In this document: piece after piece, positions 1-32,000 of the stretch | Layout of the letters: each line of letters opens with the position of its first letter | Numbering within the stretch: position 1 is the first letter of the stretch | Assembly: GCF_900232105.1 (NCBI RefSeq) | Contig: NZ_LT934425.1 | Coordinates: 2,640,001-2,672,000 of the forward strand | Length of the DNA: 32,000 nt | Direction: 5' to 3' | From: Candidatus Kuenenia stuttgartensis | GTDB taxonomy: Bacteria; Planctomycetota; Brocadiia; Brocadiales; Brocadiaceae | Position numbers and translations under genes: made by a program | The notes under the pieces: model-generated | The model's database searches: none | What the model saw: only the letters and a program-made list of their open reading frames with translations | What the model was told of the DNA's origin: nothing

Positions 1-62
1 TTCATAATTTATTAAGTACCAATTTAACAGTAACTTAAATACTGTGAACGGTTACGGTTTTA

Positions 63-273
63 GTAACACTTTCGTTTTTTGAAGAATTCCAATAACAGCG
101 CGACTTGCCGTATTAAAAAGGTAAAAAGGATGGTATAGAGGCGGAGCATTTGCTGTAAACGGATGTTGTTCGTTCCTCACTTGAAACACCTAAGCCCACT
201 AAATTCAAATAGTGCGACGGACCTCGTCACACTACAAAGGACTTTTTCCCGTTTCAAAAGGCTAAGGTGTTAC
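63..273. repeat. MITE-like composite inverted-repeat element, family 1 (GTAACAC...GTTTTTTGAARAATTCCAA termini)
   Basis: The left end GTAACACTTTCGTTTTTTGAAGAATTCCAATAA (63-95) and right end TTTCAAAAGGCTAAGGTGTTAC (252-273) are imperfect inverted repeats. The interior has a half copy of the GGCGRAGCATTTGCTGTAAA arm (138-160) and a TAGTGCGACG/CGTCACACTA hairpin (about 208-236). Both modules recur at 17600-17734, 31252-31335 and 31900-32000. Confidence 0.5.
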
Positions 274-496
274 AGGTTTTATGATTGTTCCTGCGTGGTT
301 TTTGTAGTTATTGGCAATTGCAGCAAGCAATATTCAGTATACTTTCGTTTACATATTTGTCAAGAAAATGTAAATATAGGTTTACACATGGGAGGGTATT
401 TTGTATCATAGTGTTGTCGTTGCACCAAAATACTTAAGACAATGAGAAAAGGCATTAATCGATTTACTTATTTTCAATAAAAGGTAATCACTCAAA

Positions 497-1051
497 ATGA
501 AAAAATACATTTCTTTTATCGCCTTTGTAATAAGTCTGTCTTTTTTATTAACGGGATGTACAGGGTTTTCCAAAAAAATTAACGAAATCCAAAAGGAACA
601 AGAAGAACATGCTGCACTCGTTAATAAGAAGATTCAAGACCATGGGCAAATACTTTCAAATTTACAATCTTCCTGCCAAAATATTGAAGGACAAATTGAA
701 GAACTTTCACAAAAAGCCACTAATACGGACAGCGATTATTCAAAACTTCAAACAGCACTGGATACCCTCAATAATAAAATTGAGACAAGAGGTAATTTCC
801 TTGATACTATTTACCCGAAAATCCAAAAACGCATCGATGATCTTGAAATGAAGGTAAATACCCTTCTCGAGATAGAGCATGATTTACAAACTAAGATTAC
901 CGCACTTCAATCACAGTTGTCTGATATCTCGTCTGAAACAAAACAATATGATACTAGTTATGATGAGCTGGGCTACTCGAATAGGTGGCTAAGAAACCTT
1001 TCTAATAAAAAAGGGCAACAGGAGGAGGTTCAGAAACAAGAAAGGAAATAG
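497..1051 (+). CDS. Lipoprotein, coiled-coil rich, function unknown
   Basis: 184-aa ORF. The N-terminus MKKYISFIAFVISLSFLLTGC has a hydrophobic core and an L-T-G-C lipobox. The rest is Q/E/K/L-rich with heptad-like spacing. I recognise no enzymatic motif. Confidence 0.7.
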   Translation: MKKYISFIAFVISLSFLLTGCTGFSKKINEIQKEQEEHAALVNKKIQDHGQILSNLQSSCQNIEGQIEELSQKATNTDSDYSKLQTALDTLNNKIETRGNFLDTIYPKIQKRIDDLEMKVNTLLEIEHDLQTKITALQSQLSDISSETKQYDTSYDELGYSNRWLRNLSNKKGQQEEVQKQERK

Positions 1052-1220
1052 TGGGGAAGAACTAACGGAATAGAAAGGAAGATAACGAGGTCACACATTA
1101 GAAGGTTTTAAAATAAAACCTGACTTAATAGGATTTTCATATAGCACTAAGACACTTTTAAGCCGATTTCGGGGCAGAAACTCGATGGACGATTTTTGTT
1201 TTTGTCCGTCAACGAATAGA

Positions 1221-1262
1221 CCGCACAATGACAGAGCAATATCGTTGTGCGGCCTTTTTTTT
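1221..1262 (+). terminator. Rho-independent terminator candidate
   Basis: CCGCACAA (1221-1228) pairs with TTGTGCGG (1245-1252) across a 16-nt loop, followed by CC and a T8 run (1255-1262). It lies about 170 nt downstream of the lipoprotein stop. Confidence 0.55.
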
Positions 1263-1595
1263 GGTTTGCATATTTGCGATATTTGCGTTAGCCCGACTTT
1301 CGCAACTCAATGGGTAGATAAATCGCTAAGCCAGTAAATACAAGAGGTCCTCTGCTCCGGTGCAAGGGTCATCGGCGCAGATAAGCCCCTCGATATATTT
1401 ACTATGGAGACAAACATGGCGTCCATTTCGCCACTATTTATCCAACATACCGCCAGTCCTTATGTTTAAATTTAAAGAGAAGGATATTTGATTGAAGCAT
1501 TAGTTGTTGTACGTCTCTAATTATGTGAGAATTAGCCGGTCAAGTGAATGCCCCAATTATCAATATTTAATATGTGACTCTAAAAATCCCCTAAA

Positions 1596-1847
1596 ATGAA
1601 TTTAAGTTTCAATACAAAACTAGCAGAAGGATATTCTAGCAATTCGCAAATTGCAAGAGTATTAACTGAAAATTGGGTTAAAGAAAATTCTTATTGTCCT
1701 TGTTGTGGTAATTTTCCATTGAGTGAATTTAAAAACAATAGCCCTGTAGCTGTCTTTTATTGTCTTAAATGCAGCGAAGAATTTGAATTGAAAGGAAATA
1801 GACTCGAAGTGTCTCCTGAATTTGCTCAGGTTTGCGTTGTGGCTTAA
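1596..1847 (+). pseudogene. N-terminal fragment of a DpnI-like (Dam-replacing family) methyl-dependent restriction endonuclease
   Basis: The 83-aa ORF reads ...YSSNSQIARVLTENWVKENSYCPCCGNFPLSEFKNNSPVAVFYCLKCSEEFELKG. This tracks the DpnI N-terminus as I remember it (...YKSNSQKARILTEDWVYRQSYCPNCGNNPL..FENNRPVADFYC..CSEEFELKS). The ORF ends after about 80 of about 250 expected residues. The PVAD aspartate is Val here. Confidence 0.55.
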
Positions 1848-1940
1848 ACTATCATGTGATAGTAATTTTAATTTTCCATGCGGATAGAAGTGATAGTTCC
1901 AACATCAGCCAACATGGCACCGTCTTTGTCCCAATGATAA

Positions 1941-2378
1941 CTACCCTCTTATGCACAAGACGGGGCAAGGGGCATTTCTTATCACATTCTCTGTCACGCT
2001 GCCAATAAACATATGAGAAATGCCCGTACGGCCGTGAGTACCCATAACTATAAGATCTACCCCCACATCGCGGGCTGCTTTTAAAATCTCTTCGAAAGGA
2101 ACACCCGCTCTCATCAGTATTTCAACATTTATACGATGCCTTATTTCTTCAGGAATACTGCTCCTCAATTTCTGTTCTATCTCTGCATCCGTTTCCGCAG
2201 TACGGTTTAACTCAGCGTCAAATTTAAGCCCGCCATAATCAGAGGTATGCTCTTCATGGACATGCATAAGATAAAGCACGGCAGAGTCCTTTATTGCCAA
2301 TTTCTCCGCATATGCAAGCGCATTCATGGAACAATCTGAATAATCTATGGGACAAAGAATTTTCTGATAGTGAATCAT
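1941..2378 (-). CDS. Universal stress protein (UspA family)
   Basis: 145 aa. The C-terminal nucleotide-binding motif G-x2-G-x9-G-S reads GTHGRTGISHMFIGSV. The start lies 16 nt downstream of the antiporter stop on the same strand. Confidence 0.85.
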   Translation of the reverse strand: MIHYQKILCPIDYSDCSMNALAYAEKLAIKDSAVLYLMHVHEEHTSDYGGLKFDAELNRTAETDAEIEQKLRSSIPEEIRHRINVEILMRAGVPFEEILKAARDVGVDLIVMGTHGRTGISHMFIGSVTENVIRNAPCPVLCIRG

Positions 2379-2394
2379 TTTTATCTCGGAGTAT

Positions 2395-5300
2395 TCAGTT
2401 TAACACTGCCCCTTCTAATTCCTTTTTTCTTTTAGTAACAGGAAGAATCTCAGGTGAACAGCCTTTCTTTAGCAAGATGTTTCTTAAAAGAGAGGGGCAT
2501 ATGATGGAAGTAAATACAATTGCCATAATAACAGAAGAAAATACCGTATCACTTAACATTCCCATATCCCTGCCAAGTCCTGCCAGAATTAATGTCCCCT
2601 CCATCTTTGTCGCCATCCCTATGCCTATGGCCAGACGGTTTATACCTTTCTCAATCGGGCAAACGCTGCAAAACATCTTTCCGATAACGGCAGCGCCTGT
2701 TATGGCAAGGCCGAGGAGGAGGGCATTTAGATTGAAAAAACTCCCCAGTTCTACCTGCGCCCCCACCCGAACAAAAAGTATCGGTACAAGGAGCATATAA
2801 AATGGTCTTATAAACGATTCAACATTACGATGCTCCTTATCATCAGAGTTCCTTAGCTTCACATTCCGCAGGAATAAGCCTGCAACAAATGCGCCTATTA
2901 CCGTGTGGAGTCCTACAGACCCAAACATAAAGACTAATAAAAGTGATAAAATTACCACTATGGGTATATTTAAACCCTCCGTAAGCCTTTTCGTGAGAAA
3001 ATTCCCAAACTTATCACCATATTTTACGATAACAATCAAACTGATTATCAGAGAAGTGATTGCTACGCCAAAGCTGAGGGACATACCTACGAGAGAACCT
3101 CCTCCTTTTACAACAAATCCACTTACTACACCGAAGGTTAAAATTACAATAATATCGGTAAGAATAGTAGCACCGGCCATTACCCTTCCTTCCAGGGTAT
3201 TTATTGCCTTTAATTCGCTCAAAACCGCAAGTAATAATCCGGTACTCGAATTACAAAGAACGATTGCCAAAAGAAGTTTCGTGCCGCTTGAGATATCCGG
3301 AAGGAGAAAATGCCCAACCATAAGTCCCAGTCCTGCAGGGGCTATTATACCGCCCAAACATACCAGGAGAGAAGATGTTCCTACCCGTAATAATGCCCTG
3401 AGGTCTGTATTGAGACCAGCGGTAAAAAGAAGTATCAACGTTCCAAAGTATGATATCATCTTTACGAATGGCATAGTCCTGAGAAAATCGAAAAAATCCC
3501 ATCCGGTAAAGGTGATGACGTTACCCAGTATCATTCCCACTATCAGCTTTCCTACTACAGCAGGAAGCCGCAACCTCCTTGCCAGCCATTCTGCTATCTT
3601 GGCGGCGATAAGTATTATGGCGACGGCAAGGATTACCGCATGGGTTGGATCTTTATGCCATATCTCCCAGCCATTACCTGAATCTTTCCCTTTTTTCACT
3701 GCGGCTATGCGGCGTTCTCCTGAAGCTATTACCGTTGTGGATTCACCAGCATCCTTTCTCGGCGGTTCCGTATCTCTATCTTCCTTCCCCTGTAAAAAAC
3801 CTTCAAGAGGCGTAGAAGGCAACCTCTCCACGGAGGCATTTGGGGAGGACTTACTTCCTCCATAAGGCGACGGCTCCTCCTTTTCTCCTGTAATCAGTGA
3901 TTCTTCCACGTCAACGGATGCAGCGGAATATGTCGGCGTAGGTGCAGGCGCAGGCGTGTCGGAGAGGACACTTTTTTCTTCTGTATCTCTGTGATTTTCC
4001 GTAAGAATACTATGCTGCGGCGGAACTTCCCCTATTGATGATTCATCTCTTGTATGCTCTTCTGTTCCATGAGGAGTTTCGTTTTCAATAGGAATCGCCT
4101 GAGATAATTCTCCTTCCGGCGATGGCGTGTGGATTTCTCTTTCTTCCTCAATCAAAGATTGCCCATGGACAGTGGGTGTAACAGGTAGAATCGGCATTGG
4201 TGTAACAAGTGTATTATCTTGTGCCGTGGTATCCGAAAGTGCCTCTTTTGCAAGAATATCAGTATCGCTGCGACTCCCTGTAGTGATGGCATGCTGTGGC
4301 GGAACCTCTTTTATTGATGATTCTTCTTCAGGATGCTCTTCTGTTCCATGAGGAGTTTCGTTTTCAATAGGAATCGCCTGAGATAATTCTCCTTCCGGCG
4401 ATGGCGTGTGGATTTCCCTTTCTTCCTCAATCAAAGATTGCCCATGGACAGTGGGTGTAACAGGTAGAATCGGCATTGGTGTAACAAGTGTATTATCTTG
4501 TGCCGTGGTATCCGAAAGTGCCTCTTTTGCAAGAATATCAGTATCGCTGCGACTCCCTGTAGTGATGGCATGCTGTGGCGGAACCTCTTTTATTGATGAT
4601 TCTTCTTCAGGATGCTCTTCTGTTCCATGAGGAGTTTCGTTTTCAATAGGAATCGCCTGAGATAATTCTCCTTCCGGCGATGGCGTGTGGATTTCCCTTT
4701 CTTCCTCAATCAAAGATTGCTCATGGCCAGTGGGTGTAACAGGCAGAATAGGCATTGGTGTAGCAATGGTATTATCTTGTGCTGTGGTATCCGAAAGTGC
4801 CTCTTTTGCAAGAATATCAGTATCGCTGCGACTTTCTGTAGTGATGGCATGCTGTGGTGGAACCTCTTTTATTGATGATTCTTCTCCGGGATGCTCTTCT
4901 GTTGCATGAGGATCTCTTCTCGCAATAGGAATGGCCTGAGATAATTCTCCTTCTGGCGATGGTGTATGGATTTCTTTTTCTTCTTCAACCAAAGATTGCC
5001 CATAACCAGTGGGTGTAACAGAGGGAATCGGTGTTGGCGTAGCTACAATATTATCTCGCCCTGTGGTATCCGAAAGCGCCTCTTCTGCGTGAACAATCGG
5101 CCGGTCATCTTTATTGGTGTGTGCTATTTTCTGCGAATACTTATTTTCTGCATGTTCAGAAGTATAGGGTTCTTCTTTTTCAGTTGTGATAACATCGCTA
5201 TTACTATTCGGCGTCTGAATACCGACGTCTCTCATATCAACCGTTGTGGGGGATGGGTGTTCTATAACAGGCGTTTGAATGGGTTGATTGTCCCCAGCAA

Positions 5301-5487
5301 TAGTTTGTGTCCCATTTTCTTCTACTGCTAAAGAAACCCTTTCTTTTTGAGTGTCGGCATGAATTGGTTGTGAATCGTTGGAAGGTTCCAAATGCTTCGC
5401 TTCCAACACTGGCGCACCTAACATATCGGTACAATACAGGGAGATGAATACTATCAGAAAAACCAGGCTGGATTTGTAGCTACTCAT
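2395..5487 (-). CDS. Cation:proton antiporter (CPA2/Kef-type Na_H_Exchanger membrane domain) with a signal peptide and a ~575-aa acidic repeat ectodomain
   Basis: 1030 aa. The N-terminus MSSYKSSLVFLIVFISLYCTDMLGAP looks like a signal peptide. Residues ~30-606 are E/D/T/P/H-rich with four 93-aa repeats. Residues 607-1030 (DNA 2395-3669) are polytopic and open with the typical exchanger start ...ILAVAIILIAAKIAEWLARRLRLPAVVGKLIVGMILGN. There is no C-terminal RCK/KTN domain. Confidence 0.85.
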   Translation of the reverse strand: MSSYKSSLVFLIVFISLYCTDMLGAPVLEAKHLEPSNDSQPIHADTQKERVSLAVEENGTQTIAGDNQPIQTPVIEHPSPTTVDMRDVGIQTPNSNSDVITTEKEEPYTSEHAENKYSQKIAHTNKDDRPIVHAEEALSDTTGRDNIVATPTPIPSVTPTGYGQSLVEEEKEIHTPSPEGELSQAIPIARRDPHATEEHPGEESSIKEVPPQHAITTESRSDTDILAKEALSDTTAQDNTIATPMPILPVTPTGHEQSLIEEEREIHTPSPEGELSQAIPIENETPHGTEEHPEEESSIKEVPPQHAITTGSRSDTDILAKEALSDTTAQDNTLVTPMPILPVTPTVHGQSLIEEEREIHTPSPEGELSQAIPIENETPHGTEEHPEEESSIKEVPPQHAITTGSRSDTDILAKEALSDTTAQDNTLVTPMPILPVTPTVHGQSLIEEEREIHTPSPEGELSQAIPIENETPHGTEEHTRDESSIGEVPPQHSILTENHRDTEEKSVLSDTPAPAPTPTYSAASVDVEESLITGEKEEPSPYGGSKSSPNASVERLPSTPLEGFLQGKEDRDTEPPRKDAGESTTVIASGERRIAAVKKGKDSGNGWEIWHKDPTHAVILAVAIILIAAKIAEWLARRLRLPAVVGKLIVGMILGNVITFTGWDFFDFLRTMPFVKMISYFGTLILLFTAGLNTDLRALLRVGTSSLLVCLGGIIAPAGLGLMVGHFLLPDISSGTKLLLAIVLCNSSTGLLLAVLSELKAINTLEGRVMAGATILTDIIVILTFGVVSGFVVKGGGSLVGMSLSFGVAITSLIISLIVIVKYGDKFGNFLTKRLTEGLNIPIVVILSLLLVFMFGSVGLHTVIGAFVAGLFLRNVKLRNSDDKEHRNVESFIRPFYMLLVPILFVRVGAQVELGSFFNLNALLLGLAITGAAVIGKMFCSVCPIEKGINRLAIGIGMATKMEGTLILAGLGRDMGMLSDTVFSSVIMAIVFTSIICPSLLRNILLKKGCSPEILPVTKRKKELEGAVLN
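3967..5082 (-). repeat. In-frame tandem repeat, 4 x 279 bp (93 aa), inside the antiporter ectodomain
   Basis: The unit is EALSDTTAQDNTLVTPMPILPVTPTVHGQSLIEEEREIHTPSPEGELSQAIPIENETPHGTEEHPEEESSIKEVPPQHAITTGSRSDTDILAK. Antisense shadow ORFs at 4127, 4406 and 4685 sit exactly 279 nt apart, and two of them have identical 74-aa translations. The outer copies are more diverged. Confidence 0.9.
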
Positions 5488-5748
5488 GAAAGCATTGTGG
5501 GCTAGAGAACTTTCTGCGAGGATAGAATTAAGAACAACAGAATCAATATATTTACATTATAAAACAGGAAACATCTTAAATACAGAAAAAGTTTCGCAAG
5601 GGTTCAATATATTTTTAATTGGGGTATTTACCTGAATTTGTTAAGTATTGCTAAATATTTTAATGATTTTGTGTTTTATGCCCTTGATAAATTAATTTTA
5701 GATGATTATACTATGTCTCATTTCTTTGTTGGAAGGGGGTATTATTTC

Positions 5749-5901
5749 TTACGATTTAACTTTCGTTAAAACCTTTTGACTTTTATCAAATGTCGTCGGT
5801 TCTATTTGTGTTGCCTTTTGAAGAAGCCGGTAGAAAAGCTTGCCGCGATATTTCGAGGTTATCCGGTTGAATCTAAACGTATACTCAAAATAATACAATC
5901 C
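5749..5901 (-). pseudogene. Possible C-terminal remnant of an IS1595-family (ISXO2-like) transposase
   Basis: A 50-codon open frame reads GLYYFEYTFRFNRITSKYRGKLFYRLLQKATQIEPTTFDKSQKVLTKVKS. The E(F/Y)xFR(F/Y)NRR....R..LF..LL pattern matches my memory of the IS1595-family C-terminus. There is no upstream DDE domain. It sits at the junction between the two duplicated modules. Confidence 0.35.
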
Positions 5902-5938
5902 TCAATCTGCAATTTGCCGACTGTAGATTACTGACAGC
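5890..5938 (+). repeat. Degenerate heptamer tandem array (AATCTGC-like)
   Basis: The register reads ATAATAC|AATCCTC|AATCTGC|AATTTGC|CGACTGT|AGATTAC|TGACAGC, ending just before the USP2 stop at 5940. The same heptamer family occurs at 12653-12710 (opposite strand) and 25372-25413. Confidence 0.5.
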
Positions 5939-5939
5939 C

Positions 5940-6378
5940 TTACCCCCTTATGCACAATACAGGACAAGGGGCGTTTCTTATCACCTTCTCTGCCACACTA
6001 CCAATAAACATATGGGAAATGCCCGTACGGCCGTGAGTACCCATAACTATAAGATCTATCCCAATATCTCTGGCTGCTTTTAAAATCCCTTCACAGGTGT
6101 CCCCCGCCCTCATCAATATTTCAATATTTATACAGCACCTTATTTCTTCTGGAATACTGCTAATAAATTTCTGTTCTATCTCTGCATCCGTTTCCTCGGT
6201 ACGGTTTAACTCCGTGTCAAATTTAAGCCCGCCATAATCAGAGGCATGTTCTTCCTTTACATAAATAAGATAAAGGCCTGGCAGTTTCCCTTGTTGCCAA
6301 TTTTGCCGCATATGCAAGCGCATTCATGGCACAATTTAAATAATCAACGGGACAAAGGATTTTCCGATAGTGAATCAT
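5940..6378 (-). pseudogene. Universal stress protein paralog with an apparent +1 frameshift
   Basis: The reverse strand from the ATG at 6378 gives MIHYRKILCPVDYLNCAMNALAYAAKLA..., parallel to USP1 MIHYQKILCPIDYSDCSMNALAYAEKLA. The rest (LYLIYVKEEHASDYGG...GTHGRTGISHMFIGSV) is in another frame (ORF 5940-6323). The span is 439 nt versus 438 nt in copy 1. The extra base lies within 6276-6295 (20 nt versus 19 nt in copy 1). Confidence 0.7.
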
Positions 6379-6380
6379 TT

Positions 6381-8879
6381 TTACCCCTGTGTATTCAGTT
6401 TAACGCAGCCCTTTTTAATTCCTTCTTCTGCTTTTGCAACAGAGACGATGTCTTGTGCGTCGCCCTTCTTCTGCAGGAATGCCCTTAAAAAATAAGGACA
6501 TATGATAGAGGTAAGCACGATTACCATAATAGCAGAGGAAAATACGGCGCTGTTAAATATTTCCATATCTCTGCCTATTCCTGCAAGTATTAGAGTCCCT
6601 TCCATCTTTATCGCCATACCTATGCCTATAGTCAAACGATTTACTCCGCGCTCAATCGGGCAAACGCTGCAAAACATCTTTCCTGCAATAGCGGCACCCG
6701 TTATAGCAAGTCCGAGGATCGCTGTATTTACATGTAAAAAACTCATTAGATCAACCTGCGCCCCCACTTTAACAAAAAGTATTGGCACTATAATCTTATA
6801 AAATGGCCTTATAAAAGATTCAATAGTACGATATTCTTCTTCGTCGAATTCGTCGGAATCACTTAGTTTTACATTCCGCAGGAATAACCCTGCAACAAAT
6901 GCCCCTATTACTGTATGAAGCCCAATTGTTCCAGTCATAAAGGCTAACAAGAGGCACAAAACTATTACAATAGGAATATTTAATCCCTCTTTAGCTCTTT
7001 TCGTTAAAAAGCTGCCGAATTTTTCGCTATATCTCAAAATAATTACTAACGCAATGGTAAGGAAAGAAATTGCGATACACACGCTAACTAAAATATGCAG
7101 GAAAGAATTCCCTTCACGAGCGACAAATCCGCTAACGAGGCCGAAGGATAAAATAACCATGATCTCTGTAAGAACGCCGGCACCGATGAGTATCCTTCCT
7201 TCCAGGGTATTCATAGCCTTTAATTCGCCTAAAATTGCCGTTAATAATCCCATTCCTGTACTGGCCAAAATAATTGCTAAAAGCATCTTTGTACCATTTG
7301 AGGCATCAGGAAGGAAGAAATGCCCTGCCACAAGACCCAGTCCGGCAGGGACGATAATACCGCCCATGCACACCAGTAAAGAGGAAGCCCCTGCCCGTAA
7401 TAACATCCTGATATCGGTATGAAGCCCTGCGGTAAAGAGAAGTATCAACGTTCCAAAATATGATATCATCTTTAAAAAGGGCATTGTCTTGAGAAATTCG
7501 AAAAAATCCCCTCCGGTAAAGATATAGATATTGCCTAACACTAGTCCTGCCAATAGATTACCCACTACCGAAGGCAACTGAACGTTTTTTGCCAGCAATT
7601 CTCCTATCTTGGCAGCAATAAGTATTATGGCGATGGCAAGGATCACACTATGGGATGGATCTTTGTGCAATATATCCCAGGCAGGCCTTGAAACTCCCTC
7701 TTCTTTCACAGTGTCTAAGCGGTGTTCTTCTGAAGCTATTCCTGTTGTTGATTCATCGGTATCCTTTGTTGGCAGTCCAGCATCTCTCTCTTCATTCACC
7801 TGAGAAGAACCTTCAATATGCGTAAACGGCAACAACTCCAAGGGGATAGTTGGCGCTCCGCGTTCTACATCATGCGATGGCTTATCCTTTTCTATCGGAA
7901 CCAGTGATTCTTCTGTGTGAGCGGATGCAGCAGGATATTCCGGAGTTGGAACAGGCATGGCGGAGATGGCGCCTTTTTCTTCAGCATCTCCCGGAGTCGC
8001 TGTAATTATAGCATGCTGCGGCTCAATTTCCTCTATCGATGACTCATCTCCGGGATGCTCTTCTGTTCCATGAGGAGTTTCGTTTTCAATAGGAATCGCC
8101 TGAGATAATTCTACTTCCGGAGATGGCGTGTGGATTTCCCTTTCTTCCTCAATCAAAGACTGCCCATGGACAGTGGGTGTAACAGGTAGAATCGGCATTG
8201 GTGTAACAAGTGTATTATCTTGTGCCGTGGTATCCGAAAGTGCCTCTTCTGCAAGAATATCAGTATCGCTGCGACTCTCTGTAGTGATGGCATGCTGTGG
8301 CGGAACCTCTTTTATCGATGATTCTTCTTCAAGATGCTCTTCTGTTGCATGCGGAGCGCTTATCTCAATAGGAATAGCCTGAGATAATTCTCCCTCTGGC
8401 GATGGTGTTGGTGTATGGATTTCCTTTTCTTTTTCAACCAAAGAGTGCCCATAGCCCGTAGGTATAACAGAGAGAATCGGTGTTGGCGTAGCCATGATAT
8501 TATCTTGCTCTGTGGTATCCGAAAGCGCCTCTTCTGTGGGAACAATCGGCCGGTCATCTTCATTGGGGTGTGCTATTTTCTGCGGATACTTATTTTCTTC
8601 ATGTTCAGAAATAATATAAGGTTCTTCTTTTTCTGTTATGATATTGTTGCTATTACTATCCGGCGTTTGAATGGGCTTATTGCCCCCTGCAGTAGTCTGT
8701 GTACCATTTTCTTCTACCGTTAAAGAATCTCTTTCTTTTTGAGTGTCGATATGGATCGATTGTGAATCATTGGAAGGTTCCAAATGCTTCGCTTCTAATT
8801 CCGGCGTACCTAACATAATAACACAGAACAGGGATATGAAAACTATAAGAAAAGCCAGGCTGGATTTGTAGCTACTCAT
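6381..8879 (-). CDS. Paralogous cation:proton antiporter (CPA2/Kef-type) with a signal peptide and a shorter acidic repeat ectodomain
   Basis: 832 aa with the same architecture as 2395-5487. It has the signal peptide MSSYKSSLAFLIVFISLFCVIMLG, an ectodomain with two repeat units, and a 432-aa membrane domain. By my hand count 71 of the first 100 aligned membrane-domain residues match copy 1. Confidence 0.85.
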   Translation of the reverse strand: MSSYKSSLAFLIVFISLFCVIMLGTPELEAKHLEPSNDSQSIHIDTQKERDSLTVEENGTQTTAGGNKPIQTPDSNSNNIITEKEEPYIISEHEENKYPQKIAHPNEDDRPIVPTEEALSDTTEQDNIMATPTPILSVIPTGYGHSLVEKEKEIHTPTPSPEGELSQAIPIEISAPHATEEHLEEESSIKEVPPQHAITTESRSDTDILAEEALSDTTAQDNTLVTPMPILPVTPTVHGQSLIEEEREIHTPSPEVELSQAIPIENETPHGTEEHPGDESSIEEIEPQHAIITATPGDAEEKGAISAMPVPTPEYPAASAHTEESLVPIEKDKPSHDVERGAPTIPLELLPFTHIEGSSQVNEERDAGLPTKDTDESTTGIASEEHRLDTVKEEGVSRPAWDILHKDPSHSVILAIAIILIAAKIGELLAKNVQLPSVVGNLLAGLVLGNIYIFTGGDFFEFLKTMPFLKMISYFGTLILLFTAGLHTDIRMLLRAGASSLLVCMGGIIVPAGLGLVAGHFFLPDASNGTKMLLAIILASTGMGLLTAILGELKAMNTLEGRILIGAGVLTEIMVILSFGLVSGFVAREGNSFLHILVSVCIAISFLTIALVIILRYSEKFGSFLTKRAKEGLNIPIVIVLCLLLAFMTGTIGLHTVIGAFVAGLFLRNVKLSDSDEFDEEEYRTIESFIRPFYKIIVPILFVKVGAQVDLMSFLHVNTAILGLAITGAAIAGKMFCSVCPIERGVNRLTIGIGMAIKMEGTLILAGIGRDMEIFNSAVFSSAIMVIVLTSIICPYFLRAFLQKKGDAQDIVSVAKAEEGIKKGCVKLNTQG
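7968..8531 (-). repeat. In-frame tandem repeat, 2 units (95 + 93 aa), homologous to the 279-bp repeat of the paralog
   Basis: Unit 2 (EALSDTTAQDNTLVTPMPILPVTPTVHGQSLIEEEREIHTPSPEVELSQAIPIENETPHGTEEHP...) matches unit 3 of the paralog at 64 of 65 residues. The antisense ORF at 8128 shares its first 40 aa with those at 4127 and 4406. Confidence 0.85.
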
Positions 8880-9033
8880 AAAAGCATTATAGGCGAAAAA
8901 ACTTTCTGCATGGATAGAATTAAGAACAACAGCGTCAATATATTTGCATTATAAAACAGGAAACATCTTAAATACAGAAAAAGTTTAGCAAGGGTTCAAT
9001 ATATTTTTAATTGGGGTATTTACCTGAATTTGT

Positions 9034-9160
9034 GTAACTATTCAGCGTAAACGATACACGGCTCGTTCCCAAACCTTGTACTGAACATAGTGAAGTATCT
9101 GTTTGGGAACGAGTTGCGCTCTTATCTCCGGTAGTTTAATAAATTACACTGAATAGTTAC
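9034..9160. mobile_element. 127-bp MITE (family 2) with 12-bp terminal inverted repeats and an 8-bp target-site duplication
   Basis: The termini are GTAACTATTCAG (9034-9045) and CTGAATAGTTAC (9149-9160). GAATTTGT flanks it at 9026-9033 and 9161-9168. The paralogous upstream region at 5628-5650 reads ...CCTGAATTTGTTAAGTATTGC with one GAATTTGT and no insert, so it is an empty site. There is an internal hairpin CGTTCCCAAAC...GTTTGGGAACG. Confidence 0.8.
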
Positions 9161-9302
9161 GAATTTGTTAAGTATTGCTAAATATTTTAATGATTTTGTG
9201 TTTTATGCCCTTGATAAATTGATTTTAGATGATTATACTATGTCTCATTTCTTTGTTGGAAAGGGGTATTATTTCTTACTGTTTAACTTTCGTTAAAACT
9301 TT

Positions 9303-9330
9303 TTGACTTTTTCATAAATAGTTCTATAAT
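9303..9330 (+). promoter_or_regulatory. Sigma70-type promoter candidate for nuoA
   Basis: TTGACT (9303-9308), a 16-nt spacer, then TATAAT (9325-9330). The nuoA ATG is at 9340, only 9 nt after the -10 box, which implies a leaderless or near-leaderless transcript. Confidence 0.55.
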
Positions 9331-9339
9331 CCCGGTCAA

Positions 9340-9693
9340 ATGATACAATATCTGCCCATTTTAATTTTATTCTTTGTAGCACTCGGTTTTGCACTAACCA
9401 ATGTAGGGATTTCAGAGATCCTTGGCAGGAAAAAACCATCCGAAGAAAAACTTACTCCTTACGAATGCGGCGTTGAGCCGGTGGGGTCCGCGCACGAACG
9501 TTTTTCCGTAAAGTTTTACCTGATTGCAATGCTTTTTGTTGTATTTGATATAGAGGTTATCTTTATGTATCCATGGGCAGTTGCCTTTAAGTCATTAAAG
9601 CTTTTTGGATTCATTGAAATGGTGATATTTATTGGCATATTGCTTATTTGTTATTTATACATTTGGAAAAGGGGGGGATTGGAATGGGAATAG
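9340..9693 (+). CDS. nuoA: NADH:quinone oxidoreductase subunit A
   Basis: 117 aa with three hydrophobic segments. Conserved ...[36 protein letters not shown]. First gene of the nuo series. Confidence 0.93.
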
Positions 9694-10151
9694 AGAGCCA
9701 TCTGGGTGATAATATTCTGACAACCACCTTGACAACAATGGTAAATTGGGCAAGAAAATCCTCTCTTTGGCCAATGCCCTTTGGTTTGGCTTGTTGTGCA
9801 ATAGAGATGATGGCCGTTGTAGCGCCGCGTCATGACCTTGCACGTTTCGGCGCCGAAGTGTTTCGATTCTCTCCGCGGCAGTCAGATCTAATGATTGTTG
9901 CGGGTACGCTTACCTATAAAATGGCCTCAGTGGCGAAGAAGATATACGAACAAATGCCTGAGCCTAAATGGGTTGTTGCGATGGGCGCTTGTGCTGTTTC
10001 CGGGGGGGTATTTAACACGTACAGCGTTGTACAGGGACTTGAACAAGTAATACCGGTGGATGTTTATCTTCCGGGCTGTCCGCCGAGACCCGAGGCGTTG
10101 ATTCATGCTATCATGGAAATACAGAAGAAAATCCAGAAAGGATCACTATAA
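9684..10151 (+). CDS. nuoB: NADH:quinone oxidoreductase subunit B (N2 cluster subunit)
   Basis: Motifs [24 protein letters not shown] and LPGCPPRPE are present. I prefer the ATG at 9684 (GGGGGGA upstream, 10-nt overlap with nuoA) over the track start at 9648. Confidence 0.92.
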
Positions 10152-10175
10152 AAGAATATTTCAAAGTATGCCGCG

Positions 10176-10676
10176 ATGAATAATGATTCAATTATTACAT
10201 TAGTGAAATCTCATTTCCCAGAAGCGATAACCGATTGTTATGATTTTCGTGGGGAATTGACGTTTGTTATAAAAAAAGAACACATTATGCAGGTAGCTGA
10301 GTTTTTTAAGAAAAACGAGGAGCTTGAGTGTGATTATTTGTCCGATGTATGTGGCGTTGATAAAATTGAAACAAATGGTGTTTTTGAGGTAGTATATCAC
10401 CTGTATTCTATGCAAAAGAAACACAGAGTGCGTCTTAAAGTTCCCGTTCCCTCTGATAATCCAACCATTTCAACTGTTACTCATATCTGGAAAACGGCAA
10501 ACTGGCACGAAAGAGAAACTTATGACATGTTTGGCATTCAGTTTCAGGGTCACCCCGACCTGAGGAAGATACTCATGCCGGAAGATTTTGAAGGCCATCC
10601 ATTGCGGAAAGATTATCCCATAGATGGAAGACAGCCTGCGAGCCTGAGAGCTATCTACAGAAAGGATGAAGCATGA
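10176..10676 (+). CDS. nuoC: NADH:quinone oxidoreductase subunit C
   Basis: 166 aa with the conserved WHERETYDMFGIQFQGHPDLRKILMPEDFEGHPLRKDYP. Confidence 0.92.
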   Translation: MNNDSIITLVKSHFPEAITDCYDFRGELTFVIKKEHIMQVAEFFKKNEELECDYLSDVCGVDKIETNGVFEVVYHLYSMQKKHRVRLKVPVPSDNPTISTVTHIWKTANWHERETYDMFGIQFQGHPDLRKILMPEDFEGHPLRKDYPIDGRQPASLRAIYRKDEA

Positions 10677-11863
10677 CTACGGCTACTTCCGCAAAAACCA
10701 CTCATATGATGTCCATCAATATGGGACCCCAGCATCCGAGTACTCATGGCGTGCTCCGGTTAATACTCGAGATGGATGGCGAAACCATTACAAAGGCGGC
10801 GCCTGATATTGGATTTCTGCACAGGGGCGTGGAAAAACTAGCAGAATACAAGACATATCATCAATTCATTCCCCTTACCGACCGCCTTGATTACGTGGCG
10901 CCTTTCTCAAATAATTTAGCGTATGCGCTTGCGGTTGAAAAATTAATCGGCGTTGAAATTCCCGAAAGAGCGCAGCATATAAGGGTTATGCTTTGCGAAC
11001 TTACAAGGATATCTTCCCATTTATTGTGGCTGGCCACGCATGCCCTTGATTTAGGGGCAATGACGGTTTTCTTTTATTGTTTCCGCGAACGGGAAACGCT
11101 TTACGATATTTTCGAGATGGTTTCCGGTTCGAGAATGAATCTTTCCTATATACGGATTGGCGGTGTTGCGCACGATTTGCCCGGAGGTTTTCTGAAAAGC
11201 GTTGAAAAGTTCGTGAATGAATTTCCTTCAAAACTGAAGGAATATGAAATACTATTAAAAGATAATCCGATTTGGAAAAAACGCACAATTGGCGTTGGTT
11301 ATATTTCCCCGGAAGAAGCGATTGATTACGGGTTGAGCGGGCCGAGTTTAAGAGGTTCCGGGGTGGACTGGGACGTAAGAAAGGCAGAACCTTATTCCAG
11401 TTATGACAAATACGATTTTAACGTTCCACTGGGAGTGCATGGCGATGTGTACGACAGATACCGTGTGCGTATTGAGGAAATGATTCAAAGCAACAACATT
11501 GTTAAACAGGCCTTGGATATTCTTCCGAAAGGAGATCACATTGCCCATGCCCCGGCTGTTGCATTGCCGGCAAAAGAAGCGGTGGAAACAAACATGGAGG
11601 CTATGATTCACCATTTTAAATTAATTACCGATGGCATTTGCCCGCCAAAAGGCGAAGTCTATTCATGTGTGGAAGCCCCGAAAGGGGAATTGGGATTTTA
11701 TATCGTCAGCGACGGTTCGAACCGTCCCTATCGTTTAAAAATCAGGCCGCCGTCTTTTGTAAATCTTGAGGCGTTGCCAAAAATGGTGGAAGGAAAGATG
11801 CTGCCCGACGTCGTTGCCGTAATCGGGAGTTTAGATATAGTTTTGGGTGAAATTGATCGTTAA
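10673..11863 (+). CDS. nuoD: NADH:quinone oxidoreductase subunit D
   Basis: 396 aa with NMGPQHPSTHGVLRL and RLDYV motifs. It has an ATGA overlap with nuoC. Confidence 0.95.
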   Translation: MTTATSAKTTHMMSINMGPQHPSTHGVLRLILEMDGETITKAAPDIGFLHRGVEKLAEYKTYHQFIPLTDRLDYVAPFSNNLAYALAVEKLIGVEIPERAQHIRVMLCELTRISSHLLWLATHALDLGAMTVFFYCFRERETLYDIFEMVSGSRMNLSYIRIGGVAHDLPGGFLKSVEKFVNEFPSKLKEYEILLKDNPIWKKRTIGVGYISPEEAIDYGLSGPSLRGSGVDWDVRKAEPYSSYDKYDFNVPLGVHGDVYDRYRVRIEEMIQSNNIVKQALDILPKGDHIAHAPAVALPAKEAVETNMEAMIHHFKLITDGICPPKGEVYSCVEAPKGELGFYIVSDGSNRPYRLKIRPPSFVNLEALPKMVEGKMLPDVVAVIGSLDIVLGEIDR

Positions 11864-11871
11864 AAACAAAA

Positions 11872-12366
11872 ATGGCTGAAACAAATATACAATCCGCTGA
11901 GAATGAAGCATTATATCTTTCTAAGACAGAAGATGTTTTAGAAAAGTATAAACACGGCAGGGGCTCGCTCATTCCCATCTTGCAGACGATACAGACGGCA
12001 TATGGTTATTTGCCGGAGAAGGTTGTTGATTTTGTTTCGGAAAGATTGAATATAAGCGTGAATGAGATAATCGGTGTTGCGACATTTTACGCCCAGTTTC
12101 ATATGAGACCACGCGGCAGGCATATCATTAAGGCATGCAGCGGAACTGCATGTCATGTAAAAGGCGCAAAGCAAATTATTGAAAAACTGGGCAAAAAACT
12201 GGACATTCCTGTAGGGGAGACAACAAAAGATACAATGTTTACCCTCGAAGAGGTGGCTTGTTTGGGCGCCTGTTCGCTTGCGCCGGTTATAATGGTGGAT
12301 GAAGATGTTTATGGCCAACTGTCGCATAATACCGTTGGGAATATAATAGACGAGATAAAGGGTTAG
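11872..12366 (+). CDS. nuoE: NADH:quinone oxidoreductase subunit E ([2Fe-2S] N1a)
   Basis: 164 aa with Cys pattern ACSGTACHVKGA ... ACLGACSLAPV (C-x4-C ... C-x3-C). Confidence 0.92.
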   Translation: MAETNIQSAENEALYLSKTEDVLEKYKHGRGSLIPILQTIQTAYGYLPEKVVDFVSERLNISVNEIIGVATFYAQFHMRPRGRHIIKACSGTACHVKGAKQIIEKLGKKLDIPVGETTKDTMFTLEEVACLGACSLAPVIMVDEDVYGQLSHNTVGNIIDEIKG

Positions 12367-12416
12367 AGCTTGTGGGTAGTTTCTTTGCATTTTTTGCAGT
12401 ACATTTAATTCCCAAA

Positions 12417-12633
12417 TTCCAAGCTCAATTTATACACTACAAATTATAAAGAGCAATAAAGTAAGATAAATCAATGTCTTTTCGACTAATTGAATTCTTT
12501 AAACATGTTATGTATAGTGTATATTGTATACACTACACGAATAGTTTATGTTTTTATTAAAGGAAGCGAAAACTATTGAATATACAGGCTTTCCGCATAT
12601 ATATTCAATGTAGTGTATAAAATTAGCTTCGAA
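12417..12633. repeat. Nested inverted-repeat element (MITE-like, or two abutting ~105-bp units) in the nuoE-nuoF gap
   Basis: The outer arms are TTCCAAGCTCAATTTATACACTACA (12417-12441) and TGTAGTGTATAAAATTAGCTTCGAA (12609-12633). A central palindrome GTATAGTGTATA-TTG-TATACACTACAC (12512-12538) reuses the TATACACTACA core, giving four copies (two per orientation). Confidence 0.55.
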
Positions 12634-12652
12634 GTCAGGTTAATTGTGAAAT

Positions 12653-12710
12653 CCGAAGTTGCCAGTCTACAGACTGCCGACTGGAGACTGCCGGTTGCAG
12701 GTTGCAGATT
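12653..12710 (-). repeat. Degenerate heptamer tandem array (AATCTGC-like, reverse orientation)
   Basis: On the + strand: CCGAAGT|TGCCAGT|CTACAGA|CTGCCGA|CTGGAGA|CTGCCGG|TTGCAGG|TTGCAGA. The reverse complement reads AATCTGC|AACCTGC|AACCGGC|AGTCTCC|AGTCGGC|AGTCTGT.... Confidence 0.5.
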
Positions 12711-12759
12711 TTCTTATTTGTTTGGTTCTGGCTTGTCCTTGTTGAGGAGTTTCTGCTAA

Positions 12760-14610
12760 ATGGTTCTTGACGAAAGGTCTGAAGGTTCAAAAGTGGATGC
12801 AATGCCCGCCAGGGCCAGGATAATTGTTGGCATGGGAACATGTGGCATTGGCGCTGGCGCGAGGGGGGTATTAAAAAGTATCGAAAGCGAACTTGCCAAA
12901 CAACAGATTCAGGCGGATATTGTTCATACAGGGTGCATTGGTTTATGTTCCTATGAAGTACTTGTTGATATAATAATCCCTGGCCGTACCAGGGTAACGT
13001 ATAAAAATGTGAAGCCGCAGACCGTCCCTCTGTTATTGGAGGAACACGTAAGAAAAGGGGAAATTGTTAAAAACCATGTATTGTCTCAAATGGTTGCGGA
13101 AGAGGGGTGCGAAGAGCCATATCCGCTAGTTCCTTTTTTTGATGAACTGATCATTAATAGACCGCAGCGCAAGCAGATTTTGAGGAATTGCGGCTACATT
13201 GACCCTGATAGCATTGAGGAATATATTGCCCGCGGCGGGTATGAAGCCCTTAAAAAAGTACTAAAGACAATGAGTCCGGAGCAGGTGATTGAGGAAGTGT
13301 CTAAGTCAGGTTTGAGAGGAAGAGGGGGCGGTGGGTTTTCTACCGGCAATAAGTGGGCGTCGTGTGCAAAATATTCTACCGATGAAAAGTTTGTTATCTG
13401 TAATGCTGACGAGGGCGACCCTGGTGCATTTATGGACAGAAGTCTACTGGAGGGTGACCCGCACGCAGTCCTTGAGGGCATGATTATTGGCGGATACGCC
13501 ATTGGCGCAACCAGTGGTTACATATATATCCGTGCGGAATATCCTCTGGCGGTTAGAAGGATTAAGCATACTATTGAGCAGGCAGGAAAATATGGGTTTT
13601 TGGGTGAGAATATTTTGGGCAGCGGATACAGCTTAAATATTTACATAAAGGAAGGCGCAGGTGCTTTTGTCTGCGGAGAGTCCACGGCATTACAATATTC
13701 AATAGAAGGCAAGCGGGGAATGCCGCGCACAAGGCCCCCTCAATCTGTAGAGGCGGGACTGTGGGATAAGCCAACTGTGTTAAATAATGTGGAAACCTTT
13801 GCGAATGTCCCTCTTGTAATGAATAAGGGGGCAGGTTGGTATGCTCAGATGGGAACAGACAAAAGCAAAGGTACGAAGATATTTTCATTAACGGGGAAAA
13901 TAAAACATCCGGGCCTTGTAGAAGTTCCCATGGGCACAACTATCCGGCAAATCGTATTTGATATAGGAGGGGGGATTCCCAGGAAAAGACGGTTTAAAGC
14001 CGTTCAGATTGGAGGGCCTTCCGGCGGTTGTTTGCCTGAATCATTGCTGGATTTTCCTATCGACTACGAATCATTATTGGAAATTGGCGCGATGATGGGT
14101 TCAGGTAGTTTTGTAGTGGTGGATGACGGCACCTGTATGGTGGAAATGGCTCGCTTTTTTATGGATTTTTGCGCACGGGAATCATGCGGAAAATGTCCTC
14201 CATGCAGAATAGGCACAACCCTTATGCTTGATATACTTACGCGGATTACTCAGGGAATGGGTGAAGAGGGCGATATTGCAATGCTTGAAGAGATGTGCGG
14301 AGAGGTGAAGACCATGTCCCTTTGCGGTCTTGGGCAATCAGCGCCCAATCCAATCAAGTCCACTTTGCGGTATTTTAAAGACGAATATATCGCTCACATC
14401 AGAGACAAAATTTGCCCCACCGCCACATGTACGGCGTTGCACAGGTATGAGGTTATCCCCGATAAATGCACTAAATGCCAGGTCTGTATACGTAATTGTC
14501 CTGTCAAAGCAATCAGTGGCAGCAAGACGGAAGTTGCTTTTATTGATAAAGCAAAGTGTATTAAATGTAATGTGTGTTACGAAAAATGTAATTTCCTGGC
14601 AATAAAATGA
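12760..14610 (+). CDS. nuoF: NADH:quinone oxidoreductase subunit F, extended form (extra N-terminal thioredoxin-like ferredoxin-type domain and C-terminal 2x[4Fe-4S] ferredoxin domain)
   Basis: 616 aa. The core has GLRGRGGGGFSTGNKW (FMN/NADH) and ESCGKCPPCRIG (N3). The C-terminus has CTKCQVCIRNCP and CIKCNVCYEKC. The ~110-aa N-terminal extension contains GMGTCGIGAG ... TGCIGLCSYE. GAGGAG lies 10 nt before the ATG at 12760. An alternative ATG at 12802 is possible. Confidence 0.9.
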   Translation: MVLDERSEGSKVDAMPARARIIVGMGTCGIGAGARGVLKSIESELAKQQIQADIVHTGCIGLCSYEVLVDIIIPGRTRVTYKNVKPQTVPLLLEEHVRKGEIVKNHVLSQMVAEEGCEEPYPLVPFFDELIINRPQRKQILRNCGYIDPDSIEEYIARGGYEALKKVLKTMSPEQVIEEVSKSGLRGRGGGGFSTGNKWASCAKYSTDEKFVICNADEGDPGAFMDRSLLEGDPHAVLEGMIIGGYAIGATSGYIYIRAEYPLAVRRIKHTIEQAGKYGFLGENILGSGYSLNIYIKEGAGAFVCGESTALQYSIEGKRGMPRTRPPQSVEAGLWDKPTVLNNVETFANVPLVMNKGAGWYAQMGTDKSKGTKIFSLTGKIKHPGLVEVPMGTTIRQIVFDIGGGIPRKRRFKAVQIGGPSGGCLPESLLDFPIDYESLLEIGAMMGSGSFVVVDDGTCMVEMARFFMDFCARESCGKCPPCRIGTTLMLDILTRITQGMGEEGDIAMLEEMCGEVKTMSLCGLGQSAPNPIKSTLRYFKDEYIAHIRDKICPTATCTALHRYEVIPDKCTKCQVCIRNCPVKAISGSKTEVAFIDKAKCIKCNVCYEKCNFLAIK

Positions 14611-17279
14611 AAATTATCCATCTGACAATAGATGATAAATCAATCGTAGCGCCTGAAGGCACAAATATTTTTCAGGCGGCATTGGACAATAATATTTATA
14701 TTCCAGGCCTGTGCTACCATCCAAAACTATCCCAGTTTGGCGGATGCAGGCTTTGTTATGTTGAAGTTACTGAAAGGAATCAAACAAGACGCCGTTTCGC
14801 CTGTGCACATCCGGTATCCGAGGGGATGAGCGTAAAAGTAAATACAGCAGAAGTGAATCGCCATAGAAAAGCGGTAATGGAATACCTGCTTGCTCATCAT
14901 GAACTTGCCTGCCCCACCTGTAATAAATCCGGAGAATGCGGACTGCAAAATATTGCCCATGAACAGGAATCCCCTCTGGGAAGATTCAAGACGGCAAGGA
15001 TGTCTGCTCCGGTAATTCGGGATAATCCGGTTTTGGAATTAAACAGAAACCGGTGCGTTTTGTGCGGACGCTGTGTAAACGCCTGCAAGGAAATAGAGGG
15101 TGTTGGCGCCATAGACTTCCAGAACCGCGGGTTCAGAACGGTTATTGGAACCGCCTTTGACAGGCCATTGGATTGCAGTTTTTGCGGAGGGTGTCTGGCT
15201 GTGTGCCCGACAGGTGCTTGGCAGGACAGAACGCTGAAGTTCAGCGGCAGGTCGTGGGAATTCGAGGGTTTTCAGACAATTTGCCCATATTGTTCCGTTG
15301 GCTGCACAATTGTTTTAAATACAAAAAATGGAAGCGTCAGGCGCGTGCTTTCCGAAGATAAACTGGGAATAAATGAGGGAAATCTTTGTGTGAAGGGAAG
15401 GTTCGGGCATGAATTTATTCATTCCCCTGAACGAATAACCACCCCATTGATAAAAAAGAATGGTGAATTTCAGGCTGTCCGGTGGGAAGAGGCGATTGGG
15501 TTTGTGTCGGAGACGCTTGGACGAATTATTGAAAAACATGGCAGCAATACGATAGGCGGCATCGGTTCTGAAAAATGTACCAACGAGGAAGATTACCTTT
15601 TTCAGAAATTTTGCAGAACGGTACTGAGGACAAATTGTATTGACAACATAGCAAATATGAGGGCGCCATTCTTAAATAGCGTTTTATATAAATCAGTTGA
15701 AAGCGGGTTTGCAGCCGCTCCATTGAAGGAAATCGAAAATGCCGGCACCCTGTTCTTTTTTGGCGTGGATATTACCGAGGCACTTCCCGTCATAGGATGC
15801 ATGGCAAGGAAGGCAATAAAATTGAATAACGCAAATGTGGTGATCGCCAACCCGCGCACTATCATTTTTAAAAATACCGCCCCAAATGAAGCGCGACTAA
15901 ACTATTCTTTGGGAAGTCAGCATATATTGCTCAACGCAATAATCAAAGTTATTGTTGAGGATAAACTTGTTGATATTAAAAAGTTAGAGTCTTCGGCAAG
16001 TAATCTTAGCGATTTACGTTTAGCGGTAGAAAATCTTAGTTTAATTGATGTTGAACGATTGACGGGAGTTTCGCCTGAAATGATACGCAACGCTGCCGGA
16101 TTGCTGGCGAAACCGGGCAACTGTTGCATTGTTTACGGCAAAGACGTTATTGAAGACCCGCTTGGTGCGGATACCATAAAAACGCTGTTAGACCTTTGCA
16201 CATTGATTGATATTTCCAATCGTAGTGAAATTCATCCTGGCAGGGTGTCTCTTTTCTGTGCAAGATATCATAATAATTCGCAGGGGGTAAACGATATGGG
16301 AGTCGTTCCGGAATCATTACCCGGTTATCTTGATATAAACGATGCATCGAATAAGGAGAGAATTGAAGAATTGTGGGGCGTAAAATTTTCTGAAGATCTT
16401 TTATCAAAAAAACCCTTAAATCTGATTGACGCCGCAAAAAATGGGAGCATAAAATCGCTTTACGTAATGGGCGCAGATCCTGTCACGGAGTATCCGAACG
16501 GAAAAGAGATAAGAGATAGTTTTAAGAATATGGAATTTATTGTCGTTCAGGATTCATTTATGACGGAAACAGCAAAACAGGCAGATGTGATCTTCCCCTC
16601 TGCTACATTTGCCGAAAAAGAAGGTACTTATACCAGTATGGGATTGATCACGCAGCGATTAAACAAGGCTGTTTCACCTGTGGGTGAATCGAAGGCTGAT
16701 TGGAAAATTATCTGCGATGTATCAGAAAAAATGGGACATGCTTTCCCCTATGCGAATGTAACGGAAATTGTGGATGAAATAAAAAAGGCAGCCCCTCTTT
16801 ATTCATCCTTAAGTTATGACCGCCTGAAGCGAAAGGAATTTCACTGGCCTTCATCGTTTCCTGAAAAAAAAGAATCAAATACCTGCACGTTTTTTGCGAT
16901 TCAGGGTAAATTCCTGAAAGTGAATGTAGAAAAAGAATTTCCTTTCATCGTAATGACAGGTGCAAGCCTGAATCACCATGGCGCTTATTCAGCAAAATCA
17001 AGGGCATTGGTTTCGATTGCCCCTGAATGTTGTGTAGAAATAAACGAAAAAGACGCAAAGGATATGCAGATTAAAAATGGGGATATGGTTATGGTTGAGT
17101 CGCGGGTGGGAAAATTAAAACTGAGAGCAAGGGTAACAAAGAAATCTCCTCCGGGCATAGTTTTTGTGCCAGATGCATATGCAGACTCACCTGTTAATAT
17201 CTTGATATCTCAGGCATATACACCGGTGAAGATTTATACTGTTTCTGATTTGGTGTTACGCCTGAGCCAAGGTGAATAA
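14607..17279 (+). CDS. nuoG: NADH:quinone oxidoreductase subunit G
   Basis: 890 aa. It has a 2Fe-2S region CYHPKLSQFGGCRLC, then HHELACPTCNKSGEC, CVLCGRCVNAC and CSFCGGCLAVCP, then a molybdopterin-oxidoreductase-like domain starting CPYCSVGC. It has an ATGA overlap with nuoF. Confidence 0.93.
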   Translation: MKIIHLTIDDKSIVAPEGTNIFQAALDNNIYIPGLCYHPKLSQFGGCRLCYVEVTERNQTRRRFACAHPVSEGMSVKVNTAEVNRHRKAVMEYLLAHHELACPTCNKSGECGLQNIAHEQESPLGRFKTARMSAPVIRDNPVLELNRNRCVLCGRCVNACKEIEGVGAIDFQNRGFRTVIGTAFDRPLDCSFCGGCLAVCPTGAWQDRTLKFSGRSWEFEGFQTICPYCSVGCTIVLNTKNGSVRRVLSEDKLGINEGNLCVKGRFGHEFIHSPERITTPLIKKNGEFQAVRWEEAIGFVSETLGRIIEKHGSNTIGGIGSEKCTNEEDYLFQKFCRTVLRTNCIDNIANMRAPFLNSVLYKSVESGFAAAPLKEIENAGTLFFFGVDITEALPVIGCMARKAIKLNNANVVIANPRTIIFKNTAPNEARLNYSLGSQHILLNAIIKVIVEDKLVDIKKLESSASNLSDLRLAVENLSLIDVERLTGVSPEMIRNAAGLLAKPGNCCIVYGKDVIEDPLGADTIKTLLDLCTLIDISNRSEIHPGRVSLFCARYHNNSQGVNDMGVVPESLPGYLDINDASNKERIEELWGVKFSEDLLSKKPLNLIDAAKNGSIKSLYVMGADPVTEYPNGKEIRDSFKNMEFIVVQDSFMTETAKQADVIFPSATFAEKEGTYTSMGLITQRLNKAVSPVGESKADWKIICDVSEKMGHAFPYANVTEIVDEIKKAAPLYSSLSYDRLKRKEFHWPSSFPEKKESNTCTFFAIQGKFLKVNVEKEFPFIVMTGASLNHHGAYSAKSRALVSIAPECCVEINEKDAKDMQIKNGDMVMVESRVGKLKLRARVTKKSPPGIVFVPDAYADSPVNILISQAYTPVKIYTVSDLVLRLSQGE

Positions 17280-17599
17280 AAAAAGGATGTAATAAAGTAG
17301 ACATGGTGTTTTCGTTAAACGAATCCGCACGGGATTGCTATCCTCTTTCTGGCAGCAAGACAGTCACGAACAACAATGTGACTTATTTGCGTTTTGCCTA
17401 TAAAATGGGCGGCAATTCCGGGCTGTTATTCGAATAGACTAATTGGCAACACTCCTTGGCGGATTCAGGTCTGCGACCTGAACCAATGGGTTTATATGTT
17501 AACAACGCTTTGTGCGAACGATGACGGGATCAACAATATAAAATTGAAGAAATTATGGGCAAAAAATGGGTTGCGTGGTGGACAGAAATCTTAATTATT

Positions 17600-17734
17600 G
17601 TAACACTTTAGTTTTTTGAAAAATTCCAATAATCGCAGTGTAGGGGCGAAGCATTTGCTGTAAATTGTCATAAATGCGTTCATGCCCAAACGAGCAAATG
17701 CTTCGCCCCTGCTTTTTCAAAAAACTAAAGTGTT
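17600..17734. mobile_element. MITE-like nested hairpin element, family 1
   Basis: The outer arms AACACTTTAGTTTTTTGAAAAA (17602-17623) and TTTTTCAAAAAACTAAAGTGTT (17713-17734) are 22/22 complementary. The inner arms AGGGGCGAAGCATTTGCT (17642-17659) and AGCAAATGCTTCGCCCCT (17693-17710) are 18/18 complementary. Related copies lie at 63-273, 31252-31335 and 31900-32000. Confidence 0.6.
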
Positions 17735-17766
17735 CATAATTATCAGGCAAGAAAAGAGATAAAAAT

Positions 17767-18105
17767 ATGGGAAAAACTAAAATTACTAATGAACAGAAGC
17801 CACAATTTGTTCAAGGTATGCCTTTGCTTAATATTTATATTATCAAAGATAACGGAAAATATATGGTTAAATGTCCGGAACTGGACATAGTAACCGAAAT
17901 GGATACCGCAGAACAAGCCTTAGATGCTATTTTAGAAATAATAAGAGAATATTCAGAAGATTACAGGAATCGTGAAGAAATATTTATCAAAAGCCCTAAT
18001 AGGTTCCATCATAAGCCTTATGTCGATAAGGTCCTTGAATGTAAAGATAAATGGGAACTATGCGAACTGATAACGGTTAAATATGGCCATATATACATAC
18101 GATGA
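17767..18105 (+). CDS. hicB: HicB-like antitoxin (N-terminal HicB/UPF0150-type domain)
   Basis: 112 aa. The segment YMVKCPELDIVTEMDTAEQALDAILEIIREY fits the HicB-like pattern (..cPeL.g..t.G.T.eEAl.n..eai..). It lies directly upstream of hicA. I see no clear RHH/HTH C-terminal domain. Confidence 0.55.
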   Translation: MGKTKITNEQKPQFVQGMPLLNIYIIKDNGKYMVKCPELDIVTEMDTAEQALDAILEIIREYSEDYRNREEIFIKSPNRFHHKPYVDKVLECKDKWELCELITVKYGHIYIR

Positions 18106-18313
18106 TATGCGGTTTGTACTTAAGAGATTGGGTTTTAATAAGATTAGAAGCCAAAAACATGAGACATGGGAAAGAATTACGGATGCGGGGACCGTATTAC
18201 AGGTAAGATTAAGCCACAAAGGTAAACGAGATATATCTAAAGGGACCTTTAATGAGATGTTAAAACAAGCAGGTATTGATAAAAAAATGTTCAGAGATTT
18301 ACTAAAAAAATAA
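18083..18313 (+). CDS. hicA: HicA-family mRNA interferase toxin
   Basis: The sequence ...MRFVLKRLGFNKIRSQKHETWERITDAGTVLQVRLSHKGKRDISKGTFNEMLKQAGIDKKMF fits the HicA/YcfA pattern. The ATG at 18107, one nt after the hicB stop, is an equally plausible start. Confidence 0.7.
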   Translation: MAIYTYDDMRFVLKRLGFNKIRSQKHETWERITDAGTVLQVRLSHKGKRDISKGTFNEMLKQAGIDKKMFRDLLKK

Positions 18314-18411
18314 TACAAAAAGGAAAATATACCATACTAAAGAAAATATGCATGAATATTGTGCCTATTTTCTGTGACGGCAGGTTTCTCCTGTTGCCTG
18401 AGCGTGAGAGA

Positions 18412-18435
18412 CAGTCAGGAGGAAACTCCTGACTG
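18412..18435 (+). promoter_or_regulatory. Perfect 10-bp stem / GAAA tetraloop hairpin in the leader of the desulforedoxin-nuoH unit
   Basis: CAGTCAGGAG-GAAA-CTCCTGACTG. No T-run follows, so it is not a classical terminator. Two further, mutually exclusive hairpins follow at 18455-18479 and 18475-18494. Confidence 0.35.
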
Positions 18436-18519
18436 CATGGGGGTATAAAATGTGGGGTTCAAATTACAAATTTGAATCCGCGATAATCCGGATTTAAATG
18501 CAGTATTGAGGTTTTATAC

Positions 18520-18807
18520 ATGGCGAAAAAAGGACAAACGTTTTTCTGCGAGATATGCAAGCAAAAGGTTGTTGTTGTTGACGGAGGTTTTGGGGTGCTT
18601 GTATGTTGCGGCAAGGAAATGACCCTGGTTGGGAAGAAAGATATGATGTCTGTCTGGACGTCTGCGCATAAGTCTCCTGAGGAGGGAAGCGGGGTGCACT
18701 TTATCTGCGGAATATGCGGACAAAAGATAAATGTGATTTACGAAACGACTGGGATATTGGAATGTTGCGGACAAAGAATGATGATGGAAGAGGTTTCAAA
18801 TGGATAG
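18520..18807 (+). CDS. Tandem desulforedoxin-domain protein (two Cys4 rubredoxin-like metal sites)
   Basis: 95 aa with two copies of the desulforedoxin signature F/Y-x-C-x2-C-x-Q-x-V/I-x-V...G-x-L-x-CCG-x2-M: FFCEICKQKVVVVDGGFGVLVCCGKEM and FICGICGQKINVIYETTGILECCGQRM. For comparison, D. gigas Dx from memory is [27 protein letters not shown]. GAGG lies 9 nt before the ATG. The stop overlaps the nuoH ATG by 8 nt. Confidence 0.8.
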   Translation: MAKKGQTFFCEICKQKVVVVDGGFGVLVCCGKEMTLVGKKDMMSVWTSAHKSPEEGSGVHFICGICGQKINVIYETTGILECCGQRMMMEEVSNG

Positions 18808-19798
18808 AAAGCTACTCATTTTTCTTATCATTGCATCCGTTAAGATTTTCATTGTCTTTAATGTAGTGCAACTAATGATTGTCTCAATGATCTGGTTTGA
18901 ACGAAAGATATTGGCGCACATGCAGGTGCGTCTCGGCCCGATGCGCGTAGGATTCCATGGTATACTGCAGCCTATTGCAGACGGCATAAAGCTTTTGTTT
19001 AAAGAAGATATTATTCCCGCGAAGGCGGAAAAAATACTTTTTGTGCTGGCGCCGGTAATGACTTTGATCCCCGCGTTGTGTACGTTTGCCGTTATTCCCT
19101 TTGGAGGGGTAATCAATGTATTTGGACATCGTATAGATATGGTCATTACCGATATTAATGTGGGAATCCTTTATATTTTAGCGGTTTCTTCAATGGGTAT
19201 TTATGGCATTGTTATGGCAGGCTGGTCATCGAATAATAAATATTCGTTGTTAGGGGGGATACGTTCCTCCGCTCAGATGATAAGTTACGAGTTAACTATA
19301 GGCCTTTCTCTCATTGGGGTTATCATGATGACCGGATCGTTGAGTATGGTGGATATTGTGAATGCCCAATCAAAAATGTGGAATCTTGTTTGGCAGCCTT
19401 TAGGTTTTCTCATCTATTTGATAAGCGCTATAGCAGAAGTAAACCGGTGCCCCTTTGATATCCCGGAGGCGGAGACAGAGCTTGTGGCAGGTTACCATAC
19501 GGAATACAGCAGTATGAAGTTTTCCATGTTTTTTATGGCGGAATACGCAAATATGATAACAGTGTCTGCCATTGCGGTAACATTTTTTCTCGGCGGCTGG
19601 CATGGGCCGTTTTTGCCGGGGGTTGTTTGGTTTATGCTGAAATTGTCCTTCTGCCTTTTTGGTTTTATCTGGCTGAGGGCAACATTCCCAAGGCTTCGTT
19701 ATGACCAGTTGATGCATTTTGGGTGGAAATTTCTGCTGCCACTTTCATTGTTTAATATTTTAGTAACAGGACTTATCATGGTTATTCGAGGACTATGA
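18800..19798 (+). CDS. nuoH: NADH:quinone oxidoreductase subunit H
   Basis: 332 aa, polytopic, with WFERKILAHMQVRLGPMRVGFHGILQPIADGIKL. GAAGAGG lies upstream of the ATG at 18800. Confidence 0.93.
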   Translation: MDRKLLIFLIIASVKIFIVFNVVQLMIVSMIWFERKILAHMQVRLGPMRVGFHGILQPIADGIKLLFKEDIIPAKAEKILFVLAPVMTLIPALCTFAVIPFGGVINVFGHRIDMVITDINVGILYILAVSSMGIYGIVMAGWSSNNKYSLLGGIRSSAQMISYELTIGLSLIGVIMMTGSLSMVDIVNAQSKMWNLVWQPLGFLIYLISAIAEVNRCPFDIPEAETELVAGYHTEYSSMKFSMFFMAEYANMITVSAIAVTFFLGGWHGPFLPGVVWFMLKLSFCLFGFIWLRATFPRLRYDQLMHFGWKFLLPLSLFNILVTGLIMVIRGL

Positions 19799-20214
19799 TT
19801 TTACCGTTAGTGAAAGGTCTATTACTTACGTTAAAACGGTTTTTGAATCCGTTTACGTGTGTCACCGAAAGCTATCCTGATGCGAGGCCAAGGCTTGCCA
19901 AAAGATTCAGGGGATTGCCGGAACTGCAAATCGGTGAAGATGGGCGCGAAAAATGTGTTGCGTGCGGACTGTGCGCCAAAGTATGCCCTTCTCAGTGTAT
20001 TTCCATAGAGGGTGCAGAGGATGAACAATTCAGAAGGTATCCGTCGATGTATGAACTGGATTCTTTCCGGTGTATATTTTGCGGTTTTTGCGAAGAGGCA
20101 TGCCCTGAAAGGGCCATTCTTCTCGGGGACGTTTTTGAACTCGCCACTGACAAGAATAGCGGCGTTTTAGATAAAGAAAAATTACTGGAATCTGCCAGAA
20201 AAAGAAAATTATAG
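19795..20214 (+). CDS. nuoI: NADH:quinone oxidoreductase subunit I (2x[4Fe-4S])
   Basis: 139 aa with CVACGLCAKVCP and CIFCGFCEEACP. It has an ATGA overlap with nuoH. Confidence 0.93.
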   Translation: MILPLVKGLLLTLKRFLNPFTCVTESYPDARPRLAKRFRGLPELQIGEDGREKCVACGLCAKVCPSQCISIEGAEDEQFRRYPSMYELDSFRCIFCGFCEEACPERAILLGDVFELATDKNSGVLDKEKLLESARKRKL

Positions 20215-20232
20215 CATGGTAATTAAACTATA

Positions 20233-20742
20233 ATGGAACCATATTTATTTTATGTAATGGCGGCGACTTCTGTAGTTGCGGCGCTCTACCTTATATTTGA
20301 GAAAAACCCTATATACTGCGCTTTATATCTGGTTTTTTCCTTTTTGAATATAGCGGTGCTGTATGTTTTGCTTGAGGCGCAGTTTATTGCCGCAGTGCAG
20401 ATAATCGTATATACAGGGGCGATTATGGTCCTCTTCCTCTTTGTCATCATGTTATTAATGACGAACAGTGAACAAAAGCAGAAAGATGGCCTGCCTTTTC
20501 AGCGGATACCGGCAATGGTTCTGGGTCTCGTATTGCTTATTATTATGGGGTTGACGATCAAATCAAAGCTATTCCAGGGCAGGGAAGGGATTTATACTTC
20601 CGCAAAGGTCGAAAGCATAGGGCATACACAATTAGTTGGCAAACTATTATTCACCGATTACCTTTTGCCGTTTGAAATGACCTCTGTTTTATTATTTGTG
20701 GCCGTTATCGGGGCTATTATATTAGCGAAAAGGAAACAGTAA
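20233..20742 (+). CDS. nuoJ: NADH:quinone oxidoreductase subunit J
   Basis: 169 aa and hydrophobic. Position in the operon fits, and it carries the typical ...[22 protein letters not shown] and C-terminal LPFE.TSVLL motifs. Confidence 0.9.
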
Positions 20743-20743
20743 T

Positions 20744-21046
20744 ATGATTACGCTGACTCATTATTTAATTTTGAGCGCTATATTGTTTTCAATCGGGGTT
20801 GTCGGAGTACTTATAAGGAGAAACGCAATCATAATCTTTATGTGCATAGAGCTTATGCTGAATGCGGTAAATCTGTCGTTTGTGGCATTTGCCCATTATC
20901 TGCACTCTATGGAAGGGCAGATGTTTGTATTTTTTTCCATGACGGTTGCCGCTGCTGAAGCAACGGTTGGTTTGGCCATAATTATTGCAATATTCAGGAA
21001 CAAAGAAACCGTTGATGTCGATGACATGAATATCATGAAGTGGTAG
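20744..21046 (+). CDS. nuoK: NADH:quinone oxidoreductase subunit K
   Basis: 100 aa with 3 TM segments. It carries ...[12 protein letters not shown] and [11 protein letters not shown] motifs. Confidence 0.92.
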
Positions 21047-21053
21047 GGGGCCT

Positions 21054-22982
21054 ATGCTTAATCTGGTTGCATTCATTTTGTTATTTCCCTTAATTGGTTC
21101 CGCAATTAACGGGTTTTTCGGCAGACGATTGCGTAAAGAATCGGTAGGATATATCGCCTGCGGGGCAACAGGCCTGTCCTTTTTCATTTCCGTAATTGTT
21201 TTCTGCGGACTTCTTTTCTTACCGCCGGAAGAACGTCTTTTTGAAAAACACCTGTTCGGTTGGATTCAATCCGGATCATTCAATGCAACAGCCGGGTTTC
21301 AGGTAGACCCTTTGTCCGCCCTGATGATTCTTATTGTGACTGGTGTTGGATTCCTGATTCACATCTATTCGATAGGGTACATGCATGAAGACAAGGGATA
21401 TCACCGCTATTTCAGTTACCTTAACTTATTTACCTTTTCAATGCTATTGCTTGTACTGAGCAACAATTTCCTCCTCATGTTTGTTGGTTGGGAGGCGGTT
21501 GGGCTATGCTCTTACCTCCTTATCGGATTCTGGTTTGAGAAGAAATCCGCTTCTGATGCAGCGAAAAAGGCATTTGTCGTTAACCGCATAGGGGATTTTG
21601 GCTTTGCATTGGGCATTATGCTCATCTTTCTGACGTTTCACAGCATTGATTTCACGGAGGTTTTTAGTGCGGCGTCTCACGGGAAATTTGCCATTGGGAA
21701 TATAACGATAACATTCATTACACTCCTCTTGTTTATGGGTGCGGCGGGAAAATCTGCGCAGATACCCTTATATACATGGCTGCCTGATGCAATGGAAGGC
21801 CCCACTCCGGTGAGCGCCCTTATACATGCAGCAACGATGGTAACGGCAGGTGTTTATATGGTTGCAAGGTGTAATGTTCTCTATATGTTGTCCCCTTTTA
21901 CCATGACCGTGGTTGCTTGTATAGGGGCTGCCACGGCGTTGTTTGCTGCTTCAATCGGGCTCATGCAAAACGATATCAAACGCGTTTTGGCGTATTCAAC
22001 GATCAGTCAGTTAGGTTATATGTTCCTTGCCTGCGGTGTTGGAGCGTTTACGGCAGGCGTTTTTCACCTTATGACGCATGCATTTTTTAAGGCGTTGTTG
22101 TTTCTCGGTTCTGGAAGTGTCATTCATGCCATGTCCGGCGAACAGGATATGAGAAAAATGGGTGGTTTGAAAAACCACATTCCGGTTACCTATAAAACAT
22201 TTTTGATAGGCACAGTGGCTATTGCAGGTATTCCGCCTTTTGCGGGATTTTTCAGTAAGGATGAAATATTGCTGGAGGCGTTTGTACGGGGAAATATTAT
22301 TTATTGGTCTATAGGTGCTGTTGCAGCGTTTTTAACGGCATTTTATATGTTTCGCCTGTTGTTTATGACGTTTCATGGAGAATCACGTGTCGATCCTCAT
22401 GTGAAAGAACATTTGCACGAATCTCCCAGGAACATGACGACCCCTTTAATAATACTGGCAGGTCTTTCCATAATAGGCGGTTTTTTCGGGATACCTGGTG
22501 CAAGCGCCTTGAATCATTTTCTATCTCCAGTGTTCGGAGGACATGGTCATGGGGAAATGCACGGCTCTGAAGCAGGCGGACATCATGGCGGGGGGCTTCC
22601 CTATCTTATGATGGTGGTCTCAACCCTTATTGCTGTCGGGGGTATTTGGCTTGCATATCAAATGTATGTGAAAAAACAGGCACTTCCCAAAAAGCTGGCA
22701 GAACGGTTTGCGTTGCCTTATAAAGTCTTGTTAAACAAGTATTATATTGACGAAATATATGACGCCGTATTTGTCAACCCTGTGAAAAAGATCTCTGTTC
22801 AGTTATGGAAGCGGGTTGATGCGATGATGATTGACGGTTCAGTAAACGGAATTGCACGTTTCTTTGTCGGGATAAGCAATGTCTTTCGCCTCTTTCAAAC
22901 AGGTTATGTGCGTAATTACGCATTTTATATTGTGGTTGGATGTATTTTTATTCTCATACTGACGACGTGGTTAAATAAATGA
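21054..22982 (+). CDS. nuoL: NADH:quinone oxidoreductase subunit L (antiporter-like)
   Basis: 642 aa with WEAVGLCSYLLIGFW, SAQIPLYTWLPDAMEGPTPVSALIHAATMV and a C-terminal lateral-helix region. It contains a His/Gly-rich loop GGHGHGEMHGSEAGGHHGGG. Confidence 0.93.
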   Translation: MLNLVAFILLFPLIGSAINGFFGRRLRKESVGYIACGATGLSFFISVIVFCGLLFLPPEERLFEKHLFGWIQSGSFNATAGFQVDPLSALMILIVTGVGFLIHIYSIGYMHEDKGYHRYFSYLNLFTFSMLLLVLSNNFLLMFVGWEAVGLCSYLLIGFWFEKKSASDAAKKAFVVNRIGDFGFALGIMLIFLTFHSIDFTEVFSAASHGKFAIGNITITFITLLLFMGAAGKSAQIPLYTWLPDAMEGPTPVSALIHAATMVTAGVYMVARCNVLYMLSPFTMTVVACIGAATALFAASIGLMQNDIKRVLAYSTISQLGYMFLACGVGAFTAGVFHLMTHAFFKALLFLGSGSVIHAMSGEQDMRKMGGLKNHIPVTYKTFLIGTVAIAGIPPFAGFFSKDEILLEAFVRGNIIYWSIGAVAAFLTAFYMFRLLFMTFHGESRVDPHVKEHLHESPRNMTTPLIILAGLSIIGGFFGIPGASALNHFLSPVFGGHGHGEMHGSEAGGHHGGGLPYLMMVVSTLIAVGGIWLAYQMYVKKQALPKKLAERFALPYKVLLNKYYIDEIYDAVFVNPVKKISVQLWKRVDAMMIDGSVNGIARFFVGISNVFRLFQTGYVRNYAFYIVVGCIFILILTTWLNK

Positions 22983-23027
22983 GGTTTGTGGCAACAATTT
23001 CGTGCCGTGAAAAATTAAAAATGCCTG

Positions 23028-23091
23028 CTCCAAAGCTTCGGTTTGGGGCACAAGCCAATGTTTGACGGAAATGTTTACGCTGAATAGTTAG
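23028..23091. repeat. Remnant / solo terminus of MITE family 2
   Basis: GTTTACGCTGAATAGTTA (23073-23090) matches the reverse complement of the left end of the 9034-9160 MITE at 18/18. An upstream CCAAA...TTTGG hairpin (23030-23046) resembles the MITE internal hairpin. I found no second terminus. Confidence 0.45.
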
Positions 23092-23163
23092 TGTGTAAGG
23101 CGGATTAGGGGTACATTTTGATTGTTAAACCCGTTCTTATACAAAAAAAAGGAAACAGAGAAA

Positions 23164-23414
23164 ATGAAATCTATATATAAAATTACCATTCCAAAACGTA
23201 TCACCGAAGGTGAAGAGCTTATAGTGATTCGCCGCCAGGAATATGATTAGCTAGTAAAACGTCTTGCTGAAGTTAAGGATGCTTTGGCTAAGATAAGGAA
23301 CAGGTACAGAAGCTTGTCTTGCTAATCCCGGAAGAGAGTATTAAAGAATACAAAAATGCTGCCCAAATAAGGAAGGCGTATATGAAGGCTACGAAAGATT
23401 TTCATCCGGCATAA
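23164..23414 (+). pseudogene. Decayed antitoxin gene (partner of the RelE/ParE-like toxin)
   Basis: The frame reads MKSIYKITIPKRITEGEELIVIRRQEYD-TAG(23248)-LVKRLAEVKDALAKI... It then shifts frame to ...KEQVQKLVLLIPEESIKEYKNAAQIRKAYMKATKDFHPA-TAA (23412-23414). That is one nonsense codon plus one frameshift. Confidence 0.55.
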
Positions 23415-23417
23415 TAA

Positions 23418-23675
23418 ATGTTAATTCATAAAACTAAAGATTTTATTGAAGAATTAGCAGGATTGCCCGCTGAGATAGGAAAATTTTATAGAAAACAGTA
23501 GGCTATTTTCAAGAAAAATTGGCTCGATCAAAGATTGCATACAAAAAGGCTTAAGGAGTTTTCTGGAGTTTATTCTTTCTGGATTACCATCCGTTATCGG
23601 GCATTATTTTATTTCAGAGATGCAGAAGCAGTATTCTTTTCCGTAGGTCATTGAAAGGATATTTATAATGAGTAA
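23418..23675 (+). pseudogene. Decayed RelE/ParE-family toxin gene
   Basis: The frame reads MLIHKTKDFIEELAGLPAEIGKFYRKQ-TAG(23499)-AIFKKNWLDQRLHTKRLKEFSGVYSFWITIRYRALFYFRDAEAVFFSVGH-TGA(23652)-KDIYNE-TAA. The H.K.L....GVYSFRI...YRALF.......V.F..VGH.KDIY pattern is typical of RelE/ParE toxins. Confidence 0.65.
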
Positions 23676-23714
23676 ATCTAAAAAGGGTTCGTATAATAAT
23701 ACCGGAATGTTCAA

Positions 23715-25298
23715 ATGAATTTGCCAATTCTTACATTAATTACTTTTCTTCCGATTGTTGGGGTTCTCTTAATCCTTTCATTCGATTCCCGGCATAAAGA
23801 GTTGATAAGGGTAACGTCCCTTCTTGTCTCTGTAGTCACATTTCTGATTTCTGTTCCGTTATATTTTGCCTTCGATGCGAACACGTACGATATGCAATTT
23901 GTCGAAAAATTGCGATGGATACCTTCATTTGGAGTTTCTTACCATCTTGGCATCGATGGAATCAGCCTTTTCATGGTGCTTTTGACGACCTTTATTACTC
24001 CCATTGCCATTTTTGCGTCATGGAATGTAAAACGTAACGTGAAGGAATACATGATTGCCATGCTGGTGCTTGAGACGGGTATGGTCGGAGTTTTTGTTTC
24101 TCTGGACGTATTTTTATTTTATGTGTTCTGGGAACTTATGCTGATACCCATGTATCTCATTATTGGTATCTGGGGTGGGCAGAGAAGGATTTATGCCGCA
24201 ATAAAGTTTTTTGTCTATACAATGGCAGGCAGCGTATTTATGCTGCTGGCGATAATCGGATTATTTTTCCTGAATCATAAAGCAACGGGAGAATATACGT
24301 TTAACCTGCTGGAATTTTATCGGCTGGATATTTCCTATGCCGTTCAGTTCTGGCTGTTTTTGGCATTTTTTCTGGCCTTTGCCATCAAAGTGCCAATGTT
24401 TCCCTTGCATACATGGCTGCCGGATGCCCATGTCGAAGCCCCGACTGCGGGGAGCGTCATCCTGGCGGGTGTTTTACTAAAAATGGGCACGTATGGATTT
24501 ATCAGATTTTGTCTGCCACTCTTCCCGGAGGTAAGCCACTCGTTTATCCCGGTTATTTCATGGATGGCCATCGTTGGCATTATCTACGGGGCGCTTGTTG
24601 CAATGGTACAGGACGACCTTAAGAAACTTGTAGCATATTCAAGCGTAAGCCATTTGGGGTTTGTTATGCTGGGCATATTTGCCTTTAATATTCAGGGCAT
24701 TGAAGGCGGCATTACGCAGATGATAAACCATGGACTGAGCACGGGTGCTCTGTTCCTTATTGTCGGGATGCTTTACGATAGAAGGCACACGCGTTTAATC
24801 TCTGACTATGGGGGATTGACGAAACAAATCCCCGTTTTTGCCATCCTGTTTATGATTGTTACGTTTTCTTCAATAGGCCTTCCCGGTTTAAACGGTTTTG
24901 TCGGCGAATTTCTGATCTTGGTGGGGGTGTTTAAATCACGCATTTTATACGCATCAATTGCTACTTCCGGAATAATCCTTGCCGCTATATACATGCTATG
25001 GATGTTTCAAAGGGTTATGTTTCACAATATTACCCATGAGGAGAATAAGACGTTGAAAGATGTGAGCAGCCGTGAATTGGCTATTATGATTCCCATTGTG
25101 CTGATGATATTCTGGATAGGCATTTATCCTAACTCATTTTTGAGAAAAATGGATAGTTCCGTAAAACATCTTCTGGAACAGGTGGAAAGGAAAGTGCCTG
25201 TTGTGTTTAATATGCAAAAACAGGAAACCCATGATACGCGGCATGGCAGGAGTATTCCTAAAATTGATATCGTTCCGGAGAACGAAACTGAATGGTAG
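23715..25298 (+). CDS. nuoM: NADH:quinone oxidoreductase subunit M (antiporter-like)
   Basis: 527 aa with FAIKVPMFPLHTWLPDAHVEAPTAGSVILAGVLLKMGTYG and other typical motifs. Confidence 0.93.
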   Translation: MNLPILTLITFLPIVGVLLILSFDSRHKELIRVTSLLVSVVTFLISVPLYFAFDANTYDMQFVEKLRWIPSFGVSYHLGIDGISLFMVLLTTFITPIAIFASWNVKRNVKEYMIAMLVLETGMVGVFVSLDVFLFYVFWELMLIPMYLIIGIWGGQRRIYAAIKFFVYTMAGSVFMLLAIIGLFFLNHKATGEYTFNLLEFYRLDISYAVQFWLFLAFFLAFAIKVPMFPLHTWLPDAHVEAPTAGSVILAGVLLKMGTYGFIRFCLPLFPEVSHSFIPVISWMAIVGIIYGALVAMVQDDLKKLVAYSSVSHLGFVMLGIFAFNIQGIEGGITQMINHGLSTGALFLIVGMLYDRRHTRLISDYGGLTKQIPVFAILFMIVTFSSIGLPGLNGFVGEFLILVGVFKSRILYASIATSGIILAAIYMLWMFQRVMFHNITHEENKTLKDVSSRELAIMIPIVLMIFWIGIYPNSFLRKMDSSVKHLLEQVERKVPVVFNMQKQETHDTRHGRSIPKIDIVPENETEW

Positions 25299-25371
25299 CA
25301 GCGGGGCAACTTATCAATAAATTGAGGCAAACTACCCCATTTGCTTCCTATACTTTCGGCGAATACTGTAT

Positions 25372-25413
25372 AATCGGCAACCGGCAATCTGCAGTTTGCA
25401 AATTACAGACGAC
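25372..25413 (+). repeat. Degenerate heptamer tandem array (AATCTGC-like)
   Basis: AATCGGC|AACCGGC|AATCTGC|AGTTTGC|AAATTAC|AGACGAC in the nuoM-nuoN gap. Confidence 0.55.
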
Positions 25414-25460
25414 AGAAATTATTACAAAAACCTTTTTTTATGAATTAAGGTGAGTTTTCC

Positions 25461-26924
25461 ATGCCAGGTATATCGATAATGACATTTAACATCTTAAGCA
25501 TCCTGCCGGTTCTCGTGCTTGCAGGTTTCGGGATGATAGTGTTGATGATGGATGTTTTTTCATCACGGAAAATGGGAGAAAAGAATTTTCTGGCGTATCT
25601 CTCTTTGATAGGAGTAGTAATAGCCGCTATTGTATCCAGAAGTTTTACCGGTACTACCCTCTTTTCTTTCTACAGCGTTTATACAATTGATAACTACGCC
25701 CTCTTTTTTCAATTTGTATTCCTGCTGTGCGCCGGACTCACCATCCTTATCTCCAAAAATTATGTTCAAAGAGAAAACATAAACCATGGGGAATATTATA
25801 CCCTGATATTGTTTTCCACCATTGGCATGATACTCATGGCCTCAGGTGCGGATTTGCTGAATATCTTTATCGGCCTGGAGATTATGTCGATAAGTATTTA
25901 TATCCTTGTCGGCATGAAACGGACAAGGCTCACGTCAAACGAGGCGTCATTAAAATATTTTTTGCTTGGGGCATTTTCAACCGGCTTTTTATTGTACGGT
26001 ATTGCAATGGTGTACGGCGCAACGGGTACGATAAACCTGCGGCAGATTGCCGTTTTTCTTGCGGGTAAAGGAAGTGTGGTAGACCCTCTTTTATTAGCCG
26101 GTATGGGACTGCTCATTGTAGGGATAGGGTTCAAGATTGCATCCGTACCCTTCCATGCATGGGTGCCTGATGTGTATGAAGGGGCGCCCACTGCGATAAC
26201 GGCATTTATGGCGATTGGGCCAAAGGCTGCAGGATTTGCCGCTTTTATGAGAATATTTTTTACCGCCTTTGGTCAGGCACACCATGATTGGGAAAAGGCT
26301 ATTTGGGTACTAGCGGTACTCACCATGACAACCGGCAACATTATTGCGTTAGCGCAGACAAACATTAAGCGCATGCTTGCCTATTCCAGCATTGCACATG
26401 CGGGATACCTTCTTATTGCTTTGGTAGCCGCAAACAATATGAGTGTATCGGCAGTGTTGTTTTATCTCCTGGCGTATTTGTTCATGAATATTGGCGCGTT
26501 TGCCGTTGTCATTGTAGTAAGCCAGAAGGAAGATAGTTTCCTGAAGATTAGCGATTTTAACGGTTTAGCCTTTAAGCATCCGAGGCTGGCAATTGCCATG
26601 ACGCTCTTTTTACTTTCCATGGCCGGAGTTCCGCCTACTGCCGGTTTTGTAGGAAAATTTTATATATTCAGTTCCGCCATAAAATCCGGCTACGTGTGGC
26701 TGGCCGTTATCGGAGTGATAAACAGTGCCATCGCCGTTTTTTATTATTTAAGGGTAACGGTAGCAATGTATATGCGCGACCCGGAAAGAGAATTTCAGCC
26801 ACTCACCCTTTCCCCCTTCATCTTTGTCGCAATAGTCATATCAATCATCGGCACTATCCAACTCGGTATCTTTCCCGCGAAAGTGCTCGAAATTGTCCGG
26901 CAGTCTGTTCTGATTTTAAGATAG
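25461..26924 (+). CDS. nuoN: NADH:quinone oxidoreductase subunit N (antiporter-like)
   Basis: 487 aa with FKIASVPFHAWVPDVYEGAPTAITAFMAIGPKAAGF. AAGGTGAG lies upstream of the ATG. Confidence 0.93.
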   Translation: MPGISIMTFNILSILPVLVLAGFGMIVLMMDVFSSRKMGEKNFLAYLSLIGVVIAAIVSRSFTGTTLFSFYSVYTIDNYALFFQFVFLLCAGLTILISKNYVQRENINHGEYYTLILFSTIGMILMASGADLLNIFIGLEIMSISIYILVGMKRTRLTSNEASLKYFLLGAFSTGFLLYGIAMVYGATGTINLRQIAVFLAGKGSVVDPLLLAGMGLLIVGIGFKIASVPFHAWVPDVYEGAPTAITAFMAIGPKAAGFAAFMRIFFTAFGQAHHDWEKAIWVLAVLTMTTGNIIALAQTNIKRMLAYSSIAHAGYLLIALVAANNMSVSAVLFYLLAYLFMNIGAFAVVIVVSQKEDSFLKISDFNGLAFKHPRLAIAMTLFLLSMAGVPPTAGFVGKFYIFSSAIKSGYVWLAVIGVINSAIAVFYYLRVTVAMYMRDPEREFQPLTLSPFIFVAIVISIIGTIQLGIFPAKVLEIVRQSVLILR

Positions 26925-27079
26925 ATACTTTGCAACCGGCTGATCCGCATTAAAAACACTGCTACTGCAGAGATGGATAGTAGCACAGATTAAAAAATTC
27001 ACCATCGGTAGGGGGCGTTCCTTGTGGTTACCCATTACAATAGACCAATAAAGAAATAAATTCTGGCAAAGCATAAAAT

Positions 27080-27274
27080 TCAAAACAAATACAAGACATC
27101 CAACTTTCTTATCAAAATGGTGGCGTTATTGAATTCAGGGCAGAGTGGGCAGAGGAAGCGGAAATAGCCTTCGGAGCATTTATGAGGTATGGAGAGGACG
27201 TCAGCGATGAGTCGATCGATGGGGATATCGTTTCGTAATGAGCGCAAGAGTTGAGGGGAAAAGAGACTGGCCAT
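27080..27274 (-). pseudogene. Truncated zinc-ribbon protein, mobile-element associated
   Basis: The 64-aa ORF MASLFSPQLLRSLRNDIPIDRLIADVLSIPHKCSEGYFRFLCPLCPEFNNAT... has a C-x2-C half-site and then runs into unrelated sequence. It starts 20 nt after the ATPase stop on the same strand. Confidence 0.35.
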
Positions 27275-27294
27275 GGCAGACCTTCTTAAAAAGA

Positions 27295-27951
27295 TTAAAT
27301 TTCAGCAAGAGCCTGATGGAAGATATCCTGGGTAATTTTCTGTGATTGTCTGATGGAAGCGTTAATCAGGCAGGCGGTGGAAATGGCGTTGATTTGCCTG
27401 GGGATGCCGGCAGAGAACTCATGGATCAGGTCTTTGACATCTGAGTCAAAGATTTTATCAGATGCGCCGGAAGATTTCAGATGGAAGTCTATGTATGCAG
27501 CGGTTTGAGTTTTAGTAAGGGGATGGATGTGGTAATGTACCGGGATGCGTTGTGCGAAGTCGGCATGGATGTCTCTTTTGAGGATATATTTGAGGTGTTC
27601 CTGCCCCGAGAGGATGATTTTGAGATGAGTGGAAGAATCAAGCGGAGAGCTGACAAGGAGTCTGAGGTCTGTGATGGCGTCGGTTTTCAGGAGATGAGCC
27701 TCGTCGATAACGATAATGGGAGTGAGATTTGAGAGCAAGGATTTATCCATAATTTGGAGGAAGAGCCGGTCTTTGGTGTGTTTTGGTATTTCACCGGGCT
27801 GTGAGACGATTAAGGAGAGAAGGCTGGATGATTTTAGGTGGGTAAAATGGAGGTAGATGGGGAGAAACAGGTTTTGGGGGATTTGTGAGAGGAAGAGTTT
27901 GAGGAGTGTGGATTTTCCGACTCCCGTCTGTCCGTAGAGGACCGCGATAAC
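27295..27951 (-). pseudogene. 5'-truncated ExeA/TniB-like AAA+ ATPase (transposition-helper type)
   Basis: The frame stays open upstream of the track ORF: VIAVLYGQTGVGKSTLLKLF... (Walker A), ...PIIVIDEAHLL (Walker B), ...GIPRQINAISTACLINA (ExeA-like tail). There is no start codon. The first ~30-40 expected residues are missing, and the break coincides with a MITE family-2 terminus. Confidence 0.65.
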
Positions 27952-27964
27952 ACTGAATAGTTAT
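27948..27964. repeat. Solo terminus of MITE family 2
   Basis: TAACACTGAATAGTTAT versus the MITE right end TTACACTGAATAGTTAC (15 of 17). It sits exactly at the truncation point of the AAA ATPase. Confidence 0.45.
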
Positions 27965-27982
27965 AATCATCTTTTTGAGTAA

Positions 27983-28344
27983 ATACAAACTGTATTACAA
28001 GAGGAGAAGAGCCGATCGCAGATAGAGATATATTTTAAAGTATTAAAGAGCGGTTGCAAGATAGAAGAGCGCCAATTGGAGACAGCGGAGCGTATCAAGC
28101 CGTGTATTGCTCTTTATATGATAGTGGCATGGGGGGTATGTTTGTTACCATGTTTGTAAGGGAATGCCCGGATTTGCCTTGTACAGCACTTTTAGAGGAT
28201 GATGAATGGAAACCCGTGTATATGATTGCCAAAAACGAAGCTCCACCCGAAACCCCGCTATCGCTCGGAGGCTTTACCGTAATGGTACCAAGTCTGGAAG
28301 GATACTTAAATCGCAAATGCGATGGCCCACCAGTAAATTTTTAA
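27983..28344 (+). pseudogene. C-terminal fragment of an IS4/Tn5-like DDE transposase, frameshifted
   Basis: One frame gives ...RSQIEIYFKVLKSGCKIEERQLETAERIKPCIALYMIVAWG. After the G6 run (28131-28136) the next frame gives FVTMFVRECPDLPCTALLEDDEWKPVYMIAKNEAPPETP...SLEGYLNRKCDGPP. This matches the remembered IS4-family tail (RW.IE.FFK.LKSGC.IE..QL...ERL...LALY.IVAWR......R..PDLPC....E.EWK..Y...........PP.L......IA.LGGYL.RK.DGPPG). The N-terminal ~300 aa are absent. Confidence 0.65.
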
Positions 28345-28660
28345 AATCAGGTTTATTTGACTATAAGCCACAGATTAGGATAAGATTAAAAAGTTTTTTT
28401 ATGTTTGCTAATCTGCAAAATCTGCGGAGAAAAAGTATTTTCAGGTGAAAGCTTCTGTATAATATTTTATATTTTTTGGCAGTAACCGTCATCCTGAACG
28501 GCGAGACCAGAATATCTCTTTCTTACGAATTGAAAAGGTTGGTTATGAATTTTTCGTGGCTACATGTATCGGTGCGTTGGATTATTTTTGTAAAGACCGA
28601 AGCGGGAGCAGTCCTCATTGCTGCAGTGCCTGTCTGCCTTTTTACGCATTCGGGGAAATC

Positions 28661-30571
28661 ATGAAGAACAACCTGAGCGCAAAAAGAGTCTTATGGAGGT
28701 ACTTTACTCTTAGTTACATCGCAGTACTTTTCAACACCCTGTTTTATCTGAAACAGATCCATTATAATGACACGGTCACGATCCTCTTTGGCCTTTCGAT
28801 GTATCTCTTTTACAGTTTTTTGTACCTTTTCTTAGTATTCATTCCCGTCTTAATCCTTGAGATACTTGTACGAAAGGTGTTGAAAAGGCATGATCGATCA
28901 CTTGTCAGAAAGCAGTGCCTTGCGGTTATTTTTGGAATTACCATCGTGTTGTTTACCTTGGTGCAAATCCTGATTTTTACCGACAAGCAACTCTTTCAAC
29001 TCTACCACTTTCATATCAACGGCTTTGTCTGGAACCTTATCACCACACCGGGCGGTATAGAGTCGCTTGGCAGCAGCGATTCAACCCTTATCAGTGTTGT
29101 AATGATCTTTGCCGGATTTTTTGCCCTGCAGGTGGCGCTTTTTGTCATGGCCAGGTCTGGGGTTTTGCAAAGGGTTTCTTTCGTCTCGTTAAAATTTCGC
29201 TATCAAATATTATTTCCCATTTTTCTGATTTTTCTTTTCGGCTTTCAGTCCTTCACATACGGTATTTGTCATCTGCAGGCCAAAAGTGCCGTTTTGAGTG
29301 CGTCAAATGCCTTTCCACTCTATATCCCGGTCACCTTCAGGAGTTGGGCCAAAAAATTTGGCATTTCACCGAAAAGAACAGTTCAACTGAAGTTCAATGA
29401 AAATGAAAATGATCTCCAGCTCCATTATCCTTTACAATCAATGCAATACACCTGGGATGCTCCGGACTATAACATCGTGTGGCTTGTTGCTGAATCATGG
29501 CGGGCAGACATGCTTGACCATGAGATCATGCCGCAAACTATGGCCTTTGCGAAAAAATCAACGTGGTTTCTCAACCACTATAGCGGAGGCAACGGCACAC
29601 GAATGGGTCTTTTCTCAATGTTCTACGGACTCTACGGCAATTACTGGTTTGAATTTTTGCATCATCGAAAAGGCCCTGTATTAATTGACAGGCTTATTGA
29701 CCTCGACTATCAGATGGAGTTGTTTACCAGCGCAAAATTTTCTTATCCGGAGTTTGACAAGACCCTCTTTGTCGATATCCCCTCGAAAAACCTGCATGAA
29801 TATACCAAGGGGCTGAGCGGTTGGGAAAATGATCGCAGGCATGTAACGGCAATGATCGATTTTTTAGAGCACAGGGAAAAAGGCAGGCCTTTTTTTACAT
29901 TCATGTTCTTCGAATCGCCTCACGCACAGTACTATTTTCCGGAAGAGTCGATCATCAAAACCCCCTTTCTTAAAGACATGAACTATGCAAGGATGGATCT
30001 TGAAAATGATATAACGCTTATAAAAAACCGTTATATCAACTCATGCCATCATCTTGATTCACAACTCGGCAGGATAATACATTATTTGGAATCAAATCAA
30101 CTGCTTGAAAAAACCATTGTTATCATTACGGGCGACCATGGTGAGGAATTTATGGAAAAAGGACATTGGGGACACAACTCCGCCTATACGGAAGAACAGA
30201 TCCGGGTACCTTTAGTACTCTGGCTGCCAAAGGGACAGCCTCAGCTCGTTACAAAAATGACCAGTCACCTGGATATCCCCGCAACCATAATGCCTCTCTT
30301 CGGTACGACAAATCCTGCGAGCGACTATTCGCTGGGACACAATCTCCTTGAACCTACCGGGCGAACATACACTGTTGTTTGCGATTGGGATAGTCTTTGC
30401 TATGTTAACCATGACTACAAGGCTGTTTTCCCGCTGCAATCGTATAATTTTCACAAACAAACCACTACCACCAGAACAGATCAGGAAATAGCAGACAAAA
30501 AAAGATTCTTTACGTCATCTAAAAACGATCTTGCACTTTTGATGACGGAAATCAATAAATTCAATCAATAA
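28661..30571 (+). CDS. YejM/PbgA-like inner-membrane protein (DUF3413 N-terminal TM domain plus sulfatase-like domain)
   Basis: It has multiple N-terminal TM helices, then NIVWLVAESWRADMLD...HYSGGNGTRMGLFSMFYGLYGNYW...ITGDHGEEFMEKGHWGHNSAY. I prefer the ATG at 28661 (GGGGA upstream) over the GTG at 28556. Confidence 0.75.
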   Translation: MKNNLSAKRVLWRYFTLSYIAVLFNTLFYLKQIHYNDTVTILFGLSMYLFYSFLYLFLVFIPVLILEILVRKVLKRHDRSLVRKQCLAVIFGITIVLFTLVQILIFTDKQLFQLYHFHINGFVWNLITTPGGIESLGSSDSTLISVVMIFAGFFALQVALFVMARSGVLQRVSFVSLKFRYQILFPIFLIFLFGFQSFTYGICHLQAKSAVLSASNAFPLYIPVTFRSWAKKFGISPKRTVQLKFNENENDLQLHYPLQSMQYTWDAPDYNIVWLVAESWRADMLDHEIMPQTMAFAKKSTWFLNHYSGGNGTRMGLFSMFYGLYGNYWFEFLHHRKGPVLIDRLIDLDYQMELFTSAKFSYPEFDKTLFVDIPSKNLHEYTKGLSGWENDRRHVTAMIDFLEHREKGRPFFTFMFFESPHAQYYFPEESIIKTPFLKDMNYARMDLENDITLIKNRYINSCHHLDSQLGRIIHYLESNQLLEKTIVIITGDHGEEFMEKGHWGHNSAYTEEQIRVPLVLWLPKGQPQLVTKMTSHLDIPATIMPLFGTTNPASDYSLGHNLLEPTGRTYTVVCDWDSLCYVNHDYKAVFPLQSYNFHKQTTTTRTDQEIADKKRFFTSSKNDLALLMTEINKFNQ

Positions 30572-30674
30572 ATTAGGCCTCCGGCAATTTTTTCATGTAG
30601 AGCGAAGTGTCATTTCACTCGTGACGAAGCAATCGTTTCGTCCTACAACATTGAAATTCCTAAACGTTAAATTA

Positions 30675-31153
30675 ATGAGAATAGCTCCGCTATTTCAAAA
30701 GCGGTTCTCTCCATGGGTAAGTATTTTATTCCTTTTTCTTATGCTACTATTCCTTGGTTTTGAAGTATACGCCATGCTTTGGTATCACTTCAAAGGACAC
30801 GAGGAGCTATCCCAGCTATCCGGAAATTTTTTGCACGTCAGAGAAGAATTGATAAGGGAAAAACCGAAGGAAGAATTCCGGTTTCCGTTATCGGCGATAC
30901 GAAAAGTGCGGGCACCTTTGAGAAGATTGCCAGGGAACTGCGCGAAGAGCCCTTATCGTTCGTTGTCTTTCCCGGAGATTTTGTGCGTAGAGGCACAGAA
31001 GGAGAACATCGTTATTTCAAGGCGGAGTTTGCAGCCGAATTTGCATTTCCCTTTTCAGCATCTTTTCTTAATAGAATACTTTTCGCAAGCGTTGTCTGGT
31101 TAGGTATTGGGGTCGCCTCCCGACTATTGACGATGTTTGCACGCAATGCATAG
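30675..31153 (+). pseudogene. Frameshifted and truncated membrane-anchored metallophosphoesterase
   Basis: Frame 1 gives MRIAPLFQKRFSPWVSILFLFLMLLFLGFEVYAMLW...KPKEEFRF. Frame 2 continues (P)VSVIGDTKSAGTFEKIARELREEPLSFVVFPGDFVRRGTEGEHRYF, which carries the D-x-(H/T) and GD motifs of calcineurin-like phosphoesterases. The shift lies near 30884-30888. The later GNH(D/E) motifs are absent. Confidence 0.55.
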
Positions 31154-31251
31154 TCAAATGAATCTGTTTTCCGAAAAACACCACAGACAAGAAATGTTGT
31201 ATCTGACAGTAGATTATGGTGGAATGACATTAACAGAAACAGAGCAAAGGT

Positions 31252-31335
31252 AGTGCAGGGGCGAAGCATTTGCTGTAAATTGTCATAAATGCATTTATAC
31301 CCAAACGTGTAAATGCTTCGTCCCTGCTTTTGCAC
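31252..31335. repeat. Solo copy of the family-1 inner hairpin module
   Basis: CAGGGGCGAAGCATTTGCTGTAAATTGTCATAAATGC... closely matches 17641-17676. The right arm GTAAATGCTTCGTCCCTG (31309-31326) has two mismatches. Confidence 0.55.
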
Positions 31336-31348
31336 GAGTGATTATGAA

Positions 31349-31897
31349 ATGAAAAGATCAAAATTATTATTCTTTATTTTTATTACTGAGGGTTTTGCAT
31401 TACTGTTGGCACTGGTTCTTGCAAAATATCTAAGAATTCAATTGTTGCCTCTGACTGAAAATATTTTACGTGATACTTTCACTGGCACTATTGGGGCTGC
31501 TATTCCTTTCTCTATCTTTGTGCTTCTTCTTTCGGAAAAATCGGGGAAGATGCCTTTCGCAAATTCACTGAGGCAAACGATACTGCATGACCTAAAACCT
31601 CTGTTTTCTCATTTAACGCTCCCTGATATGTGTATAATTTCTCTTTTAGCGGGATTTTCCGAAGAATTACTGTTTCGGGGAGTACTGCAAAATAAACTTG
31701 GCATTTTTGCAGCAAGCGTGATTTTTGGGCTACTCCACTTTATCTCACCGGCATATTTTGTTATTGCATTTTTAATGAGTATATATATCGGATTTTTATG
31801 TTACTATTTACAAAGCCTGCTTATCCCCATACAAATACACTTTGTTTACGATTTGTGCGCATTGATCTATCTGAAACATTTCAGGAGGTTTAAATAA
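31349..31897 (+). CDS. CPBP-family intramembrane glutamic endopeptidase (CAAX protease / Abi-like)
   Basis: Polytopic protein with motif 1 SEELLFRGVLQ and motif 2 FGLLHF. I prefer the ATG at 31349 (MKRSKLLFF...), because the track start at 31313 lies inside the hairpin repeat. Confidence 0.8.
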   Translation: MKRSKLLFFIFITEGFALLLALVLAKYLRIQLLPLTENILRDTFTGTIGAAIPFSIFVLLLSEKSGKMPFANSLRQTILHDLKPLFSHLTLPDMCIISLLAGFSEELLFRGVLQNKLGIFAASVIFGLLHFISPAYFVIAFLMSIYIGFLCYYLQSLLIPIQIHFVYDLCALIYLKHFRRFK

Positions 31898-31899
31898 AG

Positions 31900-32000
31900 G
31901 CAACACTATTTAGTTTTTAGAAAAAAATCTGCCGATAAGTGATAGGATTTGTAGTGCGACGAACCTGGTCGTACTACATTGTTGGAATTTTTCAAAAAAC
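31900..32000. mobile_element. MITE-like element, family 1, cut by the window edge
   Basis: The left arm is GCAACACTATTTAGTTTTTAGAAAAAAATC. The central hairpin is TGTAGTGCGACGAACCTGGTCGTACTACA (31950-31978). The right arm TTGTTGGAATTTTTCAAAAAAC (31979-32000) is the reverse complement of GTTTTTTGAAAAATTCCAACAA. Confidence 0.5.

Follow-up and report, generated by a model that had tools for sequence, protein, structure and literature searches.

Exchangers of the CPA2 family are textbook transporters that normally start at their first membrane helix. In a stretch of 32,000 nucleotides from Ca. Kuenenia stuttgartiensis (the window), two such exchangers, KsA and KsB, carry a long acidic N-terminal extension ahead of that helix, which raises the question of where this head lies, what it does and how it came to be joined to the membrane core. 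An earlier note on this DNA had read the locus as a tandemly duplicated module, each copy with a signal peptide, a head built of 93-aa repeats, an exchanger domain and a universal stress protein (USP) gene. The open reading frames, the head and the core lie where that note had placed them, while the second USP, the repeats and the duplication required correction in their details. The window holds genes kustc0817-0821 and, with them, two operons (kustc0821-0820 and kustc0818-0817) of a cluster of three; the third module (kustc0812, whose product is KsC, and a USP gene) is found just past coordinate 1, outside the window. The genes and the parts of KsA are as follows.

1941..2378, minus strand: USP-A (kustc0817), 145 aa, intact, ATP-binding-type universal stress protein matching Pfam Usp.
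2395..5487, minus strand: KsA (kustc0818), ORF of 1030 aa with signal peptide, acidic disordered head and CPA2 core.
2395..3669, minus strand: KsA membrane core, aa 607-1030, NapA-fold, 13 helices.
3670..5415, minus strand: KsA ectodomain, aa 25-606, from composition, charge-hydropathy and AF2.
5416..5487, minus strand: KsA signal peptide, aa 1-24, MSSYKSSLVFLIVFISLYCTDMLG, with the probable cleavage site before AP.
5940..6323, minus strand: USP-B C-terminal ORF (kustc0820), 127 aa, part of a frameshifted USP.
6241..6378, minus strand: USP-B N-terminal fragment, 46 codons and then a stop, in another frame, translated as MIHYRKILCPVDYLNCAMNALAYAAKLATRETARPLSYLCKGRTCL and stop.
6381..8879, minus strand: KsB (kustc0821), ORF of 832 aa with signal peptide (aa 1-24), head (aa 25-400) and core (aa 401-832).

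The NCBI entry identical to KsA, SOH04952/WP_099325610, bears the name 'cation:proton antiporter', and CAJ71563/Q1PWF7, 99.8% identical to KsA, is named 'putative NCKX1'. The NCKX1 identity was rejected, as PF00999 alone and no Na_Ca_ex domains were found; acidic similarity of low complexity is the likely source of the name. Transcription has been detected for all the genes, including USP-B and KsB. We found no paper linking Kuenenia, an antiporter and a USP, no match to kustc0815-0820 in the main texts of the literature and no description of an exported acidic head on a CPA2 exchanger in the searchable literature.

The position of the head depends in the first place on the start of the protein. 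By inspection, KsA begins with a Lys in the n-region, a hydrophobic h-region of 11-12 residues and a small residue at -1; the basic n-region, an h-region within 10-15 residues and small residues at -3 and -1 are those of a Sec-type signal peptide. In the supplement of Medema 2010, 80% of 15 predictors call a signal peptide in KsA and 93% in KsB. The peptide is kept in the orthologues from Kuenenia, Brocadia, Jettenia and Scalindua, the apparent exception in B. sinica being only a truncated gene call. A lipoprotein signal was rejected for the exchangers, since on inspection the residue ahead of Cys19 is Y or F and there is no lipobox. In five deep-branching lineages of Brocadiales the ORF encodes a head of ~300-400 aa but nowhere a signal peptide, so this support for export of the head is not clade-wide; a literature search for Tripitaka and Wunengus returned no match. 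We also considered that the extension might be an annotation artefact, a separate or untranslated ORF, with the real protein beginning at the membrane core. Several public gene calls do begin within the head (P0011, P0024, P0126), but KsA lacks a Met from aa ~431 to the first core helices, every orthologue conserves the open frame and the repeat period is divisible by three, and such an artefact is hardly credible.

The membrane core matches Pfam Na_H_Exchanger (PF00999, cut-off 26.2 bits) at aa 628-1005 of KsA (E 7e-45, 153.9 bits) and aa 423-803 of KsB (E 1e-42, 146.8 bits), and the profile search of both proteins revealed no RCK/KTN (PF02254) or further domain; the C-terminus lies ~22 aa past the last helix. 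With NCBIfam TIGR00932 the scores are 115.5 and 110.9 bits (E 3e-33), below the curated cut-off of 238.3, which indicates that the clade is divergent within CPA2, and the KefB/KefC models give 33-35 bits against cut-offs of 752-804, below equivalog level. The core matches Thermus thermophilus NapA (5BZ2/4BWZ) in sequence over NapA residues 7-374 (phmmer, E 7e-26), and its AF2 model, built from 83 sequences, has 13 helices at a pLDDT of 89.5 and retrieves NapA 5BZ2 with Foldseek (E 4.8e-16, TM 0.76/0.85), followed by KefC (TM 0.71). The first helix of the core (TM1) aligns with NapA TM-1, and there are 16 Lys and Arg residues in the inner loops and 6 in the outer ones. The exchanger is thus oriented N-out with an extracytoplasmic head, and the signal peptides, the side of the membrane, the missing RCK/KTN domain and the Na_H_Exchanger assignment all stand as the earlier note had proposed them. 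NapA (PDB 4BWZ, 5BZ2) shares the 13-helix fold and the outer N-terminus; however, it begins at TM-1, without signal peptide or head.

The ion site sets these exchangers apart. The site residues are N746-S747-S748-T749, T777-D778 and K937 in KsA and S-T-G-M, T-E and K in KsB, and KsC shares the N-S-S-T unwound-helix motif of KsA. The carboxylate at CPA-motif position 7 and the Lys at position 8 are therefore present (D778/K937 in KsA, Glu/Lys in KsB), as NapA D157 (Asp or Glu) and K305 are conserved in the anammox cores, whereas position 6, NapA D156, is Thr, or Ala/Ser in some orthologues, so that the first Asp of the DD motif is lost, and NapA A-T-S-V is replaced by N-S-S-T or S-T-G-M. The short-extension paralogues retain DD. 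We know of no characterised precedent for the T-D/E motif, and KsA and KsB, with T-D/E for DD, would represent an uncharacterised CPA2 subtype. Masrati 2018 takes Lys at position 8, combined with an acidic residue (Asp/Glu) at motif position 6, as the mark of electrogenic CPA2 members (NhaA, NapA and GerN clades), and ties the x-S-S-T unwound-helix pattern to K+ selectivity. The core would thus exchange a cation for H+ at a one-carboxylate site (T-D or T-E, plus Lys); since the electrogenic DD motif lacks its first Asp here, transport is probably electroneutral, and the S-S-T of KsA, which resembles the L-S-S-T K+-selectivity motif of Kef, points to K+ or the similar-sized NH4+, while KsB with T-G-M would probably differ in selectivity. 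Both electroneutrality and specificity are extrapolations from the T-D/E motif. An altered ion site is of note in organisms that have NH4+ as substrate. E. coli KefC/KefB, the glutathione-gated K+/H+ systems (PDB 8BXG), have in common with KsA the CPA2 fold, x-S-S-T and a residue other than Asp at motif position 6, but KsA and KsB show no KTN/RCK domain or sign of glutathione gating and bear a head on the N-terminus.

The head is ~375-580 aa long in KsA and KsB, and 300-580 residues across the three operons. The KsA ectodomain consists of 14% E, 11% T, 11% P, 9% S and 4.5% H, without Cys or Trp, and carries a net charge of -74, compared with -59 for the KsB head (aa 25-400). Its charge-hydropathy falls well within the unfolded zone. 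An AF2 run on full-length KsA gave the head no secondary structure (pLDDT about 30, no helix predicted over aa 24-608); with 21 sequences and a mean pLDDT of 41 this run was too shallow for the core and was used only for head secondary structure. On these predictions the head is intrinsically disordered. Neither the KsA head nor the single 93-aa unit matched Pfam, NCBIfam or the PDB, and an exhaustive search of 1.84 billion proteins retrieved no homologue of the head outside Kuenenia; a match of the unit to a well-characterised domain family would have counted against the earlier note. The repeats are as follows.

4012-5088, minus strand: KsA repeat array, 279-nt (93-aa) unit in 3.9 copies; TRF score 1739, 92% match.
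7968..8531, minus strand: KsB repeat units, aa 117-211 and 212-304, from anchor motif positions.

Units start at aa 136, 229, 322 and 415 in KsA and at aa 117 and 212 in KsB, and those of KsB match the KsA array at 75-91% (repeat families D1-D3). The extension had been described as built of these units, which are indeed there but form only part of it, flanked by a unique N-terminal segment of ~110 aa in KsA and ~90 aa in KsB and a unique juxtamembrane segment of ~100 aa. KsA strain variants of 1030, 937 and 844 aa have 4, 3 and 2 units. Tandem repeats were rejected as a family feature, since TRF reported a long in-frame array in K. stuttgartiensis KsA only; two other heads have minor ~2-copy repeats of 27-34 nt.

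Each 93-aa unit contains 5 His and 15 Glu, and the core resembles the model of the MagA iron transporter weakly, below threshold. Both would suit a dedicated antenna for metals or cations, the role that the earlier note had offered as a hypothesis. The unit and the raised His content (4-4.5%) are nevertheless confined to K-type heads of Kuenenia; His ranges from 0 to 4% in other heads, mostly near 2%, and is 1% in the KsC head, which sits on a core near-identical to that of KsA. This restriction weakens the antenna idea, the MagA score (NCBIfam NF045626, 43.9 bits) is far under the cut-off of 700 and below equivalog level, and we regard a dedicated antenna as very unlikely. Another view starts from Thr, Ser and Pro, which make up ~31% of the head: it may be a mucin-like, probably O-glycosylated spacer or tether across the periplasm to peptidoglycan, S-layer or matrix, or a shield for the transporter. 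The disorder, the length and the strain-variable repeat number suit such a role, and a head type that follows lineage would fit a partner in a lineage-specific envelope. Profile searches, however, found no recognisable wall-binding or anchoring motif in the head, and what the lineages conserve is a negative net charge rather than any binding motif; a tether or shield of this kind seems distinctly improbable.

The extended architecture forms a clade found in Brocadiales genomes only, at about 34 loci, and comparable extensions are rare among the non-Brocadiales relatives surveyed, in support of the earlier note, which had not recognised the architecture. Homologues were collected with the core only, a full-length query being swamped by low-complexity words (9 hits only), and the NJ tree, computed without bootstrap, is used qualitatively. 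All heads examined (about 30) have a negative net charge, between -0.04 and -0.16 per residue, despite sequences that have diverged beyond recognition. From genome to genome the head type (K, B or S; K in KsA and S in KsC) assorts without regard to the type of core or ion site, and broadly tracks lineage, not core type; all Brocadia paralogues seen share one head type. The head might also be a weakly constrained, largely neutral low-complexity expansion, its repeats and mosaicism arising from slippage and recombination. Turnover is indeed very fast, Kuenenia heads having no detectable homology to the others among the 1.84 billion proteins, copy number varies, and the extension of the plant exchanger KEA1 is largely dispensable. 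Against this, over 30 genomes of several genera retain an uninterrupted ORF of 270-680 aa that has a signal peptide and does not change its charge sign, and the heads of Brocadia, Jettenia and Scalindua can be aligned with one another; there is only a slim chance that the head is neutral.

USP-A starts 16 nt past the KsA stop and matches the full Pfam Usp domain (E 1e-35, 123.7 bits, profile 2-141), as the earlier assignment to this family had it, with the G-x2-G-x9-G-S nucleotide-binding motif at aa 113-127. Both USP-A and USP-B contain GTHGRTGISHMFIGS (G-x2-G-x9-G-(S/T)), from which ATP binding is predicted. The second USP gene does start 2 nt past the KsB stop, with its ATG at 6378, but it is frameshifted: a +1 insertion closes the initial frame after 46 codons, a fragment that phmmer matches to USP-A residues 1-33, and the remainder is the ORF 6323..5940, which because of the frameshift spans only Usp profile 33-141. 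At least 6 independent assemblies contain the truncated form; it is therefore no sequencing error, and the species carries the frameshift as a fixed change. A USP lies directly downstream in 15 of the 33 mapped extended-CPA2 loci (16/34 counting kustc0812), so the proposed linkage holds for about half of the loci and fails for the remainder, and USP similarity ranking parallels core similarity ranking. The USP is not obligatory, since about half of the extended loci have no adjacent USP and USP-B is frameshifted next to an intact and expressed KsB. Relatives have fused Usp (P0103, PF00999 and PF00582 in one chain), PTS_EIIA_2 or TrkA_N domains. CPA2 proteins with such domains fused at the C-terminus resemble the anammox case in their homologous core and, in P0103, in the association with a USP-class regulator, whereas the anammox USP is encoded by a separate gene 2-16 nt downstream. 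Rosetta-stone evidence from the closest USP homologues was rejected: the best 120 are all stand-alone and only the distant P0103 is fused. A stand-alone ATP-binding USP, TeaD, is encoded in teaABCD of Halomonas elongata and acts on that ectoine TRAP transporter; the transporter class is different, and for the anammox USP-exchanger pair such an action would be putative.

These elements can be combined in a scheme that we favour tentatively, at somewhat short of an even chance: the core would exchange K+, NH4+ or Na+ for H+ electroneutrally, with the head tethered to its outer face as a polyanionic brush and the USP as its regulator on the inner side. The exchanger and the small ATP-binding-type USP would be co-transcribed, and the Sec-type signal peptide would export the head to the extracytoplasmic side, that is the periplasm or the anammoxosome lumen. 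There the tethered polyanion would stand as a brush over the outer funnel, where it may draw and buffer cations and protons; the effect would be kinetic, not thermodynamic, as a 1:1 exchanger gets no thermodynamic gain from a Donnan layer, a point that counts against the brush. The USP would dock on the cytoplasmic face as a nucleotide-dependent regulator, in place of the RCK, EIIA or USP domains fused in relatives. Gene structure, fold, N-out topology, disorder, clade distribution, operon linkage and mosaic evolution have direct support in the analysis, whereas ion specificity, the action of the brush and regulation by the USP are inferred.

The relation between the copies bears on this scheme. 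Heads, USPs and upstream DNA of copies A and B are 75-97% identical (the head itself 75-91%), and their membrane cores 67.7%. By contrast, blastn of module A against module C delimits a tract shared with the third module.

1942..3686, minus strand: A/C shared tract, 97.8% DNA identity to the third module.

This conversion tract begins at KsA codon ~601, ends with the USP-A stop codon and spans core and USP, which speaks for the linkage of the two; at the protein level the cores of KsA and KsC are 97.8% identical and the USPs agree at 144 of 145 residues, whereas the signal peptides and heads are unrelated. The swap junction falls exactly at the head/TM-1 boundary. Judged by these identities, copy A is a chimera of a B-like head with core and USP of third-module type, and the locus, in place of the simple tandem duplicate of the earlier note, reads in its sequence as a three-module cluster with domain-level mosaicism. 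A generic electrostatic brush gives no reason why cores 98% identical should carry unrelated heads.

Energy metabolism in anammox bacteria runs across an internal organelle membrane, and near-identical cores with different heads in one genome offer a concrete pair for localisation. Signal peptide and head may form a swappable cassette for sorting or compartment adaptation, anammoxosome versus cytoplasmic membrane. This would fit the exchange of unrelated signal peptides and heads on 98% identical cores and USPs at the head/TM-1 boundary, as well as the independent assortment of head type and core or ion-site type, and the composition-based classifier of Medema 2010 sorts both exchangers of the window (kustc0818, kustc0821) into the anammoxosome set but kustc0812 into the cell-envelope set. 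According to the same study, the mechanism that sorts exported proteins between anammoxosome and envelope is unsolved. The classifier, however, was trained on folded soluble proteins, with disordered sequence outside its domain, deep lineages have heads without signal peptide, and the single head type in the Brocadia paralogues seen runs counter to a two-address code there; we consider a sorting cassette unlikely. That head swaps place the same unit of CPA2 core and USP in either the anammoxosome or the cytoplasmic membrane is quite doubtful. If true, an anammoxosome K+/NH4+-H+ exchanger could tune the ΔpH/Δψ split or the cation supply of the organelle, in the way of KEA3 in thylakoids, and KsA (K-type head) and KsC (S-type head) would be a natural experiment.

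For the favoured brush, as for any role of the head, the closest analogue is KEA1/KEA2 of the plant plastid inner envelope, which likewise join a CPA2 core to a long, largely disordered, charged-rich and fast-evolving N-terminal extension of ~500 aa; a recent preprint states that this extension sets KEA1/2 apart from all other CPA2 members. The KEA1/2 extension faces the stroma and contains a crystallographically confirmed coiled coil, with a C-terminal KTN in the same protein, whereas the anammox head has a signal peptide, is net negative and N-out, and comes with no predicted helix and no KTN. The two extensions have independent origins. The order Brocadiales thus adds an exported, polyanionic, disordered domain to a CPA2 core, often with a trans-encoded USP, and provides a second, independent and genetically simpler case than KEA1/2 for the role of such extensions.

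Finally, both operons within the window are preceded by a related non-coding element.

5634..5784, minus strand: upstream non-coding element of KsA, 97% identical to 9161-9311 (repeat family D8).
9161..9311, minus strand: upstream element of KsB, copy of 5634-5784.

For this element, a role as riboswitch or leader RNA was rejected, with no Rfam hit at gathering score or E<=1 and a fold weaker than shuffled controls (z = +1.5), and promoter and terminator scans stayed at chance level. The element is 92% conserved 5' of the orthologue in Kuenenia Bin40.

Candidatus Kuenenia stuttgartiensis is an anammox planctomycete, and the window carries two large open reading frames, KsA and KsB, each encoding a signal peptide, an acidic N-terminal segment (the head) and a CPA2 membrane core. 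Medema et al. 2010 list them in their supplement as kustc0818 and kustc0821, and nuoA (window 9340) as kustc0822. The ORF list confirmed both genes and USP-A, the USP gene downstream of KsA, where the earlier note had placed them; the 93-aa units were located by protein-level mapping.

5487..2395, minus strand: KsA, 93-aa units starting at residues 136, 229, 322 and 415
2378..1941, minus strand: USP-A
8879..6381, minus strand: KsB, 93-aa units starting at residues 117 and 212

The 1030-aa KsA is identical to SOH04952/WP_099325610, named 'cation:proton antiporter' by NCBI; CAJ71563/Q1PWF7, which shares 99.8% identity with it, bears the name 'putative sodium/calcium/potassium exchanger NCKX1'. 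As anticipated, a CPA2-type domain, Pfam Na_H_Exchanger, covers the C-terminal ~400 residues (E 7e-45 for KsA, 1e-42 for KsB); it is the sole Pfam match in each large protein, in line with the proposed absence of an RCK/KTN domain. The cores belong to CPA2 by Pfam, fold and key residues and score under the NCBIfam CPA2 subfamily cut-off, while Kef, MagA and NCKX identities failed in Pfam/NCBIfam profile searches. USP-A, likewise predicted, is a complete Pfam Usp domain with the G-x2-G-x9-G-S nucleotide motif. The KsA repeats were recovered by TRF as a 279-nt unit (3.9 copies, 92% match, 4012-5088).

The 24-residue signal peptide displays a basic n-region, a Phe-rich h-region of 11-12 residues, too short for a membrane span, and Gly at -1; cleavage would leave a mature N-terminus near A25 or T25. 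A signal peptide was predicted for kustc0818, 0821 and 0812 (KsC, the exchanger of a third module outside the window) by 80%, 93% and 53% of 15 tools, respectively (Medema et al. 2010); these features and the values for the first two uphold the claim of a signal peptide ahead of an ectodomain. The head that follows is 582 aa long in KsA and 376 aa in KsB, with net charges of -74 and -59. Glu accounts for 14% of the KsA head, Thr and Pro for 11% each, Ser for 9% and His for 4.5%. Cys and Trp are absent, and the segment lies deep within the unfolded region of the charge-hydropathy plot; an AF2 model from a shallow alignment, taken as supporting evidence, predicts no secondary structure over residues 24-608. 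A match of the 93-aa unit to a well-characterised family would have refuted the earlier note; no known domain matched the head in Pfam, NCBIfam or PDB, and phmmer, run exhaustively against 1.84 billion representative proteins, returned only three matches, all from Kuenenia. Strain variants of 1030, 937 and 844 aa contain 4, 3 and 2 units, hence repeat number is polymorphic.

Thermus NapA residues 7-374 align with the KsA core (E 7e-26), and an AF2 core model built from 83 homologues (pLDDT 89.5, pTM 0.86, 13 helices) has NapA 5BZ2 as its best structural neighbour (TM 0.76/0.85), followed by KefC 8BXG. The first core helix is the counterpart of NapA TM-1, and the NapA N-terminus is outside; the core loops carry 16 Lys and Arg on the predicted inner side versus 6 on the outer side. 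Both observations place the N-terminal extension outside the cytoplasm, as previously suggested. These data show a disordered head behind a signal peptide, joined to a core of NapA fold and orientation. Masrati et al. 2018 define a CPA motif, by which the ion site reads N-S-S-T ... T-D ... K in KsA and S-T-G-M ... T-E ... K in KsB. Thr thus stands where the electrogenic DD pair has its first Asp (NapA D156), with the conserved carboxylate and Lys retained. By extrapolation from published criteria, this Thr-for-Asp site predicts electroneutral exchange, and the S-S-T of KsA would resemble the Kef-like K+ pattern. The DD pair is retained in Brocadiales paralogues with a short or no extension, so that the long head and loss of the first Asp go together.

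The headed CPA2 architecture is conserved across an order, the Brocadiales. When homologues were surveyed with the core alone, all taxonomically labelled matches of at least 48% identity were Brocadiales, including Kuenenia, Brocadia, Jettenia, Scalindua, Loosdrechtia, 'Wunengus' and 'Tripitaka', and complete members of this tier have 170-680 Glu/Thr/Ser/Pro-rich residues ahead of the core. The 41-46% tier and nearly all non-Brocadiales matches begin at the first helix, with few exceptions, which agrees with the extension being unusual among CPA2 proteins. All heads carry a net negative charge (-0.04 to -0.16 per residue) and, signal peptide aside, are devoid of hydrophobic segments. Brocadia, Jettenia and Scalindua heads align mutually at 25-74%, the Kuenenia head (type K) being the outlier; K. 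stuttgartiensis KsA alone has a long in-frame tandem array, with minor repeats (~2 copies, 27-34 nt) in two other heads. Among gene calls apparently without a signal peptide, that of B. sinica is truncated and that of the orthologue on metagenome contig L002 is frameshifted, probably in assembly: the signal peptide (4762-5004) and the remainder of the gene (5001-7199) do not share a reading frame. Five deep-branching lineages, whose open frame contains a head and no signal peptide anywhere, are the main caveat on head topology for the whole clade; lineages of this sort include Tripitaka, JP1, nzgw511 and RIFCSPLOWO2_12_FULL_50_35. Besides, deep-branching Brocadiales loci L003 (Ca. Tripitaka californicus), L025 and L032 display CPA2 genes in runs of three to four with USP genes at both ends, in the order USP, two or three short CPA2, one long-headed CPA2, two USPs; the short proteins have DD, D-A or fragmentary sites and the long-headed one lacks a signal peptide.

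The two modules of the window had been read as a tandem duplication. A simple event of this kind does not account for the mosaic DNA identity between them, for a third module nearby or for the chimeric makeup of KsA.

DNA identity between module A (KsA and USP-A) and module B
Upstream 151-nt element: 97%
Start region: 85%
Repeats: about 90%
Membrane core: 67-73%
USP: 87%

Brocadia orthologues share 86-87% identity with the KsA core, KsB only 67.7%. Immediately left of window coordinate 1, on the same strand as KsA and KsB, the third module encodes kustc0812 (750 aa) and a 145-aa USP (neighbourhood loci L043, 7732-10438, and L045, 12643-15349). The kustc0812 core is 97.8% identical to that of KsA and its USP matches USP-A at 144/145 positions, while kustc0812 has a signal peptide and head (326 aa) of the Jettenia/Scalindua type, unrelated to those of KsA. 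A tract of 98% DNA identity with the third module (window 1942-3686) extends from KsA codon ~601, six residues ahead of the conserved W-E-I-W-H-K-D-P-T-H preceding TM-1, exactly to the USP stop. Because this tract runs from the head/core boundary to the USP stop, KsA is, judged by sequence, a chimera of a KsB-type promoter, signal peptide and head with a KsC-type core and USP. Across genomes, head types K, B and S assort semi-independently of core and ion-site types, a pattern that suggests recurrent recombination at the domain boundary and is drawn from motif tables and a tree without bootstraps.

The KsB upstream region only contains a MITE-like 127-nt insertion (window 9034-9160) that ends in inverted repeats of 12 nt, GTAACTATTCAG, and is flanked by a target duplication of 8 bp, ACAAATTC, at 9026-9033 and 9161-9168; it forms a long hairpin when folded (DNA z = -5.8) and splits sequence 92-97% identical to the KsA upstream region. 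Between module A and the third module lies a 184-aa predicted lipoprotein (window 497-1051; lipobox LLTGC, coiled-coil-like). About 95 nt past the outer edge of module A starts an 83-aa ORF (window 1596-1847), a truncated remnant whose match to the DpnI/Dam-replacing family is confined to positions 1-69 of 183.

A USP gene follows within about 20 nt of the extended exchanger at 15 of 33 loci in ORF and phmmer maps (16 of 34 with kustc0812), spanning the deepest splits; the expected linkage holds for these loci and fails for the remainder, which lack an adjacent USP. At certain DD-type paralogues a USP gene directly precedes the exchanger instead. The 120 closest USP-A homologues are all stand-alone Brocadiales USPs, whose similarity ranking parallels that of the cores, and more distant CPA2 relatives have fused Usp (protein P0103), PTS_EIIA_2 or TrkA_N domains. 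The USP reported after KsB does start 2 nt past the stop (ATG 6378), but its reading frame is broken: an extra base near 6290 shuts the starting frame after 46 codons, and the remainder forms a separate 127-aa ORF covering Usp profile positions 33-141 only. Since the shortened USP-B recurs in at least six assemblies, complete genomes among them, while a related Kuenenia has an intact 145-aa version, the lesion is real and fixed. Supplementary expression values of Smeulders et al. 2020 show KsA, KsB, USP-A and USP-B all transcribed at modest levels, with no significant ammonium- or nitrite-limitation response reported for KsA, USP-A and USP-B. The linkage is real and old, and the broken USP-B beside an intact, transcribed KsB indicates that it is not obligatory.

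We propose that an exported polyanionic brush would be tethered to a one-carboxylate CPA2 exchanger, which a USP would regulate from inside. Net negative charge density is the one property conserved across all heads, from which we infer an electrostatic role, kinetic at best. A metal antenna, suggested earlier from the His/Glu-rich repeat, is weakened because both the repeat and the His enrichment are specific to Kuenenia. The electrostatic role leaves two unrelated heads on the same core in one genome unexplained. Sorting or compartment adaptation by the heads would explain them, and the composition-based classifier of Medema et al. 2010 put 0812 in the cell-envelope set and both 0818 and 0821 in the anammoxosome set; this classifier was not designed for disordered sequence and its assignment is a lead only. 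We consider such a sorting function rather unlikely. The interest of the headed exchangers lies mainly in this organelle-sorting angle. The nearest architectural analogue of the headed exchanger is plant KEA1/2, whose disordered N-terminal region of ~500 aa includes a coiled coil, is turned to the stroma and has been described as setting KEA1/2 apart from every other CPA2 protein; the anammox head has another orientation, composition and origin. A 2026 paper reports that CPA2 is among the core families found in all anammox genomes, with no comment on architecture, and we found no description of the head in the literature searched.

Within the complex I region, an overlapping pair of a PHD_like antitoxin (112 aa) and a HicA toxin (76 aa) is inserted in the operon between the nuoG-like and nuoH genes (window 17767-18313). 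Immediately upstream of nuoH, and overlapping its start, lies an ORF of 95 aa (window 18520-18807) whose two Cys motifs are desulforedoxin-like (Desulfoferrod_N). Window 12760-17279 encodes a NuoF-like protein (616 aa) with an extra C-terminal pair of 4Fe-4S motifs and a NuoG-like protein (890 aa) with complete molybdopterin-oxidoreductase domains.

Follow-up and report, generated by a model that had tools for sequence, protein, structure and literature searches.

Organization of the locus

The antiporter locus of Kuenenia strain MBR1 contains three tandem cassettes, each of which consists of an antiporter gene and a gene for a universal stress protein (Usp), in the order gene 2, gene 1 and gene 0. 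The gene 0 cassette is located just to the left of the window, by which we mean the whole stretch of 32,000 nt that was analysed, and lies outside it. The main features are:

1941-2378, minus strand: Usp1, an intact gene for a universal stress protein of 145 amino acids (PF00582, E 1e-35)
2395-5487, minus strand: gene 1, an ORF of 1030 amino acids with a signal peptide, an acidic ectodomain of four units and a CPA2-type transporter (residues ~607-1030)
5488-5788, minus strand: upstream non-coding region of gene 1, with a second copy at 8880-9314 that belongs to gene 2
5940-6378, minus strand: Usp2, frameshifted by a 1-nt insertion placed near 6276 by alignment
6381-8879, minus strand: gene 2, an ORF of 832 amino acids with two units
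9035-9161, no strand given: a MITE of 127 nt, inserted in the gene 2 copy of the upstream region only
9484-11736 of locus L014: gene 0, encoding 750 amino acids, with an intact Usp gene alongside it in the cassette

The start of Usp1 is located 16 nt past the stop codon of gene 1. The longest ORF that survives in Usp2 (5940-6323) encodes 127 amino acids, and the identical product was called on an independent short-read contig. The upstream regions of gene 1 and gene 2 are 93% identical in nucleotide sequence overall and 98-99% identical in their distal part. The MITE is bordered by an 8-nt duplication, and the corresponding empty site is found at 5634-5641 in the gene 1 copy. A search of the conserved upstream regions against Rfam returned nothing credible.

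Other Kuenenia lineages carry one cassette between nuoA and anmK, in which a two-unit CPA2 antiporter gene is followed by a Usp gene. This single cassette was identified in conserved synteny in a congener (G002) and in the species represented by P0009. The species represented by P0010 has a two-unit gene too, on a contig that ends just past the Usp gene. By both position and sequence, gene 2 is the ortholog of the single gene in these lineages. We found no paper discussing the genes at this locus in the published literature on Kuenenia antiporter and universal stress protein genes, kuste locus tags, MBR1, CSTR1 and nutrient limitation.

Architecture of the proteins

Gene 1 and gene 2 each encode an N-terminal hydrophobic, signal-like segment, a region rich in Glu, Thr, Pro and Ser, and a full-length Na_H_Exchanger membrane domain (PF00999). 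The Glu/Thr/Pro/Ser-rich region has a pI of ~4.4 and a net charge of -57 to -72, and is devoid of Trp and nearly devoid of Phe. In gene 1, the PF00999 match covers residues 628-1005 (E 7e-45) and scores 153.9 bits against a Pfam cut-off of 26.2. The nearest solved structure is that of the CPA2 antiporter NapA, which is matched over 386 residues (residues 23-408 of the domain; E 7e-26), and the best NCBIfam match is to the CPA2 subfamily model TIGR00932, with a score of 115.5 bits that falls under the cut-off of 238.3. Judged by these matches, the antiporter is a divergent member of the CPA2 family. No TrkA/RCK (KTN/RCK) domain was identified by Pfam, and the protein stops ~25 residues past the membrane domain. 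A Kef-type (KefB/KefC) K+ efflux system was also considered, but the C-terminal KTN/RCK regulatory domain that would mark it is missing.

The repeat segment is rich in Glu, Thr, Pro and Ser and free of aromatic residues, and is probably disordered and probably extracytoplasmic. An AlphaFold2 model of gene 2 built from a 7-sequence alignment places residues 23-402 outside any predicted secondary structure, and its mean pLDDT is 31 along the whole chain, transporter included, which makes it uninformative on disorder. Each added unit would contribute ~93 residues and roughly 15 negative charges, and thereby produce a longer acidic segment.

Chimeric structure of the repeat units

Tandem Repeats Finder reports a repeat in gene 1 with a period of 279 nt, 3.9 copies and 92% matches at 4012-5088. 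The six units of the two genes are:

4807-5085, minus strand: gene 1 unit 1 (type A, ancestral first unit), 90.7% identical in nucleotides to gene 2 unit 1
4528-4806, minus strand: gene 1 unit 2, an extra internal unit and a chimera
4249-4527, minus strand: gene 1 unit 3, an extra internal unit and a chimera
3970-4248, minus strand: gene 1 unit 4 (type B, ancestral last unit), with its head at 4054-4248 and its tail at 3970-4053
8250-8534, minus strand: gene 2 unit 1, 285 nt and 95 amino acids, with a 2-codon insertion
7971-8249, minus strand: gene 2 unit 2, 279 nt and 93 amino acids

These coordinates bear out the observation in the earlier note that gene 1 has four units of 279 nt and gene 2 has two. 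The internal units of gene 1, described there as near-identical in DNA, agree at 271 of 279 nt (97.1%) and at 89 of 93 amino acids. Gene 2 unit 2 and gene 1 unit 3 have two differences in their first 66 residues, and the identity of 64 out of 65 residues that had been given for this pair holds when counting starts at residue 2. The hand count of 71 identical residues among the first 100 aligned in the transporter proved exact. No further copies of the unit were found elsewhere in the 4.4-Mb genome, and a scan of metagenome contigs with the ectodomain as the query yielded no relative.

For the comparison of the six units in identity matrices, each unit was split into a head of 195 nt and a tail of 84 nt. 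Type A and type B heads are about 80% identical. The heads of gene 1 units 2, 3 and 4 and of gene 2 unit 2 are 93.8-99.5% alike, with those of gene 1 units 2 and 3 showing 95-99.5% identity to the head of gene 1 unit 4, and the heads of unit 1 in the two genes are 89.7% alike. The tails also fall into two classes, about 60-63% identical to each other. One is made up of the tails of gene 1 units 1, 2 and 3 and gene 2 unit 1, which are 92.9-100% alike, and the other of the last-unit tails, which are 71.4% alike between gene 1 unit 4 and gene 2 unit 2. Compared with the first-unit tails, those of gene 1 units 2 and 3 show 94-96% identity; compared with the last-unit tails, they show 61-63%. Gene 1 unit 1 clusters with gene 2 unit 1 in its head as well as in its tail. 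From these classes it follows that each internal unit is the head of a last unit joined to the tail of a first unit, that is, a type B head on a type A tail. A patch of 12 nt, which contains the codons for TEEH, is identical in all six units, and each exchange point is located directly after it.

The two-unit array is the ancestral state, since G002 and the species represented by P0009 and P0010 all have two units. Starting from A-B, the array in gene 1 probably grew to A-(B/A)-B and then A-(B/A)-(B/A)-B, one unit being gained in each of two in-register events of unequal recombination or slippage. In an equivalent description, the central 279-nt segment of A tail plus B head would have been triplicated within gene 1. 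Both signs looked for as evidence of in-register unequal recombination, chimeric internal units and a shorter array kept in the outgroups, are present, which supports unequal crossing-over as the explanation for four units as opposed to two. Unequal crossing-over and replication slippage lead to the same product and are indistinguishable here.

Uneven divergence between gene 1 and gene 2

The nucleotide identity and the synonymous divergence (dS, estimated by NG86) between gene 1 and gene 2 are listed below by segment; the segments used for dS are short, 65-134 codons, and single values are hence noisy.

N-terminus: 86% identity, dS 0.37
Unit A: 90% identity in the head and 93% in the tail, dS 0.22
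Unit B head: 97.4% identity, dS 0.068
Unit B tail and linker: 71.4% and 71.8% identity, dS 0.38 for the two together (dN/dS ~0.9)
Transporter: 72.9% identity (66% in amino acids), dS 1.0, which is close to saturation
Usp: 86% identity

From its promoter through the head of its last unit, gene 1 is 86-99% identical to gene 2 in nucleotides, with dS values of 0.07-0.37, and the contrast in dS between the transporter and the B head is about 15-fold. As a control, gene 2 was compared with its ortholog in G002, for which dS is uniform, at 0.20-0.47 throughout. Likewise, gene 1 and gene 2 differ at 15 of 103 four-fold sites in the 5' half and at 64 of 137 in the transporter (Fisher P 1e-7), and the corresponding proportions in the ortholog control are 0.21 and 0.20 (P 0.87). 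In a Sawyer-type run test, the longest run extended over 16 polymorphic sites, as compared with a mean of 3.9 and a maximum of 10 in 10,000 permutations (P<1e-4). The earlier note had named uniform divergence along the two genes as the outcome that would speak against it, and the divergence is strongly non-uniform.

The youngest tract in common is the segment formed by the A tail and the B head:

4054-4332, minus strand: youngest tract shared by gene 1 and gene 2 (A tail and B head), 96-98% identical in sliding windows

This segment is present in three copies in gene 1 (4054-4332, 4333-4611 and 4612-4890) and in one copy in gene 2 (8055-8333). In the B head, the paralogs are nearer to each other (97.4%) than gene 2 is to its own ortholog, which is 92.3% identical in the P0010 species and 82.6% identical in G002. 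The relationship is reversed in the B tail, where the identity is 71.4% between gene 1 and gene 2 and 97.6% between gene 2 and the ortholog in the P0010 species. Everywhere but in the repeats, gene 2 is 94-98% identical to the latter ortholog; in the repeats the identity is 91-93%. The divergence of gene 2 from its ortholog is 8.0% in the repeats and 4.4% outside them (P 0.003), a difference that could also be due to faster evolution in the repeats. Site patterns with two outgroups show that the young tract is compatible with either direction of conversion. Taken as tests of gene conversion between the paralogs, the data thus show a higher identity between paralogs than between orthologs, an uneven dS and a long run of identical sites.

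The earlier note left open whether the repeats are homogenised by recombination or held alike by unusually strong constraint. The identity of 64 out of 65 amino acids between the B heads of gene 1 and gene 2 is what purifying selection on the protein, with no recombination, might also produce. However, the B head has a 15-fold lower dS than the transporter, the non-coding DNA upstream of the two genes is 98-99% identical in its distal part, and orthologs are 17-23% different in the A tail and B head, with a dN/dS of ~0.5 in the B head. Because the pattern extends to synonymous and non-coding sites, it points to recombination and not to selection on the protein, and strong constraint as the cause is refuted by the dS values and the uniform ortholog control; we give it next to no credence. 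The first alternative of the earlier note thus stands, with two corrections. The array as a whole has not been homogenised, since the first and last unit types are unlike each other, with an identity of only about 80% in the heads and about 60% in the tails, which also speaks against purifying selection. Nor are the repeats alone in being similar, since the similarity covers the entire 5' half of the gene, beginning 300 nt upstream and reaching as far as the last unit's head.

Gene 1 as a mosaic

Two segments in the 3' part of gene 1 have a different relationship to the neighboring cassettes:

1942-3669, minus strand: tract of 1728 nt common to gene 1 and cassette 0, 98.1% identical by self-BLAST (partner at G000:C1:2637031-2638758)
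3670-4053, minus strand: B tail and linker of gene 1, ~72% identical in nucleotides to gene 2 and without similarity to gene 0

The tract of 1728 nt spans the transporter domain of gene 1 and Usp1 and ends abruptly at 3669. Between gene 1 and gene 0, dS is 0.054 in the transporter and 0.033 in Usp, and the ectodomains of these two genes are unrelated. In a maximum likelihood tree of the transporters, gene 1, gene 0 and a protein from RBG_16_41_13 (P0013) form one clade, and gene 2, G002, P0009 and P0010 form the other, with a support of 100/100. Other anammox genera are placed inside each of these clades. The ancient separation of these two clades is thus the main reason why the transporters of gene 1 and gene 2 look so different. 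The dS of the B tail and linker (0.38) gives no sign that they are older than the N-terminus (0.37), and their low nucleotide identity is largely due to a high dN.

The similarities among the ectodomains are discordant with the transporter tree. The ectodomain of gene 0 is 49-54% identical to those in two other genera, and that of gene 1 is 60-63% identical to those of the gene 2 group. In genus g6, similar ectodomains are found on transporters from both clades. This discordance indicates that the modules have been repeatedly re-assorted in this antiporter family. A tandem pair in another genus (G017) does not display the combination of similar ectodomains and diverged transporters; its transporters are 82% identical and its ectodomains have diverged.

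Gene 1 is a mosaic of a 5' module from the gene 2 lineage and an old, deeply separate 3' module. The explanation that best accounts for the data as a whole is modular recombination among the cassettes in combination with in-register expansion from a two-unit ancestor, to which we assign a probability of roughly 0.8. According to this hypothesis, a single two-unit cassette in Kuenenia would have given rise to the three tandem cassettes in MBR1, and these would swap sequences by homologous recombination, module by module. The 5' module of gene 1, consisting of ~300 nt of upstream sequence, the signal peptide, the N-terminal region, unit A and the head of unit B, would be derived from the gene 2 lineage after its split from G002 (86-93% nucleotide identity). 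The 3' module, consisting of the tail of unit B, the linker, the transporter and Usp, would be derived from the deeply separate transporter clade. In the order of events that we prefer, and which we infer, the 5' half of an old paralog was overwritten by sequence of the gene 2 type. A later, short conversion may then have removed nearly all differences between genes 1 and 2 in the A tail and B head and brought a part of the upstream region to 98-99% identity. Recombination would also account for the tract of 1.73 kb with the transporter and Usp that gene 1 and gene 0 have in common at 98% despite their unrelated ectodomains.

The events may also have occurred in the reverse order, such that gene 1 is a recent tandem duplicate of the whole gene 2 cassette whose 3' part (B tail through Usp) was subsequently overwritten. 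A tandem-duplication junction is indeed visible: past the end of Usp2, the stretch at 5781-5940 shows homology to the spacer between Usp and anmK in cassette 0 and in G002, and it abuts the duplicated upstream region at ~5788. The similar dS values of the linker and the N-terminus are also in agreement with this order. However, the segment at 3670-4053 in gene 1 matches no donor in this genome, because the similarity to gene 0 stops at 3669. Furthermore, P0013, from the separate lineage RBG_16_41_13, also joins an ectodomain of the repeat type to a transporter of the gene 1 type, and its linker has, by eye, some residues in common with that of gene 1. We therefore consider the reverse order somewhat unlikely and favor the overwriting of the 5' half of an old paralog.

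Copy number among strains

The genome of MBR1 was sequenced with PacBio at 419x coverage (PMC5854607), and the genome of CSTR1, which comprises 4,334,932 bp, with PacBio at 104x coverage (PMC7709395). The four-unit protein of 1030 amino acids is encoded both in MBR1 and in the independently assembled CSTR1, with a single residue that differs. A third strain has four units on a contig of 1.04 Mb, with 16 residue differences, all of which are located after residue 491, beyond the same head/tail boundary. Gene 2 has two units in each allele on record.

Shorter forms of gene 1, with two and three units, are only found in metagenome assemblies in which a collapse is possible. The three-unit form of 937 amino acids is encoded on a MEGAHIT k141 contig, and according to the table of variable sites, units 2-4 of gene 1 contain an exact repeat of 312 nt, which is beyond such an assembler and predicts a collapse. 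The same contig mixes transporter residues of the gene 0 type and the gene 1 type. The two-unit form of 844 amino acids (P0017; MBE7545903.1, on a MAG contig of 1.36 Mb) is identical to the allele with 16 differences (P0018, 1030 amino acids) except that exactly 186 residues are missing, and is either a real deletion variant or an assembly collapse.

It could be argued, conversely, that the four near-identical units are themselves the result of an assembly expansion, since assemblies easily go wrong at long, near-identical repeats and shorter forms of 937 and 844 amino acids occur in other assemblies. Yet, the two PacBio genomes were assembled independently and agree on four units, as does the long contig from the third strain, and the units bear substitutions that distinguish them. 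We reject this explanation, which we hold to be extremely improbable. The suggestion in the earlier note that the length of the ectodomain is a contingency-like character, which would vary rapidly within populations, is in turn unsupported. Near-identical strains with two and four units are on record (P0017 and P0018), and units with 97-100% identity across a few hundred nt serve RecA well as substrates. These observations have to be weighed against the presence of four units in MBR1, CSTR1 and the strain with 16 differences, the two units in every recorded allele of gene 2, the likely collapse of the three-unit form and the lack of any allele longer than 1030 amino acids among 5.8 billion protein clusters. 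Moreover, contingency loci are characterized by hypermutable short simple-sequence repeats, whereas the unit at this locus is 279 nt long, in frame and without a simple-sequence tract. On balance, contingency-like variation is quite unlikely, and the evidence favors a stable four-unit allele.

Implications and comparison with known systems

Both mechanisms proposed for this locus, ectopic conversion among paralogs in tandem and in-register unequal crossing-over between long repeats that keep the reading frame, are textbook ones. What the Kuenenia locus adds is a new example, resolved unusually well, from an anammox bacterium and a transporter gene. To our knowledge, little is known about recombination in the anammox bacteria, and the locus offers a clean and well-dated case of modular gene conversion and unequal crossing-over in a member of this group that is slow-growing and not available in pure culture. 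A practical consequence is that short-read assemblies of the locus may collapse the repeat and yield chimeric paralogs. Gene 1 should not be taken as a simple recent duplicate of gene 2, and orthology calls are needed for each module, since the transporter and ectodomain trees disagree.

A more far-reaching interpretation is that the number of ectodomain repeats is a genuinely polymorphic and selectable trait in Kuenenia populations, and that modular exchange is a recurrent adaptive mechanism across the anammox genera. The idea of a polymorphism in repeat number is based on the two and four units in the otherwise identical alleles P0017 and P0018, and we regard the interpretation as speculative and unlikely. 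Unrelated in-frame repeats of 84 nt and 150 nt in another genus would fit with recurrent modular exchange. If true, the number of units would tune the length and the negative charge of a polyanionic "antenna" placed before the antiporter. What the polyanionic ectodomain does biologically is a question of greater interest, and it constitutes a separate finding.

The pattern between gene 1 and gene 2 resembles gene conversion as known from the tuf genes, rRNA operons and families of repeat-bearing surface proteins, in that paralogs in the same genome are closer than orthologs over a delimited tract with sharp boundaries, and in that synonymous and non-coding sites are homogenised too. In contrast to these systems, only modules have been swapped in Kuenenia, and the transporter halves of gene 1 and gene 2 stay in their deep clades. 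Another partner, gene 0, has the transporter and Usp module, which results in a three-way mosaic rather than even homogenisation.

The repeat array is similar to those of the alpha C and Rib-type surface proteins in Gram-positive bacteria, in that it consists of an integer number of in-frame units with near-identical internal units and diverged edge units, the internal units being head/tail chimeras of the edges. It differs in that the repeats in Kuenenia are located N-terminal to a polytopic ion transporter and not on a wall-anchored adhesin, in that the unit looks disordered and acidic rather than like a folded domain, and in that the copy number appears to be stable between the cultured strains.

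The transporter itself is comparable to NapA from Thermus thermophilus (PDB 4bwz and 5bz2), to which it is related by a full-length PF00999 membrane domain and a match over 386 residues. Unlike NapA, the Kuenenia proteins have a signal peptide that looks cleavable and a polyanionic N-terminal extension of 290-580 residues, are devoid of a KTN/RCK domain and are paired with a Usp gene.

A Third Cassette and the Spacer Beside It

Slightly to the left of the window lies a third cassette of antiporter and universal stress protein (Usp) genes, separated from cassette 1 by a spacer.

L014:9030-11736 (G000:C1:2637030-2639736 in the MBR1 genome), third cassette, gene 0 and its Usp gene
Window 1-1940 plus L014:11737-12000, spacer of about 2.2 kb between cassettes 1 and 0

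Gene 0 encodes a product of 750 amino acids and is accompanied by an intact Usp gene (145 amino acids). Cassettes 0 and 1 share 98% identity in the transporter and Usp, whereas the ectodomain of gene 0, which is acidic and lacks repeats, is unrelated to that of cassette 1; it is similar to the ectodomains of two other anammox genera (49-54% identity). The spacer lacks a counterpart in the species with a single cassette. It contains several small ORFs besides an ORF of 184 amino acids (window 497-1051), the product of which looks like a coiled-coil lipoprotein.

Alleles and Assemblies of Gene 1

The gene 1 proteins of two strains, P0001 and P0018, are identical over residues 1-491, and all 16 amino acid differences between them fall beyond residue 491. 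The boundary between the strains falls where the head and tail of the last ectodomain unit meet, which suggests that recombination has repeatedly had its breakpoint there or that the 5' module has recently undergone a sweep. A different form of gene 1, with three units and with residues specific to gene 0 in the transporter, is present on a short-read MEGAHIT contig from ENA (L015:7065-9878). Probably a repeat collapse combined with a chimera of paralogs, this form calls for caution in MAG-based work on this locus.

Changes Around Gene 2

Window 5940-6378, minus strand, frame-broken Usp2 gene, with a 1-nt insertion near 6276
Window 9035-9161, MITE of 127 nt, bounded by terminal inverted repeats and flanked by the 8-nt target duplication GAATTTGT

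Usp2 is probably a genuine pseudogene, since an identical truncated product of 127 amino acids was called on an independent short-read contig. The last approximately 15 residues of gene 2 are in a reading frame that differs from that of its relatives. Upstream of gene 2, the MITE belongs to a set of 69 full or partial matches across the genome. The paralogous upstream region retains the empty site (5634-5641), and the insertion thus postdates the homogenization of the two upstream regions.

Ectodomain Extensions Across the Antiporter Family

The transporter domain has a close homolog in 25 of the 44 genomes searched. Antiporter ORFs of 530-930 amino acids are common family-wide (loci L016-L027), and each of these long ORFs has a signal-like N-terminus followed by an acidic low-complexity extension and then the CPA2 domain. 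Ectodomain repeats were also identified in another genus of the family (genome G017).

L032:5023-10080, two tandem antiporter paralogs with ectodomain repeats

The likeness of this pair sits in the transporter halves (82% nucleotide identity). Their ectodomains contain unrelated in-frame tandem repeats of 84 nt (3.4 copies) and 150 nt (3.0 copies, 92% matches); ectodomain repeat expansion has therefore arisen independently more than once in the antiporter family.

Follow-up and report, generated by a model that had tools for sequence, protein, structure and literature searches.

The closest described relative of the protein reported here is the desulforedoxin (Dx) of D. gigas (1DXG/1CFW), a 36-residue chain which forms a non-covalent homodimer. 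To our knowledge, desulforedoxin itself has no settled function. The same type of Fe(Cys)4 domain occurs at the N-terminus of desulfoferrodoxin (Dfx, the 2Fe superoxide reductase), where it makes up centre I, and in C. jejuni desulforubrerythrin, where it is fused to rubrerythrin and tied to peroxide reduction; Dx-like centres have potentials near 0 mV (PMC7482061). Rubredoxin is likewise a small Fe(Cys)4 carrier, which acts between an NADH flavoprotein (NADH:rubredoxin oxidoreductase, NROR) and diiron enzymes. Two-domain rubredoxins, such as AlkG, exist.

Small metal-related accessory subunits of Complex I are also known, for example mitochondrial NDUFS6/NUMM (zinc) and Thermus Nqo15, which sit on the peripheral arm. 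A large part of the nitrogen lost globally is due to anammox bacteria, and their use in wastewater treatment is limited in practice by their oxygen sensitivity. The question on which our gene may bear is how electrons pass in these bacteria between NADH, quinone, ferredoxin and the enzymes that detoxify oxygen. The relevant type of Complex I is the Nuo-Bfu of Schut et al. 2022, which was assigned to clade 39 and described with 14 subunits, the operons of Geobacter, Deferribacteres and Nitrospirae being 14-gene clusters (PMC9304861). As a third substrate, Bfu enzymes take a small protein, and BfuBC modules adjoining rubrerythrin were proposed to be peroxide reductases ("Rub-Bfu"), so that electron supply to rubrerythrin from a Bfu NADH module has a proposed precedent; that account mentions no Dx gene, and Rub-Bfu has an adjacent rubrerythrin gene with no Dx carrier (PMC9304861).

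The window (the whole 32,000-nt stretch of DNA that was analysed) is from Ca. Kuenenia stuttgartiensis, and all positions below are window positions on the + strand. The gene at 18520..18807 (kustc0833 / KSMBR1_2477 / KsCSTR_45590) starts with ATG, encodes 95 aa and is annotated in databases as "hypothetical"; the 100% identical database protein is from the same organism. The original prediction described a 95-aa ORF with two desulforedoxin-type Cys4 motifs, exactly as we find it, and proposed a comparison with the desulforedoxin and Desulfoferrodoxin N-terminal models. Both models match above their curated thresholds, over two stretches each: PF06397 (Desulfoferrod_N) with 52.1 bits (cut-off 23, E 4.8e-14) and TIGR00319 with 40.4 bits (cut-off 36.05). 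We refer to the protein as DxDx.

Domain 1 (residues 2-37, 18523..18630) aligns to 1cfw_A/1dxg Dx (residues 2-35) and has its ligand codons at 18547 (Cys10), 18556 (Cys13), 18604 (Cys29) and 18607 (Cys30). Domain 2 (residues 58-92, 18691..18795) is the second PF06397 stretch, with ligand codons at 18706 (Cys63), 18715 (Cys66), 18763 (Cys82) and 18766 (Cys83). Both sets of cysteines follow C-x2-C-x15-C-C, which in the alignment is the same spacing as in D. gigas desulforedoxin. Between the domains lies a linker of ~20 residues (38-57, 18631..18690) carrying a conserved motif, G-M-M-x-x-W-T-x-x-H-x-x-P. The AF2 model of the chain is compact (pLDDT 82, pTM 0.73), with a short helix predicted at 42-46 in the linker (pLDDT 74-78). 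One model domain (domain 1 or 2 not specified), with 44% identity, fits 1dxg_A with an rmsd of 0.5 Å and a TM of 0.97 (normalised to the 36 residues of Dx), and the Foldseek PDB matches are single Dx or Dfx chains only.

Profile matches and model together confirm DxDx as a tandem desulforedoxin-domain protein of the Desulfoferrod_N family. Judged by its sequence, it is a fused variant and not a classical desulforedoxin: one 95-aa chain holds two diverged copies joined by a conserved linker, making an obligate asymmetric pair, and it is encoded in a Complex I operon. The model makes it plausible that the single chain acts as a pseudo-dimer of Dx. The Dfx structures 1vzg/2ji1 match residues 3-40, but DxDx has no superoxide-reductase domain, as there is no Pfam match to PF01880, and the desulfoferrodoxin model TIGR00320 reaches only 37.5 bits (cut-off 146.9) over residues 1-40. 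Nor is it a rubredoxin: no rubredoxin family is among its Pfam matches, the fold differs, and its second ligand pair is CC rather than CxxC.

The original prediction was made without awareness of any such tandem arrangement. It is not unique, as sequence databases contain further tandem and 4x Dx proteins, only distantly related to DxDx, as well as a Dx-Dx-SOR fusion. One unrelated 80-aa tandem Dx is encoded 3 nt upstream of a rubrerythrin gene, which counts in favour of a carrier role, and for three further non-anammox tandem proteins the contig is short or the neighbourhood uninformative. Our literature search found no paper describing DxDx, none naming kustc0833 or KSMBR1_2477, and none combining Kuenenia with desulforedoxin. 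As a natural single-chain "desulforedoxin dimer" placed in a physiological context, DxDx would be the first of its kind.

We found 67 homologues, which range from 58 to 107 aa in length but with few exceptions have 88-95 aa. In an alignment of 22 sequences, all eight cysteines are invariant or nearly so; six are invariant, and C10 and C13 fall short only because one sequence (P0066) lacks the N-terminal part. The domain 1 stretch GFGVLVCCG is invariant from F24 to G31 except for V26, which like G23 is nearly invariant, and the domain 2 stretch E-T-T-G-I-L-E-C-C-G is invariant except for the nearly invariant T77 and I79. Linker residues M42, W46, T47 and P53 are invariant in the same 22 sequences; such strong linker conservation is not explained by a simple carrier and counts against that role. 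Compared with other Kuenenia, dN/dS is 0.10-0.24, which shows that the gene is under purifying selection. Published transcriptomes give RPKM values of 207/173 for DxDx, 227/119 for nuoG and 130/79 for nuoH (PMC7438415), so its transcript level is similar to that of the nuo genes. DxDx is therefore a real, expressed gene, confirmed by conservation far beyond chance, and conservation, dN/dS and RPKM rule out a spurious ORF.

The gene sits among Complex I genes. Upstream are nuoF (12760..14610) and a nuoG-like gene in BfuA-type position (14607..17279; Pfam match, best PDB match FdsA over the full length), and downstream is nuoH (KSMBR1_2478, 18800..19798; PF00146, E 6.6e-132), the first membrane-arm gene. 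The NuoF product is extended at its N-terminus, has an N-terminal [2Fe-2S]-type domain and ends in a 2x[4Fe-4S] domain (two Fer4 stretches), as in the Bfu (HydB) type. Its residues 18-615 align full-length to 7t2r_B, 9n5u_B and 7q4v_B at 705-747 bits, vs 412 bits for Thermus Nqo1 over 151-550 only, and NuoF and NuoE are full-length homologues of BfuB and BfuC (7t2r_B/C, 8a6t_B/C, 9n5u_B/C, 7q4v_B/C). By these two subunits, which are of the electron-bifurcating hydrogenase type, the operon classifies as a Nuo-Bfu type Complex I, for which bifurcation is predicted. We also considered whether the NuoG-like subunit could be an active formate dehydrogenase in need of a special carrier, which is ruled out because the catalytic Cys-His is replaced by Arg-Ala.

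Complex I operon membership was claimed at the outset, together with a proposal to examine synteny with nuoH, and the claim is supported. We retrieved 54 related loci at species level, all from Brocadiales, and the order nuoG-DxDx-nuoH occurs in ~47 of them, in Brocadiaceae and Scalinduaceae, as well as in further contigs. The median gap is 6 nt on each side of DxDx. No close homologue was found outside anammox bacteria. Going by gene order, the Complex I operon of most anammox bacteria includes DxDx as a conserved cistron, and the gene is conserved, expressed and unannotated inside their only Complex I operon, which makes it a testable candidate link between respiration and oxidative-stress defence.

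In the window, the claimed 8-nt overlap of the DxDx stop with the nuoH ATG (ATGGATAG, 18800..18807) is present, with the ATG at 18800 and the stop TAG at 18805-18807. A GAGG Shine-Dalgarno-like sequence for nuoH lies within the DxDx coding sequence (18790-18793), and another precedes DxDx itself (18508-18511). The same -8 spacing occurs in four of the 54 loci (L007, L008, L011 and L034), eight more have -4 or -1, and 15 have 0 nt. Tight coupling to nuoH thus stands for the many anammox genomes with overlapping or abutting genes, but not for the 11 of 54 loci with gaps of at least 50 nt. The persistence of the nuoG/nuoH junction position in both anammox families, with translational coupling, also suits a stoichiometric subunit and counts against a carrier role.

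In one Scalindua clade, the gene has moved. There the cluster reads superoxide reductase / NROR-like / DxDx / rubrerythrin x2, with DxDx preceded by an NROR homologue (Pyr_redox_2 + Rubredoxin_C) and followed by two rubrerythrins in seven loci, S. japonica and L069. These clusters also carry single Dx genes (39-46 aa), and a free rubredoxin or an Rd-Dx fusion. In the tree, the relocated clade nests within the nuo-linked Scalinduaceae copies, and its members keep the linker motif. No assembly was found with both nuo-linked and NROR-linked copies, although MAG incompleteness could hide second copies. A further comparison (via P0352/P0050) comes from JGI sample 3300041080, where a 104-kb contig (L068) has a Bfu-type NuoF and a nuoG-nuoH junction of 62 nt with no Dx gene and a 71-kb contig (L069) has NROR-DxDx-Rbr; the two share a sample, which is not proof that they share a genome. 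The superoxide reductase of the Scalindua clusters is separate, of the neelaredoxin type, and has a Tat signal; it is therefore probably not a direct cytoplasmic partner of DxDx. A role specific to the membrane arm, as first suggested, is unlikely given that the gene adjoins an NROR homologue and rubrerythrins in this Scalinduaceae clade and that a nuo operon from such a metagenome has no copy.

This relocation beside peroxide-detoxifying genes in one marine lineage indicates that DxDx is most likely a rubredoxin-like electron carrier and not a structural part of the proton pump. Our main reading, to which we assign a probability of about 0.5, is that DxDx is a two-centre Fe(Cys)4 carrier in rubredoxin's role, which is reduced by the NADH module of Complex I or by a reductase and feeds rubrerythrin-type detoxifying enzymes. 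That it works like rubredoxin we infer solely from gene context: in Scalindua it takes the rubredoxin position after the NROR homologue. Of the four roles in the original prediction, gene context favours the accessory electron carrier, leaving chaperone, assembly factor and sensor less favoured. C. jejuni desulforubrerythrin combines the same two components that are gene neighbours in Scalindua and in the unrelated lineage with the 80-aa protein, but its Dx lies within the enzyme, whereas DxDx is free and mostly encoded with nuo genes, not with rubrerythrin.

As a mechanism, DxDx would be a soluble, cytoplasmic one-electron carrier with two desulforedoxin-type Fe(Cys)4 centres per chain, presumably redox active and holding iron rather than zinc; donor and acceptor are likewise putative. 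In most anammox bacteria, it would be reduced with NADH-derived electrons by the Bfu-type NuoEFG module, with NuoF a candidate electron source and the extra Fe-S clusters of the Bfu-type NuoF/NuoE perhaps acting as a side port. In the Scalindua lineage with the moved gene, the adjacent NADH:rubredoxin-oxidoreductase homologue would take over this task. Reduced DxDx would then pass electrons to rubredoxin-dependent peroxide/oxygen scavengers, rubrerythrin first and possibly flavodiiron proteins. No Nror was found in K. stuttgartiensis (PMC10156729), which counts in favour of the carrier role.

Another version of the carrier idea, prompted by the same paper (PMC10156729), was that Kuenenia lacks rubredoxin and DxDx fills the gap. 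This is ruled out, as K. stuttgartiensis has three rubredoxin genes, one of which (KSMBR1_2919) is expressed at ~300 RPKM (PMC7438415), and DxDx is therefore not needed for a missing rubredoxin, a point that also counts against the main reading. True rubredoxins coexist with it.

It is possible but rather unlikely that Complex I of anammox bacteria alone contains DxDx as an accessory (15th) subunit, sited close to NuoG on the peripheral arm and serving there as a metal-binding structural module or an extra redox centre, akin in kind to the small metal-binding accessory subunits elsewhere. The fixed nuoG/nuoH slot speaks for it, and the 6-nt gaps and frequent stop/start overlap favour stoichiometric co-synthesis. 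Its conservation (57-82% identity across loci) is within the range of core subunits (52-94% for NuoG, 68-98% for NuoH), its transcript level resembles that of the nuo genes, and the conserved linker motif suggests a docking surface. However, DxDx is not present wherever the complex is encoded: the Scalinduaceae nuo operon L068, with its Bfu-type NuoF and intact nuoG-nuoH junction, lacks it, and at least nine loci have the gene elsewhere (the NROR/rubrerythrin cluster of the same sample and at least eight others). Dx domains are known in no role but that of a redox centre, DxDx is not known to be homologous to NDUFS6/NUMM or Nqo15, and under ammonium limitation its RPKM changes less (1.2x) than that of nuoD-G (1.5-3.2x) (PMC7438415). 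The published Nuo-Bfu type, moreover, lists 14 subunits (PMC9304861).

We also entertain, as a tentative and on balance unlikely idea, a reading that joins carrier and subunit. Here the two-centre desulforedoxin would be the fifteenth gene product of the anammox Nuo-Bfu Complex I, docking on the Bfu-type NADH module and offering electrons a second way out, at high potential. Complex I would then double as an NADH:desulforedoxin reductase that powers rubrerythrin and flavodiiron scavenging and so shields its own Fe-S clusters, and in one Scalindua clade the job would have passed to a separate NROR, the gene moving along with it. If DxDx is a bound subunit or partner of the Bfu-type Complex I, it bears on the workings of predicted bifurcating respiratory complexes.

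Less probable still is that DxDx is a dedicated redox partner of the Bfu-type N-module, serving as donor or acceptor in a bifurcating/confurcating Complex I in place of ferredoxin or beside it. Its gene comes right behind that of the BfuA-equivalent, NuoF and NuoE are homologous to BfuB/BfuC over their full length, and the third substrate of Bfu enzymes is a small protein (PMC9304861). Potential is the difficulty, as Dx-like centres lie near 0 mV or higher (PMC7482061), vs roughly -500 mV for the ferredoxin of these enzymes. In addition, other Nuo-Bfu operons have 14 genes (PMC9304861), DxDx has no close homologue outside anammox, and the relocated copies adjoin NROR, not Bfu genes.

We are similarly doubtful of a role as iron/zinc chaperone or assembly factor, in which DxDx would act transiently on the Fe-S-rich peripheral arm, outside the electron path. 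Various metals can occupy the Dx Cys4 sites in vitro, the Dx sequence is found in several PDB entries (some of them holding other metals), and the gene is at the boundary of peripheral-arm and membrane-arm genes. The Dx domain nevertheless has no precedent as a chaperone, its transcripts are constitutive and abundant, at the level of structural genes, and relocation beside NROR and rubrerythrin fits redox use. A redox/oxygen sensor or small regulator tuning nuoH-N expression or activity is very improbable: DxDx is small and Cys-rich and in K. stuttgartiensis has a possible internal promoter with a palindrome upstream, but the chain is two Dx domains and a linker with no DNA-binding or signalling domain, and elsewhere it mostly lies inside the operon, where the 2-6 nt that separate it from nuoG leave no room for a promoter region.

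That promoter belongs to a local peculiarity of the window, where the nuoG-DxDx gap is 1240 nt. It holds an insertion (17637..18313) consisting of an 83-nt hairpin repeat element of family D11/D12 (17637-17719) and a HicAB-type pair (PF12910, PF07927), with a HicB-like antitoxin at 17767-18105 and a HicA toxin at 18083-18313. L007/L008 have 925-1006 nt at this place, against 45 nt in K. hertensis (L011), and most genera have 2-6 nt, which marks the 1.24-kb gap as a Kuenenia-specific insertion. DxDx was originally said to head the nuoH-N half of the locus, which applies only to K. stuttgartiensis-like genomes; elsewhere it directly follows nuoG, the split being a local insertion. An Rfam scan of the window matched no family. 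Upstream of DxDx, a consensus scan points to a possible internal promoter and ribosome-binding site (18458..18511) for DxDx-nuoH and the genes beyond, with TTCAAA (18458), an 18-nt spacer and GATAAT (to 18487), overlain by the palindrome TTCAAATT-ACA-AATTTGAA at 18458-18476. Such sites are not in excess in the window (eight vs 5.8 expected in shuffles), so the match is not significant alone. Directly ahead of the ATG, ~55 nt are conserved in L007/L008. RPKM climbs from 52 for HicB and 108 for HicA to the 207 of DxDx (PMC7438415), which is consistent with a promoter at 18458..18511.

The ORF at 18520-18807 (+) begins with ATG, encodes 95 aa and overlaps the nuoH start by 8 nt (ATGGATAG), and on re-reading the sequence we found all of these features to match the original prediction. 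Its product, here called DxDx for its two desulforedoxin (Dx) domains, has 100% identity to KsCSTR_45590 of Ca. Kuenenia stuttgartiensis, the organism of the window, in a protein database search, and a published expression table gives the gene as KSMBR1_2477 (kustc0833), a "hypothetical protein" immediately ahead of nuoH_1 (PMC7438415). The motif C-x2-C-x15-C-C occurs twice (C10/13/29/30 and C63/66/82/83). Its proposed identity as a two-domain desulforedoxin protein is borne out by two Pfam matches to PF06397 (Desulfoferrodoxin N-terminal, i.e., the desulforedoxin domain; 52.1 bits, threshold 23), by a score above the TIGR00319 cut-off and by its closest solved structure, D. gigas desulforedoxin. 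The latter (1DXG) is a 36-residue chain, whereas DxDx is a fused desulforedoxin of 95 aa. In an AlphaFold2 model built from 22 homologues (mean pLDDT 82, pTM 0.73), one domain superposes on 1DXG chain A at 0.5 Å rmsd, with a TM-score of 0.97 when normalised to the 36-residue Dx chain. A profile search found no superoxide-reductase (SOR) domain in DxDx, and neither a signal peptide nor a membrane segment is visible in its sequence.

DxDx is a genuine gene, expressed and under constraint. Searching 5.8 billion proteins yielded 67 homologues (58-107 aa, nearly all 88-95 aa), and those with a named organism are all from anammox bacteria or unclassified planctomycetes. Among 1.84 billion representatives clustered at 50% identity, one cluster plus one fragment make up the family, and the next matches share only 30-40% identity. 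Six of the eight ligand cysteines are invariant and two nearly so in a 22-sequence alignment (one match lacks the N-terminus), with GFGVLVCCG (domain 1) and ETTGILECCG (domain 2) conserved throughout. Conservation of the linker was unexpected: M42, W46, T47 and P53 are invariant in the 22 sequences. Against other Kuenenia species, dN/dS is 0.10-0.24, and the Kuenenia-Scalindua identity of about 65% lies within the span set by core subunits (about 70% for NuoH, about 55% for NuoG). In K. stuttgartiensis MBR1, the transcript stands at 207 RPKM in ammonium-limited and 173 in nitrite-limited growth, with nuoG at 227/119 and nuoH at 130/79 (PMC7438415).

The tandem fusion is not unique, a point on which the original interpretation needs correction, because 73-95-aa tandems, proteins with four Dx domains and a Dx-Dx-SOR fusion exist beyond anammox bacteria. 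Uncharacterised non-anammox matches (P0069, P0091, P0070, P0076) include proteins whose four Dx-like repeats end in "RIGYYFQGGG", the Dx-Dx-SOR fusion and a 315-aa protein bearing a Dx-Dx pair. We found no papers on tandem or multi-Dx architectures in the literature searched, nor any report of DxDx in the anammox Complex I operon.

A fused desulforedoxin is a conserved member of that operon. In the window, nuoA-B-C-D-E-F-G are followed by a toxin-antitoxin pair of the HicB/HicA type, then by DxDx and nuoH-I-J-K-L-M-N, and the transcriptome paper regards this cluster (KSMBR1_2468-2485) as the Complex I of the organism (PMC7438415). When one genome from each GTDB species was scanned by pattern, 54 loci emerged, all of them in Brocadiales (Kuenenia, Brocadia, Jettenia, Loosdrechtia, Wunengus, Scalindua, other Scalinduaceae and unnamed lineages). 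The order nuoF-nuoG-DxDx-nuoH-nuoI holds in about 47/54, plus extra contigs, which upholds membership of the Complex I operon. Median gaps are 6 nt both from the nuoG stop to the Dx start (≤60 nt in 41/54 loci) and from the Dx stop to the nuoH start (overlap in 12, exactly 0 nt in 15 and ≥50 nt in 11 of the 54), and DxDx is therefore an ordinary internal cistron. It does not head a nuoH-N half as first thought, since the 1240-nt gap upstream of it in the window is a local insertion.

This insertion contains an 83-nt hairpin repeat and the HicB/HicA-type pair and is confined to K. stuttgartiensis-like genomes (loci L007 and L008, 925-1006 nt); in K. hertensis, the nuoG-Dx gap is 45 nt. The HicB-like antitoxin (PF12910) and HicA toxin (PF07927) genes, at 17767-18313 between nuoG and DxDx, overlap by 23 nt, with transcript levels of 52/19 and 108/77 RPKM, respectively (PMC7438415). 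The repeat looks REP/MITE-like and contains an inverted repeat (GGGGCGAAGCATTTGC...GCAAATGCTTCGCCCC); its two copies, at 17637-17719 (inside the insertion) and 31252-31334, are 90% identical, and one further partial copy lies at 126-159. Downstream of the insertion and ahead of DxDx are a promoter-like TTCAAA-18-GATAAT, an overlapping palindrome and a GAGG ribosome-binding site, and the final ~55 nt before DxDx are conserved in genomes with the same insertion. The climb in RPKM from HicB (52) through HicA (108) to DxDx (207) would fit an internal promoter. At 18412-18435, 85 nt ahead of the Dx start, lies a perfectly paired 10-bp stem capped by a GAAA loop; the 51-nt stretch 18400-18450 folds with a dG of -20 kcal/mol (z -5.1 vs shuffles), and as no T-run follows the stem, it is not a canonical terminator.

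The window's nuoE, nuoF and nuoG (11872-17279) encode a Bfu-type (electron-bifurcating) NADH module. NuoF (616 aa) gives full-length alignments (705-747 bits) to 7t2r_B, 9n5u_B and 7q4v_B, the B subunits of electron-bifurcating Bfu enzymes of known structure (hydrogenases and Nfn), and Thermus Nqo1 aligns to its core only (412 bits). The NuoF C-terminus is a 2x[4Fe-4S] domain, NuoE is nearest to HydC/BfuC, and NuoG is nearest to formate dehydrogenase FdsA, with the catalytic Cys-His replaced by Arg-Ala. Schut et al. (2022, PMC9304861) predicted a 14-subunit "Nuo-Bfu" for Planctomycetes and Nitrospirae, without mention of a Dx gene; the window's Complex I matches it but differs by the DxDx gene in the anammox operon. 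They also proposed a "Rub-Bfu", in which a Bfu NADH module supplies rubrerythrin. The extra clusters of the Bfu-type module would plausibly give a small redox protein a side port.

In one Scalindua clade, DxDx lies outside the nuo operon in seven loci (L005, L006, L052, L054-L057), in S. japonica (L063) and in locus L069. The order there is a neelaredoxin-type SOR, an NADH:rubredoxin-oxidoreductase (NROR) homologue (Pyr_redox_2 + Rubredoxin_C), DxDx and two rubrerythrins (Rbr). Other small Fe(Cys)4 proteins in these clusters are single 39-46-aa desulforedoxins, a free rubredoxin (Rd) or a 77-aa Rd-Dx fusion; genes for the single-Dx and fused forms are at L069 4358-4591, L061 6543-6776 and 7305-7424, L063 7961-8086 and L005 5701-5952. 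Named close homologues of the NROR (at least 66% identity) are nearly all from Scalindua or unclassified planctomycetes. The C-terminus of the Scalindua NROR homologue is a CxxC...CxxC zinc-ribbon/rubredoxin-like domain. The SOR has a twin-arginine signal peptide (RRTFLK; L063 4298-4735, L069 1645-2073) and is therefore probably exported, not cytoplasmic, so it is probably no direct partner of DxDx.

The relocated copies keep the linker motif and, in a neighbour-joining tree, form one clade nested among nuo-linked Scalinduaceae copies. The species-level scan recovered nuo-linked and reductase-linked copies together from none of the assemblies. JGI sample 3300041080 includes a 104-kb contig on which Bfu-type nuoF, nuoG, 62 nt and nuoH follow one another with no Dx gene, and a 71-kb contig with SOR-NROR-DxDx-(Rd-Dx)-Rbr-Rbr-Dx, though two contigs of one sample may be different genomes and MAGs are incomplete. 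The simplest reading is one relocation event, from the nuo operon to a reductase/rubrerythrin operon. The membrane-arm role once suggested for DxDx needs correction, as these copies adjoin NROR and rubrerythrins outside the nuo operon.

The analysis establishes which domains DxDx has, that it is conserved and expressed, and its two gene contexts; iron binding, redox activity and partners are what we infer. With a probability of roughly 0.5, DxDx is a cytoplasmic electron carrier with two Fe(Cys)4 centres that takes the part of rubredoxin. In most anammox bacteria, the Bfu-type N-module of Complex I would reduce it with electrons from NADH; in the Scalindua clade, the adjacent NROR homologue would do so. 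DxDx would pass these electrons to rubrerythrin, possibly also to flavodiiron proteins. Both types of acceptor are encoded in all anammox genomes (PMC10156729). An 80-aa tandem Dx of an unrelated lineage lies 3 nt upstream of a rubrerythrin gene, and C. jejuni desulforubrerythrin is a natural fusion of Dx and rubrerythrin (Dx-like centres typically have a potential near 0 mV; PMC7482061), whereas Scalindua DxDx is a separate gene beside rubrerythrins. Against a carrier, Kuenenia rubredoxin is already expressed, at about 300 RPKM (PMC7438415); the Tat signal of the Scalindua SOR, the nuoG/nuoH position and the conserved linker also count against it. This functional hypothesis is clear and directly testable.

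An accessory subunit of Complex I is a less likely alternative: the conserved linker, like the constant place between nuoG and nuoH with its frequent translational coupling, would be just as much in keeping with a bound subunit. With DxDx found both beside a Bfu-type module and apart from one, we consider a partner in the bifurcating reaction doubtful, and a metal chaperone or assembly factor just as doubtful. A sensor is very improbable.

The window's nuo operon also has unusually long non-coding gaps at nuoE-nuoF (393 nt, 12367-12759), nuoL-nuoM (732 nt, 22983-23714) and nuoM-nuoN (162 nt, 25299-25460). These three hold no ORF of ≥50 aa (longest 42-48 aa), and no Rfam family matches anywhere in the window. 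In Jettenia and Loosdrechtia, nuoE and nuoF lie end to end or overlap, and 45-217 nt separate nuoL from nuoM. Elsewhere, a gene for a universal stress protein and a long one for a Na+/H+ exchanger form a tandem duplication (1941-5487 and 5940-8879, -), with 279-nt (93-aa) tandem repeats in the N-terminal half of each exchanger. Downstream of nuoN, 27295-28344 holds mobile-element gene remnants: an AAA_22 fragment (-) and a weak match to a Tn5 transposase dimerisation domain (E 3.7e-4).
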